This document shows positions 1-64,000 of a stretch of 64,000 bases of DNA, one piece after another. How positions within the stretch are numbered: position 1 is the first letter of the stretch; each line of letters begins with the position of its first letter. A model generated the notes under the pieces. The model worked only from the letters and a program-made list of their open reading frames with translations, had not been told where the DNA came from and did no database searches. Both the position numbers and the translations under genes were made by a program. This DNA is from Geopsychrobacteraceae bacterium. GTDB taxonomy: Bacteria > Desulfobacterota > Desulfuromonadia > Desulfuromonadales > Geopsychrobacteraceae. The stretch covers positions 256,001 to 320,000 of the forward strand of contig OY759353.1 in the NCBI GenBank assembly GCA_963662315.1. The letters are read 5' to 3'.

Positions 1-809
1 TCGTGGTTGAGCGTGATATCGAGTACACGTGCTACTAACACCCCGGCATTAAGGGCAACGGCCTCACCGGGTTCCAGATAAACGGTCAGATGCGGGTGGC
101 GGTTTCGGAAATCAGTTATCAGCTGAACCAGTCTGTTAATATCATAGCCCGGACGTGTTATGTGGTGTCCCCCGCCGAAATTGACCCAGGACAACTGATC
201 AAGGTATGGGCCAAAGTTTTTTTCAAAAGCGGCCAGAGTGCGCTCCAGAGAATCGCTGTCGTCTTGGCAAAGGGTGTGAAAATGAAGCCCACTTATTCCT
301 TTTAAATAGTCCGATTCAAATTTATCAGCCGTTATCCCCAACCGGGAACCACGGGCGCACGGATCGTAAATTTCTACAGTCGTCTCACTCCATTCCGGGT
401 TGCAGCGCAGGCCAAATTCAAGCTTCGGGTTCAGTTCTTTGGCCAGGGCCCCGAATTTCCGCCATTGGGAAAATGAATTGAAGACCAGGTGATCGCTGAT
501 CGGCGCGACTTCTCGAATATCCTCTTCGCCAAACGCGGTGGCAAATACGTGGACCTCTCCGGGGAATAATTCGCGCGCCAGCATCGCTTCATGGGGGCCA
601 CTCGAACATGTCCCTTTGAGGGTTTGACTTAACAAAGGAAAGCAGCGGTGCATACTGAAGGCTTTTTGGGCCAGCAGAATTTTGGCTCCGGACCGGTCCA
701 TGACTTGTTGCAAAATAGCCAGGTTATGTTTAAGCGCTTCCTCAAAGACGACAAAAGCCGGACTTTTAATGTTCTGCAAATCGATTTTAACGGCGAGTTG
801 TTTATCCAT
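1..809 (-). CDS. nspC: Carboxynorspermidine decarboxylase (3' end runs off the window)
   Basis: Not in the ORF track; translated manually from ATG at 809: MDKQLAVKIDLQNIKSPAFVVFEE...ILLAQKAF...GLRCNPE...YDPC...SRLG...GLHFH...WVNFGGGHH...YLEPGEA. These are NspC motifs, and the gene follows the synthase. Confidence 0.9.
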   Translation of the reverse strand, partial: MDKQLAVKIDLQNIKSPAFVVFEEALKHNLAILQQVMDRSGAKILLAQKAFSMHRCFPLLSQTLKGTCSSGPHEAMLARELFPGEVHVFATAFGEEDIREVAPISDHLVFNSFSQWRKFGALAKELNPKLEFGLRCNPEWSETTVEIYDPCARGSRLGITADKFESDYLKGISGLHFHTLCQDDSDSLERTLAAFEKNFGPYLDQLSWVNFGGGHHITRPGYDINRLVQLITDFRNRHPHLTVYLEPGEAVALNAGVLVARVLDITLNH

Positions 810-885
810 TGCTATTTACTTAATCTTTCTGTGTAGTAGCTGGGCCTGCTGTTGAGGCAGGCCCAGAGGTGCTCATGCTCGGTTT

Positions 886-2079
886 TCAATCAAAACCATT
901 GATAAAAACTTCCTTCCAGGGCAGGCCAAGACGATTTAAATCTGCCATAAAAGGATCAGGATCAAATTGTTCAACGTTAAACACTCCCGCCCCTGTCCAG
1001 GCGCCATCGGCGATCTGTTTCGCGCCAACAACGGCAGGTACGCCGGCAGTATAGGAGATCGCCTGGGATTGAACTTCAGCAAAACAGGCCTGGTGATCGG
1101 AGATATTATAGACAAAGTATTTCCGTGGTTTTCCATCTTTGATTCCCGAGACGACGACGCCAATGCAGGTATGCCCTTTGGTTTTAGGGCCCAATGATCC
1201 TGGATCGGGAAGCAGCGCTTTCAGGAACTGGAGGGGAATAATGCTCTGACCGTTAAATTCAATGGGTTCAATACCGGTCATGCCAACATTTTGCAACACC
1301 TCAAGGTGTTTGAGATAGTTTTGGGAAAAACTCATCCAAAAACGGGCCTTGCGTAAACCCGGAACAAATTTGACCAGAGATTCAAGTTCTTCATGGTACA
1401 TCAGGTAGATATCCAGGGTGCCCAGGTCTTCGGGCATGGTGTATTCCTGTTTTACCGACATTGGCTCAATTTCAACCCATTGGCCATTTTCCCAGTAGCG
1501 TCCTTTGGCCGTTACTTCTCGAATATTGATTTCTGGATTGAAATTGGTGGCAAAAGGCAGGCCGTGGCTTCCGGCATTACAATCGATAATGTCAAGTTCA
1601 TGAATTTCATCGAAATGATGCTTCAATGCATACATGGTCATAACACTGGTAACACCAGGGTCAAAACCGCTGCCAAGCAGTGCCATGAGACCTTTTTCCT
1701 TGAACCTGTCGTGATAAGCCCACTGCCATTTGTATTCAAAATGAGCCGTGTCCGGTGGCTCGTAATTGGCTGTATCCAGGTAGTTCACTCCGGTCGCCAG
1801 GCAGGCTTCCATCAAATTCAAATCCTGATAAGGTAAAGCAAGATTGATTAATAAATCAGGTTTAACGTTGTTGATCAGTTCAACTGTTTCTGCGATGTTA
1901 TCAGCATCGACCTGAGCTGTATTGATTTTTCGCGGCAGAAGACTGGCGATATGGTCACACTTTGATTTCGTTCGACTGGCTAGGGTGATTTCTGTAAATA
2001 CTTCAGGAAGCATGGCGCATTTCCAGGTAGTTACTTGGCTGACACCGCCGGCGCCGATAATTAATAATTTAATCCCCAT
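886..2079 (-). CDS. Saccharopine dehydrogenase family protein / carboxynorspermidine synthase
   Basis: IIGAGGV Rossmann motif, YLDTANYE, GSGFDPG, ATNFNPEINIRE; directly upstream of nspC. Confidence 0.9.
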   Translation of the reverse strand: MGIKLLIIGAGGVSQVTTWKCAMLPEVFTEITLASRTKSKCDHIASLLPRKINTAQVDADNIAETVELINNVKPDLLINLALPYQDLNLMEACLATGVNYLDTANYEPPDTAHFEYKWQWAYHDRFKEKGLMALLGSGFDPGVTSVMTMYALKHHFDEIHELDIIDCNAGSHGLPFATNFNPEINIREVTAKGRYWENGQWVEIEPMSVKQEYTMPEDLGTLDIYLMYHEELESLVKFVPGLRKARFWMSFSQNYLKHLEVLQNVGMTGIEPIEFNGQSIIPLQFLKALLPDPGSLGPKTKGHTCIGVVVSGIKDGKPRKYFVYNISDHQACFAEVQSQAISYTAGVPAVVGAKQIADGAWTGAGVFNVEQFDPDPFMADLNRLGLPWKEVFINGFD

Positions 2080-2417
2080 TTTTTAGAACCTTTCTTAAAA
2101 AAAACTGGCAAATTCAAAATGGCCAGAACTCGCTTCCCCCCCAAAAAAAATCACTCTCAAAATTAAACCAAACGCGTACTATACGAAATTATCTAGACAA
2201 TAATCTAGCAAATAGTTGCGTGTTTGGTGGAGGTTTTGATTTATCTCTGTCATCGGGGGCGAAGAGGCTATTTTATTCTCATTGACAGGGGAAGAAAAAT
2301 CGAAAAAGGGGGGACCGAATGTCGTGATGTAACAAAGAGAGTTCTTCATGATGTTGGCAAAGAACAGGCCCTGCACAAAGGCGCAGGACCTGAAGTGTGT
2401 TGAAAGTGACGCTGAGC

Positions 2418-3416
2418 CTAGCAGGCGTCGTTGATCTGCAGATAAACCAGGGTCTGGTTCAACAACTGATAAGCAATTTCACCGAATGTTATGGGGCCGA
2501 CAAAATCTGCTGTTTTGTTTCCTTCAAGATTGGAGTACAGATAGTTCAGAATGCAGTTGCATGAGAACGCAACACTTTGTCCACTCAAGTGATTTTCTTT
2601 CAGTTGCTTGGCAAAGTCGGCGGCGTAATCTGTGACTGGCCTTGCGACTTTGTAACGGACACCGCTGAAAACGGGTGCATAGAAAAGCACATCACCACCA
2701 GGAGTAACATCCTGAAAGCTGATGTTCACCAGAGCACCGTAGTAGTCTGCAACCAGGGGTAACTTGGTATCAATGCTATTTTTTGTCAGGTAGTCGGAAA
2801 AATTTTCCCTGACGCCATCGATCATTACATCAGTGCAGCTGAAGCCGTCCTTTTCAAAGGTCAGGGTGTCGCCATCACCTTGCTCAAACAGATTGATAAT
2901 ACCGACGTCGGCCGCTTTCCCCTGTGGCAGTTGCACATGCATGACAATCGCATTATCGGTATAGCTGGAACCGTTTTCACCGTTATACACTTTTGGCTGT
3001 TGCTGGCCGAGATCGTCAAGGTGGACACCGGAAATCCAGCCCAGTAACGGCTGACAGCCAAAGTTTTTGTAGTTTGGTGCATTTAGCGCAAAAGATGTAT
3101 GGGCAGTACTTGAAGCTGGAATATTAATAAAACTGAATCCTGTGGCCCCCGAATCTGAATAGACCGTACCCAGAGAGTCCTTTGAGTAGGCTTTGATCGA
3201 CGTTTTTGCCGAAATGGCAGAAATGTCGGTCACGAAGATTTTTTCTTTAGTTGTCTCGCCACCCGCTTCGGGGCCAACAAAGTAAGGAATGGTCCCGCCA
3301 ATCCAATTTCCTTGGGGGAGTTGTTGAAGCAGGTTGTCGTCTCCGGCAATCAGAAGTGTTTTTCCGGCTTTAATAAGGTCTGCTGCCGTTGCGCAGTTAA
3401 CAAGTGATTGTTGCAT
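2418..3416 (-). CDS. DUF6976-like protein (divergent stand-alone FIST-like protein)
   Basis: 332 aa; GNWIGGTIPYF, FSCNCILNY and GPITFGEIAYQLLNQT motifs. Confidence 0.65.
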   Translation of the reverse strand: MQQSLVNCATAADLIKAGKTLLIAGDDNLLQQLPQGNWIGGTIPYFVGPEAGGETTKEKIFVTDISAISAKTSIKAYSKDSLGTVYSDSGATGFSFINIPASSTAHTSFALNAPNYKNFGCQPLLGWISGVHLDDLGQQQPKVYNGENGSSYTDNAIVMHVQLPQGKAADVGIINLFEQGDGDTLTFEKDGFSCTDVMIDGVRENFSDYLTKNSIDTKLPLVADYYGALVNISFQDVTPGGDVLFYAPVFSGVRYKVARPVTDYAADFAKQLKENHLSGQSVAFSCNCILNYLYSNLEGNKTADFVGPITFGEIAYQLLNQTLVYLQINDAC

Positions 3417-3428
3417 TATATATATCTC

Positions 3429-3695
3429 CTATCCGAAAATTGTTTTCATGTCTTCTTTGGCTGATGGAACCGCAATGTTCTGTGAATACAGGGTATGTAA
3501 CTCATCAATAGCTGCAGCAATGGCCTGCGGATCATTGGCCGACCGGATCAGCCTGCCGAGCATAATCTTAGCGGCGAGAAATTTCAGGGCATAGGTTTGC
3601 TGACCGGTAACGATAGCTGCCCACTTCGGGTTGGTTTTTGCTGGGACAATCATGGTTGTGATCTCCTCTGTCATAGAGTCTGTCATCGTTGCCAT
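3429..3695 (-). CDS. Small hypothetical protein, probably co-transcribed with the DUF6976-like gene (start could be a later Met)
   Basis: 88-aa ORF ending 12 bp before the next gene's start; protein-like composition. Confidence 0.6.
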   Translation of the reverse strand: MATMTDSMTEEITTMIVPAKTNPKWAAIVTGQQTYALKFLAAKIMLGRLIRSANDPQAIAAAIDELHTLYSQNIAVPSAKEDMKTIFG

Positions 3696-4020
3696 CTGAA
3701 CATGCTTGGTCAGATGTGTTTCGAATATATGTTAAATATGAAGTTTTTTGCATGTGGTAAAAAGACTATGCTGTTAGTGGATAATTATTTGCCATTTTTA
3801 ATATACCAGTGTTTTGTTTCTGGATAAAGAGAGTTGTCCTGTTTATAATGTTAGAATGCTAACTCATTGAAAGCAGATTTCAAAAACCGCTTACGCTGCG
3901 GCTGGGGAGATTTGAGGCTATTTGTGTTGCGGAAAAGCTGTTCTGCTCTGTCGTCACCTGTCCTTATACAGTGTATTTGAAGACGCTTTTTCTTATTTTC
4001 TGAGGTGAGAATTATTACCA

Positions 4021-4890
4021 ATGATCATTCCTGATATTATTGCGACTCAGAATCCTTTTATCTCCATGGAATTTTTCCCGCCACGGAGCGCCGATCACCT
4101 GACAACTTTTTCTGCAGTTGTCTCATGTCTGTGCCAGCAGAAACCCGATTTCTTTACGGTGACTTTTGGTGCCGGCGGCTCGACGAAGGTTGGGACTTAC
4201 CAGACTGTAAAGCAGTTGCTGACCGATACTGACGTTCCGACGGTTGCGCACCTTGCTGGAGCAGGTCTTGGTCCGGAAGATCTGTGTCAGATTCTAGATC
4301 AGTATCAGGACCTGGGGGTGAAAAATATATTCGTGGTCCGTGGCGATGCTGCTAAAGATGGTTCTTTTGCTTTTCATCCGCAAGGCTTTCCCTATGCTAG
4401 CGATCTGATCGCCTTTATCCGTGAACGCTACGATTTTACTATCGGATGTGCCGGTTATCCTGAGGGGCATGTTTCGGCCCCGAGTTACGAGCGTGATATA
4501 GAGTATCTGCAGCAAAAGGTTGAAAGCGGCGGGGATTACATCCTGACCCAATATTTTCATGACAATGAGTTCTTTTTCCGGTTTGTTGAGCAGTGCCGGA
4601 GCTGCGGGATAACGGTTCCCATTATTCCCGGGATTATGCCGGTCTATTCTTTGGAGTTAACACAAAGGCTATCAGTTATGTGTGGAGCTTCTATTCCCAA
4701 GGAGCTTCAACGTGGCTTGCGTGACGCTGACGCGGACACCGCGCAGCAGTTTGGAATTGCTTTTGCCCTCAAGCAGTGTAAAGAGTTGCTGCAATATGGT
4801 GTTGCCGGACTTCATTTTTATACGATGAATCGAAGCACTGCTATCAGCGCTATCATGGCGGCGTTGCGTCAGGATGGTTTAATTCTTTAA
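4021..4890 (+). CDS. metF: 5,10-methylenetetrahydrofolate reductase
   Basis: SMEFFPP, VTFGAGGS, VRGD, AGYPEGH, ILTQYF, IIPGIMP, LHFYTMN. Confidence 0.92.
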   Translation: MIIPDIIATQNPFISMEFFPPRSADHLTTFSAVVSCLCQQKPDFFTVTFGAGGSTKVGTYQTVKQLLTDTDVPTVAHLAGAGLGPEDLCQILDQYQDLGVKNIFVVRGDAAKDGSFAFHPQGFPYASDLIAFIRERYDFTIGCAGYPEGHVSAPSYERDIEYLQQKVESGGDYILTQYFHDNEFFFRFVEQCRSCGITVPIIPGIMPVYSLELTQRLSVMCGASIPKELQRGLRDADADTAQQFGIAFALKQCKELLQYGVAGLHFYTMNRSTAISAIMAALRQDGLIL

Positions 4891-4983
4891 TATTTGAAAT
4901 CTTTATTGTTGTTCTTTGAGTATTCAAAGGATGTGTTACGATTAATTATTATTTAATTGATTTTGAATATTGGGAGTTGATGA

Positions 4984-5832
4984 ATGGAATTGCTGAAAAA
5001 CTTCCTCCTCATTATGGGCATTCTGCTGCTGTCTGCTTCTCTATGGCCAATTCGCAAAACAATCGCTTCAATTCCTCATGGTCGCATCCGCAATTTATGG
5101 CGCGCTTTAATCTACCTGATCTGTTTTTTTATTATCGGTTATTCTTATTATTATGTCTGTTACGGTGGTATCTATCGCCACTTCGAAGATCTCCTGGTTC
5201 CGGTTGTTTTCTTTTGGGGAGCCGTCTTCGTTTTCCTGGTGTGTTTGCTCTCGCTGCAGACGGCTAAAAATTTTCGTCGAATTTTTATTCTGGAGCAGGA
5301 AAACTCCACCGATTCTCTGACCGGAGTTTATAATCGTCGTTATTTTGACCGCCGACTTCATGAAGAATTCAGTCGTTCTAAGCGCTATAACGAGCCATTC
5401 TCAATGATTATGATCGATGTTGATCATTTTAAACGCATAAATGATCATTGGGGGCACCAGATTGGGGACCTGGTCCTTCGACGTTTCGCGGAACGCATCA
5501 AAATCAGTCTGCGGGAATCTGATGTCCTGTGCCGCTATGGTGGCGAAGAGCTGGGTTTGTTACTACCGCACACTCCTCTTGATGCCGCTCTGGCACTGGC
5601 TGAAAAACTGCGGTGCAAAGTTGCTGCCAGCGAATTGTTAACCACGGCTGAAGCTGAAGGGCTAGGGGCCATTCAGGTGACGGTCAGTCTTGGTGTTGCC
5701 AGTTTGCTGCCTGATATCTCTTCACCCGCGCAGCTTCTCGGTGTGGCCGATAAGGCCCTGTATTTTGCTAAACAGGCAGGGCGTAATTGTATCAAATCGT
5801 GTAAAGAATTGATTGATGGCGGGAACTGCTAG
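4984..5832 (+). CDS. Membrane-anchored (about 3 TM) diguanylate cyclase
   Basis: Hydrophobic N-terminus; DSLTG, DVDHFKRINDHWGHQIGD, RESD I-site, GGEEL. Confidence 0.88.
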   Translation: MELLKNFLLIMGILLLSASLWPIRKTIASIPHGRIRNLWRALIYLICFFIIGYSYYYVCYGGIYRHFEDLLVPVVFFWGAVFVFLVCLLSLQTAKNFRRIFILEQENSTDSLTGVYNRRYFDRRLHEEFSRSKRYNEPFSMIMIDVDHFKRINDHWGHQIGDLVLRRFAERIKISLRESDVLCRYGGEELGLLLPHTPLDAALALAEKLRCKVAASELLTTAEAEGLGAIQVTVSLGVASLLPDISSPAQLLGVADKALYFAKQAGRNCIKSCKELIDGGNC

Positions 5833-6266
5833 CTGTTTTTTTTCCTCTCTTCAGCGCTGTTCGCGTTGTCCCTCTGTCGTTATTGCTTACTTTGGACCTT
5901 TTCCGCGCCCTTGCAGAGGTTATTCGTCCTGCCAGATCTGGTGGGTCAACACATTACAGACGGTCAGTGAATAGCCATAAACCGCGCCGGTATCAACATT
6001 GATGCGCCCTGGTTCAAAGCATGGTTTCCCCTGGGTTGGCTGGTGTCCCACGATATGGATTTCACCATTTTCTCCTGGTGGCGAATTGCGCTCCCAGAGC
6101 AGAATATAAGGGTCCTGCTCCCCAGGGGGGGGATATGTCGCGCTCGTCTATTTTTTCCCTTATTCAGAGAAGAAGAGTTTTTTATTCTCTGCCTTTGACG
6201 TATTCTTGTCGAGCTCATAAAATTCATTAAAATCTTTCTTGTTCAAAATGAAAAGGGTTCCAGTCT

Positions 6267-7445
6267 ATGTTTTTGGATTATATTGCCTTGTTAAGGGAAA
6301 TCAGCTTTTTCGATATACTCGATATCTTGTGCTCTTCCGCAATTATCTGGTTTCTGCTGACCATTTTCCGTTCGCGTCGAACCTGGAAACTTGGGGCCGG
6401 ACTGGTCAGTTACGGGTTGGTGCTGCTGCTGGCCAATCAGCTGGAGTTCACCTTGACGGTTCGGGTTCTGCAGGGGCTGTCTGTTGTGGTTATCCTGATT
6501 GTCGTCGTCATCTATCAACAGGAAATCAGACGGGTCCTGGATGATTTGGGAGCCGTTATCTTCCGCTGGTGGAGAAAACCGGCATCAAGGTCCAAAGAAA
6601 GTACCGAACTGCTTATCAATCTGCTCTACGAGCTTTCTGAGCGCAGTTGGGGGGCATTGATTGTCCTGCCGGGAGAAATAGCTCTGGATCCTCTGATTAC
6701 CGAAGGGTTTTTACTCAACGGGCAGGTTAGCAGGCCATTGCTTCTAAGTTTGTTTGATCCGGGTTCTCCAGGTCATGATGGGGCCGTCGTTATGCGTGGC
6801 GACCGGGTGGAACGCTTTGGCAGCCGCTTGCCCCTGACCGAGCGGGACGAGCCACTGAACCAGAAAGGTACGCGTCATGCGGCTGCGCTTGGCCTGGCTG
6901 AAAAATGTGACGCCCTGATCCTGGTCGTTTCCGAGGAAAGTGGCGCGATTTCTATTGCCTACGAAGGGGAGTTAACGCGAATTGTTGATCGTACGACCCT
7001 CAAACAGGAACTGACTGATTATAGCGGGGATCTGGAAGCCAAAAGAAGTCACCGGGCGGCGTGGCGTTCTTGGTTGCGTCTGACTTTGCGGATGGTTGTT
7101 TCGCTTGTTGTCACGGCAATTTTCTGGGTATTTCTGGTTCCAGGGTCCGCAGTGGTTACAAATGTCTTTGAGGTTCCAATCGACGTTCAGAATGTCCCGG
7201 CAGGGTTTAGCTTTGATTCTGTCTCGCCACCTGTTGCTGAAGTGGTTTTACGCGCTGAGCGCAGGGAACTGTTCAATCTCAAGAAGGAATCTCTGGTGAT
7301 CTCCCTGGATGGCACACTTACTGGCCTGGGGCGCCAGACGTATCCATTAAACAGTTCGCAGTTGGTATTACCGCCCGATGTCGATGTTGAAAGGATAAGC
7401 CCGGCAACGGTCAAGGTTTTGGTCAATAAAGATCAACAGCCATAG
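6267..7445 (+). CDS. cdaA: Diadenylate cyclase CdaA (3 TM + DisA_N) fused to a TM helix and a YbbR/CdaR-like domain
   Basis: YQQEIRR, GALIV, HDGAVV, GTRHAAALG, VSEESG; C-terminal VPIDVQNVP...ISPATVKV YbbR-like segment. Confidence 0.85.
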   Translation: MFLDYIALLREISFFDILDILCSSAIIWFLLTIFRSRRTWKLGAGLVSYGLVLLLANQLEFTLTVRVLQGLSVVVILIVVVIYQQEIRRVLDDLGAVIFRWWRKPASRSKESTELLINLLYELSERSWGALIVLPGEIALDPLITEGFLLNGQVSRPLLLSLFDPGSPGHDGAVVMRGDRVERFGSRLPLTERDEPLNQKGTRHAAALGLAEKCDALILVVSEESGAISIAYEGELTRIVDRTTLKQELTDYSGDLEAKRSHRAAWRSWLRLTLRMVVSLVVTAIFWVFLVPGSAVVTNVFEVPIDVQNVPAGFSFDSVSPPVAEVVLRAERRELFNLKKESLVISLDGTLTGLGRQTYPLNSSQLVLPPDVDVERISPATVKVLVNKDQQP

Positions 7446-7581
7446 CGTTTACCAGCAGAGCACGTATCGCCCGCAGCACATAGGCAAGCAGGGTCCTCTC
7501 ATCGGTTGACGGTCCTCAGGTCTTTTGCTGGGGCGTTACCTGCGGTTGACATGCGTCTCTAGGGGAAAAGTTAGGTCTTTG

Positions 7582-8751
7582 CTACGACGTTACGCACCCT
7601 TTAAGAACCGTTTTCAGATCCTCTGCAGATAAGCGGGCCGGGTTGTTCTTATTACCAGATTCCTCAGCAATTATCATTATATCTTCATCGGTTAGATTGA
7701 TACCTTTAAATTGATTCAGAACTGTTTCACGCTGTAACCACTCAAGGTGATTGATCAGGGCAACAGCACCCTCCCTGGCCTTTTTGTAGTGGTGCTTGGT
7801 TAACAGAGAGGCTGCGTGGCTCATTTTTTCAAGAGCGGGGTCACTGTTGTCCAATTTATCAAGAGTCATTTTCATCATTGGAGCCAGCAGAACCCCGCAA
7901 ATTTCTCCATGGGGCAGGGAATGGTACCCTCCGAACACTCCGGCCACGCCATGGACTGTCCCCAGACCGGCATTGGCCAGGGTCAGACCAGATACGTATG
8001 CGGCATAGGCCATATCGGCGCGGCAGTCGACATTATTCGCCATACTATTGCACACTGCGGGAAATGAACGGGACAAACGCTCCAGGCCACTGAGCGCAAG
8101 GGCGTCGGTCAATGGTGTTGCCACAGTAGAAAAATAGGATTCCAACAGCTGAGATAAGGCATCCATCCCCGCGGCCGCGGTCACCTGTGCGGGACAATGA
8201 ACCATCAGCTCGGGATCGATCAGTGCGATCTCCGGAATATAGCTGTCGTGACGAAGGGAGGCTTTGAACCCCTGGGGGCCGATTTCAGACAGCACGGCAT
8301 TTTTTGTCGCTTCGCTGCCTGTACCTGAAGTTGTTGGTACGGCAATGAACGGAATCCGTCTCGGTTCCGGTGTCTTATGCCCAACCTTTTCAAGGTAATC
8401 CTTGACCGATCCGGGCATGGTCAGTATGGCAGCGACCGCTTTACCGGTATCAATAACACTGCCTCCTCCGATGCTTACGACGCAGTCGGGCAACTGGTCC
8501 CGGTAGTTATTAACAATTGCATCAACCGTTGCAGGGGACGGCTCGCCGCTGATAGTTGCGATGGACCAGTCAATATTGTTGTCTTTGAAACTCTGGCAGA
8601 TGGTTTGCCAATGGCCGGATCGTTCCAGAGACTTCGTCCCTTTCAGGACCAGGATTGATCGTCCAAAACTGAGAATGTGCCGCGGTAAATGGGCAATATG
8701 GCCGGGACCAAAGTCGAGCACCGCGGGGCTGAAGAACTGGAAAGATTGCAT
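7582..8751 (-). CDS. Iron-containing alcohol dehydrogenase
   Basis: Start reassigned to ATG at 8751 (AAGGAG RBS); GGGSVIDTGKA, PTTSGTGSE, DALSQ, GLGTVHG, HG. Confidence 0.9.
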   Translation of the reverse strand: MQSFQFFSPAVLDFGPGHIAHLPRHILSFGRSILVLKGTKSLERSGHWQTICQSFKDNNIDWSIATISGEPSPATVDAIVNNYRDQLPDCVVSIGGGSVIDTGKAVAAILTMPGSVKDYLEKVGHKTPEPRRIPFIAVPTTSGTGSEATKNAVLSEIGPQGFKASLRHDSYIPEIALIDPELMVHCPAQVTAAAGMDALSQLLESYFSTVATPLTDALALSGLERLSRSFPAVCNSMANNVDCRADMAYAAYVSGLTLANAGLGTVHGVAGVFGGYHSLPHGEICGVLLAPMMKMTLDKLDNSDPALEKMSHAASLLTKHHYKKAREGAVALINHLEWLQRETVLNQFKGINLTDEDIMIIAEESGNKNNPARLSAEDLKTVLKGCVTS

Positions 8752-8976
8752 GGGAATTCTCCTTCGTTTTTTTGTAGACGATGTGAAGGAGAGTGTCAAT
8801 TTGTCATTAATTAAACCGGCAACAATTGTGGAGTCAGCACTTTTGGAGTGTTTCAATAAAAACCTAAAACCTCGGCGGGTCACGGCCCGCCAGCCGGTTT
8901 AGGGCACGACACCGCAATTTGGGTGTTTGTAACTTAGTGTTTTTGTTTATTCACTGTTTTAAGTTGGTAACGGCCG

Positions 8977-9019
8977 ATGTGTCGGTGAGTTCTGCCAGGC
9001 AAAGCTCACCGACATGTCG
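8977..9019 (-). terminator. Stem-loop after the 9029..9661 gene
   Basis: tgtcggtgag...ctcaccgaca inverted repeat. Confidence 0.5.
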
Positions 9020-9028
9020 CACTTTAAA

Positions 9029-9661
9029 CTAGGCCAGTTCTGCGTTTTTGATATGCAACTTTTGACTGAGTGCTGAAGCGTAATTTTTAAACGCACTGTT
9101 GCGTTTGACCAGCAGTGAACGCAAATAGCCGATGCCGCTACCGACTATAAACAATGGCAGCATAATGGCGGGCGCCAGATACAGAGTCAGCATAATCGCT
9201 TCATGTACCTGTCTGTGCTGAACACCACTAATATTGTAGAAAAATGCCACCATGGCAACGAAGAACAGGCTCCAGACCGTGACCCATGGGTAGAGTTGGG
9301 CCCGCATTGAGCTGCTATTGGTCGTTGTTTGCCGGGTGTTGTGGTTCAGGGAACTGAAATAGGACCCCCGGTGGTTTTTACCATGGGTCAGCAGGAATAG
9401 TGTCAACTTCTGACCATTGTTTCCGATCGCGTCCATGTCGTGCAGTTCAATTTTGTCCTGTTCCCCTTGCAGCTGCAATTTCTGCTGACGATTCATATGA
9501 AAAGGGTAGTGGTCCAGTTCCGGAACCCGGATATGGCGACCACTGTTCGGAGCAATGTAGATCATATCTTCACTGAACTCGATATGATCGATAATGCCGG
9601 AGTTATCAAAAATTTCGTATTTCAGGCCTAACGCTTTACCTTCTGCAATTTTCTTTTTCAT
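9029..9661 (-). CDS. Hypothetical membrane protein (2 C-terminal TM segments)
   Basis: 210-aa ORF with two hydrophobic segments; no family recognised. Confidence 0.6.
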   Translation of the reverse strand: MKKKIAEGKALGLKYEIFDNSGIIDHIEFSEDMIYIAPNSGRHIRVPELDHYPFHMNRQQKLQLQGEQDKIELHDMDAIGNNGQKLTLFLLTHGKNHRGSYFSSLNHNTRQTTTNSSSMRAQLYPWVTVWSLFFVAMVAFFYNISGVQHRQVHEAIMLTLYLAPAIMLPLFIVGSGIGYLRSLLVKRNSAFKNYASALSQKLHIKNAELA

Positions 9662-10309
9662 GGTTTTACTTTCTCAATGACTTTGTGATGTTGAACAATA
9701 TCTGCAGCAACAGAAAGCAGGGAAATAGTATCCCGTTGTTTCTGTTGAACTCAGCTCCAATAATGGGATTGTATGCCTGCCGAGGAAAAAAATGCAATAG
9801 CGATTCGTGAAAAAAAGTCGTTCTAAATCAAGTAGATAGGCCTGTTCTGCTGAGTCGAAACAATGGTTTGGAATTGGCCTGTCCATATATGGAAATGAGC
9901 GGTTTGGCTGCGGATTGAGCATTTTAGAGATTTGGCGAGCAAAATTATGTTTTCAGATTGTTTTGAGAGTGTCTATCTTGCTGTAATTGAGTGACTATTT
10001 TTGATTATGAAAAAAAATAAATATAATAATCAGTTATATTTTTTCTAAACCTCTGGTTGTTCTTAAATGTGGGGAATTTAAGAATTTTAAATGTTTGTGA
10101 AGTTTTGTGACGATGATTATTCTTGATTAATTGTTGGGTCGGGTGCAGGATTAATCTCTCGTAGAGAAGGGGGGCTCTTCGATTGGCTTTATATCTTGAG
10201 TTATGCATCCCATCATCATCCTTTCTCTTCGTCGTGCCATTCTATCTTCATCTGTTGATCGTTTTTGACTCTGCAGGGGTCCCTGTTAAATGAAAAGAGA
10301 GGTGTATCT

Positions 10310-12394
10310 ATGTCTGTTTTATTGCGCTTTATAGTTGTCGGTTTTCTCCTTGGCTTATGCTCCTGCAGTGGGGGTGGTTCAGGTGCGTCTGGGACGGGTA
10401 GTCATGATCCGATCATTACTTTGAACGGCAATGCTATTGTGACCGTCAATGTCGGCAGCAGTTACGTTGATGACGGGGCGACGGCGCAAGATGATGAAGA
10501 TGGCGATCTGACAAGTGCTATCTTGACGACATCAACTGTCGATACGGCAACAGCCGGTTCCTATTCCGTTACTTATGAGGTGAGCGATAGTGATGGCCAT
10601 ACAGTCAGTGCTGTGCGGACTATTTTTGTGTTGGCCAGCAGTGTTGATGCTTATGCTGTTGACTGGTTAGACCAGTTCAGTTTACCGGCACAGGATGCCG
10701 ATGGCTGGTCGCTTCTGACTCCCTCTGTCGATTCCCGAATTATCTATGTTTCCAGCAGTGAAGGCGACGATGCCAATGCGGTTATCTATGCTCCTGATGA
10801 TGCTGTTATTGGTGCGGATGTGTTTCATCCTGAGGGACGCGTCATGGCTTACAGCTCAATCGCTGCGGCTGTGGCCCAAATGCGTGAAGGGTATCCTGAT
10901 TACGTCTTATTAAAGCGAGGAGACAGCTGGTCTCTGGATACCGATATCAGCCTGGTCCGCAAGGGGCGGTCAGCTAGGGAACGACAGGTTCTTGGTGCCT
11001 ATGGTGATCTTTCCAGCCCACGACCACTGGTGTTAAATGCCGGTTTGGTTATGAATAAGAGTGGTTATATTGCTGTCGTCGGTCTGCACCTTTGTGATGA
11101 TGAGCGCAATCCCGGATCAAGCCAGTTCGTCGGTTTTGATCATGTTTCCAACAGCAGTGGCATTGGTGCGACAGTGTATTCTAATGTCGGTGGGATACTG
11201 ATTGAGGACTGCTGGTTTGAATGGTTTGGTGGTAATGCGATTCAAAGCTGGGCCTTCGATGATAAAGGGAACATGTTGGACATCCCTGATATTATTGTCA
11301 GGCGGAATATCTTTAATAATAACTACTCAACCTCATCCCATTCTCAAGGGCTGTATTCCAATCTGATTTCCATACTGGTTGAAGAGAATATCTTTGATCA
11401 TAATGGTTGGTATAAGCAGGGGCAATCCAATGCCCAGGCTCAAGGAATGGCCACCATGTTTAACCACAATACCTACTTTTCCGGGACCAGAAATACCATT
11501 ATGCGCAACAATATTTTTCTGCGTTCCTCCAGTATCCAAAACAAGTTTACCTCCAACACCAGTGACGGGATCAACAAGATCGCTGCGCAAAATATTCTTG
11601 TCGAAAACAACTTCTACGCCGAGGGAGAAATCGGTATCAGTCTGGGCGGGAACTCGGATCAGAATAATGGGCCACGCTGGGATAATATTGTTGTGGTCAA
11701 TAACGTCATGACCGCCATTGGGCGCAGCTTCCCGACCAACCGGACACTCGGCTGGGGAATTGATGTGAACGACTGGCGGACTGGGCTGGTGTCCGGCAAC
11801 TTGTTGACAAGCTGGGGTGAGGCAGGTGTTTACACCAATACGTATGGTTTCAACGTTGTCGGTCACACAACGGATACCCTGTTCAGTGACAATATTGCTT
11901 ACAACATTGTCAGCGAGGGAAGCCTGATGTCTTTTTCTGATGGTGATGTCAATGGTGCCATGGACCGCATTACGCTGCGTAACAATGAAATCGCCGCTCT
12001 GACAAATACACGTGGGCGACTGGTCAGCTACAGCATGATTCCGCAAACTCAGGATTTTGGTGATAACTATTACTATTTCGCCAAGAGCGATGATCAGTGG
12101 TTTGATATTTCCGGTGCGCGCACCGACTTTGCCGAGTTTGCTGATGTCAGCGAAGATACCACCTCTGTGCTTGAATTGCGTCACTATGTTGACCCCGATC
12201 GAAGTATCGGGACGTTTCTGAATGATATGGGTTATAGCAGCGAGATCCCGGTGGCCGCTGACGAAATTCCCGATCTGCTTGCTGTTCTCAAACAACAGCG
12301 CAAAGGGCATTGGGATAAAGCCCTAACCGCACAAAGCCTGAATGACTATTTCCGTGAAGGGTTTTGTATTGCTGGCAATAGTGACTGTCGCTGA
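10310..12394 (+). CDS. Surface lipoprotein with an Ig-like (DUF5011-type) domain and a right-handed beta-helix region
   Basis: Start 10310 (AGAGG RBS); lipobox-like LGLCSC followed by a Gly/Ser linker; PIITLNG...GATAQDDEDGDLT...GSYSVTY Ig repeat; Asn-rich 'IVRRNIF/ILVEENIF/ILVENN' beta-helix repeats. Confidence 0.7.
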   Translation: MSVLLRFIVVGFLLGLCSCSGGGSGASGTGSHDPIITLNGNAIVTVNVGSSYVDDGATAQDDEDGDLTSAILTTSTVDTATAGSYSVTYEVSDSDGHTVSAVRTIFVLASSVDAYAVDWLDQFSLPAQDADGWSLLTPSVDSRIIYVSSSEGDDANAVIYAPDDAVIGADVFHPEGRVMAYSSIAAAVAQMREGYPDYVLLKRGDSWSLDTDISLVRKGRSARERQVLGAYGDLSSPRPLVLNAGLVMNKSGYIAVVGLHLCDDERNPGSSQFVGFDHVSNSSGIGATVYSNVGGILIEDCWFEWFGGNAIQSWAFDDKGNMLDIPDIIVRRNIFNNNYSTSSHSQGLYSNLISILVEENIFDHNGWYKQGQSNAQAQGMATMFNHNTYFSGTRNTIMRNNIFLRSSSIQNKFTSNTSDGINKIAAQNILVENNFYAEGEIGISLGGNSDQNNGPRWDNIVVVNNVMTAIGRSFPTNRTLGWGIDVNDWRTGLVSGNLLTSWGEAGVYTNTYGFNVVGHTTDTLFSDNIAYNIVSEGSLMSFSDGDVNGAMDRITLRNNEIAALTNTRGRLVSYSMIPQTQDFGDNYYYFAKSDDQWFDISGARTDFAEFADVSEDTTSVLELRHYVDPDRSIGTFLNDMGYSSEIPVAADEIPDLLAVLKQQRKGHWDKALTAQSLNDYFREGFCIAGNSDCR

Positions 12395-12441
12395 GGGGGC
12401 AGGGGCCCGCCAGTTTTAAGATGATTGAAAAAGGAAAACGG

Positions 12442-13965
12442 CTACATGACCGCCCCGATATACCATGGCACAAACTCAGAATCCCCAATCCCAAGCAACT
12501 CACTTTTGGTCTTTTGCCCCGAAGCCGTTGCCAGAATATACTCAAAAATCTCCTCACCCATGGCCTCAAGGGAAACCCCGGAATCGATCATGGTGCCGCA
12601 GTTGATATCCATATCTTCTTCCATCAGGTTGAAGGTGCGGCTGTTGGAACTTAGTTTGATGGACGGGGTTGGTTTACAGCCGAAAGCGGAACCGGCGCCG
12701 GTGGAGAAGCAGACAACATTGGCACCGCTGGCAACTTCGCCGGTGATGGAGCAGGGATCGTAACCGGGGCTGTCCATCAGAACCAGGCCGCTGGTTGTAA
12801 TCGGTTCGGCGTAGTGGACGACATCGACCAGATCCGATGTTCCTCCTTTGGAGACCGCCCCCAGGGATTTCTCCAGAATCGTCGTCAGCCCTCCGGCCTT
12901 GTTGCCGGGAGAGGGGTTGTTATTCATCTCGCCGCCGTTGCGCTTGGTGTAATCTTCCCACCAGTGAATCCGTTCAATCAGCTTTGCAGCGACCTCAGGG
13001 GTGACGGCACGGCGGGTGAGCAAGTGCTCAGCGCCGTAGATTTCCGATGTCTCGGCCAGAATGGCCGTTCCACCATGGCGCACGACCAGGTCCGCAGCTG
13101 CACCCATGGCCGGGTTGGCGGTTATGCCGGAATAGGCGTCGCTGCCACCGCATTGCAGGGCTACTTTTAAGTGACTGGCCGCGACCGATTGGCGCTGAAT
13201 CGCGTTGGCTGTCGGCAGCATTGCCTTGATGCAGTCAATACCTGCAGCAATCGCTTTACTGGTTCCGCCGCTATCCTGGATGTTCAGGTGACGAATCAGT
13301 GGAGTGCCATTTTGTTCTAGAGATTCAAGGACATTTTTAAGCTGAAAAACCTCGCAACCCAGCCCAACCAGCACAACCCCGAAAAAATTGGGATGCTGCA
13401 GGTAGCCCCTGAAGGTGCGCATGATCGTGTCATAACCATCACCACTGTTGGCCATGGCACAGCCGGTGTTGTGCACCAGGGGAACAATTCCGTCGATATT
13501 TGGAAAAGCAGCCAGACTGTCGTTAGTGAAATGAGCTGCTATGCGGCGACAGACCGTCGCGGAGCAGTTGACGGTTGACAGCACACCAATATAGTTACGT
13601 GTGGCAACCCTCCCATCGGATCTTACTATGCCCTGAAACGTGGCGCGTTGTTCAGGTGGCAGCACCGACAGATGGCGTAAGTCTGTTGCGACCTCATAAT
13701 CGCGTTTAAAATCATGCACCTCACAGTTGTGGACATGAACATGGGCTCCCGGTGCTATCGCTGTACTGGCGAAGCCGATCACCTGGCTGTATTTGTAAAT
13801 GGCTTCTCCGGCGGCAATAGCTCGGGTTGCCAGTTTATGTCCAGCCGGGATGTCGTTCAGAGTCGTGACCTGCTCTGCTGTGACCAGGGTTCCAGCGCTT
13901 AGGGCGTCGGTGGCAACAACCACATTGTCTGTACTGTGAAGACGTATGATCTGGGGTTTTGACAT
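12442..13965 (-). CDS. uxaA: Altronate/galactarate dehydratase (UxaA/GarD family, with SAF domain)
   Basis: DNVVVA, PAGHK, HVHVHN, TRNYIG, GLGCE, LQCGGSD, NPSPGNKAGGLTTILEKSLG. Exact substrate is uncertain. Confidence 0.82.
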   Translation of the reverse strand: MSKPQIIRLHSTDNVVVATDALSAGTLVTAEQVTTLNDIPAGHKLATRAIAAGEAIYKYSQVIGFASTAIAPGAHVHVHNCEVHDFKRDYEVATDLRHLSVLPPEQRATFQGIVRSDGRVATRNYIGVLSTVNCSATVCRRIAAHFTNDSLAAFPNIDGIVPLVHNTGCAMANSGDGYDTIMRTFRGYLQHPNFFGVVLVGLGCEVFQLKNVLESLEQNGTPLIRHLNIQDSGGTSKAIAAGIDCIKAMLPTANAIQRQSVAASHLKVALQCGGSDAYSGITANPAMGAAADLVVRHGGTAILAETSEIYGAEHLLTRRAVTPEVAAKLIERIHWWEDYTKRNGGEMNNNPSPGNKAGGLTTILEKSLGAVSKGGTSDLVDVVHYAEPITTSGLVLMDSPGYDPCSITGEVASGANVVCFSTGAGSAFGCKPTPSIKLSSNSRTFNLMEEDMDINCGTMIDSGVSLEAMGEEIFEYILATASGQKTKSELLGIGDSEFVPWYIGAVM

Positions 13966-14027
13966 GTGATTCCTCTACAGTCGGGCAGGGACCATTTATC
14001 CTGGATTCCCTGCTAGAAAGTTAAACT

Positions 14028-15392
14028 CTAACGATAGATCAGGTTGGGCAGCCACATAGAGAACTGTGGAATAAAAGTAATCAGCAGTAAGACCAGCACC
14101 AGCGGGATCAGAAACGGCATTGTTGCTCTGGTACAGCGTTCAAAAGGAACACCGGAAACCCGTGACAGCACGTAAAGGACCATCCCGACTGGCGGGGTCA
14201 GCAGCCCGATCATCAGATTCAGGACGATGATAACACCAAAGTGAACCGGGTCGATACCGACCTGGGTGGCAACCGGCAGCATAACCGGAACCAGAATGGT
14301 GATGGCGGCAATGGTTTCCATGAAGAAGCCGACGATAAACAGGATCACGTTGAGGATCAGTAACACCAGGATCGGATTGTCGGTCAGGGACGTGACCATG
14401 TTGACAAAATGTTCCGTCACCCGGTTACTGGTCAGAATCCAGGCAAAGATTGATGCCCCCGCAACGATCAGCAGGATAATGGCGGTTGTTTCAATGGTCT
14501 CCATCGATACTTTGATAAAGCGTCGCAAGTTCAAGGTACGGTACCAGATCAGCCCCAGGAACAGTGCCCAGGCAACAGCGGCGGCAGCTGCTTCGGTGGG
14601 GGTGACCGCACCACTTAATATTCCTCCGACAATAATGACCGGTGTCATCAGGGACATAAAGGCACGCTTGAAGGTCTCCCATAAAACTTTAAAAGAGAAT
14701 GATGCGTCGCGCGGATAGTTACGGCGGCGCGAATACCACCAGACCATGGCCATCAGGGCCAGGGCCATAAGAATGCCGGGAACAAAGCCGGCCGCGAACA
14801 GCTGGCCAATGGACGCCGAGGCCATAACGCCGTAAATAACCATCGGTAGTGACGGAGGAATGATCGGTCCGATGGTTGAGGAGGCCGCAGTGACGCCGAC
14901 GGAAAAGTCGACATCGTATCCGGCATCGCGCATCGCTTTAATCTCAATGGTTCCCAGACCACCGGCATCAGCGACCGCCGCACCGGACATGCCGGCAAAA
15001 ATAACTGATGCGCCGATATTGACATGACCAAGTCCGCCGGGCATCCAGCCAACACAGGCGGTGGCAAATGCAAAAATGCGGTTGGTGATGCCGACGGCAT
15101 TCATCAAAGATCCGGCCAGAATGAAAAAGGGGACGGCCAATAGGGGAAAACTGTCAATGCCGTTGATCATGCGGTGGGCGACGACGACATCAGGCACCTT
15201 GCCGGTCACCAGGACAAACAGCAGGGACGAGCCTCCCAGGGCCAGAGCGACCGGGACGCCGGTGATCAGAAACAGAAAGACCGAGGCAAACAGAAAAGCA
15301 ATAGGCATTCCGGCACATGCCAGGGCGATGGTACACAGGGCAGCCAGAACGATCAAGAAGGCATTAAATTTGAGGCCAGGACGTTTGGACAC
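14028..15392 (-). CDS. dctM: TRAP transporter large permease
   Basis: FPLLAVPFFILAG, GMSGAAVAD, IIPPS, TPTEAA, GLLTPPVG. Confidence 0.92.
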   Translation of the reverse strand: MSKRPGLKFNAFLIVLAALCTIALACAGMPIAFLFASVFLFLITGVPVALALGGSSLLFVLVTGKVPDVVVAHRMINGIDSFPLLAVPFFILAGSLMNAVGITNRIFAFATACVGWMPGGLGHVNIGASVIFAGMSGAAVADAGGLGTIEIKAMRDAGYDVDFSVGVTAASSTIGPIIPPSLPMVIYGVMASASIGQLFAAGFVPGILMALALMAMVWWYSRRRNYPRDASFSFKVLWETFKRAFMSLMTPVIIVGGILSGAVTPTEAAAAAVAWALFLGLIWYRTLNLRRFIKVSMETIETTAIILLIVAGASIFAWILTSNRVTEHFVNMVTSLTDNPILVLLILNVILFIVGFFMETIAAITILVPVMLPVATQVGIDPVHFGVIIVLNLMIGLLTPPVGMVLYVLSRVSGVPFERCTRATMPFLIPLVLVLLLITFIPQFSMWLPNLIYR

Positions 15393-15407
15393 CGGTTCCT
15401 CCTTCTG

Positions 15408-15977
15408 TCAGTCAGTTGGTGGGTGAAGGACATGTTCAGCATGTTCCAGGCTCATACGACTGCCACCCTGGCGGATGTGTTTGACCAGAACCTGAAGTGC
15501 CCTGATGGTCATGGCTATCAGGCAGATAGCAACCATGTAGTACATGGCGCTTTTCGGAAATTCGATAGAAACCATCATCTGGCGGGTTTTGCCGGCCAGC
15601 TTAAAGCAGATGTAGGCGAGCGCGCCAAAAAAGGCGACACGGCCGACATCGGCACAATAGGTGAGGAACGCCCCGAATTTTGGCGGAATGAAACGAAACA
15701 GGAATTCAACCATGATGTGGGTATTTTTACGCACTGCCATAATCGAACCGATAAATCCGACGGAGATCAGCAGGTAACGGGCAATCTCTTCGGTCCAGCC
15801 GATAGAATCATCAAGCACATAACGGGAAAAGAACTGGATAAAGATATCCAGAGCCAGAACCCAGAAAACAATGAAAACCACATAGTCCTCCATGCCGAAG
15901 GATTTCCAGTCGATGGGAGCGTCCAGTTCATCATCCAGCGAACTGGCATCAAAGGAGGTTTTGTCGGGCTCGGTCAT
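15408..15977 (-). CDS. dctQ: TRAP transporter small permease
   Basis: QFFSRYV...WTEEIARY...HIMVE; about 4 TM. Confidence 0.88.
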   Translation of the reverse strand: MTEPDKTSFDASSLDDELDAPIDWKSFGMEDYVVFIVFWVLALDIFIQFFSRYVLDDSIGWTEEIARYLLISVGFIGSIMAVRKNTHIMVEFLFRFIPPKFGAFLTYCADVGRVAFFGALAYICFKLAGKTRQMMVSIEFPKSAMYYMVAICLIAMTIRALQVLVKHIRQGGSRMSLEHAEHVLHPPTD

Positions 15978-16130
15978 CTTAAGTCCTCTCTTGCTTGCCT
16001 AAGGTGAACAGCACAGGGCGTCGGAAAAATGTTCCAACACCCTGCTACAGCTTTTCAGATTAGGAACGAGCAAATTTTTCTTGTCGCAGCCCCGCAGGTG
16101 AAGTCACCACGGCGGGAAAGATCCCGAAAC

Positions 16131-17114
16131 TTATAATGCCTGCAGACGATCCCAGATATCTTTCGGCCAGGGCACTTCTTTGGGGTGACTGTCGTAATAA
16201 GCAGCGGTCGCTTTCTGCATAGCGGCAACATCAACTTTCTGATTGACAATGTTCCCCTGTTGTTCAAACCAGCTGACCAGTGATTTTTCTTTTCCTTCAA
16301 CTTCAGCGGTGCAGCTGTTGGCAGCTTCCATCAGGACGTCAAAAAACAACTTCTGGTCGGTATCGTTCAGGCGGTCCCACAGTGGGCCACCAATGACCAG
16401 CAGCAGACTGTCGGTGATATGGCCAGTCAGGTTGATGTATTTCTGAACTTCATAGAACTTTTTAGCCTGAATGGTGGGCAGAGGGTTTTCCTGGGCGTCA
16501 ACGGTTCCCTGTTGCAGGGCCAGGTAGACTTCAGCAAAGGCAATAGGGGTCGGGTTGGCACCGGTCGCTTTCGGAAAAATGGTATACGCAGGAGCATTTG
16601 GAACGCGGATTTTCAGACCCTTCATGTCCGCAGGGGTGCTGACTTCTTTTTTCGAGGTGACGTGGCGCTGGCCGTAGTAGGTTGCGGTGACAACTTTATG
16701 CCCCGATGCTTTTTCGTAGCCGGAAGCCAGGTCACGGAACAGATCGCTCTTCATGAAGGCTTTCCAGTGATCAAGGCTGCGAAACACATACGGATAACCG
16801 GCAATGGAGATGGGGCCGAAGGTCCGCCCGGCAAACTGATTGCCGGTGTAAATGATATCAACGGTACCTAACGACAGACCCTCATTGATATCAACTTCTT
16901 TGCCTAAGGAAGAGGCGGGGAATACTTCGATTTCGTACTTTCCACCAGAGCGTTTTTTTACCTCGTCAGCAGCCCATAGGGCCCACTTGTGGTAGGGCTG
17001 GCTGACTTCGTACACGTGAGCCCACTTCAGTTTTTCAGCAGCAACTGCGGTAGACGCGGTCAGGGTTGAGACGGCAATGACAAGCAGCAACAGCAAAGTG
17101 AAACGTCTTTTCAT
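16131..17114 (-). CDS. dctP: TRAP substrate-binding protein (SiaP/DctP type)
   Basis: Signal peptide; DMKGLKIRVP, EVYLALQQGTVDAQENP, KFYEVQKY. Confidence 0.92.
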   Translation of the reverse strand: MKRRFTLLLLLVIAVSTLTASTAVAAEKLKWAHVYEVSQPYHKWALWAADEVKKRSGGKYEIEVFPASSLGKEVDINEGLSLGTVDIIYTGNQFAGRTFGPISIAGYPYVFRSLDHWKAFMKSDLFRDLASGYEKASGHKVVTATYYGQRHVTSKKEVSTPADMKGLKIRVPNAPAYTIFPKATGANPTPIAFAEVYLALQQGTVDAQENPLPTIQAKKFYEVQKYINLTGHITDSLLLVIGGPLWDRLNDTDQKLFFDVLMEAANSCTAEVEGKEKSLVSWFEQQGNIVNQKVDVAAMQKATAAYYDSHPKEVPWPKDIWDRLQAL

Positions 17115-17492
17115 CTTACCTCTCCTCTTCTGGTATAGTGTGTTTTTCTATGCAGCTCCTTAGTGCCTCGTCATGAGGCTGTGAATATTGGTTGTGAATG
17201 CTAATTGATCTAAAAAATAATGGTTTATATTCATATCGCTTAGATGAAGCTTTTTAATTATTAATCTTAGTGAGCGCTTGTCAATCGAAGATAACGTAGT
17301 TTTAAATTTTGTTAGGTGTTTGTTTCATGTTGTGGAACGAATCGTATGATGTCGAACAGTTCAAAGCGTGGTTGCCTGAACTTGAGGTAAGCGTGGAGGT
17401 CGGAATAAGATGAAATCTCCGCAGGTGAACATTTACCAGGGTGCGAAGATCTCGATTGGCACGGCAGCGTATCCTGTTATAAAAGGAACGAT

Positions 17493-18074
17493 ATGGAACA
17501 TACGCCTTTAGCCCATCTTTTACAGCAGGTCCACCAATGCCGACAATGTGAGAGCGCCTTGCCTTTAGGAGCCAATCCGGTGCTGCAGGCCGGCACCGGA
17601 GCGCGCTTGCTTATTATCGGACAGGCACCGGGGACCAGAGTTCATTACAGTTCAATGCCGTGGAATGATCCGAGTGGCGAGCGGCTCAGGGACTGGCTGA
17701 TCATGGACAAGTCCAGGTTTTACAACCCCGAGCAGGTTGCTATTGTTCCCATGGGCTTCTGTTATCCCGGCAAAGGATCGTCCGGTGATCTGCCGCCTCG
17801 TCCTGAATGTGCACCAACGTGGCATCAGCAACTGCTGGCGTTATTGCCTGATATCGAATTGACTCTGCTGATTGGCCAGTATGCTCAGAAAAACTATTTA
17901 TCAGGTGTACCTGGCTCCGTGACTGAAACGGTGCGCAGCTGGCAGCGCTGGGCACCTGGATATTTCCCCTTACCCCATCCCTCACCACGCAACACCTTAT
18001 GGTTGCAGAGGAACCCCTGGTTTACAGAGGAGGTGCTGCCTGCGCTAAGGGCGCGAATCGGTAGCATGTGGTGA
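17493..18074 (+). CDS. Uracil-DNA glycosylase superfamily protein
   Basis: CxxC, IGQAPG, WNDPSG, GFCYPG, DLPPRPEC, LPHPSPRN. Confidence 0.85.
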   Translation: MEHTPLAHLLQQVHQCRQCESALPLGANPVLQAGTGARLLIIGQAPGTRVHYSSMPWNDPSGERLRDWLIMDKSRFYNPEQVAIVPMGFCYPGKGSSGDLPPRPECAPTWHQQLLALLPDIELTLLIGQYAQKNYLSGVPGSVTETVRSWQRWAPGYFPLPHPSPRNTLWLQRNPWFTEEVLPALRARIGSMW

Positions 18075-18161
18075 ATATTTCTGTGAGCGTTGGACGACTG
18101 ATGGCTTCTGAAAAGAGGGGCTTGATTGTTTGCGATAGGTACTTAAATTAAAAAAGCCTGG

Positions 18162-18678
18162 GTCGCCGGGTCCCGGCCCGGCAGCCCACGCTGCTGTCGC
18201 AGCTAATGGGCAAGAGCGCTAGTTGAGAGACAGGCTGCCGTGGGTCTATCGGTTTTCGTTACTAAACCCATCATCAATAAATAATACGGTTCTGGCCATC
18301 AGGCGGGGGTGAGCCGTCAGGCCGGCTGGTAAATTGCTGGTTGTCTCTTGGTGCCCAACGACGCCCGAACACGGACATATTAAAGAGGGCTTTTTGTGCT
18401 TACTATTTTTAGCCTGATTGTGAAAAATAGTAAGGCGCAGTGTGGGGGCGCGACCCCGTGACTTTGATATGGTTTTGACCGTTTCGTTCCAATCAATAAA
18501 GTCTTAAGGTCGCCGGGTCCCGGCCCGGCAGCCGGGTTCATTTTTCCCAGCGATGGAAAAACGAACCAAAAAGATCTTTGAAGGTCAAACACACTGACGA
18601 TAGGTGTATGGGACTACGTTTCAACGTTACAGGGTGAAATTAACCGGCAGCCCACGCTGCTGACGCAGCTAACGGGCA
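18162..18678 (+). repeat. ~455-bp structured repeat, array A (one internally deleted unit + a 5' partial unit)
   Basis: Same blocks as the 28.6-31 kb array; the first unit is deleted between the two ccggcagcc words. Confidence 0.93.
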
Positions 18679-18749
18679 GGTTTTATTAGGGGAGAATTGT
18701 GACTTTTGGCTTTCTGTTGCTGCGTGTTACTTAAGTCTTTAAGTATTCA

Positions 18750-19235
18750 CTATTTAATTTTCAGTTCATCCCGTAGCGCTCTTCTTGCCGCTTTATCAAC
18801 CAAGCGAAAGATCTGATCGGGCAAAGTCCGTTGCGCCGCTGGGAGGTGTCCGCACCGTTTACAGAACTCCAGCTGATAGTTATCCAGTTGCTCGAAAAAT
18901 TCCCGATAGAGATCAGCATTATTCAGCGGTCGCCCCAGGCGTGAGCAAAAATGTTTTTCCTCTAGACTCCGGCGGCGTTGTGGCAGTTCGCAGATGGTTT
19001 GGGAATCGCAGTGGATGGTCAGTTGGGCTCCAGGGGGAACGAATTCCTGTAGTGCCCAGAGCAGAGTCTGCATTTCCAGTCGGGCCGCAGTGGTTTGCGC
19101 AAAAGGTTTGACGCGAATCTGACTGATCATGTCTTCTAGAGATGTCTGGTCCGAACTGATCAGCAGGCAGGCGCCGTAGCCGATACCGGTTGTGGGGTCG
19201 GCGCTACCGTCACAGAAGAGTTGCAGTTCTGCCAT
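18750..19235 (-). CDS. Ribonuclease HI family protein
   Basis: FCDGS, ARLEMQ, HCDSQ, NNADLY, GH, VDKAAR catalytic pattern. Confidence 0.8.
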   Translation of the reverse strand: MAELQLFCDGSADPTTGIGYGACLLISSDQTSLEDMISQIRVKPFAQTTAARLEMQTLLWALQEFVPPGAQLTIHCDSQTICELPQRRRSLEEKHFCSRLGRPLNNADLYREFFEQLDNYQLEFCKRCGHLPAAQRTLPDQIFRLVDKAARRALRDELKIK

Positions 19236-19251
19236 GGTGGTCTGCTGATGA

Positions 19252-19479
19252 TCAGTCGGGGTGATTGCGGAAGGCGATGTACAGATCTTCGACCTGACGC
19301 CTGGCCCAGGGGGTACGGCGCAGAAATTTCAGGCTTGATTTGACCGATGGGTCGTTATTGAAACAGCGGATCTGGATGATTTGCCCCAGTTCTTCCCAGC
19401 CGTAGTAGTCAGAAAGATCGGTGACAATGCGTTCCAAGGTGATACCGTGCAACGGGTCTTTGTTTTGTTGGTCGGCCAT
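19252..19479 (-). CDS. VF530/DUF2132 family small DNA-binding protein
   Basis: Start at 19479: DPLHGITLE...YGWEELG...CF...[17 protein letters not shown]. Confidence 0.85.
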
Positions 19480-19613
19480 GCGTGGTGAATCCTTTTTGGG
19501 TAAGTGTCGCTGGAGTTTAGGTGGTTTTTTGGGTTGGATGCAAGGGTAAAACGGCAATGGGCGTGGGTTGGACGTTTCAGTGTGGTTCTATTGATTCATC
19601 AAGACAACATCAA

Positions 19614-20250
19614 GACCGCCGGGTCCCGGCCCTGCAGCCGGGTTCATTTTTCCCAGCGATGGAAAAACGAACCAAAAAGATCTTTGAAGGTCAAACACAC
19701 TGACGATAGGTGTATGGGACTACGTTTCAACGTTACAGGGTGAAATTAACCGGCAGCCCACGCTGCTTCGCAGCTAACGGGCAAGAGTGCTTGTTGATAG
19801 GTATACTGTCCTGGGTCTATCGGTTTTCGTTATTAACCCATCATCAATAAATAATGCGGTTCTGGCCATCAGGCGCGATTTGAGCCGTCAGGCCGGCTGG
19901 TTAATTGCTGGTTGTCTCTTTGTGTCCAACGACGCCCGAACACGGACATATAAAAAGGGCTTTTTGTGCTTACTATTTTTAGCCTGATTGTGAAAAATAG
20001 TAAGGCACAGTGTGGGGGCGCAACCCCACGACTTTGATATGATTTTGACTGTTTCATTTCAATCAATAAAGTCTTAAGACCGCCGGGTCCCGGCCCGGCA
20101 GCCGGGTTCATTTTTCCCAGCGATGGAAAAACGAACCAAAAAGATCTTGTAAGGTCAAGGTAACTGACGATAGCTGTGTTGGACTACGTTTGAACATTGC
20201 AGGGTGCAACTAACTGGCAGCCCACGCTGCTATCGCAGCTAACGGGCAAA
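19614..20250 (+). repeat. ~455-bp structured repeat, array B (1 full + 1 partial unit)
   Basis: Conserved blocks ccgggtcccggccc...ggaaaaacgaaccaaaaagatc...gcagctaacgggca...aaaaatagtaagg. Confidence 0.93.
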
Positions 20251-20346
20251 GGGCTGTAGAGGAGAATTATTGTGCTGCTGGCTTTACGGGTTGTTGCTAC
20301 TGAATGCTTAATAGTATTAACTAGTTAAAGAGATGTTTTAAACGGA

Positions 20347-20386
20347 CAAGTAGAGCGCCTCTGGTGCGTCAGAGGCGCTCTGCTTG
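20347..20386 (-). terminator. Hairpin downstream of the rhodanese remnant
   Basis: caagtagagcgcctctg...cagaggcgctctgcttg. Confidence 0.6.
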
Positions 20387-20397
20387 CCATAGTTTAC

Positions 20398-20734
20398 TTA
20401 GTGTTTCTTCTCAAAGGTATAGCTGCCATCAGCCTTCACAATAATGGTAGCGTCCAGATACTGCAGGTTGCTTTTGTTGCCATAGTCGGTATCCAGAATC
20501 GCATAGAAAGCACCACCGGCACGGCTGCCAGTTGCACAGTGGAGGGCGATGCGGCCCTCTTTGGCCAGTTTATTCAGGTTTTGAGGCAGAAGCGGCTTGG
20601 GAATATTGACGGCACGTGGCCTTCTTCAAACTTAACGGCAGGACGCGCATCAATCAGCTGGAATGACTTATTCTGCTCCAGTGTTTCTGTCACCTGTGTC
20701 GCACCGGCAAACTCTTTTCTGAACAGCTCCATCA
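20398..20734 (-). pseudogene. Rhodanese-domain gene remnant (5'-truncated, frameshifted)
   Basis: Manual translation: FQLIDARPAVKFEEGHV / frameshift near 20612 / VNIPKPLLPQNLNKLAKEGRIALHCATGSRAG...EKKH*. Confidence 0.72.
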
Positions 20735-20941
20735 CTTCCTGAGCGTCTCGGTGAACTTCCTGCGGACAAGATTATTGTCACCACCTGTCCGCATAAGGAT
20801 CGGGCGATTATTGCCATGACCTACCTGCGCTCTAAAGGGATTGCCGCGCGTTATTTAACCGACGGGCTGCTTGGGCTGCTGGCCAATCTGAGAGGCGATG
20901 ATGCCAAGTATTTTCTGGAGATGTATAAGCAGAACAAATAG
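20735..20941 (+). pseudogene. 3' half of a second rhodanese-domain gene
   Basis: Manual translation: LPERLGELPADKIIVTTCPHKDRAIIAMTYLRSKGIAARYLTDGLLGL...QNK*; the N-terminal half is missing. Confidence 0.72.
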
Positions 20942-20944
20942 CTG

Positions 20945-22735
20945 TCATTCCTGCTTTGCATTGTTTTGAAATACCGCACCTTCAATGCGGTTTCTGCCAT
21001 TGTTTTTGGCTTTGTAAAGCAGAGCGTCACATGCATTGAGCAGCTCTTCGGCTTGAACTTCCTGTGCACCGGTCAGGGTCAATACGCCGATACTCACAGT
21101 CACATGATCTGAAACTTTCGAGCCTTTATGGGGAAAGGCCAGGGTTTCAATCCCGCACCGAACCTGTTCTGCCAGTGCCAGGGCATCTTGATGCTCAGTT
21201 GCCGGCAGGATACAGACAAATTCTTCACCACCATAGCGGGCGACCGTGTCCGTTGGGCGCTTAAGTGTTTTTGCAAAGACCAGCGCTGTGGCCCGAAGAC
21301 AGTCATCTCCGTGTAAATGGCCATAGATGTCATTGAATTGTTTAAAGTAATCTATGTCCACCAAAAACAGCGAGAGCGGCGCCCCGGACCGGTTTTGACG
21401 TTTAATTTCACTGGTGAAGGTTTCATCAAAAAGGCGCCGGTTCACCAGACCGGTCAGCGAATCTTTGCTGGCCAATTTGGCCAGTTCCCGGTTCATGGTT
21501 TCGATTTCGCGCGTTGACGTGTCAATCAGGCGGTGCAGGGCGCGCATGGTACGGAACTGCCGTGATTCTTCCAATTTGGGATCATACTTTTCTGAGTCTG
21601 ATGCCGCTTCAGGATCTCCTTCGGAGAGGGACAAAACGGTCATCGTCTGGCTGAAGAAATACGGCTTTCCGGATTTATGACTGAAATATTCGCCGTAGCA
21701 GAAGAACCCGCAGGCCGGTGCAAGGTCTTCCAGCGATGACAGTTCCACCGTAATATCTGCGCCCAGGATCCACTTCCGGGAGACACAGGAGTAGATGAAA
21801 ATCGATTGCGGATTGTAGGCGCGCACCTCTTCATTGATCAGCTGAGAGCCAATCGCCAGCAGTCCGGCGTGGCAGAAGCCGAAGCGTAACTGTTCCCCGG
21901 GATAGAAGTCGTGGATATAATGAAACGATCCATCCTCGTTGACGCCCGTAGCATGGATCGCCATGGGAATACCGTCGCGTTCGATAATCAGGGGAAAATC
22001 GGCAGCGGACAAAGGCAGGCCGTCAGCAACTTCCTGCCCCAGATAGTGGGCGTAAATGTCATAGGGGGACATGTCGTCAATGGAATAGACGACCGGTCCC
22101 TGGGCTTCGGTGATGGTCAGTTTTTTGCCGATGGGAACCCAGCTCAGGTTGTAGGCGTTATCCGCTCTGAGTGCCTTGCCGGATAATGATGCTGTTGCAA
22201 CCCCGTGTTCGGTCAGTCCGTGCTGAGTGAACACAAAAGTTATCGCGCCTTTACCGTTATCTCCAGCCTGTCCGCCGGCAATGATGGCACTACCGCTGCG
22301 GGAATGGATGGCATCCAGCAGTGGTTCGCCATTGATTGTGTGCTTGTTCTTGAGCCCGCAGCCGAGCACGATAAGCGCTTTGGTATCAGGCTGGCACAGC
22401 GTATCTCCGATGTCCTGCCCGGCGCGCACCAGATCATCATTTTGGGTGACAAGGTGGGAGCAGACACGCGAGTGTTCAAACAGCGAAATGCTGATCAGAA
22501 TCTGTCCGTCCAGAGAGAGGGCAGCGATAATCTCACCAGCGGTGCTGGTTCCGATCAGGGGTACGCCGGGAAAACATTGGGTGATGTGTGAGACAAGCTC
22601 AAGAACGACAGCTTGATCCTGTTCGCCACTGAAGATCTGAATCAGAACCTGGTCCGGGGGGTAAGAAAGCACCTGATCCTTCACGGCGCTCAGATCGGCA
22701 TAATCGTTATAGACGATATTGATAGTTTTGATCAT
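20945..22735 (-). CDS. FIST_N-FIST_C (NosP-like) sensor diguanylate cyclase
   Basis: GTSTAGEI, GGQAGDN, WVPIGK, YSCVSR, GFFCYGE, SQT; RPTD I-site, GGEEF. Confidence 0.87.
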   Translation of the reverse strand: MIKTINIVYNDYADLSAVKDQVLSYPPDQVLIQIFSGEQDQAVVLELVSHITQCFPGVPLIGTSTAGEIIAALSLDGQILISISLFEHSRVCSHLVTQNDDLVRAGQDIGDTLCQPDTKALIVLGCGLKNKHTINGEPLLDAIHSRSGSAIIAGGQAGDNGKGAITFVFTQHGLTEHGVATASLSGKALRADNAYNLSWVPIGKKLTITEAQGPVVYSIDDMSPYDIYAHYLGQEVADGLPLSAADFPLIIERDGIPMAIHATGVNEDGSFHYIHDFYPGEQLRFGFCHAGLLAIGSQLINEEVRAYNPQSIFIYSCVSRKWILGADITVELSSLEDLAPACGFFCYGEYFSHKSGKPYFFSQTMTVLSLSEGDPEAASDSEKYDPKLEESRQFRTMRALHRLIDTSTREIETMNRELAKLASKDSLTGLVNRRLFDETFTSEIKRQNRSGAPLSLFLVDIDYFKQFNDIYGHLHGDDCLRATALVFAKTLKRPTDTVARYGGEEFVCILPATEHQDALALAEQVRCGIETLAFPHKGSKVSDHVTVSIGVLTLTGAQEVQAEELLNACDALLYKAKNNGRNRIEGAVFQNNAKQE

Positions 22736-22936
22736 AGGCGCTCATGTCTTTGCCGGTTAAGTTGTGAGTATGCTATTCATCTGCACGATCTTGAGTATAC
22801 CAAGTGCGTCAATATTCACGCAGCGCCCCCTCCACGAATCTGCCTTCCCCCCGGGTCGAGCTGATAAGTGAATTCCGATCAGTATGTGATAGGTTGGATT
22901 TTAATTCAACACAAAGGAAGGTATTGACCGATAACC

Positions 22937-24136
22937 CTATTCAGATCTTAAGGCATCGATAGGGTCAAGACGTGCCGCCCGCCAGGCTGGCCACACGCCG
23001 GCAAGCAGGCCGATGAGGATCGCCAGCCCTTCGGCAATGAGCAGGTATTCCAGGCGCGGGATGAACGGCAACGCCGGGATCGCCAGGTGCAGCGCGGCAA
23101 GCCCGGCCAGACCTAAGAGCATACCGGTGAGTCCCCCTAGCGCCCCAAGAATAGCTGCTTCGGCCAGGAACAGTTGCAGGATGAGCCCCGGTGTGGCACC
23201 AAGGGCGGTCAGTAGCCCGATCTCGGTTCGGCGTTCGGCGATAGCGATGGTCATCAAGGTGAGGATGCCGACCCCGCCGGTGAACAGGGCGATGCCACCC
23301 AGGGCACCAATGGCAAAAGTCAGGATATTCAAGACCTTGTTCAGTGAGGCGAGCATCTGGTCCTGTGATTCAACGGTGAAATCCTCCGATCCGTGGCGCT
23401 CATTCAGGCGGCGCGATAAGCGTTTGACCATGGTCGCGGAACTCTGCTCGGGTGCATAGAGAATGTCGATCTCCATTAAACCGTCGCGGTTGAACAGCTG
23501 CAGGGCCAGGGCGGTGGGAATGTAAACGGCGTCGTCAATATCGAAGCCGAGGATCTGCCCCTTAGGAGCCAGCACGCCGACGACCCGAAAACTGAGGCCA
23601 CCAATGCGGACCTTTTTACCCAGCGGGTTGGCCTGGTCAAACAGTGCGCGCGCCAGGGTATGCCCGAGCATAACCACTGGTCGCGGGGCAATCAGGTCAT
23701 CTTCCGGCAGAAATCTGCCCCGCGCCATGTCCATGGTCCACACTTTTCTAGCGCCTGAATCAGCGCCAATGGCCAGGGTGCGGCGCGAGCGTCCGGCATA
23801 TTCAGCAGTAAGGTTGCCGCTGACCACCGGGGTCATGGCGACGACTCCCGGTACGGTTTTCAGACTTTGGGCATCTTCCAGGGTTAGCGGTCGCTGCGTG
23901 TCAATAATGCTGATGGAAAACCCGGTGGTATTGGCTTTGCCCGGAACGATGGCAATCAGGTGGGTACCGAACTGGGTAAACTGGTGGACCAGATAACGCT
24001 GCAGCCCGGCGCCCAGGCCGGTAAGCATGACCACCGCTGCAATACCGACGGCAATGGCGAGCATGGTCAGCAGCGAACGCAGTCGTTCGGCGGCAAGGGT
24101 ACGCAGGGTGAAGCGGCTCAGGTCGACAGGGCGCAT
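22937..24136 (-). CDS. ABC transporter permease (MacB/FtsX family)
   Basis: Start 24136; RSLLTMLAIAVG, ERRTEIGL, PAWRAARLDPIDALR. Confidence 0.9.
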   Translation of the reverse strand: MRPVDLSRFTLRTLAAERLRSLLTMLAIAVGIAAVVMLTGLGAGLQRYLVHQFTQFGTHLIAIVPGKANTTGFSISIIDTQRPLTLEDAQSLKTVPGVVAMTPVVSGNLTAEYAGRSRRTLAIGADSGARKVWTMDMARGRFLPEDDLIAPRPVVMLGHTLARALFDQANPLGKKVRIGGLSFRVVGVLAPKGQILGFDIDDAVYIPTALALQLFNRDGLMEIDILYAPEQSSATMVKRLSRRLNERHGSEDFTVESQDQMLASLNKVLNILTFAIGALGGIALFTGGVGILTLMTIAIAERRTEIGLLTALGATPGLILQLFLAEAAILGALGGLTGMLLGLAGLAALHLAIPALPFIPRLEYLLIAEGLAILIGLLAGVWPAWRAARLDPIDALRSE

Positions 24137-24138
24137 AG

Positions 24139-25347
24139 TCAGGCTCCTTTTAACGCCTGCACCGGATCCAGTCGTGCCGCACGGCGGGCCGGCAGCCAGC
24201 CGAACAGCAAGCCTGCACCAAAAGCGGTTCCGGCCGCCGCAAGGTAGGCCCAAAACGGGGTCACGACCGGAAAACTGGGATAGATGCTGGCCAAGAGCAG
24301 GACGCCAGCGCGACCGAGAAGCGTGCCGACACTGGCGCCAAGGGCACTGACCAGCAGGGCTTCGAGCAGAAACAGGCGCAGGATAACCACTCGTGGTGCG
24401 CCGAGTGCCATCAACAGACCAACCTCACTGCGTCGTTGACTGACGCTCACCAGCATGACGTTCATGATAATGATTCCGGCGACCACCAGGCTGATCGCGG
24501 CAATGCCGGCCACACTCAAGGTCAGGACACTGAAAATCTGATCAAAGGTGGACAGGACCGCATCCTGCGTGACCAGGGTGAAATCCTCTTCCCCCTGATG
24601 CAGGCCGATCAGTACCCGTCGTGCCGCTTCCTTGACGCCAGGCAAGTGGTTGCGACTGTCAGCCTGGATCAGGATGCGGAACAGGGCCGGGTTGTCAAAC
24701 AGGGCCTGGGCACTGGCGACCGGAATGATGGCCGCTTCATCAAGATTCTGCCCCAATGAAGTGCCCTGTTTACCCAGAATGCCGACAACCCGGAAACGCC
24801 GGTCTCCGAGCCGCAGCCACTGGCCCAAGGGGGACTGGTTCCTGAATAACTCATGGGCCAGCGTCGTGCCGATGACGGTGACGGCCTGCGCTTGGTTCAG
24901 ATCGCCGGGGGGCAAGAATTCGCCACGTCCTATAGACAGATTTCGGGTTTGTTGCAGGCTGGTATCGGAACCGATCAGGGTGGTCTGGCGGGTGTGTGAC
25001 GCGTGACTGATGTCGATGATGCCGATCGAGACCGGAGACACCGCCTCAACATGGGGCAGGCGGCGCAGAGCTTCAACATCACGCAGGGTGAGGTCCCGTT
25101 CTGTTTCGAATATCAATCCGGGGGGACCGCCGCTGCGCTCGGTTTTTCCCGGCAGAACAATCAACAAGTCGCTCCCCAGCTGAGAAAATTCACTCAGAAT
25201 ATATTGTCTGGCCCCCTCGCCAAGAGCGGTCAGCAAAACCACTGCTATAACACCGATGGCCGCAGCCAGAATGACCAGAGCGGTCCGCAGCCTGGCACTG
25301 AGCAGTGAATGCCAGGCAAAACCGAGGTGGTCACGCAGGAGCATCAT
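24139..25347 (-). CDS. ABC transporter permease (MacB/FtsX family)
   Basis: GIIIMNVMLVSVSQRRSEVGL, PARRAARLDPVQAL. Confidence 0.9.
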   Translation of the reverse strand: MMLLRDHLGFAWHSLLSARLRTALVILAAAIGVIAVVLLTALGEGARQYILSEFSQLGSDLLIVLPGKTERSGGPPGLIFETERDLTLRDVEALRRLPHVEAVSPVSIGIIDISHASHTRQTTLIGSDTSLQQTRNLSIGRGEFLPPGDLNQAQAVTVIGTTLAHELFRNQSPLGQWLRLGDRRFRVVGILGKQGTSLGQNLDEAAIIPVASAQALFDNPALFRILIQADSRNHLPGVKEAARRVLIGLHQGEEDFTLVTQDAVLSTFDQIFSVLTLSVAGIAAISLVVAGIIIMNVMLVSVSQRRSEVGLLMALGAPRVVILRLFLLEALLVSALGASVGTLLGRAGVLLLASIYPSFPVVTPFWAYLAAAGTAFGAGLLFGWLPARRAARLDPVQALKGA

Positions 25348-26018
25348 GGGTGACGATCCTCGGTGATGCGGCCATCATGCAGCTTGATGGCGCGTGGTGC
25401 CCGCGCACCGATCTCCGGGTCATGAGTAACGACAATCAGGGTGATCCCTTCCGTATTGAGCTTTTCGAGCAGGTCAATAACTTCTGCCCCTGAACGGCTG
25501 TCGAGGTTGCCGGTTGGTTCGTCCGCTAACAGCAGTGGCGGGCGCAGTACTGTGGCGCGGGCTATGGCAACCCGCTGGCACTGCCCGCCGGACAGTTGGT
25601 TGGGGCGGTGATGGGCACGTTCGCTGAGACCTACGGAGATTAAGGCCTGTTCCACTTTAGCGCGGCGTTCGTTGGCCGATATCCCAGACAGGACCAGCGG
25701 CAGAGCGACATTATCATAGGCCGACAGGCGAGCCAGCAGGTGAAAAGACTGAAAAACAAACCCGATGCGGGTGCTGCGCAGGCTGGCACGCTGGTCTTCA
25801 TTCAGATTCTGCGTGTCATGCCCTTCAAGCGAATAAATGCCGAGCGTCGGGCGATCAAGAAGACCGAGGATATTCAGTAGGGTCGATTTGCCGGAACCTG
25901 ACGGGCCCATCAGGGAAATATACTCGCCTGCGTCAATGTGCAGATTAACCTCGGCCAGGGCGTGAACATCGCTGTCTCCGACCCGGTAAAAACGGGAAAG
26001 ATCCTTCAGCTCGATCAT
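25344..26018 (-). CDS. ABC transporter ATP-binding protein (LolD/MacB type)
   Basis: [29 protein letters not shown]. Confidence 0.95.
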
Positions 26019-27181
26019 TGCCCCGCTCCGTCAGTGGCTGCCGCAGCCACAGCTTCTTTGGCCGTTACGCCGGCCGCAACACCTTCGTCATCAAAATTGA
26101 GCACAATCCGCTCACCTGGCTGTACCCCTTGCGTCACTTCGGTCCAGCGCCAGTTGGCCAGCCCTGTGGTGACCGGGCGCCTTGAGATCAGCCCCGTAGC
26201 GGGATCAAAGATCAGTACGGCATGATCTTCCATGAGAGTTTCGCTGGGCAGGCGTATGACATTGGTGCGCTGATCAAGAATGATTTCGGCATCGGCGCTA
26301 TAGCCCGGAAGCAGCTCAGTTGAGGCGGATGTGTCAACCAAAGCCAGTTCCACGGTAACGAAACGGGCCTGTTTCTCTTTATCTTCGACATAAGCGCCGA
26401 TGCGTCTGACGCGGGCCTCAAGCAGTTGACCACGAAAGGCATCCAGAGAGACGCGGGCCGGCATGTCAATACGCACGGCTGCTGCATCGACTTCGTCAAT
26501 CGGGGCTTCAACATAAATGCAGCCATATTCAACCAGATCGACAGTCGGTGGGGTGGCGATGCCGGGTGGCGACGGGGTGGTAATCTCGAACAACTCACCG
26601 TTCAGCTCGGCGATGATGCCATTAAACGGCGCGCGCACGATGGTGCGGTCGAGTTGAGCGTCGAGTACGGCGAAACGGGCCCTGGTCATGGCGACCTGGG
26701 CCTGACTGGCCTGGCATTGGGCGTGCTGGCTCATTGCCTGGGACTGGGCTTTGTCGGCGCTTTCGGCGGAGACCAACCCTTCCGGGAGCAGATTGTTCTG
26801 GCGGGTTGCTTCACGCTTGGCCTGGCTCGCCAGAGTACAGGCTGCCTGAGCCTGTGCTTGCGCGACTTGCAGTTCCTTTTCGGTCAGGGCACGGTTGGCT
26901 TTGATATCGTCATTCCACAGCTCAACCAGGGTATCCCCCTGTTTAACCTGGGCCCCTTTGTGGAAGGGGAGGCGAATGATCTGGCCACTGATGGAAGGGG
27001 AGAGCTTGGCGCGCCGACACGCGGTTACCGTACCGGCCCGGGTATTGCTGGCGGTTGCCTCAACGGTGCCCCGCTCTACGCTGTACAGGCGAACATAGAC
27101 TGGCTTAGGCCGCTGTATCCACCACCACAAGGACGCGCTGGCAATAATAAAAACACAGATCCAAAGAGTGCGTTTTAGCAT
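26015..27181 (-). CDS. Efflux periplasmic adaptor subunit (MacA/HlyD family)
   Basis: N-terminal anchor, lipoyl halves (ISGQI...VKQGD; RAPFNGII), coiled coil, GVQPGERIV. Confidence 0.88.
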   Translation of the reverse strand: MLKRTLWICVFIIASASLWWWIQRPKPVYVRLYSVERGTVEATASNTRAGTVTACRRAKLSPSISGQIIRLPFHKGAQVKQGDTLVELWNDDIKANRALTEKELQVAQAQAQAACTLASQAKREATRQNNLLPEGLVSAESADKAQSQAMSQHAQCQASQAQVAMTRARFAVLDAQLDRTIVRAPFNGIIAELNGELFEITTPSPPGIATPPTVDLVEYGCIYVEAPIDEVDAAAVRIDMPARVSLDAFRGQLLEARVRRIGAYVEDKEKQARFVTVELALVDTSASTELLPGYSADAEIILDQRTNVIRLPSETLMEDHAVLIFDPATGLISRRPVTTGLANWRWTEVTQGVQPGERIVLNFDDEGVAAGVTAKEAVAAAATDGAGQ

Positions 27182-27470
27182 GACCTGACTCCTGGGGAAC
27201 AGGTGTTGTGTAATGCTGTATCTGTCTTAAAGAATACCACATCACTCAAACAGCGGGTTTCGCGATCTGCGTTGTCAGGCGCGCTGATCGCATACTCGCT
27301 ACCCTGGACCATAACAACTCTTATTCTTTGGATCTTATTAAGGATTTACCGTGTTTGATATATTTAGCTTTACGTGAAAATTAGAATTCTATATTGACAC
27401 GAAATTAGATTAAGCCAATAATGTTTTTGTCGTATGTCAACGCGCTAACATTTTTGCCACGGGTTCAGAG

Positions 27471-28526
27471 GTGATGGGAACAAAGTTCAATTCTGAAGAG
27501 AACTCACAGGATACTTTTCCAGACGCATATGAGCAGATGAAGCAAATGCTGCTTGAGCAGGAAGAAACGATCAAAGCTCTTGAACAGGCGGTTGGCGATG
27601 CCGGCAACCAGCAGTTGACAGCTGAATTTGAAAGTCTGGAAATGCATCAGATCCTTTCAGCAACGGCTGATCCGATCTGGGCCGTTCGTGATGATGGTAT
27701 TGTTATCCGCGCCAATCAGGCCATGCTGGATTTGCTGGGCAAAGATGAGTTCGAGGTTATCGGACAGCGCTGCTCAGATCTGATCAATTTTAGCTGTTGT
27801 CAAGGGGAGGATTGTCCCCTTAAAAACATTAAAAAACGGCAAAGGCATGAAATCGAGCTGTTTTTTAATGGTGAATACTACAGTCTGCTCTCTTCTCCTC
27901 TGATCACCATTGTGGGTACCGAAGCTGTCGTTGGTCATTTCAGAAATATCACCTTTCGTAAACAGACTGAGCAGCAGCTTGAAATGTTGAATAAAAAACT
28001 CGCTGCCGCAGCAAATATTGACGGGCTGACCCAGATTGCCAATCGGCGCTCTTTTAATGAAACTTTTGAGCGCGAATGGTTGCGCCATAAGCGTAATAAA
28101 ATGACTCTGTCGCTGGTCCTGATCGATATCGACTTCTTTAAAAAATATAATGATTACTATGGTCATTCCTCTGGGGATGATTGCCTTATCAAGGTAGCTT
28201 CCGCCTTACAGTCTGCCGTGAAACGGCCAGTCGATCTGGCCGCAAGGTATGGCGGTGAGGAATTTGTTGTGCTGCTGCCGGAAACGCCGATAGAAGGGGC
28301 CATTTGTGTCGCCGAGCGTATTGCAGAGGCTATCGCCGCGCTGCGTATTGAGCATCATGAATCAGAGGTTTTTGACCATGTGACGGTCAGCCAGGGGGCG
28401 GCTTCAATTGATCCTGATGGCGAGCTGAAAGCAGTCAGGCTGATTGAGATGGCTGATGAGGCTCTGTATGCGGCAAAAGAGCGCGGGCGGAATTGTTATG
28501 TGGATTATCATACGCTTAACCCTTGA
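27471..28526 (+). CDS. PAS-domain diguanylate cyclase
   Basis: PAS segment with a Cys cluster (RCSDLINFSCCQGEDCP); DGLT, DIDFFKKYND, RPVD, GGEEF. Confidence 0.88.
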   Translation: MMGTKFNSEENSQDTFPDAYEQMKQMLLEQEETIKALEQAVGDAGNQQLTAEFESLEMHQILSATADPIWAVRDDGIVIRANQAMLDLLGKDEFEVIGQRCSDLINFSCCQGEDCPLKNIKKRQRHEIELFFNGEYYSLLSSPLITIVGTEAVVGHFRNITFRKQTEQQLEMLNKKLAAAANIDGLTQIANRRSFNETFEREWLRHKRNKMTLSLVLIDIDFFKKYNDYYGHSSGDDCLIKVASALQSAVKRPVDLAARYGGEEFVVLLPETPIEGAICVAERIAEAIAALRIEHHESEVFDHVTVSQGAASIDPDGELKAVRLIEMADEALYAAKERGRNCYVDYHTLNP

Positions 28527-28581
28527 GTTTTTGATTTCTCCTGTGTGCGATTGCGCTCATCACATCTTCTCTTCTTAGTTT

Positions 28582-28625
28582 AAAAAAACAATACTGCCGG
28601 GTCCTTGCCCGGCAGTATTGTTTTT
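28582..28625. terminator. Bidirectional rho-independent terminator-like hairpin
   Basis: aaaaaaacaatactgccggg-tccttg-cccggcagtattgtttttt. Confidence 0.75.
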
Positions 28626-28627
28626 CA

Positions 28628-30991
28628 CTACTAAAACCCATCATCCATCAATAATGCGGTTCTGGCCATCAGGCGGGTTTGAGCCGTCAGGCCGGTCAGT
28701 CAATTGCTGGTTGCCTCTTGACGAACAACGACGCCCGAACACGGACATATGAAAAGGGCTTTTTGTGCTTACTATTTTTAGCCTGATTGTGAAAAATAGT
28801 AAGGCGCAGTGCGTGGGCGCGACCCCGTGACTTTGCTTGTCTCATTCCATCAATAAAGTCTTAAAACCACCGGGTCCCGGCCCGGCAGCCGGGTTCATTT
28901 TTCCCAGCGATGGAAAAACGAACCAAAAAGATCTTGCAAGGTCAAGGTAACTGACGATAGTCGTGTGGGACTACGTTTCAACGTTGCGAGGTGGAATGAA
29001 CCGGAAGCCCACGCTGCTGTCGCAGCTAACGGGCAAAAGGCGCTAGTTGATTGGCGGACTGCTGTGGGTCTATCGATTTTCGCTCCTAAACCCATCATCA
29101 ATAAATAATACGGTTCTGGCCATCAGGCGGGGGTGAGCCGTCAGGCCGGTCAGTCAATTTCTGGCTGTTTCTTGAAAAACAACGACGCCCGAACACGGAC
29201 ATATTAAAGAGGGCTTTTTGTGCTTACTATTTTTAGCCTGATTGTGAAAAATAGTAAGGCGCAGTGCGGGGGCGCAACACCGCGACTTTGCTTGTTTCTT
29301 TCAAATCATAAAAGACAAAGTCGCCGGGTCCCGGCCCGGCAGCCGGGTTCATTTTTCCCAGCGATGGAAAAACGAACCAAAAAGATCTTGTAAGGTCAAG
29401 GTAACTGACGATAGCTGTGTTGGGCTACGTTTGAACGTTGCAGGATGCAACTAACTGGCAGCCCACGCTGCTTCGCAGCTAACGGGCAAAAGGCGTTAGC
29501 TGATTGGCGGACTGCTGTGGGTCTATCGATTTTCGCTCCTAAACCCATCATCTATCAATAATGCGGTTCTGGCCATCAGGCGGGTTTGAGCCGTCAGGCC
29601 GGCTGGTCAATTTCTGGTTGCTTCTTGACGCACAACGACGCCCGAACACGGACATATTAAAGAGGGCTTTTTGTGCTTACTATTTTTAGCTTGATTGTGA
29701 AAAATAGTAAGGCGCAGTGCGGGGGCGCAACACCGCGACTTTGCATGTTTCTTTCAAATCATAAAAGACAAAGTCGCCGGGTCCCGGCCCGGCAGCCGGG
29801 TTCATTTTTCCCAGCGATGGAAAAACGAACCAAAAAGATCTTGTAAGGTCAAGTACACTGACGATAGCTGTGTTGGACTACGTTTGAACGTTGCAGAATG
29901 TACAATTAAGCGGCAGCCCACGCTGCTGTCGCAGCTAATGGGCAAGGGCGTTAGCTGGAAGACGAAGCATAGAGTTTCTATCGGTTTTCGCTCCTAAACC
30001 CATCATCAATAAATAATACGGTTCTGGCCATCAGGCGTGATCTGAGCCGTCAGGCCGGCTGTTCAATTTCTGGCTGTTTCTTGAAAAACAACGACGCCCG
30101 AACACGGACATATTAAAGAGGGCTTTTTGTGCTTACTATTTTTAGCTTGATTGTGAAAAATAGTAAGGCGCAGTACGGGGGCGCGACCCCGTGACTTTGC
30201 TTGTCTCATTCCATCAATAAAGTTTTAAGACCGCCGGGTCCCGGCCCGGCAGCCGGGTTCATTTTTCCCAGCGATGGAAAAACGAACCAAAAAGATCTTG
30301 TAAGGTCAAGGTAACTGACGATAGCTGTGTTGGACTACGTTTGAACATTGCAGGATGCAATTAAGCGGCAGCCCACGCTGCTGTCGCAGCTAACGGGCAA
30401 AAGGCGCTAGTTGATTGGCGGACTGCTGTGGGTCTATCGATTTTCGCTCCTAAACCCATCATCAATAAATAATACGGTTCTGGCCATCAGGCGTGATCTG
30501 AGCCGTCAGGCCGGCTGGTCAATTTCTGGTTGCTTCTTGACGCACAACGACGCCCGAACACGGACATATTAAAGAGGGCTTTTTGTGCTTACTATTTTTA
30601 GCTTGATTGTGAAAAATAGTAAGGCGCAGTGCGGGGGCGCGACCCCGTGACTTTGTTTGTCTCATTCCATCAATAAAGTCTTAAGACCGCCGGGTCCCGG
30701 CCCGGCAGCCGGGTTCATTTTTCCCAGCGATGGAAAAACGAACCAAAAAGATCTTTGAAGGTCAAGGTAACTGACGATAACAGTGAAGGGCTACGTTTGA
30801 ACGTTGCGAGGTGGAATGAACCGGCAGCCCACGCTGCTTCGCAGCTAACGGGCAAGGACGTTAGTTGGAAGACGAAGTATAGAGTTTCTATCGATTTTCG
30901 CTCCTAAACCCACCATCAATAAATAATACGGTCCTGGCCATCAGGCGGGTTTGAGCCGTCAGGCCGGCCATTCAATTGCTGGTTGCCTCTT
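28628..30991 (+). repeat. ~455-bp structured repeat, main tandem array C (about 5.2 units)
   Basis: Anchor ccgggtcccggcccggcagcc at 28870, 29324, 29777, 30234, 30690 (periods 454, 453, 457, 456); no credible ORF across 2.4 kb. Confidence 0.97.
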
Positions 30992-31119
30992 AAATCACAA
31001 CAAAACCTAAGCGTGACCGCTTCCGGCAGGAAAAATTAAATGCTGAAAATATTGATAAACAAAGGTACTTTAATTGAGTATTCAATAATCAGCTGTGAAA
31101 ACCAAAAAGGAGTAGCATA

Positions 31120-31803
31120 TTGGCTCTGGACACACACAAGTATTATGCTGCAATTACCGGAGATGTGATCAACTCTTCTGCATTTAATGATAGCAATCGC
31201 GATCTGCTGCATGATTCCATCCAGAAAGTAGGTGCAGAGGTTTACAAGTTTTTCCCAGGGTTTCAGGTCGGGGATCTCTCTATCTTTCGGGGGGACAGTA
31301 TTCAATTTTTGCTTTCTGACCCAGTTGTCTCATTGCGTGTCGCACTGTTTTTCCGTGCCGCCTTTAAAGCGATCCTTCCGAAGCAGAAGGTTGATATGCG
31401 ATTGTCCATCGGGATAGGCACTGTCAGTTTTCTTCCCTCAACTGATCAAGGAGGTGCCGATGGGGAAGCGTACAGATTGTCAGGCGCCTCTTTGGATAAG
31501 CTTTCTGCAAAAGAGACCATGGCCATAAATGTTTCCAGTGAATGGGGAACAGATCTGCAGCGCAGGGCATTTCAGACAATCGCTGTTCTGCTTGGTTTTC
31601 AGGCCGGTGGCTGGACCAGTAAACAGGCGCTGGCAGTTAAATGGGGGATTTTGAATAAAACCCAAGAAGAAATCAGCCGACTCTGGCCTGAAACAGTGTC
31701 CAGGCAGGCCATTGCCAAAAACCTGGATGCGGCCGGCTTCTTTGCCGTTGAGCAGGGTTTGAGGTTTTTTGAGGAGAATAAATTTAACACTTGGCAACCT
31801 TGA
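31120..31803 (+). CDS. SatD family protein (cyclase-like palm domain + C-terminal HTH)
   Basis: AITGDVINSS, FRGDSIQ, RLSIGIG, DGEAYRLSG, WTSKQ...TQEEI...SRQAIAK; AGGAG RBS before TTG. Confidence 0.75.
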   Translation: MALDTHKYYAAITGDVINSSAFNDSNRDLLHDSIQKVGAEVYKFFPGFQVGDLSIFRGDSIQFLLSDPVVSLRVALFFRAAFKAILPKQKVDMRLSIGIGTVSFLPSTDQGGADGEAYRLSGASLDKLSAKETMAINVSSEWGTDLQRRAFQTIAVLLGFQAGGWTSKQALAVKWGILNKTQEEISRLWPETVSRQAIAKNLDAAGFFAVEQGLRFFEENKFNTWQP

Positions 31804-31881
31804 AAGGTTGCTATTGATGAATGCAACCGCTTGGGGTTGCGTTATTGCTGTGCCGTTGAGGTCAGGCAATGAGGGGGGGAT

Positions 31882-32592
31882 GTGCAATTTCTAAATATAG
31901 CAATAGCTTTGGTTGCGGGGCACTTGCTCGGTGATTTTTGCTTGCAAAGCAATCTCATGGTTGCCAATAAAAAACATGTTGGCGTGCTTTTTATCCATGC
32001 TTTCCTTGTTACTTTCGTAACATATCTACTCTGTGGTTCATGGCTGTGCTGGCAGGTTGTTGTTGGCGTATTTTGTTCCCATTTTTTAATTGATGGTATT
32101 AAAATCGCGACAAACAATGATAGCGCTAAAGCCTTTTTGGCCGATCAGTCTGCGCATTTTTTTATTCTTCTGTTGATCGCGTTCTATTGGGTTCCACCAA
32201 CGATACAGCCTTTCTGGTTAACTGTATTTCCGTTTTACAGCAAATGTCTATTACTGCTCAGTGGTGCTTTTCTGGTGATTCAAGTAGGGGGCTACTGGGT
32301 CGGGAAAGCTGTTTCCGGGTTTCAGGGTGCCCTTGGCGCTCCGACTGGATTGCCAAATGCCGGACGTTTAATCGGGCAGCTTGAACGGGGTTTGATCTTC
32401 TTGTTAGTTCTTGTCGGACAGCCCCAGGGGGTGGGTTTTTTGGTAACTGCTAAATCAATTTTACGGTTCGGTGAAATTAAAGATTCGGGGCAGCAGAAGG
32501 AAGCTGAATATATCATCATCGGGACCTTGATGAGTTTTGGCTGGGCGCTTGCTGTCTCTTATGGTGTCAAGTGTCTTTGGGGGCTGATTTGA
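31882..32592 (+). CDS. DUF3307 membrane protein (HxxxD metallo-hydrolase-like)
   Basis: GHLLGDFCLQ, HFLID, DQSAH, GRLIGQLER, AKSILRF, EYIIIGTL. Confidence 0.8.
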   Translation: MQFLNIAIALVAGHLLGDFCLQSNLMVANKKHVGVLFIHAFLVTFVTYLLCGSWLCWQVVVGVFCSHFLIDGIKIATNNDSAKAFLADQSAHFFILLLIAFYWVPPTIQPFWLTVFPFYSKCLLLLSGAFLVIQVGGYWVGKAVSGFQGALGAPTGLPNAGRLIGQLERGLIFLLVLVGQPQGVGFLVTAKSILRFGEIKDSGQQKEAEYIIIGTLMSFGWALAVSYGVKCLWGLI

Positions 32593-32607
32593 TTTATTCC
32601 AATCGCT

Positions 32608-32635
32608 AAGACCGACGGGTCCCGGCCCGCCAGCC
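32608..32635 (+). repeat. Isolated left-end hairpin fragment of the 455-bp repeat
   Basis: aagaccgacgggtcccggcccgccagcc. Confidence 0.7.
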
Positions 32636-32798
32636 TGTCGCAAATTGGAATCTAATTTTTTTATTAAAACTCTTGAATTCATGAAATATGAAGGATATTT
32701 TTACATATTGATTTTTATATGACATAAATCTGGAGGGGAAATATGTTCTGTATCAAGCATCACTTCAGATCTTCCCATCCTCAAACATCCGGGCCGTT

Positions 32799-33374
32799 AT
32801 GAACTATTACGATCAAAACGGCCAAGCATTCTTTGATAGTACTTTCCAGGTTGATATGGAAAGTATCTACGCACCATTTCTGAAAAAATTGCCGCCAGCG
32901 GGTATCATTATTGATGCCGGTTGCGGATCAGGCCGGGACGCTTTGGCGTTCTCCCGGATAGGGTTTCAAGTTGTTGCTTTTGATGCCAGTGAGCAACTGG
33001 TGCAACTGGCAAGGGAAAACACCGGTCTTGATGTAAAGTGCTGTGCCTTTACGGATTTTAGAACTGAACCGCAAAGTATAGACGCCATCTGGGCCTGCGC
33101 ATCGCTGCTGCATGTTCCGTTTTCTCAGTTGGCAGAAACATTCAAACACCTGGCAACGTTTTTAGTGCCAGCAGGAACTTTCTACTGTTCCTTCAAATAT
33201 GGTGATGGCGAGTCTCATCAAGATAATCGTCGTTTCACCAATCTAAATGAAAAGCTCTTAGCAGATGTTATAACCGCAACCGGCCTGCAGATCGAAAAGA
33301 CCTGGCAGAGTGAAGACCTGCGACCTGAACGGGTAGGGGAGATGTGGTTGAATGCGATTTTGGTTAAATGCTGA
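32799..33374 (+). CDS. Class I SAM-dependent methyltransferase
   Basis: IDAGCGSGRD, AFDAS, IWACASLLH, SFKYG, WLNAI. Confidence 0.88.
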   Translation: MNYYDQNGQAFFDSTFQVDMESIYAPFLKKLPPAGIIIDAGCGSGRDALAFSRIGFQVVAFDASEQLVQLARENTGLDVKCCAFTDFRTEPQSIDAIWACASLLHVPFSQLAETFKHLATFLVPAGTFYCSFKYGDGESHQDNRRFTNLNEKLLADVITATGLQIEKTWQSEDLRPERVGEMWLNAILVKC

Positions 33375-33384
33375 TGAGGAGCTT

Positions 33385-33567
33385 ATGGCGCTTGAGGATT
33401 ACATTGATAAGTTCAGCCATCTGAACATGAACGCCAATGGCGGGCGCAAAAGTCCCCATAAAGTGTGCATGTTGTTGGCGGTGATGGATCTGATCCTGGC
33501 GTTAAAAACTGGGGAGTGTCTCTCATTTTGTACCACTCTTTTAAATATTAGGGGGAAAAATGCCTAG
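33385..33567 (+). pseudogene. N-terminal remnant of a putative restriction endonuclease (SBD/HNH type)
   Basis: MALEDYIDKFSHLN...SPHKVCMLLAVMDLI resembles the N-terminus of HNH restriction nucleases. The resemblance appears to stop at the hairpin near 33505. Confidence 0.55.
33477..33519 (+). repeat. 43-bp direct repeat, copy 1 (copy 2 at 35138..35180)
   Basis: ggcggtgatggatctgatcc(t/a)ggcgttaaaaactggg(g/a)agtgt. Confidence 0.9.
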
Positions 33568-34567
33568 CGGGATTTCGCACATTCTTTTAAGCCGTTATCT
33601 TGATATTCCAGATGATCGGCTGTATCGGTATCAACTTAAGAAAAATGCACGTTACTTTCAGATTGGTAGCATAGCTCCTGATTTGCCGTATGCAAGTTTG
33701 GTCGATGATGATTTCCTTGATTCGGATAGTGAACTTGCCAATTTGTTCCACTATACCCATCCCAATCAAGATCCTGATTTATCGCCAAATCGTTTGCCTT
33801 TGCTGGGGTTAAATCAAGTACAGAAACGGTTGTTGGCAGGTGAGAACAAAAGAGAATGCGACGCTTTTTTTTGGTTTATGGTTGGTTATGCCTCTCATCT
33901 TATTGCTGATGGTGTTTGTCATCCCTTTGTTATGGATAAGGTAGGTCGTTATGAAGGGGATAATAAAGCAGAGCATCGAGCTTTAGAAATGGGGATTGAT
34001 GTTCTTCTTTTTAAATTTTTTACTGAGCTCAGTGGGCATGAAATAGAGGCGAGTTATGCCAGAGAGGATAGTTATATAAAGGGCTTTAACCAGTTAACAT
34101 ATTCTGGATCTGTATGTACATATTTCTCTGATCTGATCCATACGATATATGGGATTGATGTTGCTCCAAATGAAGTTTCTGGGTGGGTTGAAGGTATGGG
34201 ACGGCTTTTTTGTTTATCAACCGGGAAATGGCCAGCATGGCTTCGTAATCTTGATGAAACCCGTCCATATGTGTTTCGGCAAATAAAGGACCTTGACGGA
34301 ATAAAGGATGACTACCTTGTCTTAGAATCGCCAAAATTTTGGGATGCTAATTTCCTTGGGAAAAATAGGGTTCACTTTTTTGAAGATTGCCTTCCTCGAT
34401 TTGATAAATTGATGCTCGCTTTCATAGATAAGGCTTGGGCATTTGTTTACGAACAAGGTCCTGCACTAACTGAAGCCGATTTGCCCGCATATAGCCTGGA
34501 TACAGGACGTGTTGTCGCCGACTATGACAATATCGAGCTTACCCCTGCTCAGTGGGAGGTCGCATGA
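33560..34567 (+). CDS. Zinc-dependent phospholipase C family protein
   Basis: MPSGISH, GSIAPD, FH, GYASHLIADGVCHP, HRALEMGID metal-binding pattern. Confidence 0.72.
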   Translation: MPSGISHILLSRYLDIPDDRLYRYQLKKNARYFQIGSIAPDLPYASLVDDDFLDSDSELANLFHYTHPNQDPDLSPNRLPLLGLNQVQKRLLAGENKRECDAFFWFMVGYASHLIADGVCHPFVMDKVGRYEGDNKAEHRALEMGIDVLLFKFFTELSGHEIEASYAREDSYIKGFNQLTYSGSVCTYFSDLIHTIYGIDVAPNEVSGWVEGMGRLFCLSTGKWPAWLRNLDETRPYVFRQIKDLDGIKDDYLVLESPKFWDANFLGKNRVHFFEDCLPRFDKLMLAFIDKAWAFVYEQGPALTEADLPAYSLDTGRVVADYDNIELTPAQWEVA

Positions 34568-35010
34568 AACCTTTTGGCAAGCTAATTATTCTGAGTTTTC
34601 TCCTGCTTTGCACCTCCTGCGCGTACTTCACAGGTGGGGTTGATGATGTCGAGAGAGATGAATTTTTCAATAAACTTCCCATGATCAACGAAGAAATATT
34701 GGGGAACTTAAAATACGATGACCCGACTCTCAATTTGCAATCACTTGGGATAAATAGTTATGCCGAGCTTTTTTCGCAGCTTGATATGACGGATGATTAT
34801 CAGCGAGTTATAACTTATATCGATAAAAGTGCTGCTGAGAAAAAACTCCTTATTTTGAAAGACACTTTTGTCGTTTGTCTTCGTTCGGAGAAAAAACAGT
34901 ATCTGCTTTGTGACGATGCCGAGAGCACAGGGGCTGATAAGGTCTTGGTCGATCGAGAGTTGCCACTGTTGCAAGATGCTTTTGACAGTTTTTCCAAGTC
35001 CTTTGAGTAA
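34564..35010 (+). CDS. Putative lipoprotein
   Basis: MKPFGKLIILSFLLLCTSC lipobox-like signal; ATGA overlap with the PLC stop codon. Confidence 0.7.
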   Translation: MKPFGKLIILSFLLLCTSCAYFTGGVDDVERDEFFNKLPMINEEILGNLKYDDPTLNLQSLGINSYAELFSQLDMTDDYQRVITYIDKSAAEKKLLILKDTFVVCLRSEKKQYLLCDDAESTGADKVLVDRELPLLQDAFDSFSKSFE

Positions 35011-35289
35011 ATATATATGCTGAGCTAGTTGACTTTGGAATCAATTGATACCGTACTTGTTTTGTGGCTTGGCCATATCCAGAAGCAAAATCGAATATGA
35101 AACGACCAAGTCATAAAGAATTGTCAGGCAAGCTTCAGGCGGTGATGGATCTGATCCAGGCGTTAAAAACTGGGAAGTGTTTGAATGCATAAGTAACGAA
35201 AGAGGAAGCCTCCAGATGGCGGACAGTTCATAATATGAACAGGCGGGGTCGAATTCATCGCCCCGAGTCAGACCCAAAAGGAGGCTTCC

Positions 35290-36318
35290 ATGGAAAGTAT
35301 TCACTACATTGGCCTGGACGTCCACAAGAAAACCATCGCCTATTGCATCAAGAACATGAGCGGCAAAATGATTGATCAAGGGATCGTTGGAACTGAGCGC
35401 AGGGCTCTTCGGACGTGGCTATCGGCCTTGCCTGGCCCCTGGATGGGGGCTATGGAAGCGACACTGTTCACTGGCTGGATTTACGATTTTCTCAAACCAC
35501 ACGCGATTGAGCTGAAGGTTGCTCATCCGGAAATGCTCAAGGCGATTACTGCGGCAAAGAAGAAAAATGACCGGGCAGATGCTGAAAAGCTGGCGGATCT
35601 TCTACGAGTCAATCTTCTGCCCGAATGCACCATGATGTCCGAAGAGCTCCGGGAATTACGGCGTATTCTTCGTTATCGGAATATGGTGGTCCGCACGGCA
35701 GTGCAAATGAAAAATAAAATGGCCGGATTAATGATGGAAGTCGGCGCGACCTACGACAAAAAACGGTTGTATGGGAGCAAATACTTCAATCAACTGATGG
35801 AGCGGGTAGGCGATGTGCCCGATTCGGTCAAAGAGCTGTTACAACTGAGCCGCAGTAATCTAGAGCTGTTTACCGCCATCCAGAAGAAATTGGTTCGGAC
35901 TCTCCGGGAAAATGAACTGATTCGGCAGAGAGTTGAGCTTTTGATGAGCATTGCCGGGGTTGGAGAAATTATGGCTTTGACCTGGGTGTTGGAGATCGGT
36001 GATCCAACCCGCTTTCCCTCCAGTCGGGAAGCCATCAGCTATTGCGGACTCTGCAGTGCACAACGGGAATCGGCCGGGAAAGATCAACGAGGGCCACTCT
36101 CCAAAAAACGCAACAAGCACCTGCAGACCATGCTCATTGAAGCCGCTAAGCTAGCCCCACGATGGAATATTCAACTGGCGGAATTGCATGAAAAAGAGTT
36201 GACCAAAGGCAATCGCAACCGAGCCACTTTAGCTGTTGCACGCAAGCTGGTTGAATATCTGTTGGCCGTTGATCGACGTGGTACAGCTTTTGAGGAGAGA
36301 CAATCTCAGGTCGCCTGA
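35290..36318 (+). CDS. IS110 family DEDD transposase/recombinase
   Basis: IGLDVHK, AMEAT, KKNDRADA, SIAGVG, YCGL...ESAG, AVARKL. Confidence 0.95.
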   Translation: MESIHYIGLDVHKKTIAYCIKNMSGKMIDQGIVGTERRALRTWLSALPGPWMGAMEATLFTGWIYDFLKPHAIELKVAHPEMLKAITAAKKKNDRADAEKLADLLRVNLLPECTMMSEELRELRRILRYRNMVVRTAVQMKNKMAGLMMEVGATYDKKRLYGSKYFNQLMERVGDVPDSVKELLQLSRSNLELFTAIQKKLVRTLRENELIRQRVELLMSIAGVGEIMALTWVLEIGDPTRFPSSREAISYCGLCSAQRESAGKDQRGPLSKKRNKHLQTMLIEAAKLAPRWNIQLAELHEKELTKGNRNRATLAVARKLVEYLLAVDRRGTAFEERQSQVA

Positions 36319-36324
36319 GTTGGA

Positions 36325-36500
36325 GAAAAACAGATACTCTTTACATCAAACGATCTTCCCGCCGGGCCTTGCGGACTAGGGACTACGTGAGCTTCGCTGC
36401 ACGACATTGGGAGTGTTTCAAGGCTGGCGGGTTGGCCCAAACTCAATCTTCTGTGAAGGGATGATATCCCGGAGACAGCACATGGATGTCTGGTCGCTGA
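36325..36500 (+). ncRNA. Predicted bridge RNA/seekRNA in the IS right end (boundaries approximate)
   Basis: A stem-enclosed internal loop carries ACTAGGGAC and GGGAGTGT, matching the two sides of the insertion site; CATGGATGT matches the element's own right end. Confidence 0.75.
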
Positions 36501-36648
36501 TTTAGCGGACCAAAAGAATAGATTAAAAAGATCGAAGGATGCAAAGGACAAGGAAAAACAGAGTCGCCACCGGGAGTAGGCCCGCGAGGTAAAGGGAAAC
36601 CTCCGCTTTCCCCTTGACTTTACTTATCATGGATGTCCCTAGTTTTCC

Positions 36649-36826
36649 CAAATATGGTGATGACCAGGTCGAACGTAATGATCGTCATTTTACCAACCTA
36701 AATGAAAAGCTCTTAGCAGATGTTATAACCGCAACTGGGCTGCAGATCGATACGACCTGGCAGAGCGAAGACCTGCGCCCGGATCGGGTAGGGGAGATGT
36801 GGTTGACTGCGATTTTGGTGAAATAA
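36649..36826 (+). pseudogene. Diverged duplicate of the 3' end of the 32799..33374 methyltransferase
   Basis: KYGD...FTNLNEKLLADVITATGLQI..TWQSEDLRP.RVGEMWL.AILVK; DNA matches 33194..33370. Confidence 0.88.
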
Positions 36827-36895
36827 TCTTACAGCAAATGCTATAAAAGCCCTTTTGATTGCCTGCTAGATTTAAGGGAAGAGTCTGTTAGTAAA

Positions 36896-38455
36896 ATGAG
36901 AATACCTATTATTGATTTGTTTGCAGGGCCGGGAGGATTAGGTGAGGGATTCAGCCAAGTTGGTTGGCGTGAGGGAAATCCGTTTTTTAGGATTGGGCTT
37001 TCTGTTGAAAAAGAAGTTTTTGCACACAGGACTTTAAGGTTGCGGAGCTTTATCCGTCAATTTCCTTATAACGAAATTCCGGAAGAATATTTTCAATTTC
37101 TGAGAGAAGGTAAACAGCCCGAAGAATTGTTTTTAATAGATAAATATAAGGAGCAGGCCGATTCTGCAGAAAATGAAGCTTGGCACGAGACTTTACGAGA
37201 TGATGCTGATTTTAATAAAAAACTGGACGAGCGTATTAGTCTTGCTCTTGATGGAAATAAGAATTGGGTATTGATTGGAGGCCCTCCTTGCCAAGCATAC
37301 TCACTGGCTGGACGGTCACGCAATAAGGGAAAGAAAGATTATATTCCTGAAAAAGATCATCGTCATTTTCTCTATCAGGAATATTTACGAATTATTGGTG
37401 AGCACAAGCCGGCAGTGTTTGTCATGGAAAATGTTAAAGGGATTCTTACCTCTAAGGTAGGCGGGAGCCCTATTTTTAAACAGATCCTTAATGATCTAAG
37501 AAGTCCAATGAACGGTAATGGCTGTAAGTATAGAATATTTTCATTGGTTGCTCCTGCCGAAGAAGTCAATGAAAACGGTGATCCTCTTTTTGATGATCGT
37601 GACTTTATTATCAGGGCTGAAGAGTATGGAATTCCGCAGGCGAGGCATAGAGTTATTTTACTTGGCGTAAGAGAAGATATTGTTGAAAAAGGGATTATTC
37701 CAGAAATTTTACAAAAAAGAAAACAGGTAAGTCTTTATAAAATTCTTACTCTTCCTCCCTTAAGAAGTGGTATTTCCAGGGGGAACTTTACCGGGGAAGA
37801 ATGGTTAAGGGCAGTAAAAAGTTTTCGAATTAAAGAACTGAGAAACGAGATCGTAAAGATCTCTGACCACAGAACAATGGATCGGCTTTGGGACGCTTTG
37901 AAGGAACTCAGCATTCCTGCAAGTGATATGGGGGGGAACTTCGTGACGAAATCGCCGACTCGGATTGCAGACATATTTTTGGAAGGTTGGTATGAAGATT
38001 CTAGAATTGGCGGTGTTTATAATCATTTAGCACGGACGCACATGGTCTCCGATCTTCATAGATATATATATGCAGCCAGTTTTGCCAAATCCAGAGGGAT
38101 ATCTCCACGGATGGCTGAATTTCCGGAGGATCTTAAGCCGGATCACAAAAATAGGGACACTGGTGATTTTAATGACCGCTTCAGGGTTCAGGTGACAGGG
38201 AAGCCTGCAACCACAGTAACCTGTCATATTTCAAAAGACGGTCATTATTTTATTCACCCCGATCCATCTCAATGCAGGAGTTTGACTGTCAGGGAGGCTG
38301 CTCGTATTCAGACTTTCCCGGATAACTATTTTTTCTGTGGAAACAAGACAGAACAATACATACAGGTTGGAAATGCTGTTCCGCCACTTCTGGCCAATAA
38401 AATTGCGCTGATTGTTAAAAAAGTGCTTGTTGAGGCGTTTGGTAACAATGGCTGA
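36896..38455 (+). CDS. dcm: DNA (cytosine-5)-methyltransferase
   Basis: DLFAGPGG, GGPPCQ, MENV, PQARHR, RSLTVREAARIQTFPD, QVGNAVPP. Confidence 0.95.
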   Translation: MRIPIIDLFAGPGGLGEGFSQVGWREGNPFFRIGLSVEKEVFAHRTLRLRSFIRQFPYNEIPEEYFQFLREGKQPEELFLIDKYKEQADSAENEAWHETLRDDADFNKKLDERISLALDGNKNWVLIGGPPCQAYSLAGRSRNKGKKDYIPEKDHRHFLYQEYLRIIGEHKPAVFVMENVKGILTSKVGGSPIFKQILNDLRSPMNGNGCKYRIFSLVAPAEEVNENGDPLFDDRDFIIRAEEYGIPQARHRVILLGVREDIVEKGIIPEILQKRKQVSLYKILTLPPLRSGISRGNFTGEEWLRAVKSFRIKELRNEIVKISDHRTMDRLWDALKELSIPASDMGGNFVTKSPTRIADIFLEGWYEDSRIGGVYNHLARTHMVSDLHRYIYAASFAKSRGISPRMAEFPEDLKPDHKNRDTGDFNDRFRVQVTGKPATTVTCHISKDGHYFIHPDPSQCRSLTVREAARIQTFPDNYFFCGNKTEQYIQVGNAVPPLLANKIALIVKKVLVEAFGNNG

Positions 38456-38858
38456 CAGGATAACCAAAGAACGACGCAGCTGGAATATGTCCAGAATTCG
38501 TTCCAAGGATACCACTCCTGAAATGCGTGTGAGATCTTTTCTTCATCGTAAAGGTTACCGCTTCAGACTTCATGATAAAAAACTCCCAGGCAGTCCCGAT
38601 ATTGTTCTCAAAAAATATCGGACTGCCATTTTTGTTCATGGGTGCTACTGGCATAGACATACAGGTTGTAAAAACGCTTACTCTCCCAAGAGTCGTGTTG
38701 AATTCTGGGAGGAAAAATTCAGGCAGAATGTTGAAAGAGATCAAACGAAAGAAAGGCTGCTTTATGATGCGGGATGGAATGTTCTGACTGTATGGGAGTG
38801 TGAAACGAAATCACCTGAGCAGATTGAGCATGCTTTACGTGTATTTCTTAGAAAATGA
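38448..38858 (+). CDS. vsr: Very short patch repair endonuclease
   Basis: RRSWNMSRIRSKDTTPE, LPGSPD, FVHGCYWH, WEEK..NVERD, VWECE. Confidence 0.95.
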   Translation: MADRITKERRSWNMSRIRSKDTTPEMRVRSFLHRKGYRFRLHDKKLPGSPDIVLKKYRTAIFVHGCYWHRHTGCKNAYSPKSRVEFWEEKFRQNVERDQTKERLLYDAGWNVLTVWECETKSPEQIEHALRVFLRK

Positions 38859-40349
38859 ATGGAGCTTTTAATGCGGGAAGTGCCACTACCACCACGAGCA
38901 GCTGCATTATCCGAGTCGATGAGGGACTTGGGATACTCTCTTGATGCTGCCGTTGCTGATCTGATAGATAACAGCATCACTGCGGGAGCATCTCGGGTTG
39001 ATATCTATTCTGATGTTCTCAGTTCAGGTGCTTGCCTGGCAATTGTTGATGATGGATCAGGCATGAGTGATGAGGAACTACAGGTAGCCATGCGCCATGG
39101 TTCCAGAAGTCCGCGTGAAAAAAGGTCGAAAGATGACCTCGGACGGTTTGGTCTTGGATTGAAGACCGCTTCTTTTTCGCAATGCAGCAAGCTAACTGTG
39201 GTCAGTTGTAAGAATGGCAAGAGGTCCGCTGCTTTATGGGACCTAGCTCTGGTTACTGAACGCGATGACTGGATTATCTGTGTGCTGGATGATGGTGAAA
39301 TTTTAAACCTTCCATATATAGACAAACTTGTAGGCGATGGGACACTAGTACTCTGGCAGGATCTGGATCGATTGTGTGAAGGCGATAATGAGGTTGTTAA
39401 CGAGAAGCTGGTAAATGAAAAAGTCAGGGAAGTAGCGAAACATCTTTCACTTGTATTTCACCGGTACCTATCTGGTGAAATCAAAGGAAAAAAACTTAAG
39501 ATATTTATAAATTATCACATGCTGGAGGCTTTTGATCCGTTCTGTATTTCTAATAAAGCAACGGACTCTCTTCGACAGGAAGTCATCCGAATTGATGGAG
39601 AGAAAGTTGTCATCCAACCATTCATACTGCCGCATCACAGCAAATTATCTGAGAAAGAAAAGGACTTCTATAACAGCAGAAGTGATTTTCTTAATAATCA
39701 GGGCGTCTATGTGTACAGGAATGGCAGGTTGATGGCTTGGGGTGACTGGTTCCGTCTGATTCCCAAAGGTGAGGCAACCAAGCTTGCTAGGGTAAAGATA
39801 GATTTTCCAAATACTATGGATGAGCATTGGACAATTGATATCAAAAAATCCAGAGCATACCCTCCTCATCAGGTAAGAGAACAGATTCGTAAGATAATTG
39901 GCAATATCGCAGAGGGCAGCACACGTGTAATCAAAGGGAAGGGGAAAAGGCTGTACGACAGAAATCCGAAGCCGATCTGGGTTAGAACTGCAGGGCAGGG
40001 AGTAATCGAATATTCTCTTGATCGTGCACATCCTGTGATCAGTTCCGTACAGGAGTCACTTGAGGATTATGAACGCAGGAAAGTAGAAGAGGTCCTTTCT
40101 ATTGTCGAAGATTCGCTTCCTATTGAGTCTATTTATGCTGACTACACAGTCAGCCCTCGGGATTTTGAAAAAACAACCGATGTTGAAATAGATGAGATTA
40201 TTAGAAGGCTGGAAGATGTCTGGAGTATTCTGTCTGTCACTCAGGGCATTTCAGAAAAATCTTTCAGGGACGTTGTCAGTTCGGTAAAGCCGTTTTCTGA
40301 TTATCCGGAAATTATTAATGAGTTTGTTGGGGGGAAATATAATGCTTAA
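38859..40349 (+). CDS. GHKL/MORC-type (MutL-like) ATPase
   Basis: GYSLDAAVADLIDNS, DDGSGM, DLGRFGLGLKTASFSQ, GT, QGVYVYRNGRL. Confidence 0.9.
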   Translation: MELLMREVPLPPRAAALSESMRDLGYSLDAAVADLIDNSITAGASRVDIYSDVLSSGACLAIVDDGSGMSDEELQVAMRHGSRSPREKRSKDDLGRFGLGLKTASFSQCSKLTVVSCKNGKRSAALWDLALVTERDDWIICVLDDGEILNLPYIDKLVGDGTLVLWQDLDRLCEGDNEVVNEKLVNEKVREVAKHLSLVFHRYLSGEIKGKKLKIFINYHMLEAFDPFCISNKATDSLRQEVIRIDGEKVVIQPFILPHHSKLSEKEKDFYNSRSDFLNNQGVYVYRNGRLMAWGDWFRLIPKGEATKLARVKIDFPNTMDEHWTIDIKKSRAYPPHQVREQIRKIIGNIAEGSTRVIKGKGKRLYDRNPKPIWVRTAGQGVIEYSLDRAHPVISSVQESLEDYERRKVEEVLSIVEDSLPIESIYADYTVSPRDFEKTTDVEIDEIIRRLEDVWSILSVTQGISEKSFRDVVSSVKPFSDYPEIINEFVGGKYNA

Positions 40350-43053
40350 GGAAGATTTTGAAGTTATAGCGCTGTTGATGTGTAAAAACCTTGGTGATGA
40401 AATTGACAGAACAGCGATTGAACAGAAGGTCAAGGAGCTTGGTGTTCCATATGGTTTTGATGATGATGTTATCTATGAAGTGGTCAGAAAGGTTGAATCT
40501 AGACTTGTTACAACAATGGATGAAGGTGTTTCACTCGTTGATCCTGAGGCGGATCATGATGAAGAGTGGATCAATCAAAAAGAAGGTCTGGAATGGAGCT
40601 ACTGGAATGAATACAGGGAGCAGCTTCTTCTTGAGGGGTGGGGGGATAAGGTTCTTTATTCTTTAGGGGAAGTTACCGATCGGATTCTTGGCCTGTTGAA
40701 AGACCCTGATACTCTTGGGGAATGGGATCGGAGGGGGCTTGTTGTTGGTCATGTGCAGTCAGGTAAAACGGCTAACTATATCGGCCTGATATCCAAGGCA
40801 GCAGATGCTGGCTATCGCTTTATTATCGTAATTGCAGGAATTCACAATAATTTAAGGAAGCAGACTCAGATTCGAATAGATGAAGGTTTTGTAGGTTTGT
40901 CTGCTGATGGTGATAAGACAGAGCGAGTCGGGGTCGGCAATAGAAACCGCTCCAGGCGGGATCCTGTTCCACTGACCAATACGGCCAGTGATTTCAATAA
41001 AAAAACTGCAGGCGTACATCAGAATGACCTTGAGCTTTACGAGCAGGCTGGACGGCCAGCCATCATGGTTATTAAGAAGAACGTGTCTACCCTCAAGCGT
41101 CTTTACAAATGGTTGACAGATCTCAATGCTGATCAGAATGGCCAGATCTCTAAAATCCCGATGCTTCTGATTGATGATGAAGCAGACAATGCATCTATTA
41201 ACACAAATAAAGCAGACCTCAACCCGACTCAGACAAATGCTTGGATAAGACAGCTTCTGAAGGTGTTCAATAAGAGTTGTTATGTAGGATATACGGCTAC
41301 TCCTTTTGCCAATATTTTCATTAATCCGAAAGATGAAGATGAAATGGTGGGAGATGACCTTTTTCCGAGTGACTTTATCTATTGCCTCGATGCCCCGAGT
41401 AATTATTTTGGTGCCGACAAAGTTTTCCTCGACAATGGCATCAGAAAATCTGTTCTTCGAACTATTGATGATGCAGAAGAGTGTTTTCCTCTGTCTCACA
41501 AAAGACATGATCCTGTTCCTGACATTCCTCCTACGGCTAAAAAAGCTATTCAGACATTCCTTATTGCCAAAACAATCAGGAACATCAGAAAGCAGGACAA
41601 TAAACACTGCACAATGATGGTTAATGTGTCTAGGTTCGTGGATATTCAGAGAGAAGTTAGGGGACATATTGCCCACTACCTTTCAGGGATTCAGGACGCG
41701 ATACTTGCTAACTATAAAAAGCCTGTCCACGAGGCACTTCGCAGCCCGATCATGGCTGGTTTAAAGGAAGTCTTTGATTCTGAATACGCAGAATGCCCCG
41801 AGTCATGGGAGTTGGTTCAAGGCTCTCTTTATCAGGCTGCAGATGGAGTTAAAACCTATCTTGTAAACAGCAAGTCTGATGAGTCTCTAGACTATGGAAA
41901 ATATGAAGCGGATGGTGATGCTCTCACTGCTTTAGCGGTTGGTGGACTCAGCCTGTCACGTGGGCTGACTCTTGAGGGTTTGACAGTCAGTTACATGTAT
42001 AGAAACACAAAAATGTATGACACTTTGTTTCAGATGGGTCGATGGTTCGGTTATCGGCCGGGATATGAGGATTTATGCAGGGTGTATCTTTCTGAAGAGT
42101 CACAAGGTTGGTATTCACATATCGCAGAGGTCTCAGAGGATCTCAGGCAGCAAGTAAAGCAGATGAGACGTGATGGATTTAAGCCTGTTGAATTTGGATT
42201 ATATGTTAGGTCTCATCCTGATGCCTTAATAGTAACTGCCTTGAATAAAATGAGACATGCTAAAAAAGTTACCCTCAAAGTTAGTTTCGATGGAGTCCTT
42301 AGGGAAACGCATATGCTTTCCAAGTCAGAGGACACAAGAATTAAAAATCTTATGGTCATGACTTTACTATATGAAACTCTCAATAATGAACAGAAAGCAA
42401 AACGAACTTCCGAGGACAGGGGAACCGTTTGGAGGGAGGTCCCCGCAGGCTATGCGATTGATTTTATTGATAGTTTTATTTTCCACAAAGCACTTCAGTA
42501 TCGTGAAATTGACTACAAAGAAGCGTTTACGAGTTATGCAAGAGAGGTAATAGATACTTATCCATATTGGGATATTGTTTTTGTGTCTTTGGTTGGAGAG
42601 GAACACGCTCATCCTGTATTGCCAATGGCGTTGCAGAAAAGACAGGTGGGTAAGGAAAATAATCGAATAAAGAAAACAGAATCAGAGGATGGGTGGCATG
42701 TTGGCGGTAGACAAAGAGTTTCAGGCAAGAATGTTGAGAGTATCGGTTTAACTGATATTGAAAAGAAAATTGCCCAAGATATTGCAGTGAAAAATAAAGA
42801 CAAAGAGTTAACGGACAGGCATTTCCGCTATGAAGCTGTAAGGGGCAGACCTTTACTGATGCTCCATTTGCTTAATCTTGTCGACGAAGACGATGGTGCT
42901 AATGAAATCCTAGGGAAGATGATGCCTGCAATAGGAATCAGCTTTCCATTCACCGGTCGCTACAGATCTATCGAATGTGTAGCAAATCCAGTTTGGCTGG
43001 AGGGGATGCTTGCCGACTCCCCGCTTGAGGAGGATGATTATGAAATCAACTGA
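40342..43053 (+). CDS. Z1-domain SF2 helicase-like protein
   Basis: GHVQSGKTANY, IDDEAD, YTATPFAN, LSRGLTLEGL, YDTLFQMGRWFGYRPGY. Confidence 0.9.
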   Translation: MLKEDFEVIALLMCKNLGDEIDRTAIEQKVKELGVPYGFDDDVIYEVVRKVESRLVTTMDEGVSLVDPEADHDEEWINQKEGLEWSYWNEYREQLLLEGWGDKVLYSLGEVTDRILGLLKDPDTLGEWDRRGLVVGHVQSGKTANYIGLISKAADAGYRFIIVIAGIHNNLRKQTQIRIDEGFVGLSADGDKTERVGVGNRNRSRRDPVPLTNTASDFNKKTAGVHQNDLELYEQAGRPAIMVIKKNVSTLKRLYKWLTDLNADQNGQISKIPMLLIDDEADNASINTNKADLNPTQTNAWIRQLLKVFNKSCYVGYTATPFANIFINPKDEDEMVGDDLFPSDFIYCLDAPSNYFGADKVFLDNGIRKSVLRTIDDAEECFPLSHKRHDPVPDIPPTAKKAIQTFLIAKTIRNIRKQDNKHCTMMVNVSRFVDIQREVRGHIAHYLSGIQDAILANYKKPVHEALRSPIMAGLKEVFDSEYAECPESWELVQGSLYQAADGVKTYLVNSKSDESLDYGKYEADGDALTALAVGGLSLSRGLTLEGLTVSYMYRNTKMYDTLFQMGRWFGYRPGYEDLCRVYLSEESQGWYSHIAEVSEDLRQQVKQMRRDGFKPVEFGLYVRSHPDALIVTALNKMRHAKKVTLKVSFDGVLRETHMLSKSEDTRIKNLMVMTLLYETLNNEQKAKRTSEDRGTVWREVPAGYAIDFIDSFIFHKALQYREIDYKEAFTSYAREVIDTYPYWDIVFVSLVGEEHAHPVLPMALQKRQVGKENNRIKKTESEDGWHVGGRQRVSGKNVESIGLTDIEKKIAQDIAVKNKDKELTDRHFRYEAVRGRPLLMLHLLNLVDEDDGANEILGKMMPAIGISFPFTGRYRSIECVANPVWLEGMLADSPLEEDDYEIN

Positions 43054-44002
43054 CAGTCTTCCTTGGTATGATATCCAGACACCTCAGAAGGGTTACAATA
43101 TCCAGAGGATAGACCCCAATCATCCGCATGGTTATTTCTGGGCGAAAGACTCTGAGGGGAGCTATCTGCTTTTTCTGGAGCTGACAAAAGAGCTGACAGA
43201 CTTTCTTGATAATAAGTTGGTAGATCTTCAGGGGGTTAAGGCAGATATTACATGGCACCCATCAACTTCTCAGTATTTCTTCAGCCTCAAGTTACAGAAT
43301 AAAGAGGATGCGGACATATTTTACCGGCTCTGCTTTGATCTGATTGATAGAACTGCTGATGTCCATGTACTGAAGGTTGCACTGGAAATTATCAATAACA
43401 GGTTGAAGCGATGGAAGGCGTTCTTGAGGGGAAAGAAGAAGAATATTCTCACTCCTCAAGAAGTCAGAGGCCTGTTTGCGGAATTGATTCTGTTGCAGAA
43501 GGGCCTTCTTGGCACCCAAGAACAGTTGGCCGTTATAGAGGGGTGGCAGGGGCCGTTAGGGGAACCTCAAGATTTTGTGTTTGGTGATTTTGCCGTTGAA
43601 GTTAAATCTATAACAGGTACACAGAAAAACCGGGTTAAGATTTCTTCAGAACACCAGCTGTTCACGCACCTTGATAAACTATACCTTCATGTCACATATC
43701 TTTCTGAATTTCATGATTGTAAAAATGGGCTCTCACTCAATCAACAGGTTGAGGCAGTGCGTGACGCAATCAGCGATCCAGACCACCTTGATGTCTTGGA
43801 AGCCCGGTTGCTGAAAACCGGGTATCTTGAACTCAAGGACTATGACTCTCCCAGCTTTACTGTTTCCCGATGTAAAAGTTTTCTGGTAACGGAAGCTTTC
43901 CCGCGAATCGTACCTGGGGACCTGAAAGACGGTGTGTCCTGCGTAACATATGACTTGGATCTCAAATCAATCGAAAGCTATTTATGTGAACCGCCGATGT
44001 AG
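43040..44002 (+). CDS. PD-(D/E)XK motif protein (DUF4420)
   Basis: GLFAEL, WQGP...QDF...VEVKS, ISSEHQL, FPRI. Confidence 0.85.
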   Translation: MKSTDSLPWYDIQTPQKGYNIQRIDPNHPHGYFWAKDSEGSYLLFLELTKELTDFLDNKLVDLQGVKADITWHPSTSQYFFSLKLQNKEDADIFYRLCFDLIDRTADVHVLKVALEIINNRLKRWKAFLRGKKKNILTPQEVRGLFAELILLQKGLLGTQEQLAVIEGWQGPLGEPQDFVFGDFAVEVKSITGTQKNRVKISSEHQLFTHLDKLYLHVTYLSEFHDCKNGLSLNQQVEAVRDAISDPDHLDVLEARLLKTGYLELKDYDSPSFTVSRCKSFLVTEAFPRIVPGDLKDGVSCVTYDLDLKSIESYLCEPPM

Positions 44003-44013
44003 CAGGGGGACCT

Positions 44014-46089
44014 ATGAGCGATTTTACTCTAGAGGACTATTTTCAAGATATTCGTCAGAGTGCACTTGCCGGATCTGAAGCACGTCAGGATTATCTGGAA
44101 GAAGAATTTCTGTTGAATCTCACAACTGAGCTGGAAGGTTCTGGTGTCTTAGACGGTTTTGAGCCCCGTCATTATAAACCTCCACGTGGTGGGATGAGAG
44201 TCGATGGATATTGGTTTAAGGAGGAAGAGTCTGCTCTCGATCTTTTTATCCTAGATTTTGAAAATAGAGACTCGATTGAATCTCTTACAATGACAGAGGT
44301 TAAAAGTATATTCAAACGCTTGGAAAATTTCTTTACTGGCAGTATTGAAAAGAGACTTTTCAACGGCTTGGAAGAGGCTTCTCAGGGATATGGTTTGTCA
44401 CGAGATATCTTCGACCGCCGTGCTAACTACTCAAAAGTAAACTTTTACCTAATCTCTGAACGTAAGCTCAGTGACCGTGCTGTTGCCTTGGGAGATATCC
44501 AGTTTCTACACTGGAACCTGACTTATCACGTCTGGGACATTTCACGTTTTTACAAGCAACAGATGTCTAGAGGTGCTAAAGAAGATCTGGTTGTCGATCT
44601 GAAGCAATTATGTGGGAGAGGGCTGCAATGCTTGCCTGCACATCTCAACAATGATGACTATGAGTCGTATCTTCTTGTCATGCCAGCCACAGTTTTGTCT
44701 GACCTGTATGGGAAATACGGTGCAAGATTGCTCGAGCAGAATGTGCGTTGTTTTTTACAGGCTCGCGGGAATGTTAATAAGGGCATCAGGGCAACCATAA
44801 TGAATGACCCTGGGATGTTCTTTGCCTACAATAACGGCATCACAGCTACGGCTAAGGAAGTAATTACGAGGGTGAGTTCAGGCGCAATGTTTGTTGAGCA
44901 AATAAGAGACCTTCAGATAGTCAATGGCGGCCAGACGACAGCATCGTTGTTTCACACAAATAAAAGGGATAAAGCAGCTCTTGACCAAGTGTTTGTTCAG
45001 ATGAAACTTTCAGTTGTCGATGAAGAGAAAAGTGAAGAAGTTGTTCCAAGAATATCAGAATATGCGAATACTCAAAATAAGGTCAATGCCGCTGATTTCT
45101 TCTCAAATCATCCTTTTCATGTACGAATGGAAGAGTTTTCCAGAAGACTGTGGGCTCCGCCGATGCCCGGTGCTCTGAGAGATTCCAAGTGGTTCTACGA
45201 AAGAGCTCGTGGGCAATATGCTGATGCACAATCCAAGCTGACCCCGGCTGGACGTAAGAAGTTTCAGGCGGAGAACCCCAAGTCCAGAATGTTTACTAAG
45301 ACCGATCTGGCCAAGTTTGAAAACGTCTGGGATGAGAAGCCTACGTTCGTGAACCTTGGTGCCCAGAAGAACTTTGCAAAGTACGCAGAGAGAATAGGGA
45401 AGGCGTGGGAAAAATCCCAAGACTCCTTCAATGAGTTCTATTTCAAGCGTGCAATTGCCCGGGCAATTATCTTTAAGAGAACTGAAAAGCTTGTTTCCGC
45501 ACAGCCTTGGTATCAAGGTGGATATAGGGCGAATATCGTTGCCTATACATTAGCAATGTTTTCTGAGTACTGCAGAGCAAAGAACCTCTCTCCTGACTTT
45601 GCTTCTATATGGAAAAATCAGGATGTTTCAGCGGCTACCGTTGATTCATTGGAAATGATCGGAAAGTTTGTTTCGGATGACATATCCGTACCACCTGCAG
45701 GTATTTCGAATATTTCTGAATGGTGCAAAAAAGACGCTTGCTGGTCGCGTCTAAAGGACAAATTGTCAGAATTGGACAGCTTGCTTCCTAAGAAGTTTAT
45801 AAGTGAACTGGTTTCAATTGGGGAAATCAAAGAGGTAGCAAAAGAGTCTAGCAAAGCTCAGAAAATAGATAATGGAATTATGGCTCAGGTGCGAGTTGCT
45901 CAGATACCTTCCGATCAATGGGTTTATGTTCTTGAGGCGTGTACGGAGAAAGGAATCTTATCTCCAATGGAAATGGAAATATTGAAGGTGGCGGCCTATT
46001 CAAAAAGGCCCCCTTCAGAAAAACAATCTGTTATATTGCTCGAGACTTTATCAAAGGCTGAACTCGAGGGTATTGTTGTTACCGTATAA
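44014..46089 (+). CDS. AIPR family protein
   Basis: LLEQNVRCFL, FFAYNNGIT, QIVNGGQTT, ANTQN, WFYERARGQY. Confidence 0.9.
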   Translation: MSDFTLEDYFQDIRQSALAGSEARQDYLEEEFLLNLTTELEGSGVLDGFEPRHYKPPRGGMRVDGYWFKEEESALDLFILDFENRDSIESLTMTEVKSIFKRLENFFTGSIEKRLFNGLEEASQGYGLSRDIFDRRANYSKVNFYLISERKLSDRAVALGDIQFLHWNLTYHVWDISRFYKQQMSRGAKEDLVVDLKQLCGRGLQCLPAHLNNDDYESYLLVMPATVLSDLYGKYGARLLEQNVRCFLQARGNVNKGIRATIMNDPGMFFAYNNGITATAKEVITRVSSGAMFVEQIRDLQIVNGGQTTASLFHTNKRDKAALDQVFVQMKLSVVDEEKSEEVVPRISEYANTQNKVNAADFFSNHPFHVRMEEFSRRLWAPPMPGALRDSKWFYERARGQYADAQSKLTPAGRKKFQAENPKSRMFTKTDLAKFENVWDEKPTFVNLGAQKNFAKYAERIGKAWEKSQDSFNEFYFKRAIARAIIFKRTEKLVSAQPWYQGGYRANIVAYTLAMFSEYCRAKNLSPDFASIWKNQDVSAATVDSLEMIGKFVSDDISVPPAGISNISEWCKKDACWSRLKDKLSELDSLLPKKFISELVSIGEIKEVAKESSKAQKIDNGIMAQVRVAQIPSDQWVYVLEACTEKGILSPMEMEILKVAAYSKRPPSEKQSVILLETLSKAELEGIVVTV

Positions 46090-46224
46090 AGTTGGATGCG
46101 GCTTAGGGGTAGATGCGATGAGAAATGATGATGCTCAGAGAGTTCTTGGACAGTATACTTATTCGTTCTATATCTTACCTCTATATTTACTAGTTCGCCC
46201 TAGGATTCAACACATTCGCACGTA

Positions 46225-46350
46225 AATCTGTTTTTAGCCACTGATGCACACAGATAAACGCGGATAGAAAACTGAACCATGGTCAGGCCATTCAATCAGT
46301 GCTGATCTGTGAAAATCTGTGGCTGATTTTCTCTGCGTCCACCGCGTCTC
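46225..46350 (+). repeat. Second repeat family (gccactgatgcacacagat...atctgtgaaaatctgtggc), copy 1 (partial)
   Basis: Near-identical to parts of the copies at 47832 and 48888. Confidence 0.9.
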
Positions 46351-46357
46351 TGGGGTC

Positions 46358-46427
46358 ATATGCAGGGTCACGTCTTGCAATCCAGTATCAAAATGTGGAA
46401 AAGCAAGACGTTCCCCTGGTGATTTTA
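46358..46427. repeat. REP-like inverted repeat (gggtcacgtcttgc...gcaagacgttccc), copy 1
   Basis: Related copies at 49132 and 50837. Confidence 0.8.
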
Positions 46428-46437
46428 CTGTTAAATG

Positions 46438-47670
46438 TCATTCATACCGCCCCCAAAAGCTGGTCTTACGCCCATGTTTTGCCTTAAGACCATCAAAGTA
46501 ATCCTTATGTGGCTGGAAACCCCGCCAATCGCTGATAACGTCGCTTAACAGATCCAGCTTTTTCAGGTAGCGCGCGCCGTGACCGTAGGTTTTGGTCTGG
46601 GCTCTGGCAAGAATGGAATCAAGCAGGGCACGGTAGATGAGGGTAGCGGACAGAGAGCGGCCGACCGTCTCAAGGTCTGCGGCCAGGTTCGGCAGGGCGT
46701 GATAGTGGTCGCCATTAAGCTGATCGGCACGATTGAAGATGTAGCTCTCTGTTGCCTCCCACTGTTTCATCTGGATGAGAAAACGCAGATCGGTCAGATT
46801 GAGAGTGGTTTGTTGTTGTATAAGGTCAATCTCTTCCATCAGCAGCCGGTCTTTTTGATCTTCGCCGATCAGTTTAATCAGGGTGGTAAAGCCCGCGACA
46901 TCGCGCTGAAAGCGGAACAGCCGCCAGGCGGTTTCGGTCTCAAGTTTTTTGTCTCCGGTTTTGCGGCAGATGTCTAGAAGCAGTCTGTCTCGGTCATGTC
47001 GCCAATGGCTGTCTTTTTCCTGATGACCAAGAAGTTTCTCGCAGGCTACCTGCGGCTGGCCGGATTCCAGATAGACTCGTGCGATATCGAGCCAGACCCT
47101 TAAGCTTGGTTCTTTGCCCCAACTGGCCAGTTCAATCTGTTCAAACAGCTGCGGATCTTTGATCTGGCGGGCCAGGGTGGCGGCGAGGGTGTAATGTGAG
47201 CGGCTGCGGTATTCGTCTGTGTGCTCTTCGGCTTGCCGGGTGAAACGGGCGATCAGGTTGCGGCATGTAGTTGTATCCAGATAGTCGGCGGCATGATCAA
47301 GCAGACTGTCTCGGACGCCATAGGCATCGTCGCTGATGGTTTTACTGACGAGTGCTGCCAGCCACTCTTTGTCGTCACAACGGCGGGCATAGTCGCAGAA
47401 CAGGTCTGTCGCATAATAGCGATAGACATCCCCGACCGTACCGCTGGAATCGTCACATCGGTCAAAGACACTGCGGTCGGTGGTGAAGAAATCTGCAATC
47501 AGGGTTGCTCCGCTTTGGGGATCAGCGACCTGTTCTCGGATATCGCTGAGAAGCTCTTCAAGTTCACGGGCCAGGTATTTTGATTGTCCCCAGGGGACAA
47601 AACGACGGGCACGTTTGAGGGTGCTGAGCTGTTTTTTGATATCCCTGATAAGCGGATTGGCTGGCGGCAT
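46438..47670 (-). CDS. Helical-repeat hypothetical protein (DUF6880-like)
   Basis: DDSSGTVG, DAYGVRD, YRALLDSILARA..YGHGARYL, HGRKTSFW. Confidence 0.7.
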   Translation of the reverse strand: MPPANPLIRDIKKQLSTLKRARRFVPWGQSKYLARELEELLSDIREQVADPQSGATLIADFFTTDRSVFDRCDDSSGTVGDVYRYYATDLFCDYARRCDDKEWLAALVSKTISDDAYGVRDSLLDHAADYLDTTTCRNLIARFTRQAEEHTDEYRSRSHYTLAATLARQIKDPQLFEQIELASWGKEPSLRVWLDIARVYLESGQPQVACEKLLGHQEKDSHWRHDRDRLLLDICRKTGDKKLETETAWRLFRFQRDVAGFTTLIKLIGEDQKDRLLMEEIDLIQQQTTLNLTDLRFLIQMKQWEATESYIFNRADQLNGDHYHALPNLAADLETVGRSLSATLIYRALLDSILARAQTKTYGHGARYLKKLDLLSDVISDWRGFQPHKDYFDGLKAKHGRKTSFWGRYE

Positions 47671-47831
47671 GTCCGAACTCCTATAACTAATAATTTTAAT
47701 AGTTATTTGATGGGCTTGAAGTATGACATCTGTTGAGGATTGATGCCAGTTGCTAAATTTATGTTTGTGTTCCCCTTATATTTAATTATCCGGGGCAGAC
47801 CAAGGGAAATTGCTGTAATCGTTTGTTGATC

Positions 47832-48060
47832 TCTCTTTTTGACGGTTATTTGTGTTTCTAAAGCCTGTTTTTGAGCTCGAAACGATATTTGAATAACCCT
47901 CAATCTGTTTTTAGCCACTGATGCACACAGATAATAGCGGATAGAAAACAGAACTATGTCAGGCCATTCAATCAGTGCCGATCTGTGAAAATCTGTGGCT
48001 GCTTTTCTCTGCGCCTTTTGCGTCTCTTTGTGAGATTGATTTGATTCCCTTTCCGTGGAC
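47832..48060 (+). repeat. Second repeat family, copy 2 (~230 bp)
   Basis: Direct repeat of 48888..49119. Confidence 0.92.
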
Positions 48061-48301
48061 AAGTTATGGTCTGATCCTCATTGATCCTCGCCTGAAAGTT
48101 TTTCTAGCTCTTGCCTGGGGCTTTGGCCGGAGAGGTTAGCCAGTTTTTCTAACTTGTCGTAAAAGAGGTTTTTAATTCTTCTGTTTCAGTTACCGGAAAG
48201 GCGAGGCTCTACCCATATTTTAATGGAATTGGGCTGCAGACTTGACGCTGTAGTCAATATTGAATAATTTTGATACAAACTGTCTTCAGGAGAATACGAA
48301 T

Positions 48302-48562
48302 ATGGCACAAACGACAATGACGGTTCGTCTCAGTGGTCCTTTAAGTGACTTTGTCGCTCAAAACGTTGGTGAGAATGGTTCCTATGAGAATACGAGTGAA
48401 TATATCCGGGACCTTATTCGTCGCGACAAAGAGCGTACAGAACAACAGATGTTTGAACGGCTCAAGGCGGAATTGACGCTTGCTTTTTCTGCTGATGAGG
48501 AAACTTATCGCCCGCTGACCGCTGCAGACGTTATTAAGCGGAATCAGGAAGCACAGGGTTGA
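48302..48562 (+). CDS. parD: ParD-like ribbon-helix-helix antitoxin
   Basis: MTVRLSG...GSYENTSEYIRDLIRRD; start 48302 with AGGAG RBS. Confidence 0.85.
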   Translation: MAQTTMTVRLSGPLSDFVAQNVGENGSYENTSEYIRDLIRRDKERTEQQMFERLKAELTLAFSADEETYRPLTAADVIKRNQEAQG

Positions 48563-48873
48563 TGGCCCGGTTTCTGGTTCAGCAGAGTGCCTTGCTGAGA
48601 ATTGATGAAATTTATCGCTATACTCTGAAGGAATGGGGCGCGGCCCAGGCAGAAGCTTATATCATCGGTCTGTTTGACGTTTTTGCGAAAGTGGGTACGC
48701 AGGAAATTATTTCCCGCCCGGTTCCTGCCGAGTTCGGAGTGGACGGCTTTTTCTTCAGGTATGAAAAGCACTTTGTTTCCTGGCGATATTTGAGTAACCA
48801 TAAAATCGGAATCGTCACTATTTTACATGAGCGTATGCATAAGATTGATCGCTTCAAAGATGATTTTGGCTAA
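48562..48873 (+). CDS. parE: ParE/RelE family toxin
   Basis: IYRYT..EWG..QAEAY...HFV...ILHERM; TGATG overlap with the antitoxin. Confidence 0.85.
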   Translation: MARFLVQQSALLRIDEIYRYTLKEWGAAQAEAYIIGLFDVFAKVGTQEIISRPVPAEFGVDGFFFRYEKHFVSWRYLSNHKIGIVTILHERMHKIDRFKDDFG

Positions 48874-48887
48874 TAACCTTCTAAATT

Positions 48888-49119
48888 TCTCTTTTTTGAC
48901 GGTTGTTTGTGTCTTAAACGCCTGTTTTTGAGGGCGAAATGATATTTGAAAATAACCCTCAATCTGTTTTTAGCCACTGATGCACACAGATAAACGCGGA
49001 TAGAAAACTGAACTATATCAGGCCATTCAATCAGTGCCGATCTGTGAAAATCTGTGGCTGCTTTTCTCTGCGCCCTTTGCGTCTCCGCGTGAGATTGATT
49101 TGATTATATTTCCGTGAAC
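48888..49119 (+). repeat. Second repeat family, copy 3 (~230 bp)
   Basis: Direct repeat of 47832..48060. Confidence 0.92.
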
Positions 49120-49131
49120 GGTTGAAAGCAA

Positions 49132-49201
49132 ATATGCGGGGTCATGTCTTGCAATCTAGAATTAAAGTATGGCAAAGCAAGACGTGACCCTAGTGATTTT
49201 A
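49132..49201. repeat. REP-like inverted repeat, copy 2
   Basis: gggtcatgtcttgc...gcaagacgtgaccc. Confidence 0.8.
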
Positions 49202-49234
49202 TTTCGGCCACATATTTCCAATAGGTTTGTTGCT

Positions 49235-49591
49235 ATGCAGAACTTAAATTTAAAAGAAATCAGTCAGCGACTACGTGAATTCGCTGACGCGCGCGATTGG
49301 GAGCAGTTTCATTCGCCTAAAAATTTGTCCATGGCCTTAAGTGTTGAGGCGGGAGAATTGGTGGAATGCTTTCAATGGCTTACTGAAGAACAGTCGTATG
49401 ATCTAAGCGCTAGTCAACTGAATGCTGTTGCCGAGGAAATCGCTGATGTACAGCTTTACCTGATTCGTCTAGCAGACAAACTGGGTGTCGACATTGCTGA
49501 TGCCGTTGAGAAGAAAATTGAGAAAAACGGCGCTAAATATCCCGCGGACAGGGTCAAAGGCAGTTCGAAGAAATATACAGAGTACAAATAA
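49235..49591 (+). CDS. MazG-like nucleotide pyrophosphohydrolase
   Basis: RDWEQFHSPKNL, EAGELVECFQW, EEIADV, KYP. Confidence 0.9.
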   Translation: MQNLNLKEISQRLREFADARDWEQFHSPKNLSMALSVEAGELVECFQWLTEEQSYDLSASQLNAVAEEIADVQLYLIRLADKLGVDIADAVEKKIEKNGAKYPADRVKGSSKKYTEYK

Positions 49592-49654
49592 GAGCGGATG
49601 GGGGACGTGCAACTCCGGAACCGGGGAAGCCTTGATAAAGGAAGAAACATAGTT

Positions 49655-50836
49655 ATGGACAGAAAAATTGGTCAGGGGACACGTGCGGTCTGGGCCGGTG
49701 AGGAAGAGTTACTACTCGGTGCAACCCAGGTTCCGGTCGTGCACAGTGCCGCTTTCGGCTTCAGTGATATGGATGAATGGCTCGATGTGGCTACGGGAAG
49801 GAAAGAGGGGCATATCTACACCCGCAACAGCAATCCGACCGTTGCGGTCTTCGAGGAAAAGGTCCGTATTCTTGAAGGGGCCGAGGCCGCAACCAGCGCC
49901 GCTTCCGGAATGGGAATCATTAGCAGTACCCTGTTTGGACTGCTGGCAAGTGGCGACCGGGTCGTTTCGGTCAAAGACACCTATGGCGGAACCAGCGCCA
50001 TCTTCACCGAATTCATGCCCAGGTTCGGGATCGAGGTCTGCCAATGCGACACTCTCGATGAGCAGCAGATAGAGGAGGAGATCGCCAAGGGGTGCTGTTT
50101 GCTCTACCTGGAGAGCCCGACCAACCCGACCACCAAGGTGACCGACATTGCCAAGCTGGCGCAAGCAGCCCATGCAGTTGGCGCCTTGGTTGTGGTTGAC
50201 AATACTGCGGCAACGCCGATCAACCAGAATCCCCTCGCCCTGGGTGCCGATGTCGTGGTCCACAGCGCCACCAAATATCTCGGTGGCCATGCCGATGCCC
50301 TCGGCGGCGTTGCCTGTGGCAGCAGGGAGTTGATCGGAAAAATCTATCATTACCGCGAAATCCATGGCGCCATCCTGGAGCCGATGTCCGCTTACCTGCT
50401 GCTGCGCGGAATGAAAACCCTCGCTCTACGCATCGAGCGCCAGAACAGCAATGCGCTGCAGATTGCCCGCTTCCTGGAGCAGCATCCGGCCATTGAGCAG
50501 GTGAATTACCCTGGACTTCCGTCCCATCCCGGACATGACATCGCCCGCAGACAGATGAAAGGGTTCGGCGGCATCCTCAGCTTCATGCTCAAGGAGAACA
50601 GCCTGGATGCTGTCGGCAGGTTCATCGCGCGGCTGCGTTTTGCCCATGCCGCCGGCAATCTGGGAGCGGTCGAAACCATCGTCGCCCCGCCCGCAACCAG
50701 CAGTCACGTCGAATGTACCCCTGAAGAACGTGCCCGCCTGGGAATACCGGAGGGGCTGATCCGTTATTCGACCGGGATTGAAAATGTGGAAGATCTTATC
50801 GGCGACCTGGAAGCTGCCTTGAAACAGTTTATCTAG
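49655..50836 (+). CDS. Cystathionine gamma-synthase / methionine gamma-lyase family PLP enzyme
   Basis: YTRNSNPT, SGM, YGGT, ESPTNP, VDNT, HSATKYLGGH, LRGMKTL. Confidence 0.9.
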   Translation: MDRKIGQGTRAVWAGEEELLLGATQVPVVHSAAFGFSDMDEWLDVATGRKEGHIYTRNSNPTVAVFEEKVRILEGAEAATSAASGMGIISSTLFGLLASGDRVVSVKDTYGGTSAIFTEFMPRFGIEVCQCDTLDEQQIEEEIAKGCCLLYLESPTNPTTKVTDIAKLAQAAHAVGALVVVDNTAATPINQNPLALGADVVVHSATKYLGGHADALGGVACGSRELIGKIYHYREIHGAILEPMSAYLLLRGMKTLALRIERQNSNALQIARFLEQHPAIEQVNYPGLPSHPGHDIARRQMKGFGGILSFMLKENSLDAVGRFIARLRFAHAAGNLGAVETIVAPPATSSHVECTPEERARLGIPEGLIRYSTGIENVEDLIGDLEAALKQFI

Positions 50837-50901
50837 AAAGCAAGACGTGGGGGGCACGTCTTGCAATCCAACATCAAAGTATGGCAAGCAAGTCTTGCCC
50901 T
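50837..50901. repeat. REP-like inverted repeat, copy 3
   Basis: gcaagacgtg-ggggg-cacgtcttgc perfect hairpin followed by aatccaacatcaaagtatggcaagcaag. Confidence 0.8.
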
Positions 50902-51014
50902 TTATCGAAGATATCCGGATCGGACCAAGGAAAATTCTGTAATGACAATTGAATCTCTGGCTTTGGGGCTGATCTCAAACCCTTGCCTGGCTCTCTCCGG
51001 ACAGGCGAAGAAGA

Positions 51015-51527
51015 TTACCAATCCTCCGGATAATCGACGACGGTGGCAGGGTCATTATAGATCAACACCGCCTTCTCATCACGCTCCATGACCTTGAGCG
51101 CTGTATCCACGGGGATCAGCACCAGCTTGTCCTGGTGACTGGCAAGGGCTATTTTTCCCGCCTCAAGCTTGTCAGCGATCTCTTTGGTTGCATAAAAGCG
51201 CTTGATCTTTTTGCCATCGACGTAGTTGTAGGGTTCATCACCCTCTTTTAAGGGCTGATAATTATTGGCGATTAACTGCTTGGCTGCGGCTTGATCGGCT
51301 TTGAGTTTATCCTGCTGTTGTCGCTCGATATTGCGCTGGCGATCAGCAGCGGCCTGCTCTTCACGCTGTTTTTTCAAGCGGGCTTTGGCTTCGGCATCAG
51401 CATTAGCGCTCTGACCCTTCTTGTTCTTTGTCTGCTCCATGCGCTTATCGTGAGCGGCTTTTTTGACCTGTTTTTTATTGACCATGCCAGCTTTAAGCAG
51501 TTGATCTTGCAATGAACCCATCTTCAC
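51015..51527 (-). CDS. DUF2058 (YaiL-like) family protein
   Basis: SLQDQLLKAG, YNYVDGKKIK, C-terminal DYPEDW. Confidence 0.8.
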   Translation of the reverse strand: MKMGSLQDQLLKAGMVNKKQVKKAAHDKRMEQTKNKKGQSANADAEAKARLKKQREEQAAADRQRNIERQQQDKLKADQAAAKQLIANNYQPLKEGDEPYNYVDGKKIKRFYATKEIADKLEAGKIALASHQDKLVLIPVDTALKVMERDEKAVLIYNDPATVVDYPEDW

Positions 51528-51767
51528 TTCCCTTTGTTTGGTGTTTCAATCCCATGTTAGTGCCTGGAGAGAATAGACTATTTTGTTGATGGTGGGCAAA
51601 CTGAAAAGGGTTCAGTTAATACGCGAAGTTGGTAGTGGCCCAAGAGGACAGAGTGATTGCAAATACATCAGGCTTACGGGAAAATCCCCTTCCACCTTGT
51701 CCACAAGAGCCTGACCGTCCCCACCTCTGTTCTGTCAGTTCCGGTCAGGTCGTCAAGCGGTTGTGCT

Positions 51768-52766
51768 TCAGCCTGGTATTGTGGACTTTTTTTCCCGTTC
51801 AAAGCCTTTACGGCTGTTGTATCCTCGTTCGTCAAATGGTTGCAGCTTTTCCTGCCAGCGCAGTTTCAGCGCCATGAGCTGGCGATCTGCCTGGCCCGTA
51901 GGTTCCTGTACTTTAAGCGTGTCCAGAACTTCAAAAACAAAATTTTCTGCACCCTGTTCGCGCAATTCTGCCTGCAATTCACGATTAAAGACAATTTTAC
52001 CCATCTTCAGCTGGAATTCTCGACTTTTTCTTTCTGTTTCAAGGTTGCTGGTGCTGTCGATGTAGATTTTGCCATTACTTAGGTTGCGGATCTGAAAAAT
52101 TCCCATAATGTGCGGCTTGTCCATATATTGGCGCTTCAGTTCTGCACGTTGTGCCTGTGATAGGGAATGGGTAGACGGGGCATTTGTCTGTTTCACTTCT
52201 GGGTCCTCCTTGGGGGCAGCTTCGCGCCAGTACGTTGTTGCTTCGCGCTGTAGCATGTTTTCTTCGATGAGCAGCCGCCGGATGGTGCAGTAATCGTCGA
52301 ACAGCGGCCTGATCAGTTCTGTCACTTCATTCTCTGTATAACGGCGTCCTGGCTCAAAACGTTGGACAAACTGTTCCAGAACGATGAGGCGTTTTTTATG
52401 CTGGGCCGGAAGTTTTTCCAGAATTCCGTGGCGGAAAAAACTGTTCAGGACTTTGCTGCGGTATTCATCAATGCGCTTCTGCTGCAGTTTATTATCTCCC
52501 TGGACTGCGGAAATAATCTCTTTGAGCGGGGTTTCAAGCAGCTCTTTGTTTGCTTCGAGCATGACGTAATACTGCTCTTTTTTACTCCGGATAATTCCGG
52601 CTTGTTCCAGTTTTTTCAGATGAAAAGAAACCGTTGAGGGCGCAAGGCCGTGTCGCTTAGCCAGCTCTTCAACGTATTGGTGGCGCTCCAGTAACGAATT
52701 AACAATAGCCAGCCGCGATTTGTCGGCCAAGGCTTTCATAATGGCAATGCTTTGTTCGGCGTTCAT
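51768..52766 (-). CDS. ArsR-family HTH + DUF2087 + GIY-YIG-like domain protein
   Basis: Start 52766 (CAGGAG); KALADKSRL...STVSFHLKKL; LPAQHKKR...YTENEV...DDYCTIRR; GIFQIRN..NGKIYI. Confidence 0.78.
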   Translation of the reverse strand: MNAEQSIAIMKALADKSRLAIVNSLLERHQYVEELAKRHGLAPSTVSFHLKKLEQAGIIRSKKEQYYVMLEANKELLETPLKEIISAVQGDNKLQQKRIDEYRSKVLNSFFRHGILEKLPAQHKKRLIVLEQFVQRFEPGRRYTENEVTELIRPLFDDYCTIRRLLIEENMLQREATTYWREAAPKEDPEVKQTNAPSTHSLSQAQRAELKRQYMDKPHIMGIFQIRNLSNGKIYIDSTSNLETERKSREFQLKMGKIVFNRELQAELREQGAENFVFEVLDTLKVQEPTGQADRQLMALKLRWQEKLQPFDERGYNSRKGFEREKKSTIPG

Positions 52767-52779
52767 GTTGTTCTCCTGA

Positions 52780-52795
52780 TTCGATATGTATCGAA
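52780..52795. promoter_or_regulatory. Putative ArsR autoregulatory operator
   Basis: TTCGATA-tg-TATCGAA inverted repeat just upstream of the ArsR gene's RBS. Confidence 0.5.
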
Positions 52796-52988
52796 ATAAA
52801 AAGATAGATGTATGCACCGCTGAAGTCAAATTAAATTTATATTTATCGAATTAAATATGTTGGCGATGTGCTATCTATGTGGGATCAGAATCGCACTTAT
52901 GTTTGCTTAGGTGCTATAATTAGCGGCGAGACAATGGCTAATATTTTCAGTACAAAAAATTTTAAGTTACGCTCAATTGGAGGAAATA

Positions 52989-53471
52989 ATGAAAATATCT
53001 ATAATTCTAATACTTCTCAGTCTGTTAACCGCTCCGGCATTCGCCGAGGACCTGAACATCACCATCAAACACGACCAGTCAGGTGTCGCGGACGAAATCA
53101 TCAAACTGAAGGATTTTGATTTTGAGCTTCAGCAGCGGGAACGGGAGCGGATGAAGCGCTGGAATATTGAAGATTCCAATGATGCCGTAAAAGTGGGGGA
53201 TGGTTATTTCAATGAAGGTGAAATTGACGATGCGCTGTTCTTTTATCAAATGGCGATCAAAATTGACCGGACCAATGCTGATGCACACAAAAAGTATCTT
53301 GCGGCCAGAAAAGCAGAGAAGGAAACCTCTTCTCCCCGGTACCACCGGGCGATGGAATATGACCGCAAGGGGATGAAGGATAGGGCGATTGATGAGTTGG
53401 TCCAGGAGCTTAAGGAGCATCCGGATAATGAGCAGGCGCGGATTAAGTTGAATGAGATTGAGAGTAAATAG
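52989..53471 (+). CDS. Secreted TPR-repeat protein
   Basis: Signal peptide ending AFA; two TPR-like segments (GDGYF..G.IDDA..FYQMAIKID; AIDEL...HPDNEQAR). Confidence 0.75.
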   Translation: MKISIILILLSLLTAPAFAEDLNITIKHDQSGVADEIIKLKDFDFELQQRERERMKRWNIEDSNDAVKVGDGYFNEGEIDDALFFYQMAIKIDRTNADAHKKYLAARKAEKETSSPRYHRAMEYDRKGMKDRAIDELVQELKEHPDNEQARIKLNEIESK

Positions 53472-54601
53472 TGCGGGGGGCACAGCCCTGTGACTTTGCT
53501 CGTTTCATTTAAATTATAAAAGACAAAGTCGCCGGGTCCCGGCCCGGCAGCCGGGTTCATTTTTCCCAGCGATGGAAAAACGAACCAAAAAGATCTTTGA
53601 AGGTCAAGGTAACTGACGATAACAGTGAAGGGCTACGGTTGAACGTTGCAGGATGCAATTAAGCGGCAGCCCACGCTGCTTCGCAGCTAACGGGCAAGGA
53701 CGTTAGTTGGAAGACGAAGTATAGAGTTTCTATCGATTTTCGCTACTAAACCCATCATCAATAAATAATGCGGTTCTGGCCATCAGGCGGGTTTGAGCCG
53801 TCAGGCCGGTCAGTCAAAAGCTGGCAGCTTTTTGGTGCCCAACGACGCCCGAACGCGGACATATTAAAGAGGGCTTTTTGTGCTTACTATTTTTAGCCTG
53901 ATTGTGAAAAATAGTAAGGCGCAGTGCGGGGGCGCAACACCGCGACTTTGCTTGTTTCTTTCAAATCATAAAAGACAAGGTCGCCGGGTCCCGGCCCGGC
54001 AGCCGGGTTCATTTTTCCCAGCGATGGAAAAACGAACCAAAAAGATCTTTGAAGGTCAAGGACACTGACGATAGCTGTGTTGGGCTAGGTTTGAACGTTG
54101 CCGGGTGAATTTAACCGGCAGCCCACGCTGCTTCGCAGCTAACGGGCAAAAGGCGTTAGTTGGAAGACGAAGTATAGAGTTTCTATCGATTTTCGCTACT
54201 AAACCCATCATCTATCAATAATGCGGTTCTGGCCATTAGGCGGGTTTGAGCCGTCAGGCCGGCTGGTCAATTTCTGGCTGTTTCTTGAAAAACAACGACG
54301 CCCGAACACGGACATATTAAAGAGGGCTTTTTGTGCTTACTATTTTTAGCCTGATTGTGAAAAATAGTAAGGCGCAGTGCGGGGGCGCAACACCGCGACT
54401 TTGCTTGTTTCTTTCAAATCATAAAAGACAAAGTCGCCGGGTCCCGGCCCGGCAGCCGGGTTCATTTTTCCCAGCGATGGAAAAACGAACCAAAAAGATC
54501 TTTGAAGGTCAAGGACACTGACGATAGCTGTGTTGGGCTACGTTTGAACGTTGCGAGGTGGAATGAACCGGCAGCCCACGCTGCTTTGCAGCTAACGGGC
54601 A
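53470..54601 (+). repeat. ~455-bp structured repeat, array D (about 2.5 units)
   Basis: Anchors at 53532, 53984, 54437 (periods 452, 453). Confidence 0.96.
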
Positions 54602-54669
54602 AGAGCACTTATTGTGAGTTTGTCCTCGCAACTCCGTGACTTTGGTATTGACTGTTGTGATATAAACGC

Positions 54670-54712
54670 AAAAGGCCGTCATCATCTGCACAACAGACAA
54701 TGACGGCCTTTT
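54670..54712 (-). terminator. Terminator of the NSS transporter gene
   Basis: aaaaggccgtcat...atgacggcctttt. Confidence 0.7.
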
Positions 54713-54736
54713 AACATAAAACATCACGCACAACTG

Positions 54737-56122
54737 TTAGCCAAACAAAGACCCGATATAAGCAAACAGCCCCGACTCCTTCACCTTGGCATAAAGCACA
54801 AACGCCACTGCCAGTGGAGAAATAAAGCGAATGGTGAAATGCCAGAGCGGGAATACCCAACCACAGTTTCCCGAAACCAGTTCAGCTTTCTCCTCTGTTC
54901 CTTTCCAGAACCAACCGACATAAATAGCAATAAACAGTCCGGCAATGGGGAGCAGGTAGTTGGAGGCGATCAGGTCGATACTGTCGAAAAACGCCCGCTC
55001 ACCAAGGAATGTCATCTCACCAAGAACGTTGTAGGACAAAGCAGACGGAATACCGACGATAAAACAGAGCAACGCCAGGAAAGCAGTAGCCGGTTTTCTG
55101 CCCCAGCCACGCTCATCGATCAGATAGGCGACCTGGGCTTCAAGCAGAGAAATGGTACTGGTCAGGGCGGCAAAGGCAATCAGCAGGAAGAACAGGATGG
55201 CGAGGAAATAGCCTCCTGGAATTTGGGAGAAAACGACCGGGATAGTTTTGAAAACCAGTCCAGGTCCCGCCGATGGATGCATCCCGACAGCAAAAACAAT
55301 GGGGAAAATGGCCAGCCCGGAAATAAGCGCAATCAAGGTGTCGAGACCGGCGACCCGCAGACTCACTCCGACCAGATTGGTATCTTTCTGCAGGTAAGAC
55401 CCATAAGTAATCATGATCGCCATACCCAGAGAGAGGGTATAGAAGGAGTGCCCCATGGCTTCCAGAACTGAGGCCGTCGTTAATTTGCTGAAGTCCGGGT
55501 AAAACATGAACCGCAGCCCCTCAGCGGCGCCATCACTGAGCATGCCGTTAATGAAGAGCAGCAGCAGCAAGCACAACAGTAATGGCATAAGGATTTTGCT
55601 CCAGCGCTCAATCCCTTTCTGGATACCGCCAATAACGATGGCCAGAGTCAGAATAATAAAGCCGAAGTGGCAGATAATCTGACGCGAACCGTCACCAATA
55701 AGGCCACCGAACATCCCCTCGATGGTTTCCGGGGATTGGCCGACAAAGGCACCCTGTATGGCCCGCCAGACATAATCCAGAGTCCAGCCGGCGACGACGG
55801 AGTAGTAGGAGAGAATAATAAAGGAGGTAATAACGCTGACCCAGCCGACCAGCTGCCAGGGGGAGCGTTTGCCTTCCAGGGCAATAAAGGCGCCGACGGC
55901 ATCCTTTTGGGTATGGCGGCCAATCATCAGCTCTGCAATCATGATCGGCAGGCCGACAATAGCGATACAGATAAGATAGACGATTACAAAAGCCCCACCG
56001 CCGTTCTGGCCGGTGATATAGGGGAACTTCCAGATATTACCAAGGCCGATGGCGCTACCCGCCGCAGCCAGAATAAAGCCCAGGCGTGATGCCCATTGTC
56101 CTCGTCTTTGAGGAGTTGTCAT
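54737..56122 (-). CDS. Sodium-dependent transporter (NSS/SNF family)
   Basis: GSAIGLGNIWKFPY, GGGAF, YYSVVAGW, KGIER, GPGLVF. Confidence 0.93.
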   Translation of the reverse strand: MTTPQRRGQWASRLGFILAAAGSAIGLGNIWKFPYITGQNGGGAFVIVYLICIAIVGLPIMIAELMIGRHTQKDAVGAFIALEGKRSPWQLVGWVSVITSFIILSYYSVVAGWTLDYVWRAIQGAFVGQSPETIEGMFGGLIGDGSRQIICHFGFIILTLAIVIGGIQKGIERWSKILMPLLLCLLLLLFINGMLSDGAAEGLRFMFYPDFSKLTTASVLEAMGHSFYTLSLGMAIMITYGSYLQKDTNLVGVSLRVAGLDTLIALISGLAIFPIVFAVGMHPSAGPGLVFKTIPVVFSQIPGGYFLAILFFLLIAFAALTSTISLLEAQVAYLIDERGWGRKPATAFLALLCFIVGIPSALSYNVLGEMTFLGERAFFDSIDLIASNYLLPIAGLFIAIYVGWFWKGTEEKAELVSGNCGWVFPLWHFTIRFISPLAVAFVLYAKVKESGLFAYIGSLFG

Positions 56123-56540
56123 GCTGTGAATCCTTTCCTGTTTGTTTGATGACGATATGATTAAGCCATCAGGCTAAAAAACAAAGGCGCGATAGTAACA
56201 CTGAGTTTGCTGAGGGGGAATACAAAATGTTCATAAAAATTCCCCGGCACGGACGACGTGCCGAGCCGGGGCGATCGATCGGTGCAGTCGCGCAGATTGA
56301 GCGTGAAGGAATTGCCAGTGGCGAAGAGGGGCTGTTGTCGTTAAATGTGTGCTCTAATGCGCAGTGTCCTTGGAAAAAATTAATGGTTGGGCTACTATCA
56401 TGGGTATTCTGTTATTATCTAGCGACACTACTGTGGAAAAGAGAAGGGTCGGCATTTTGAGTGGATTAAATACCCGTGCTGTGATGGTTTTGACATTTTT
56501 TCTTCCTGAAAATCAATTTTTCCATTAATCCGGAGATTTT

Positions 56541-58487
56541 ATGGCCGATAAAGACCTATCAACAATCGATTGGTTTGAAATGGAAAGTGATTTTTTCAAA
56601 CAAACCATTGAAGCATCAAAAGAAGCCATTTTTTGGCTGAAGGATTCAGGACAGTTCGCCTATGTCAATAAAAGCGCCTGCGACTCCCTTAATTATTCCA
56701 GAGAAGAATTACTTTCTAAGTATTTATGGGATATTGATCCTGATTATAGCGAGGAAACATTTCAATCGTTATGGGGAAAATTGGCCATTAACGAAACAGT
56801 TCAACATGAAACAAGGCATCAGCGTAAAGATGGAACAACCTTTCCGGTTGAGGTCTATTCCACCGTTCTTTCCTATAAAGGCAAGATATATCACACCTCT
56901 TTTGTCAGGAACCTTAGCGAGCGTAAGGCTGTCGAGGCGACTTTAAGGGAAAGTGAAAATCGTTTCCGGGCTCTGTTGGATACGATTCCGGACTATATCT
57001 GGCTCAAGGATGGTGATGGGGTTTATCTTTCGTGTAACGCCAATTTTGAAAAACTCTATGGAGCTAAAGATATCATCGGGAAAACCGATTATGATTTTGT
57101 CGATAAGGATTTAGCAGACTTTTTCCGGCAGAACGACAAGATTGCCATGCAGGCCAGCAAACCGATGACCAACGAAGAATGGCTCACTGTTGCTGTGACT
57201 GGTGAAAAAATTCTAATGCTGACAACCAAGGTGCCTATGTATGCTCCAGATGGGAGTATTATCGGCGTGTTAGGAGTCGGTCGCGATATCACAGCGTTAA
57301 AAAAGGCCGAAGAAGAAAAGAGCGAATTGGAAAACCAGCTTTACCAGACGCGCAAGATCGAATCCATCGGGCAGCTTGCCGGTGGTATCGCGCATGATTT
57401 TAATAATATGCTTGGTGTCATTCTTGGCCACTGCGAGTTGGTGCGGCTAAAAGGTCAGGGCGATAATCCCTTTGATTTTCATATACAGGAAATACAAAAA
57501 GCGGCCCGACATTCAGCGGACTTAACCAAGCAATTATTAACCTTTGCACGCAAACAGACTATTTCTCCGCAGTCGATTGATTTAAATGAAACGGTGCCAA
57601 GCATGCTGAAAATGCTGCAGCGGCTTATTGGTGAAGAAATAAAATTGTTTTGGTCGCCAGCACCTCAGCTTTGGCCGATCTATGTCGATCCGTCTCAGGT
57701 TGACCAGATCCTGGCCAACTTATGTGTCAATGCTCGCGATGCGATCAATGGGAGCGGCAATATTTATATAGAAACTGAAAATATCAGCTTTCAGGAAGTT
57801 CCTGATAAATTTAAAGCCTTCGATGTGATGCCGGGACACTATGTCAAAATAGCTGTCACTGATAATGGCTGTGGCATGACGAAAGAGATTCTGGCTCATA
57901 TATTTGAACCCTTCTATACCACCAAGAGCGTTGGCTCTGGAACCGGATTGGGCCTCGCAACGGTATACGGGGCCGTGAAACAGAATGACGGCTTTATCGA
58001 TGTGCACAGTGAACCAGGGGCAGGGACAACATTTGACATTTTCTTCCCTCGTAATACGGCGGTCAAGGTTTCCGTGCCAAATAACGAAGGAAGTCATTTT
58101 TTTCATGGCAATGAAACGATTCTGCTCGTGGAAGATGAAGAAATGCTCCTCAATATGGAGTCTGCTATCCTCGCGCAGTGCGGCTACCAGGTTTTAGCTG
58201 CAGGTAATGCTGAAAGAGCTGTTGCGATCGCTCAGACTCATTCCGGGCCAATTCACATTTTAGTCACCGATGTTGTCATGCCGGAAATGAATGGCTGGGA
58301 ATTAAGTAAAAAGTTGGAAGCAATCAGGCCTGAGATGAAAGTCCTTTTTCTCTCAGGCTATTCGGCGGATATTCTGTCAAATAAAAGAAATGTCAGTCAG
58401 GGGATCAATATTCTTAAAAAACCAATCTCCATGACCTCTTTAACGTTAAAAATTAGAAATATACTCAATGACCTAGAGAACCCTTAA
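56541..58487 (+). CDS. PAS-PAS hybrid sensor histidine kinase / receiver
   Basis: AHDFNN H-box, NLCVNARDA, DNGCGM, EPFYTTK, GTGLGL; receiver LLVEDE...TDVVMP. Confidence 0.93.
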   Translation: MADKDLSTIDWFEMESDFFKQTIEASKEAIFWLKDSGQFAYVNKSACDSLNYSREELLSKYLWDIDPDYSEETFQSLWGKLAINETVQHETRHQRKDGTTFPVEVYSTVLSYKGKIYHTSFVRNLSERKAVEATLRESENRFRALLDTIPDYIWLKDGDGVYLSCNANFEKLYGAKDIIGKTDYDFVDKDLADFFRQNDKIAMQASKPMTNEEWLTVAVTGEKILMLTTKVPMYAPDGSIIGVLGVGRDITALKKAEEEKSELENQLYQTRKIESIGQLAGGIAHDFNNMLGVILGHCELVRLKGQGDNPFDFHIQEIQKAARHSADLTKQLLTFARKQTISPQSIDLNETVPSMLKMLQRLIGEEIKLFWSPAPQLWPIYVDPSQVDQILANLCVNARDAINGSGNIYIETENISFQEVPDKFKAFDVMPGHYVKIAVTDNGCGMTKEILAHIFEPFYTTKSVGSGTGLGLATVYGAVKQNDGFIDVHSEPGAGTTFDIFFPRNTAVKVSVPNNEGSHFFHGNETILLVEDEEMLLNMESAILAQCGYQVLAAGNAERAVAIAQTHSGPIHILVTDVVMPEMNGWELSKKLEAIRPEMKVLFLSGYSADILSNKRNVSQGINILKKPISMTSLTLKIRNILNDLENP

Positions 58488-58598
58488 GCGAACGGCCTAT
58501 TGCGGGCAAAGAACAGGCCCTGGGGAGGGGAACCTGCGCGGCTTGTTCTCTAACCATGATCAAGATACCTAGCTTAATAGTTAAGAAAATATACCTTC

Positions 58599-60143
58599 AT
58601 GTTTGAATTGCACTTAAACAGTCTGCCATCGTTTTCTATTCTGCTGCTTGTTATTGCCGCTTTTGAGATTTTTTTTACTGCCCTCGCATTTCATCAACGG
58701 AGAACTGTTGGGGGGAGTTCTTTTTTGTGTTTGATGCTGGCAATGATTGTTTATACCGTAGGGTATGCTTTTGAAATAGCGTCAGCAGATCTGCACACGG
58801 CCCTGTTTTTTTCCGATATTCAATATCTTGGCATACCGTTTATTCCGTTTTTTCTCTATTCTCTGGTCCGGAAATATCTGACCAATACCAATAGCATTCC
58901 TTCTAAATTAGCGGTTTTTTTGCTTATTATCCCGCTATGTACTTTCTTTTTGCACTTAACGCTTTTCAAGCACAATTTATTTTACATAGATCCATCCCTT
59001 ATCTTTAAGGACGGTTGTTCCATCCTGCAGTTCAAAAAAGGGGCATGGTATTACATCGATTCGGCATATAAGATCATTCTTGTTCTCATGTCCTTGGTTT
59101 ATAGTGTTTTTCGCTTTGCTAAAAATAAAAAGTATAGAAATAATGTTTCGCTAATCATATTAGCAACAACTTTCCCATTCTTAGGTTATGTCTTATATAT
59201 TGCCGAGCTGACGCCTAAATATATAGATATCAATCCCCTTGTATTTGGGGCCTCATGTCCTATTTTAGCTATAGCGATTTTCCACCTGTCCCTCTTTGAA
59301 ATTGTTCCGGTTGCAAGAGATCATATTTTTGAAAACCTAGACCATGGACTTCTGGTAACAAATACAGAGAACAAAATGGTTGACTACAATGTGTCAATAA
59401 AATCAATGTTCCCGGAAATTGAAAACTATCGAATTGGAACCAATATTAATGACATTTATCTCCAGAATAGAGGAAAAAAAGAGAATCTCTTTACTCTTCT
59501 GAATGAGAATAAGACATTTATCATTAATAATTATGGGCTAGAACATTATTACAACATAAAACGAAATCATATATCGAATAACAATAAGTTTAATGGCGGA
59601 ATCATTTATATCCTTTCCGATGTAACAGAGGAGAAGACCCTCGAGAAGAAACTTCATACCATGGCCACGACTGATGCTTTAACAGGTGTAGAAAACCGGC
59701 GTAATATTATTGAGGTTGGAGAGAAAGCACTTGAATATGCTATGCGCTACAAGCGGGAGATGAGTCTTCTTATTTTTGATATTGATCACTATAAAAATAT
59801 CAATGACACTTGGGGACATCAGTCTGGCGATAAAGTATTGATGGGCATGATCCAACTCTGCAAACAGTATATTCGCGAAAACGACTCTCTGGGCCGCTAT
59901 GGTGGGGACGAATTCATTCTTATTTTACCGGAAGCTTCCCATTCAACAGCATTGATTGTTGCCGAAAAGTTGCGTAAAGCGATTGCGGAAACAGCCATCT
60001 CTCTGGAAAAAGGACGGATTAATGTGACTGCAAGCTTCGGAGTCGCAACGCTGATAAAAGGCGAGACCTTCAATGACCTTTTTAATCGTGCTGATCAACA
60101 GTTATATCGGGCCAAAAGTGCAGGCAGGAACCATGTCTGCTAA
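58599..60143 (+). CDS. HisKA_7TM-PAS-GGDEF diguanylate cyclase
   Basis: Seven hydrophobic segments, PVARDHIFENL, TDALTG, REND, GGDEF. Confidence 0.87.
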   Translation: MFELHLNSLPSFSILLLVIAAFEIFFTALAFHQRRTVGGSSFLCLMLAMIVYTVGYAFEIASADLHTALFFSDIQYLGIPFIPFFLYSLVRKYLTNTNSIPSKLAVFLLIIPLCTFFLHLTLFKHNLFYIDPSLIFKDGCSILQFKKGAWYYIDSAYKIILVLMSLVYSVFRFAKNKKYRNNVSLIILATTFPFLGYVLYIAELTPKYIDINPLVFGASCPILAIAIFHLSLFEIVPVARDHIFENLDHGLLVTNTENKMVDYNVSIKSMFPEIENYRIGTNINDIYLQNRGKKENLFTLLNENKTFIINNYGLEHYYNIKRNHISNNNKFNGGIIYILSDVTEEKTLEKKLHTMATTDALTGVENRRNIIEVGEKALEYAMRYKREMSLLIFDIDHYKNINDTWGHQSGDKVLMGMIQLCKQYIRENDSLGRYGGDEFILILPEASHSTALIVAEKLRKAIAETAISLEKGRINVTASFGVATLIKGETFNDLFNRADQQLYRAKSAGRNHVC

Positions 60144-60185
60144 AGGGGCATCCCCCGACTGAGGGGCGGAGCAAGAAAAAAAGAC

Positions 60186-60222
60186 AAAAAAAAGCCCCTG
60201 ACAAGTCAGAGGCTGTTTTTTT
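60186..60222. terminator. Bidirectional terminator between the GGDEF gene and the tRNA
   Basis: aaaaaaagcccctgac-aa-gtcagaggctgttttt. Confidence 0.65.
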
Positions 60223-60227
60223 GTTTA

Positions 60228-60312
60228 TGGTACCGAAGGCCGGAGTCGAACCGGCACACCTTGCGGCAACGGTGTTTGAGACCGTCGTGTCTACCAATTC
60301 CACCACTTCGGC
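60228..60312 (-). tRNA. tRNA-Leu (anticodon CAA)
   Basis: GCCGAAG acceptor stem, GG D-loop, ACGGT-CTCAAAC-ACCGT anticodon arm, long variable arm, GGTTCGACTCC, 3' CCA; 85 nt. Confidence 0.96.
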
Positions 60313-60494
60313 ACGTGAGGGCTGATTATAGTTACGCAGAGCCGTTTGTCAACCCTGTATTCATTGCACATCTAAAAAAAATAGTATCTGGCCGTCCATC
60401 ATCACGCCGGGCGACCCACCGAGAATAGCAATCTGTGCTGCCAAGGCAGAGTCGAAGTGGGTAGCATCACAGAGAAATCACTTTGAGGCCATAT

Positions 60495-61334
60495 TTAATC
60501 GACTTTAGGCAGCGACTGTTTCAACAAGATCAACAGCATTTGCCAGGTTTCGGCTCCTGCCAGTAGCGTTCCGTCAAGGCTGGCAATCGGTCTGACGCCG
60601 ATCAGGGAGTTGGTGATAAAGGCCTCATCTGCATCCAGCAACTCTTGAAGGGTGATATCCTGTTCGACCACCTGCATGTCGAGCAGTGGGATCAGCTGCA
60701 GCAGCTTTTGCCGGACAATACCGTTCAGCACCAGGTTGCCGCATGGCGGTGTCAACAGCGTACGGTTTTTACGGATAAACAGGTTGGTGGTGGCGCCCTC
60801 CAGAACATGGCCATTGTGATCAACGAAGATGGCCTCATCAGCCTTGTTCTCACTGGCATAGTGCCGCGCATACAGGCAATCTGCATAATTCCCCCGCTTC
60901 ATCTGCGGGAGGTGGCTGGTTGGGTTGACCCTGTGGTTGGGGGCGGTGACGCAGGTGACCGGCGTGGGCCACCTACCGTCTTTTGTTTCCTGATAAGGGG
61001 TGGCGGTAATACAGAACCAGGCCTCCTTGTCGTCCGGATATTCAAGGCCGTGAAATTCCCCGCGACTGATGGTCAGGCGCAGGCGTGAACAGGGGCAGGT
61101 GATCTTTGTGCAGACCTGCTGCAGGGCGGTTTCAATGGCAGCACGATTGCAGGGGAAGTTGAGGGCCTTGGCTGATTGCTCAAGACGGTCCAGGTGTTCC
61201 TTTTGCAGCATGATGGTTGTGCCATAGGCTTTCATGGTTTCGAAAAGGGTTTCACCGAACAGTACGCTGCCGTCACTGATAGAGACGTTGGCTTCGTGGT
61301 CGGCGACAAAATGGCCATTAATGTTGATCAGCAT
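60495..61334 (-). CDS. pabC: Aminotransferase class IV / 4-amino-4-deoxychorismate lyase
   Basis: FGETLFET, HLDRL, EGATTNLF, LNGIVR, DEAFITNS; follows pabB. Confidence 0.82.
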   Translation of the reverse strand: MLININGHFVADHEANVSISDGSVLFGETLFETMKAYGTTIMLQKEHLDRLEQSAKALNFPCNRAAIETALQQVCTKITCPCSRLRLTISRGEFHGLEYPDDKEAWFCITATPYQETKDGRWPTPVTCVTAPNHRVNPTSHLPQMKRGNYADCLYARHYASENKADEAIFVDHNGHVLEGATTNLFIRKNRTLLTPPCGNLVLNGIVRQKLLQLIPLLDMQVVEQDITLQELLDADEAFITNSLIGVRPIASLDGTLLAGAETWQMLLILLKQSLPKVD

Positions 61335-61338
61335 GAGG

Positions 61339-62700
61339 TTAGCCTTTCACCTGTTCCAGAACGGTGCGCATGGCTTCCCCTTTGGCGAGACACTCATGCC
61401 ATTCATTTTCGGGGATGGAGTCAGCGACAATTCCGGCGCCGGTCTGGTAGGTCAGAATATGGTTAAAACGTTGAAAGCTGCGAATCAGAATGTTCAGGTC
61501 CATGGCGCCGGTCACGCTGATATAGCCGGCACTGCCGGTATAGCTGCCACGGCCGACCGATTCCAGTTCATCGATAATCTCCATGCAGCGCTTCTTGGGC
61601 ACCCCGGTAATGGTTCCGCCGGGGAAGGTGGCCCGCAGCAGCCCGAAGGGGCCGCAGTCGTTTCTCAGTCTGCCACGGACGTTGGAGACAATGTGGGTGA
61701 CGTGGGAGTAGCGCTCCAGAACCATCAGCTCGTCAACTTCAACGCTTCCGGCCTGACAGACTTTGCCCAGATCATTGCGCTCCAGGTCGATGAGCATAAT
61801 ATGCTCGGCCCGCTCTTTGGGGTGACCGAGCAGCTCTTTGCCAAGCTGGTGATCCTGAGGTGGGCTAAACCCGCGTGGCCTGGTGCCGGCGATGGGGCGT
61901 GTTTCGGCCAGGCCGTCCTCACTTAAGGAGACCAGTCGTTCCGGGGAGCTGGAAATAATCTCCAGACCGGGGAAGTTCAGATAACAGGCAAAGGGGGAGG
62001 GGTTAAGCTCGCGCAAATGGCGGTAGAGTTGCGTTGATGAACCGCTGATGCGCCCATCAAAGCGGCACGACAGATTGACCTGATAAATATCACCGGCGGC
62101 AATATATTCTTTTCCCTGTTCCACCATCGCCATAAAGGTTTCTTGACTGATGATCGGTTGTGGCAGCATATCAACTTGCAGGGGCAGAGGGGCTTCGTCA
62201 GGTTGGATCTGCTTGATCCGTACCGCCATTGCCTCCAGATCAAAATCATCAGCAACGGTAGCGATGATCAGGTTCTTATGCTGATGATCGTAAACGGCCG
62301 TGGCATCGACCCAGTAGAGGTCCAGGTCCGGAGTTGGCAGATCGCGCCGCGCTCGCTGCGGTAAGCGTTCGATGGCGGCGGCCAGATCGTAACTGAAATA
62401 GCCGAAAAAACCACCGGGAAAAGGGGACGGCGAAGCCTGTTGATGTTGCGCCGCCAGAATATCTTCAAGAATGCTGAAGGGATCGCCCGGTAGCTCACTG
62501 TATAGATCTCCATCAAGGCAAAACAGCTTGCCCGCTGCTAGTACGTAGCGTTCAGTTGTGCGCAGTGGCACGATGGAATAGCGTCCGGTTTTGGGTAACG
62601 GGTTCAACGTTTCCAGAAAGCCGGGTCCGCCGGGGCATAAATGGTTATAGATGGCCAGAGGATCAAAGCTGTCCATAGCCATGGTCAGATGACGAATCAT
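61339..62700 (-). CDS. pabB: Aminodeoxychorismate synthase component I
   Basis: GDIYQVN, SSSPE, RPIAGTRPR, KERAEHIMLIDLERND, FPGGTITGVPK. TrpE paralog not fully excluded. Confidence 0.82.
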   Translation of the reverse strand: MIRHLTMAMDSFDPLAIYNHLCPGGPGFLETLNPLPKTGRYSIVPLRTTERYVLAAGKLFCLDGDLYSELPGDPFSILEDILAAQHQQASPSPFPGGFFGYFSYDLAAAIERLPQRARRDLPTPDLDLYWVDATAVYDHQHKNLIIATVADDFDLEAMAVRIKQIQPDEAPLPLQVDMLPQPIISQETFMAMVEQGKEYIAAGDIYQVNLSCRFDGRISGSSTQLYRHLRELNPSPFACYLNFPGLEIISSSPERLVSLSEDGLAETRPIAGTRPRGFSPPQDHQLGKELLGHPKERAEHIMLIDLERNDLGKVCQAGSVEVDELMVLERYSHVTHIVSNVRGRLRNDCGPFGLLRATFPGGTITGVPKKRCMEIIDELESVGRGSYTGSAGYISVTGAMDLNILIRSFQRFNHILTYQTGAGIVADSIPENEWHECLAKGEAMRTVLEQVKG

Positions 62701-63299
62701 TGGTTAGCTTCCAGTTTGAGATTGAGTGGTTTTCTGGCAATGATCCCGACTAGCGATCCTCCCTTTTTCGACGCTTCAACGCCTTCTTCATAAACAAGGA
62801 TTTCCCAGCCGTTGAACAGCTGGCGCAGCGCTCCTGTTTCCATAACCATGGCCGGAGCGAGGCGGCACGGCTCGAAATCACCTGCGTGACTGAAGGTGCG
62901 GATAATAATGAGCCCCCCCGGTTTAACCAGTTTCTGCATCGATGGAAGCAGCGGGCGGTGCATATAATAAAAGTTGATCACCAGGTCAAACTGTTGCGCA
63001 GGGAGGTCCGGTTGTTGCTCCAAGTCAATCAGCCGGGTGGTCAGTTTCAGCCCGCGCCTGGCCCCTTCTTCCTGTAATTGATTCAAAGCCACCCGGGAAT
63101 AATCAACGGCGGTTACCTGGTAGCCATGCTCGGCCAGGAACAAGGCATTACGTCCTCGCCCACAGGCGAGGTCAAGCGCGGTGCCCTGTCTAAGGATATG
63201 ACGGTGAGCAGCCAACCAGCTGTCGACCTGCCAGCCGTCGCTGAAGCTCTTTTTCTGCCAGCGCTGATCCCAGGTCTGTTGTTCTTTATTGTCGGGCAT
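62697..63299 (-). CDS. Class I SAM-dependent methyltransferase (TehB-like)
   Basis: ALDLACGRGRNA, AVDYS, VKPGG. Confidence 0.85.
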   Translation of the reverse strand: MPDNKEQQTWDQRWQKKSFSDGWQVDSWLAAHRHILRQGTALDLACGRGRNALFLAEHGYQVTAVDYSRVALNQLQEEGARRGLKLTTRLIDLEQQPDLPAQQFDLVINFYYMHRPLLPSMQKLVKPGGLIIIRTFSHAGDFEPCRLAPAMVMETGALRQLFNGWEILVYEEGVEASKKGGSLVGIIARKPLNLKLEANQ

Positions 63300-63306
63300 A
63301 GTCTCT

Positions 63307-64000
63307 CTACTGTTTCATCAGGGCTACGGCAATCAGGGCCAGTACAATGGCGGCGATGCGTGGCCTGGACAAGTGTTCACGGTACAGAATAACCGAAAGG
63401 ATAATGGCAATAATAAACTGCATGCCGGTGATCAGCATCACGGCTGACAGCGGACCGGTTTCCATGGCGCAGAGCAGGGCATAAAAACCGACAAAGTTGA
63501 GCGCACCCATGGTCAGGCCCAATGTGAGTGCGGCTTTGTTGTTGCCAGCTCCCGGCGATTTTTTCCAACGCAGGTTAATCCCCAAAGAGAAAACAGTTGC
63601 CAGCAGGTAAGTCAGTGCCATGAAGGCGGCTTTATCGGTTTGTATGGCGGCAAATTTACAGGATATGGAGGACAGGGCCGCGCAGCTGATGTTGGCAGCG
63701 ACAAACCATAAACCGGTCATCTGGCTGGCGTTGATCTTCCGACTGCGCAGTTCACTGAGCAAGACCCCGACAACGGCGAAAGCCGACAGCATACCGAGCC
63801 ATTGAATCGAACGCAGATGGTCGCCAAAATAGCTGAGGGAAAACAGGATAACCAGCACCATGGTCAGGCGGGTCAGGGGGAAGGTAACGCTGGCCGGCAG
63901 GCGTTTCAGGGCTTCAATATTAAAGATAGTGGCCGCGGCAAAGGTGGTGCTGTTGATCAGTGACCAGAGGATCAGCGCCCCGGGGTTAACGATGACGGTG
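63307..64000 (-). CDS. EamA/DMT family transporter (5' end outside the window)
   Basis: Frame stays open to the window edge; ALKRLPASVTFP, GPLSAV, YREHLS; multiple TMs. Confidence 0.8.
   Translation of the reverse strand, partial: TVIVNPGALILWSLINSTTFAAATIFNIEALKRLPASVTFPLTRLTMVLVILFSLSYFGDHLRSIQWLGMLSAFAVVGVLLSELRSRKINASQMTGLWFVAANISCAALSSISCKFAAIQTDKAAFMALTYLLATVFSLGINLRWKKSPGAGNNKAALTLGLTMGALNFVGFYALLCAMETGPLSAVMLITGMQFIIAIILSVILYREHLSRPRIAAIVLALIAVALMKQ

Follow-up and report, generated by a model that had tools for sequence, protein, structure and literature searches.

A convergent doublet of a structured ~190–200-nt module forms tandem arrays in a Geopsychrobacteraceae genome and recurs across its order

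Interspersed repeats such as REPs, which have mRNA-stabilising and terminator roles, shape bacterial transcript ends and genome rearrangement, and both their spread and their use are debated. ERIC/YPAL elements are imperfect palindromes of 127–170 bp in the Enterobacteria, which form one long arm-against-arm hairpin and have no known transposase; pneumococcal BOX elements are organised as boxA-(boxB)n-boxC, with modules of 45–60 bp. PMC3733652 describes the repeat of REPIN-RAYT systems as a palindrome of 20–40 nt that bears a conserved tag, GTAG or CGTC, at its end, and PMC3116915 describes REP, REPIN and BIME sequences as high-copy, extragenic, palindromic and non-autonomous repeats, found behind genes and variably present between related genomes, with the inverted doublet as the common and probably replicative form and with tandem arrays of alternating orientation. 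All of these latter features are shared by the element reported here.

This element forms four arrays in a 64-kb stretch of contig OY759353.1 (the window, i.e. the whole of the DNA analysed). A preliminary description had treated its ~455 bp as one structured non-coding unit, repeated in co-oriented arrays; the unit is not a single co-oriented RNA of that length but a tail-to-tail (convergent) doublet of one module of ~190–200 nt, with module L on the plus strand and module R on the minus strand. What the earlier statement of a shared strand captures is thus no more than the sequence in which the two halves follow each other. A REP is a single hairpin of 20–40 nt, whereas the module has several helices and two pseudoknot-type pairings over ~190–200 nt, and the array period is ~455 bp here versus ~184 bp in the arrays of P. 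fluorescens. As in ERIC/YPAL, the whole element is an imperfect palindrome, and like those elements it would lie in transcribed intergenic regions and may act as an RNA structure on adjoining mRNAs; however, its arms fold locally, with covariation support, the doublet measures ~390 bp and the family is confined to another order. BOX elements are likewise modular, with variable tandem internal units between distinct ends (compare the head hairpin, n units and tail of the present arrays), but have neither an inverted-doublet plan nor pseudoknots. Terminal inverted repeats, lack of coding capacity, multiple copies and insertion polymorphism are shared with MITEs, from which the element differs in that no target-site duplication was seen at the one site resolved to the base, one-ended single modules are conserved and the interior is under structural selection; a search of genome G000 for a parent IS by end motifs with up to two mismatches, which was noisy and too permissive, gave nothing convincing. 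The RNA-family libraries and the papers searched, in one case under an assumed name of the order, contained no description of such an element.

Arrays in the window and the plan of the module

Tandem Repeats Finder (TRF) placed the main array at 28622–30991 (period 456, 5.2 copies, 89% matches) and another at 53470–54602 (period 453, 2.5 copies), and one unit compared by BLAST with the 64-kb window yielded 14 pieces, every one on the plus strand (Table 1). The five-unit head-to-tail array of the preliminary description, and the further arrays it listed at 18162, 19614 and 53470, proved real; its fragment at 32608 is also real, but small. All copies in the window are doublets or pieces of doublets under model R1, and their cores alternate, with 9 on the plus and 11 on the minus strand. 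In DNA reads (three contig-only runs), the flanks stop at the array edges and the depth of repeat k-mers is ~10–25 times that of the flanks. The 2.4-kb main array contains one ORF of at least 60 aa and the units have no conserved ORF, in agreement with the earlier remark that they carry no credible ORF or transposase.

Table 1. Coordinates of the arrays, their parts and neighbouring features in the window (position 1 is its first letter).
Feature	Coordinates	Strand	Remarks
GGDEF gene upstream of main array	27471–28526		
Pre-existing terminator hairpin of GGDEF gene	28582–28625	+	directly abuts first unit
Main array	28622–31001	+	five units of 453–458 bp (89–100% identity, BLAST) and first ~108 nt of a sixth (108 nt by BLAST); TRF, BLAST
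Array 2	18145–18678	+	two short unit pieces, then one unit; BLAST
Tail behind terminal unit	18679–18770	+	conserved stretches ..CTACTTACTGCTTAA..TATTCACTATTT..
Array 3	19617–20254	+	module R (right half of unit), then one full unit; BLAST, R1
Array 4	53470–54605	+	2.5 units; TRF, BLAST, R1
Module R 3'-domain remnant	32605–32653	−	P5/P5a region, 49 nt; R1, 20.5 bits, E 0.0017
Example module L, unit 2	29111–29300	+	model match 83 bits
Module L unit 2, P1/P2	about 29111–29149	+	
Module L unit 2, 3' domain (PK1, P4, P5a, P5)	29208–29292	+	T-rich tract next, towards unit centre
Example module R, unit 2	29300–29495	−	model match 70.7 bits
Module R unit 2, P1/P2	near 29495–29455	−	5' end
Module R unit 2, 3' domain	29392–29314	−	points to unit centre
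Inter-unit linker	29496–29563	.	two sequence variants within arrays

Alignment of module L with reverse-complemented module R showed one common plan, and for each module the folding strand is its own top strand: the hairpins of the left arm have the better fold on the plus strand in 72 of 75 copies, and those of the right arm on the minus strand in 71 of 75. The module opens with CGGTTCTGSCC (start sequence CGGTTCTG), and its 5' part consists of P1, a 6-bp helix that includes a conserved T.G wobble, around the hairpin P2, followed by a variable middle. The 3' domain holds an A/T-rich hairpin, P4 (10–13 bp), and a G/C hairpin, P5 (6 bp), the loops of which each pair with the strand just upstream (PK1 and P5a, respectively) in the geometry of an H-type pseudoknot; a T-rich tract after P5, interrupted (GACTTTGCTTGTTTC), points to the centre of the unit. 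The terminal inverted repeats of the ~390-bp doublet read CGGTTCTGSCC ... GGSCAGAACCG. The hairpins listed in the preliminary description are all present and correspond to P4, P2/P1 and P5 of both modules. Single modules with only one of the two ends also occur and are conserved.

The TCGTCAG motif of module R is invariant. A long-range pair ctgacg/cgtcag, proposed earlier, is without support because CTGACGA is invariant while the proposed partner varies. CTGACGA also resembles the hammerhead box, CUGANGA; a hammerhead ribozyme was considered and rejected, as most copies lack the following GAAA box and no ribozyme family was matched at E values up to 10. The comparison with Rfam that had been suggested matched no family: Rfam 15 at gathering thresholds found only a tRNA in the whole window, positions 28400–31200, searched at E values up to 10, gave only chance miRNA-type matches that did not exceed 20 bits, and six related loci gave nothing relevant at E up to 1. 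In other subfamilies the linker is instead a stretch of ~37 nt with a small covarying hairpin (ATGCC-N4-GGCAT). The tail recurs after 20254 and is present at 6 of the 16 array ends examined. Array 2 starts 71 nt past the stop codon of a co-oriented UDG-family gene.

Covariation within the module

Base pairing was counted in a MAFFT alignment, not fitted to the structure, of 27 diverse copies (730 cells). Paired cells amounted to 91.4% versus 69.0% in shuffled controls, with none of 500 shuffles reaching the native value, and sliding the partner by 1–3 columns reduced pairing to 43–54%. Compensatory changes, on both sides, were seen in 23 of the 28 pairs, which upholds the earlier view that structure is kept through such changes; the covariation previously noted in the 3' hairpin (P5 of module L) was confirmed and extends much further. 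By helix, the paired cells were 76.1% for PK1, 94.1% for P4, 91.6% for P5a and 98.8% for P5. Of 108 modules, 103 have a P5a duplex of at least 4 bp (53% when partners are swapped) and 98 have a P2 stem of at least 5 bp, in 40 distinct versions (34.5% in shuffles); the T.G wobble of P1 is present in 66 of the 108, and G.U cells outnumber A.C cells by 29 to 14. A cruder automatic test of PK1 was weak, with a duplex of at least 5 bp in 50% of natives versus 34–36% of controls; the count by alignment columns (76% of cells) speaks for this helix. RNAalifold returned structure fragments only on a whole-unit HMM alignment, because stems of differing length were misaligned. The conserved folds could equally be read as those of single-stranded DNA.

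Distribution, insertion and genomic position

A model of the 81-nt 3' domain matched 138 of 151 genomes of the window's order, in 26 of its 27 families and often with at least 30 matches per genome, but none of 60 genomes drawn from the remaining orders of its class. The module is hence a high-copy interspersed repeat confined to the window's order among the genomes sampled, and is not special to this locus or genome. Among congeners the number of unit matches ranges from 2 to 49 or more; a plasmid collection contained no unit match.

Comparison of orthologous sites shows that new copies of the module arise between the stop codon of a gene and that gene's terminator, and that copy number shifts in place; mobility is judged here from presence or absence at only two loci. 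The solo-unit locus at genome position 1814239 is occupied by a doublet in G000 and by a single module in G001, while G002, G004, G005 and G006 have only 51–62 nt there; another locus is filled in G000–G002 and ~360 nt shorter in G004–G006. One orthologous locus has one unit in G001 versus three in G000, which, together with the empty sites, bears out the earlier suggestion of a non-autonomous element that amplifies in tandem. The one site resolved to the base had no target-site duplication, and at position 2366178 the relatives have about 1.5–1.7 kb of other DNA, where no empty site could be read.

Genomic position was assessed with simple longest-ORF calls at 40 loci of other genera, chosen as best-scoring matches, which carry 80 cores (32 convergent doublets and 16 solos). 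Nineteen of the 32 doublets lie between convergent, 11 between tandem and 2 between divergent genes, where 8:16:8 would be expected with equal orientations; this split overstates the number of independent events because most of the loci belong to two congeneric genomes and orthologues occur among them (e.g. L081 and L089). A co-oriented ORF lies upstream of 49 of the 64 doublet modules, mostly 121–220 nt from the core, and a co-oriented gene upstream of 31 of the 51 clusters in G000, usually 3–96 nt away; modules start about 10–100 nt past co-oriented stop codons. A lenient scan of the array region detected 23 terminator-like sites versus 3.8 expected, but the modules are not textbook intrinsic terminators, because the T tract after P5 is interrupted. 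GC skew puts the origin at about 3.05 Mb and the terminus at about 0.76 Mb. A replication-strand rule for orientation was rejected: copies are mostly on the plus strand on both replichores, so that orientation does not track replication.

Interpretation and alternative explanations

We favour, with a probability of roughly 0.55, the reading that this is a new REP/REPIN-like interspersed element of very large size, which furnishes 3' ends that are folded and resemble terminators. The modules would be transcribed as the 3' ends of adjoining genes, where the fold and T-rich tract may serve as a terminator, as a structure protecting the 3' end, or as both, and the doublet would be a bidirectional stop between convergent genes; such a role would explain why doublets are tolerated mainly between convergent genes and avoided between divergent ones. 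The element may spread as a non-autonomous, REPIN-like selfish element, with a fold that is presumably retained for the sake of copying, of harmlessness or of both. Within the window's genus, head-to-tail amplification of doublet plus linker, by unequal recombination or slippage, is the proposed origin of the window's arrays. It counts against this reading that five units in a row serve no obvious purpose in termination.

A rather unlikely alternative is a giant REPIN that acts as DNA, in which the fold would matter only in the single strand, an HUH/Y1 (RAYT-like) transposase would cut and paste the inverted doublets, and RNA structure would be incidental. Inverted doublets outnumber singlets (32 versus 16 solos), as they do in the REPIN paper (PMC3116915), and the two modules fold on opposite strands, as expected of REP pairs. 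Genome G000 has 11 Y1_Tnp genes above the Pfam cut-off, 8 of them within 3 kb of units, and two of its Y1 proteins score 76 bits on the NCBIfam model REP_Tyr_transpos (cut-off 80) as against 16–18 bits on IS200. However, a cognate RAYT gene would be expected to be flanked by the repeats, and the module end motif was found on both sides within 700 nt in none of the 10 Y1 ORFs of G000 that could be delimited (of the 11 genes). Four of the Y1 genes, identical and RAYT-like, belong to an element of their own (~790 bp, inserted at various places), and the RAYT-like gene, used as a protein query, had only distant matches. The arrangement is like that of TIRYTs, as PMC3733652 describes for some RAYT genes, in having identical RAYT-like genes near units within an element with long terminal inverted repeats, but the 24-bp repeats are unrelated to the module, and the Y1 element is a neighbour of the array, not part of it. 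In a search for a co-occurring enzyme, which the preliminary description had suggested, Y1 genes turned up in 37 of 41 related genomes, a presence compatible with a transposase but uninformative, and co-occurrence with the intron maturase was negative. Nor do Y1 gene counts track the units, with 2 Y1 genes and 49 unit matches in G003 versus 11 and 4 in G004. The module is 5–10 times the length of a REP and its terminus lacks a GTAG or CGTC tag, its orientation does not track the replichores, and two pseudoknot-type helices with conserved G.U wobbles are more usual for RNA.

The remaining explanations are less probable. Convergent pairs of small-RNA genes, promoter-driven, terminator-ended and trans-acting or protein-binding, which are retained for the host and have arrays that raise dosage, would account for the elaborate conserved fold with its pseudoknots and compensatory changes, for the terminator-like end of each module and for conservation across the order, but we consider them improbable: a sigma-70 scan found 3 sites versus 2.8 expected, only one of them before a module, and no conserved promoter was found; upstream of the module, subfamilies differ in sequence and solos have the end of a gene; copy number swings widely among congeners (2 to 49 or more matches) and relatives have empty sites; and read-through fits a start about 10–100 nt after co-oriented stops better than separate genes do. 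Nothing was found in favour of the unit-length RNAs formerly envisaged from an array of ncRNA genes: no conserved promoter was found, and the modules end at the unit centre. It is very improbable that the module is a SINE-like retroelement, its RNA copied and inserted by the reverse transcriptase of a group II intron. In G000, 11 or more unit clusters are indeed found within truncated group IIC-type introns encoded on the opposite strand, where they replace the middle of the intron, and intron and unit meet at microhomologies as long as 9 nt (GAACCGCAA, CGGCTGCCG), as for template switching or illegitimate recombination; however, the unit-rich congeners G001, G002 and G003 have no intron maturase (GIIM) match, which weakens this explanation, the chimeras carry multi-module stretches with antisense modules included rather than single module RNAs, the window's arrays contain no intron pieces, and neither A-rich tails nor target duplications were seen. 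Models of group II intron domains I–VI matched nothing in the window and elsewhere only DNA beside the units, and a BLAST comparison of the intron with the units gave no match. We give hardly any credence to ORF-less integron cassettes, in which the unit would be or contain an attC moved by an integron integrase, although G000 encodes such an integrase (TIGR02249, 480.7 bits, cut-off 265) with a co-oriented cassette array and units occur within this array and in other cassette-like runs. The attC sites of the array are ordinary, of 60–100 nt and unrelated to the unit, and the units there sit within intron remnants that had inserted into attC. An attC is an imperfect palindrome of 57–141 nt with the core layout AAC...GTT, whereas the unit ends, GTTCTG...CAGAAC, have the opposite polarity; in G000, moreover, the majority of the 51 clusters adjoin ordinary genes. 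No more credible is a reading of the units as genes for small proteins, or for type I toxin-antitoxin systems, repeated in tandem in the manner of the E. coli long direct repeats, for which the Ldr/Rdl loci, with tandem repeats of ~500 bp, offer a precedent: an ATG-started ORF of 26–35 aa recurs on the minus strand in all five main-array units, but it is frameshifted in two of the five, the peptide is polar and not hydrophobic, the other-subfamily copies inspected have no ATG at that place, and substitutions track base-pairing rather than codons.

A further idea, held only tentatively, is that of a new class of functional RNA: the module would stand on its own as a 3'-end cassette with two pseudoknots, which genes throughout the order take up by insertion and whose own fold also gives the signal for copying. 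If this were true, the cassette would be a 'mobile terminator', an exonuclease-blocking cap or a platform for an RNA-binding protein, structure, host use and mobility would be coupled in it, and the tandem arrays would be amplified cassette stocks or multi-site protein sponges.

Irrespective of its exact role, the family combines 5–10 times the size of a REP with a multi-helix, pseudoknotted fold that has covariation support, and is found in about nine of ten of the order's sampled genomes, often in dozens of copies, but in none of the 60 from sister orders. It offers a clean system in which to ask whether a selfish repeat is kept because its RNA fold serves adjoining genes, and which enzyme copies inverted doublets that have no evident flanking transposase. 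Once annotated, the family would account for many stretches of these genomes that now count as 'empty' intergenic DNA, and for many breaks in their assemblies.

Doublet architecture of the repeat unit

The ~455-bp tandem unit is a doublet of two modules of ~190-200 nt each, module L on the + strand and module R on the - strand. Weak reverse-strand matches at unit positions ~136-318 pointed to dyad symmetry, and alignment of left halves with reverse-complemented right halves revealed one common plan; as the modules face each other, the doublet is bounded by terminal inverted repeats, with two facing terminator-like ends at its centre. Folding energies showed the left-arm 5' hairpin to be more stable on the + strand in 72 of 75 copies and the right-arm P5/P4 region on the - strand in 71 of 75, while model R1, a covariance model of the module 3' domain, matched 9 cores on the + and 11 on the - strand of the window, in alternation. 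What is conserved is thus not a single co-oriented ~455-nt RNA, as the preliminary description had supposed. Its tandem arrays and the small fragment beyond the main array were recovered (table below), and its same-strand arrangement holds for the units, since all 14 pieces that one unit matched in the window by BLAST lie on the + strand, but not for their halves, which fold on opposite strands.

The module begins with CGGTTCTG(G/C)CC at its 5' end, where helix P1 (GGCC/GGCC or GCCC/GGGC, lengthened by a C-G pair and a T.G wobble) encloses hairpin P2. Next come a conserved stretch, GTYAnTTnCTG, and a middle that varies but in module R includes an invariant TCGTCAG; the 3' part consists, in order, of a T-run, hairpin P4 (A/T-rich, 10-13 bp), hairpin P5 (G/C, 6 bp) and a T-rich tract. 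Two pseudoknot-type helices complete the 3' domain: PK1, in which a stretch upstream of the T-run pairs with the P4 loop, and P5a, formed by the P5 loop and the segment linking P4 to P5; PK1/P4 and P5a/P5 each have the strand order of an H-type pseudoknot. Just 5' of module L, most non-window copies carry a mini-hairpin, AAAATGCC-N4-GGCATTTT (e.g. G000:4217372-4217412 in the host genome), which covaries to ATTGC/GCAAT and ATGGC/GCCAT and, by empty-site comparison, is part of the inserted DNA.

This multi-helix fold is conserved, each module on its own strand. Among 108 non-redundant modules from seven genomes, position 2 of P1 is C-G in 58 and G-C in 45, P5 shows multiple pair types at all positions, and P2 forms a stem of at least 5 bp in 98 (34.5% of shuffles), with 40 different stems; P5a reaches at least 4 bp in 103, compared with 53% when partners are swapped, and occurs as matched variants (TCGTC/GACGA, TCGCC/GGCGA, TCGGC/GCCGA). 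A column test of P4, P5, P5a and PK1 used 27 copies less than 80% alike, aligned with MAFFT without structure. The earlier view that structure is conserved was upheld: 91.4% of 730 cells were paired versus 69.0% in shuffles (0 of 500 as high), sliding the partner by 1-3 columns lowered this to 43-54%, both sides had changed in 23 of 28 pairs, and the covariation score was 0.526 versus 0.149 shuffled. PK1 was the least supported helix, with 76% paired cells and no clear support from two cruder tests.

Main-array units are 89-93% identical to the reference unit and are separated by a ~70-nt linker in two variants. The lack of a credible ORF stands: the main array contains only one ORF of at least 60 aa, and an ATG-started 26-35-aa ORF, which recurs in all five units and would encode a polar peptide, is frameshifted in two of the five. 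The copies read from other subfamilies have no ATG at its site, and it is most likely a by-product of conserved sequence. A conserved 'tail' of ~100 nt follows 6 of 16 array ends examined in G000, beginning with a Shine-Dalgarno-like GGAGAA and continuing as a short ORF of variable frame; it may be a leader peptide, a promoter or the end of the element. GGDEF genes directly precede or follow two arrays, proximity being the only link observed.

Features of the arrays and their surroundings (window positions unless prefixed by a genome or extracted locus)
Feature	Position	Strand	Remarks
Main array	28622-30991 (BLAST to 31001)	+	5.2 copies, 456-bp period, 89% matches (Tandem Repeats Finder)
Array	53470-54602 (BLAST to 54605)	+	2.5 copies, 453-bp period (Tandem Repeats Finder)
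Arrays	18145-18678; 19617-20254	+	BLAST with one unit as query
Remnant	near 32608		49 nt, matched by model R1
26-35-aa ORF	28641-28748, 29098-29202, 29548-29655, 30031-30111, 30487-30567	-	Antisense to module L
Array tail	18679-18770, 20255-20330		Conserved
PAS/FIST-GGDEF and hybrid histidine-kinase genes	20948-22735, 27471-28523, 56541-58484		Around arrays
IS110-family transposase gene	35290-36315		~4 kb downstream of main array
C-5 cytosine DNA methylase gene	36896-38452		Follows the transposase gene
Same-strand cores	G029:C7:136057-137654, 193812-194900; G099:C1:752551-753220		~506-590 nt apart
Integron	G000:C1:2835992-2861300 (L017, L020)		Integrase on - strand (TIGR02249, 480.7 bits)
Group IIC-type intron	L020:3939-5750	-	Full length, then a second copy, internally deleted
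~790-bp element	L023:1-800; G000 3420208, 3856026, 3859672		Four near-identical copies
349-397-aa protein genes	L023:1426-2475, 4662-5798; L022; G000:349208-350401; others	- (L023)	At least eight copies

Distribution, genomic position and turnover

A profile of nine window units gave 103 matches in G000, a single-contig genome of 4.71 Mb in which the window occupies positions 256001-320000; the genome-wide count called for earlier came to 90 matches in 51 clusters once reverse-strand shadows were removed. By GC skew, replication starts near 3.05 Mb and ends near 0.76 Mb; as copies are mostly on the + strand of both replichores, their orientation does not track replication. Searches with unit DNA matched 27 of 41 related genomes, including all six congeners, with counts varying widely (2 to 49 among the matches listed) and the central part of the unit alone matching outside the genus. 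The covariance model of the 81-position 3' domain gave matches of up to 90 bits in 138 of 151 genomes sampled from the order, representing 26 of 27 families and 60 of 64 genera, and many genomes had at least 30 matches. In a class-wide sample it matched 56 of 61 members of the order and none of 60 genomes from other orders, a zero that also serves as a specificity control. Among the genomes sampled, the module family is therefore order-wide, high-copy and order-restricted, and the same-strand cores lying ~506-590 nt apart in two other families suggest that tandem doublet arrays arose recurrently and independently elsewhere in the order.

The elements favour gene ends and the intergenic regions of convergent gene pairs. 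For 31 of the 51 clusters in G000, the closest gene upstream has the same orientation and typically ends 3-96 nt before the unit. At the 40 best-scoring loci of six genomes from other genera (two of them congeneric, with some orthologous loci; ORFs by simple longest-ORF calls), 80 cores formed 32 convergent doublets and 16 solos. The doublets lay between convergent, tandem and divergent genes in the ratio 19:11:2 versus 8:16:8 expected. Of the 64 doublet modules, 49 had an upstream ORF in the same orientation, mostly at a distance of 121-220 nt from the core. Such placement is consistent with the elements being read as 3' ends of adjacent genes and not being tolerated within promoters.

Three of four orthologous loci compared show insertion polymorphism or copy-number change in place. 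The solo unit of G000 at genome position 1814239 lies between convergent genes and is a doublet with head and tail. In G001, the closest relative, a single module starts from the same left boundary, and G002, G004, G005 and G006 have just 51-62 nt there; the element lies between a stop codon and a pre-existing terminator hairpin, with no target duplication visible at this locus. A second locus is occupied in G000, G001 and G002 and ~360 nt shorter in G004-G006, and a third has three tandem units in G000 versus one in G001. The proposal of a non-autonomous element that amplifies in tandem thus agrees with the empty sites and the change from one to three units; the alternative proposal, a multicopy ncRNA array, gained no support.

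Neighbouring mobile elements and mode of spread

The chromosomal integron of G000, outside the window, has a ~24-kb cassette array of small + strand ORFs with typical 60-100-nt attC sites, invaded by an IS110-family insertion and several group II intron copies. An integron origin of the units is very unlikely: the attC sites are ordinary, and units in the cassette array sit within group IIC-type intron remnants. BLAST with the full intron placed at least 11 unit clusters of G000 between an intron 3' piece and a 5' piece on the opposite strand, so that units take the place of the intron middle; with microhomologies of up to 9 nt at the junctions, these chimeras are products of illegitimate recombination or template switching. 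Besides the copies in the table, introns occur at at least 11 other G000 loci, many truncated and with 1-2.6 units in place of the middle; the junctions recur at position 138 or 304 of the intron at one end and at 1411, 1502 or 1646 at the other, and copies keeping positions 1-304 and 1411-1862 might still possess domains I, V and VI. The intron was rejected as the driver of spread because the unit-rich genomes G001-G003 gave no maturase matches and intron DNA is absent from the window arrays.

The main rival to a role in RNA is that the fold is read solely as single-stranded DNA, by an HUH enzyme. Eight of the 11 RAYT-like genes of G000 lie within 3 kb of units; modules flank none of them, and RAYT-like gene numbers do not follow unit numbers across genomes. 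With no maturase in G001-G003 either, the co-occurring enzyme sought did not emerge. G.U outnumbers A.C among the non-Watson-Crick cells (29 versus 14), and 66 of 108 modules have the T.G wobble of P1.

Other elements adjoin the units. In each copy of the ~790-bp element, perfect 24-bp terminal inverted repeats enclose a RAYT-like Y1 gene of 226 aa, which resembles the 'TIRYT' arrangement; these are four of the 11 RAYT-like genes. The copies have inserted at various points within or next to repeat units and an intron remnant. The 349-397-aa proteins have a common N-terminus and differ at the C-terminus, which in one is an EndoU nuclease domain; their genes all start at a distance of 166-175 nt from a solo module R, and each is followed by small variable ORFs, as in polymorphic toxin/immunity cassettes, and one copy adjoins phage-tail-like (sheath/tube) genes.

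Relation to known elements and proposed role

ERIC-type palindromes and pneumococcal BOX elements are among the nearest known repeats. Consistent with the earlier failure to name a family, Rfam, searched with gathering thresholds and with E values up to 10, yielded no match, and a plasmid collection none to the unit. No description of such an element was found in the main texts of a full-text library with limited coverage of subscription journals, or in passages from a 2026 preprint on noncoding clusters. REP/REPIN/BIME repeats (PMC3116915, PMC3733652), also among the nearest, share the logic of inverted doublets, arrays, gene-end location and absence of coding, whereas the present module exceeds them 5-10-fold in length, folds into several helices with pseudoknots and has no transposase at its flanks.

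We propose a REPIN-like, non-autonomous mode of spread for the family; unequal recombination or slippage, acting on a doublet with its linker, may have produced the window arrays. The modules would act in RNA, as putative terminator-like and possibly exonuclease-resistant 3' ends, and there is a real chance that this candidate represents a new class of functional 3'-end RNA.

Follow-up and report, generated by a model that had tools for sequence, protein, structure and literature searches.

RNA-guided recombinases of IS110 and IS1111 insertion sequences (IS) are under development as genome-editing tools that work without double-strand breaks. For the IS1111-family elements ISEc11, ISPa11, ISKpn4 and ISPst6, Siddiquee et al. 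2024 (PMC11187229) describe a seekRNA encoded by the long non-coding stretch that follows the transposase gene; this RNA adopts a stem, an internal loop and a hairpin, and in it the match to the top strand of the target stands 5' of the match to the bottom strand, the two overlapping in the target. The same report gives elements of this family subterminal inverted repeats, a circle-junction promoter, a transposase of 330–350 aa and folded or palindromic targets such as REP and attC, and the locus described here resembles them in each of these respects. The bridge RNA of IS621, as presented by Durrant et al. 2024 (PMC11208160) and Hiraizumi et al. 2024 (PMC11208158), follows a two-part logic of target and donor guides, each guide including the core dinucleotide and reading opposite strands, with a DEDD plus Ser active site and guides that tolerate non-canonical pairs, and the present locus appears to share these features. 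According to these two descriptions, it departs from IS621 in the position of the RNA (5' of the gene in IS621, 3' here), in the order of the guides (left guide first in IS621, right then left here), in the surroundings of the donor strands (two simple internal loops in IS621, a multi-branch loop here) and in the core, which is CT in IS621 and GT (possibly TGT) here, where the left-end guide is also weak.

The window, that is, the whole 64-kb stretch of DNA analysed, very probably contains at 35179–36636 an IS1111-group insertion sequence of the IS110 family with a 3' guide RNA (bridge RNA or seekRNA), whose target guides lie in the first loop and which likely carries a donor guide for the right end. 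The sequence-level basis consists of the strings themselves, covariation in the fold, covariation of the guides with the flanks, conserved ends with a split promoter, and aligned catalytic residues. By analogy with published work on ISEc11, ISPa11, ISKpn4 and IS621, the RNA would exist, bind the protein and drive recombination. A guide-RNA system of the IS1111 type is known in itself and the element reveals no new mechanism, while the present branch is apparently undescribed; no publications on this clade were found, and the ISfinder elements and targets tabulated with the papers of Durrant et al. and Siddiquee et al. may include a member. An earlier note on this DNA had proposed a candidate new programmable recombinase. 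Its 3' guide RNA of an IS1111-type element stands, and calling it a new programmable recombinase went too far: the element is a new member of a family in which other members have been shown to be programmable. The element and its protein and terminal features are as follows.

35179..36636, + strand: IS element, 1458 nt with a GT core copy at both ends, 1456 nt with one core
35181..35186, + strand: -10-like hexamer TTGAAT; the promoter is complete only once the right end joins the left end in a circle
35185..35196, + strand: left subterminal inverted repeat ATGCATAAGTAA, located by aligning the left end locally to the reverse-complemented right end
35290..36318, + strand: transposase, 342 aa, DEDD plus Ser type, from Pfam, NCBIfam and alignment to IS621 and ISCro4 chains
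36594..36612, + strand: terminator-like hairpin directly before the -35 box, from a consensus scan only
36614..36619, + strand: -35 box TTGACT of the junction promoter, from comparison of the family junctions
36620..36630, + strand: right subterminal inverted repeat TTACTTATCAT, from end-to-end local alignment

The ends were set by comparing the four genomic copies and 80 related loci (59–94% protein identity, mostly from Desulfuromonadales and Desulfobulbales assemblies). The left end reads (T)GT|TTGAATGCATAAGTAA and the right end TTGACT-TTACTTATCATGGAT|GT, with boundaries that are ambiguous by 2–3 nt because the core (GT or TGT) belongs to both element and target. All four copies in the element's own genome (one contig, 4.7 Mb) are 100% identical, which points to recent activity, and three of the four occupy the same site in the same orientation. 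The subterminal inverted repeats, ATG(C)ATAAGTAA, match at 11 of 12 positions and begin 6 nt in from either end, core included; repeats of 7–17 bp with short terminal extensions are a trait of the IS1111 group and are present here. The non-coding sequence amounts to 318 nt 3' of the transposase gene versus about 110 nt on the 5' side, which is the IS1111-group arrangement. After joining of the ends, TTGACT stands exactly 17 nt from TTGAAT. The same combination of TTGAC[T/A], a 17-nt spacer and a -10-like hexamer recurs in 45 of 47 distinct family junctions, with a perfect TATAAT in one relative, and a promoter scan found no sigma-70-like site in the integrated element. This putative promoter would represent the circle-junction promoter typical of IS110 and IS1111 elements. 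The 3' non-coding region, the subterminal repeats and the split promoter are together hallmarks of the IS1111 group (Siddiquee et al. 2024; Durrant et al. 2024). At least as many terminator-like sites turned up in shuffled versions of the region.

The transposase matched the Pfam families PF01548 (DEDD_Tnp_IS110, E = 2.2e-18) and PF02371 (Transposase_20, E = 8.9e-21) and scored 186.5 bits against NCBIfam NF033542, "IS110 family RNA-guided transposase" (cutoff 140). Its predicted N-terminal DEDD/RuvC-like and C-terminal Transposase_20 domains are those expected of the IS110 family. In alignments to the PDB chains of IS621 and ISCro4, residues D10, E56, D94, D97 and S261 fell opposite D11, E60, D102, D105 and S241 of IS621, and are the putative catalytic DEDD and Ser residues. 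Its length of 342 aa falls within the IS1111-type range of 330–350 aa. The motif GLCSAQRESAG keeps the G, L and S of GL-P----S(t)G in correct spacing, with S in place of P and A in place of the following G; occasional TA variants of the motif are mentioned by Siddiquee et al. 2024 (PMC11187229). Against an IS5075-family transposase, the identity was 24.3% over residues 1–335 (E = 1e-7), and by exact look-up the protein forms an unnamed cluster of one.

The guide RNA would be encoded on the + strand at roughly 36352–36533, expressed from the TTGACT-17 nt-TTGAAT promoter formed on circularisation and processed out of the transposase transcript. In the proposed fold, the closing helix P0 would surround a target module (P1, internal loop and P2) and, inside a multi-branch loop, a donor-facing module followed by hairpin H3, the donor-facing module being a single strand, the P3/P4 hairpin and another single strand.

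36352..36357, + strand: P0 closing helix, 5' strand GAUCUU, pairs with 36528–36533
36358..36371, + strand: P1, 5' strand, pairs with 36419–36431
36386..36403, + strand: P2 inner hairpin, 36386–36392 with 36396–36403
36419..36431, + strand: P1, 3' strand, pairs with 36358–36371
36451..36478, + strand: P3/P4 hairpin between the two donor-facing strands, P3 36451–54 with 36475–78, P4 36458–61 with 36467–70
36492..36511, + strand: hairpin H3, 36492–97 with 36505–11, 88.1% paired, little covariation
36528..36533, + strand: P0, 3' strand AAGAUC, pairs with 36352–36357

The RNA regions of the 80 loci and the window yielded 62 non-redundant sequences (7 were duplicates and 12 lacked an anchor), and the fold counts use the 34 regions of at most 161 nt, leaving out the 28 longer ones with an expanded second-hairpin arm. 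Across P1–P4, 96.4% of cells were paired and 19 of 27 pairs had compensatory changes, a level of covariation that 0 of 500 shuffles reached, and sliding the partners by 1–3 columns as a control lowered pairing to 38–45%. The stem and inner hairpin that the earlier note had drawn are real: P1 (36358–36371/36419–36431) was 98.2% paired with compensatory changes in 7 of 13 pairs, and P2 (36386–36392/36396–36403) was 97.5% paired with such changes in 5 of 6. For P3 the values were 94.1% and 3 of 4 pairs, and for P4 91.0% and 4 of 4. P0, evaluated like H3 in a longer alignment, had 90.4% of cells paired and compensatory changes in 3 of 6 pairs, each of them seen in one or two sequences; the helix is absent from the RNAalifold prediction and was tested only as a named structure. 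Single-sequence folding energy was no better than that of shuffles (z = 0.34 and -0.59) and is uninformative; the support is comparative, coming from structure covariation and from guide–flank covariation.

Conserved (A/G)UCUUC or GUUUC sequences precede the P1 5' strand, the P1 3' strand and P3 (window 36355–36360, 36416–36420 and 36447–36452), and this repeated element before helices may be a protein-binding feature of the scaffold. An extra arm of 30–40 nt in the P3/P4 hairpin marks 28 of the 62 non-redundant RNA regions (L030, L033, L035, L057–L070, L074–L086); the non-coding regions of this subgroup measure 345–500 nt, with the target loop and the donor-facing strands unchanged.

The first internal loop carries the two target guides, which are listed here with the target halves that they match.

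35173..35180, + strand: left target and core (GGAAGT|GT); the left-target guide has the same sense
36375..36383, + strand: right-target guide ACUAGGGAC, first internal loop, 5' strand; matches core and right flank
36409..36416, + strand: left-target guide GGGAGUGU, first internal loop, 3' strand; matches left flank and core
36635..36643, + strand: core plus right target (GT|CCCTAGT), from a 9-mer search and copy comparison

Pattern searches recovered all five strings on which the earlier note was built, each at the position used here. Its first loop strand, ACTAGGGAC (36375–36383), is the exact reverse complement of GTCCCTAGT (36635–36643) at the right junction, as had been claimed, and follows the right flanks in relatives; GTCCCTAGT or its reverse complement occurs at only two places in the 64-kb window, with 0.18 expected. 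Its second loop strand, GGGAGTGT (36409–36416), shows one difference from the left flank GGAAGTGT (35173–35180). The claimed match holds and marks a left-target guide, and the supposed mismatch is a G.T wobble: a top-strand A is replaced by G in the guide, and this RNA G would face the bottom-strand T. Among the four copies, the left flank reads GGAAGTGT in three and GGCAGTGT in one. The left guide pairs at 8 of 8 positions with one G.T wobble in three copies and at 7 of 8 in the fourth (c3, a true mismatch), and the right guide of the window element pairs at 9 of 9. The right flank of copy c4, GTTCCAAACAG, misfits the right-target guide. Identity of the left-target guide to the left junction extends by two bases, UU (36417–36418), into the left end. 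The top-strand match is 5' and the bottom-strand match 3', as reported for IS1111 seekRNAs, and the two overlap at the core.

Comparison across homologous copies, the check that had been proposed for these guides, supported them. Loop strands were anchored on the alignment and each was compared with the junctions of its own element, identical guide-plus-flank pairs being counted once; four loci with mis-anchored loops (L034, L046, L056 and L083) and loci without an end were left out. Between the reverse complement of the 5' strand and the core plus right flank (n = 50), the mean identity was 5.82 of 8 variable positions (shuffled 4.43, sd 0.16), and between the 3' strand and the left flank plus core (n = 59) it was 5.53 of 8 (shuffled 3.34, sd 0.17). 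For either strand, 0 of 5000 shuffles reached the observed value, a count that overstates significance because the compared sequences are related and not independent. With wobble allowed, 39 of 49 right guides formed at least 8 of 10 pairs. Among the left guides, 40 of 50 formed at least 7 of 8. The remaining 10 of 49 and 10 of 50 fall below these thresholds. Clear cases include L025 with 9 nt including a variant GC core, L040 with 10 nt and an AT core, L029 and L068 with 10 nt each, and L071 with 8 nt. As the loop strands change jointly with the flanks, the right-target guide would be ACTAGGGAC and the left-target guide GGGAGTGT. Judged from these comparisons, the natural reprogramming that characterises a seekRNA or bridge RNA, with guides that change with the target in relatives, is present in this family.

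A total of 57 distinct guide pairs was counted among 72 loci on an almost constant scaffold. Such a constant scaffold and constant donor ends with dozens of guide pairs show which loop positions are programmable, namely, on the left, about five variable positions together with the UGU and, on the right, about six after GUCC, and the natural series of guides shows which mismatches or wobbles are tolerated. In the proposed mechanism, the two loop strands would jointly guide the DEDD/Ser transposase onto a short, REP-like palindromic site, AAA(A)CT(A)GGG-N-AGT|GT|CCCTAGTTTT. For genome annotation, the element with its guide RNA explains the four identical IS copies and predicts their insertion sites.

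Occupied sites read AAA(A)CT(A)GGG-N-AGT|GT|CCCTAGTTTT(T), which is an imperfect palindrome with a T run after it, and the natural target of the element is AAAACTGGGAAGTGTCCCTAGTTTT. A search of its own genome for the exact uninterrupted target gave near matches only. Unoccupied near-target sequences (GGGGAGCGTCCCTAGTTTTT and GGAGAGTGCCCCTAGTTTT) lie at G000:C1 4204871 (+), 4209432 (+), 4270081 (+) and 4236304 (-); those at 4204871 and 4209432 read GGGGAGCGTCCCTAGTTTTT, which, by hand pairing and not by computation, would match both guides at every position with one U.G wobble permitted. A single 14-kb region holds three of the four copies, the sites at 4204871 and 4209432, and an IS200-like Y1 transposase gene (L091 10789–11607) with fragments of it, two of the unoccupied sequences being neighbours of this gene and its fragments. 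By analogy with ISPa11 and ISPpu9, this suggests as the target a REP-like repeat belonging to a REP/RAYT system. The empty site was not recovered, as no contig from four sequencing runs joined across the element; loose contig ends at the locus gave further flanks, several of which continue past GTCCCTAGTT.

Two of the copies lie close together: c2 (G000:C1 4201034–4202511) and c4 (about 4203075–4204542) are 2031 bp apart (L091 3035–6543). Their left flanks are near-identical over at least 300 nt, and the cognate right flank is found in c2 only, with GTTCCAAACAG after c4. The arrangement looks like a duplication or rearrangement involving the element, and c4, tandemly repeated with c2, is probably the product of a rearrangement.

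The donor-facing strands (36433–36491) lie 3' of the target module, in series, inside the multi-branch loop. Durrant et al. 2024 (PMC11208160) describe potential donor-binding nucleotides in the multi-loop of many IS1111 orthologues. Two candidates were considered.

36436..36448, + strand: tentative left-end (right-donor) guide CCCAAACUCAAUC, conserved single strand with two possible registers
36481..36489, + strand: left-donor guide candidate CAUGGAUGU, same sense as the right end plus core

The duplication of the right end (36628) by CATGGATGT (36481), pointed out in the earlier note, is borne out. Within the window the string occurs only at 36481–36489 and 36628–36636, with 0.70 expected. 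The 3' donor-facing strand, GCA(A/C)AUGGAUGUCUGG, is kept family-wide and repeats the right end plus core over 8–9 nt. In L036, L037 and L061, ATAGATGT appears in both this strand and the right end, and in L041/L043 one of the two right-end changes is mirrored. Since CATGGATGT is conserved and follows right-end changes in three relatives, it is a plausible donor guide, and CAUGGAUGU (36481–36489) most likely reads the right end of the donor and the core. For the left end, CCCAAACUCAAUC can be placed in two registers. In the first, CAAAC (36438–36442) is complementary to 5 nt of GTTTG; in the second, ACUCAAUC (36441–36448) forms 6 of 8 pairs with GTTTGAAT. The second register gains from L079, which pairs 8 of 8 with its own variant left end GTTTAAAT, from L078 with 7 of 8 and from a compensatory C-to-U change in L055. 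Covariation is confined to these three loci, and most left-end variants (GTTAGAATG, GTTATAATG) have no counterpart change in the RNA. An unbiased search of the whole non-coding region found no conserved contiguous left-end match of at least 6 nt in either sense. The reading of the left end would at best be a short or interrupted match at 36436–36448.

The strongest competitor of a donor guide, which we consider unlikely, is that only the target loop is read. In that case the RNA would be a short seekRNA of P1, internal loop and P2, the protein would read the donor ends through target-derived flanks and the subterminal repeats, and CAUGGAUGU and CCCAAACUCAAUC would be scaffold or protein-binding sequences. 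According to Siddiquee et al. 2024 (PMC11187229), a short ISEc11 seekRNA with two target matches was sufficient for transposition, and therefore donor-facing strands may be dispensable; the 82-nt short form outperformed the long one, and the donor had to carry target-derived flanks. The lack of a convincing left-end guide in the non-coding region fits this explanation, as do the right ends of L008, L009, L055, L041/L043 and L028, which differ from the putative guide at -3 while the guide is unchanged. Against it stand the 8–9 nt of identity to the right end and core that are kept across the family, the changes of the 3' donor strand with the right end in the three relatives and partly in L041/L043, and the 5' donor-facing strand of L079, a perfect 8-nt complement of that element's own variant left end.

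The nested layout of the earlier note, with TCAAAC (36346) and CATGGATGT (36481) as donor guides on either side of the target loop, fares far worse and is highly improbable. Both strings exist, TCAAAC (36346–36351) is complementary to the left junction as claimed, and an outer closing helix, P0, is present, so that the donor-facing strands do not occupy a simple internal loop. The complementarity is nevertheless at chance level, with GTTTGA/TCAAAC found 61 times in the window, or about once per kb. TCAAAC occurs in 3 of 57 non-redundant combinations, those of the window type (the window element and its closest relatives), and the longest left-end match in this segment is at most 4 nt in 49 of 57, while the left end is conserved in all. 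The hexamer also lies 5' of P0, where it can pair in an extended closing helix (I1), and the donor-facing strands of the family are found 3' of the target loop in the multi-branch loop. TCAAAC (36346..36351, + strand) was rejected as a left-end guide: the left end GTTTGAATG is nearly invariant, yet the stretch that precedes the closing stem varies. That the region has no guide function at all, being an ordinary 3' UTR, terminator or translational element with flank matches due to coincidence or target copying, agrees with its unexceptional folding energy but is scarcely credible in view of guide–flank covariation over dozens of elements with different targets on a constant scaffold and of an architecture identical to that of the seekRNAs proven experimentally by Siddiquee et al. 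2024 (PMC11187229).

The two junctions differ in how far they vary across the family. The right junction varies in or near the core among otherwise identical or related elements (L007–L009, L028, L041/L043, L055, L040, L025 and L084; compare window 36634–36636). Its position -3 is A or C in L008, L009, L055, L041/L043 and L028, and cores AT, GC or GA replace GT in L040, L025 and L084, all three matching the right-target guide. The left junction is the donor-type TGT in 58 of 59 loci. These variants point to a right-junction core taken from the target and to an exchange region of perhaps 3 nt. Taken together, the right-junction variants, the near-constant left TGT and the lack of a contiguous left-end RNA guide raise the doubtful possibility of an asymmetry of this clade that is undescribed for IS621, in which the exchange region would be 3 nt, both crossovers would effectively lie to its left, and the left end would be read by the protein and the subterminal repeat instead of the RNA. 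The clade also offers a natural series of 57 guide pairs in which scaffold and donor hardly vary.

A covariance model built from the 34 non-redundant sequences found only the four IS copies in the element's own genome (150 of 939 candidates scored). Among 151 genomes sampled from the same order it matched 17, in 15 of 64 genera, and this patchy spread is as expected of a mobile element. A search of window 34900–36900 against Rfam gave no matches at E up to 1, and the covariance model gave no significant match to the IS5075 non-coding region; homology to characterised seekRNAs consequently rests on architecture and not on sequence. From named members of the IS1111 group the element is set apart by a transposase identity of about 24% (one compared, of the IS5075 family), by the lack of RNA sequence similarity and by the GLCSAQRESAG motif. 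Its transposase aligns with that of IS5075/IS4321, also of the IS1111 family, over the full length (residues 1–335), at the low identity given above, and the target class differs, theirs being the terminal repeats of Tn21-type transposons. By eye, the 3' non-coding region of IS5075 shows the same arrangement: AAAACGGAA, the reverse complement of the right flank TTCCGTTTT, lies at the 5' side of a small hairpin that a stem encloses. ISPpu9 of Pseudomonas putida, as described with Ssr9 (PMC12288879), is likewise an IS110-family element; it is inserted in REP sequences, and a small-RNA gene follows its transposase gene. Unlike P. putida, which has stand-alone ssr9 copies according to that description, the genome studied here has no copies of the RNA beyond the four elements among the 150 of 939 candidates scored.

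Further observations concern the neighbourhood of the copies. Directly to the right of the window element lies a gene for a C-5 cytosine DNA methylase (Pfam PF00145, window 36896–38455), and a small ORF that overlaps it (38412–38858) may encode a very-short-patch repair endonuclease. Paralogous stretches of the flanks of the window copy occur about 1.7–3.4 kb upstream, where window 33182–33567 corresponds to 35098–35190 (82% identity) and to 36640–36750 (95% identity); the left-flank paralogue reads AAAACTGGGGAGTGTCTCTCATTT, which resembles the left half of a target but lacks the right one. Beside the IS cluster, a 376-aa ORF (L091 11806–12936, -) ends in a bacterial CdiA-CT RNase A domain (Pfam PF18431), and a 389-aa ORF (L091 7505–8674, -) contains a 95%-identical repeat of part of it without PF18431. 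The same region also encodes an ABC-3C middle component (PF20288) and an AAA/SMC-like ATPase, and it looks like a defence or polymorphic-toxin island.
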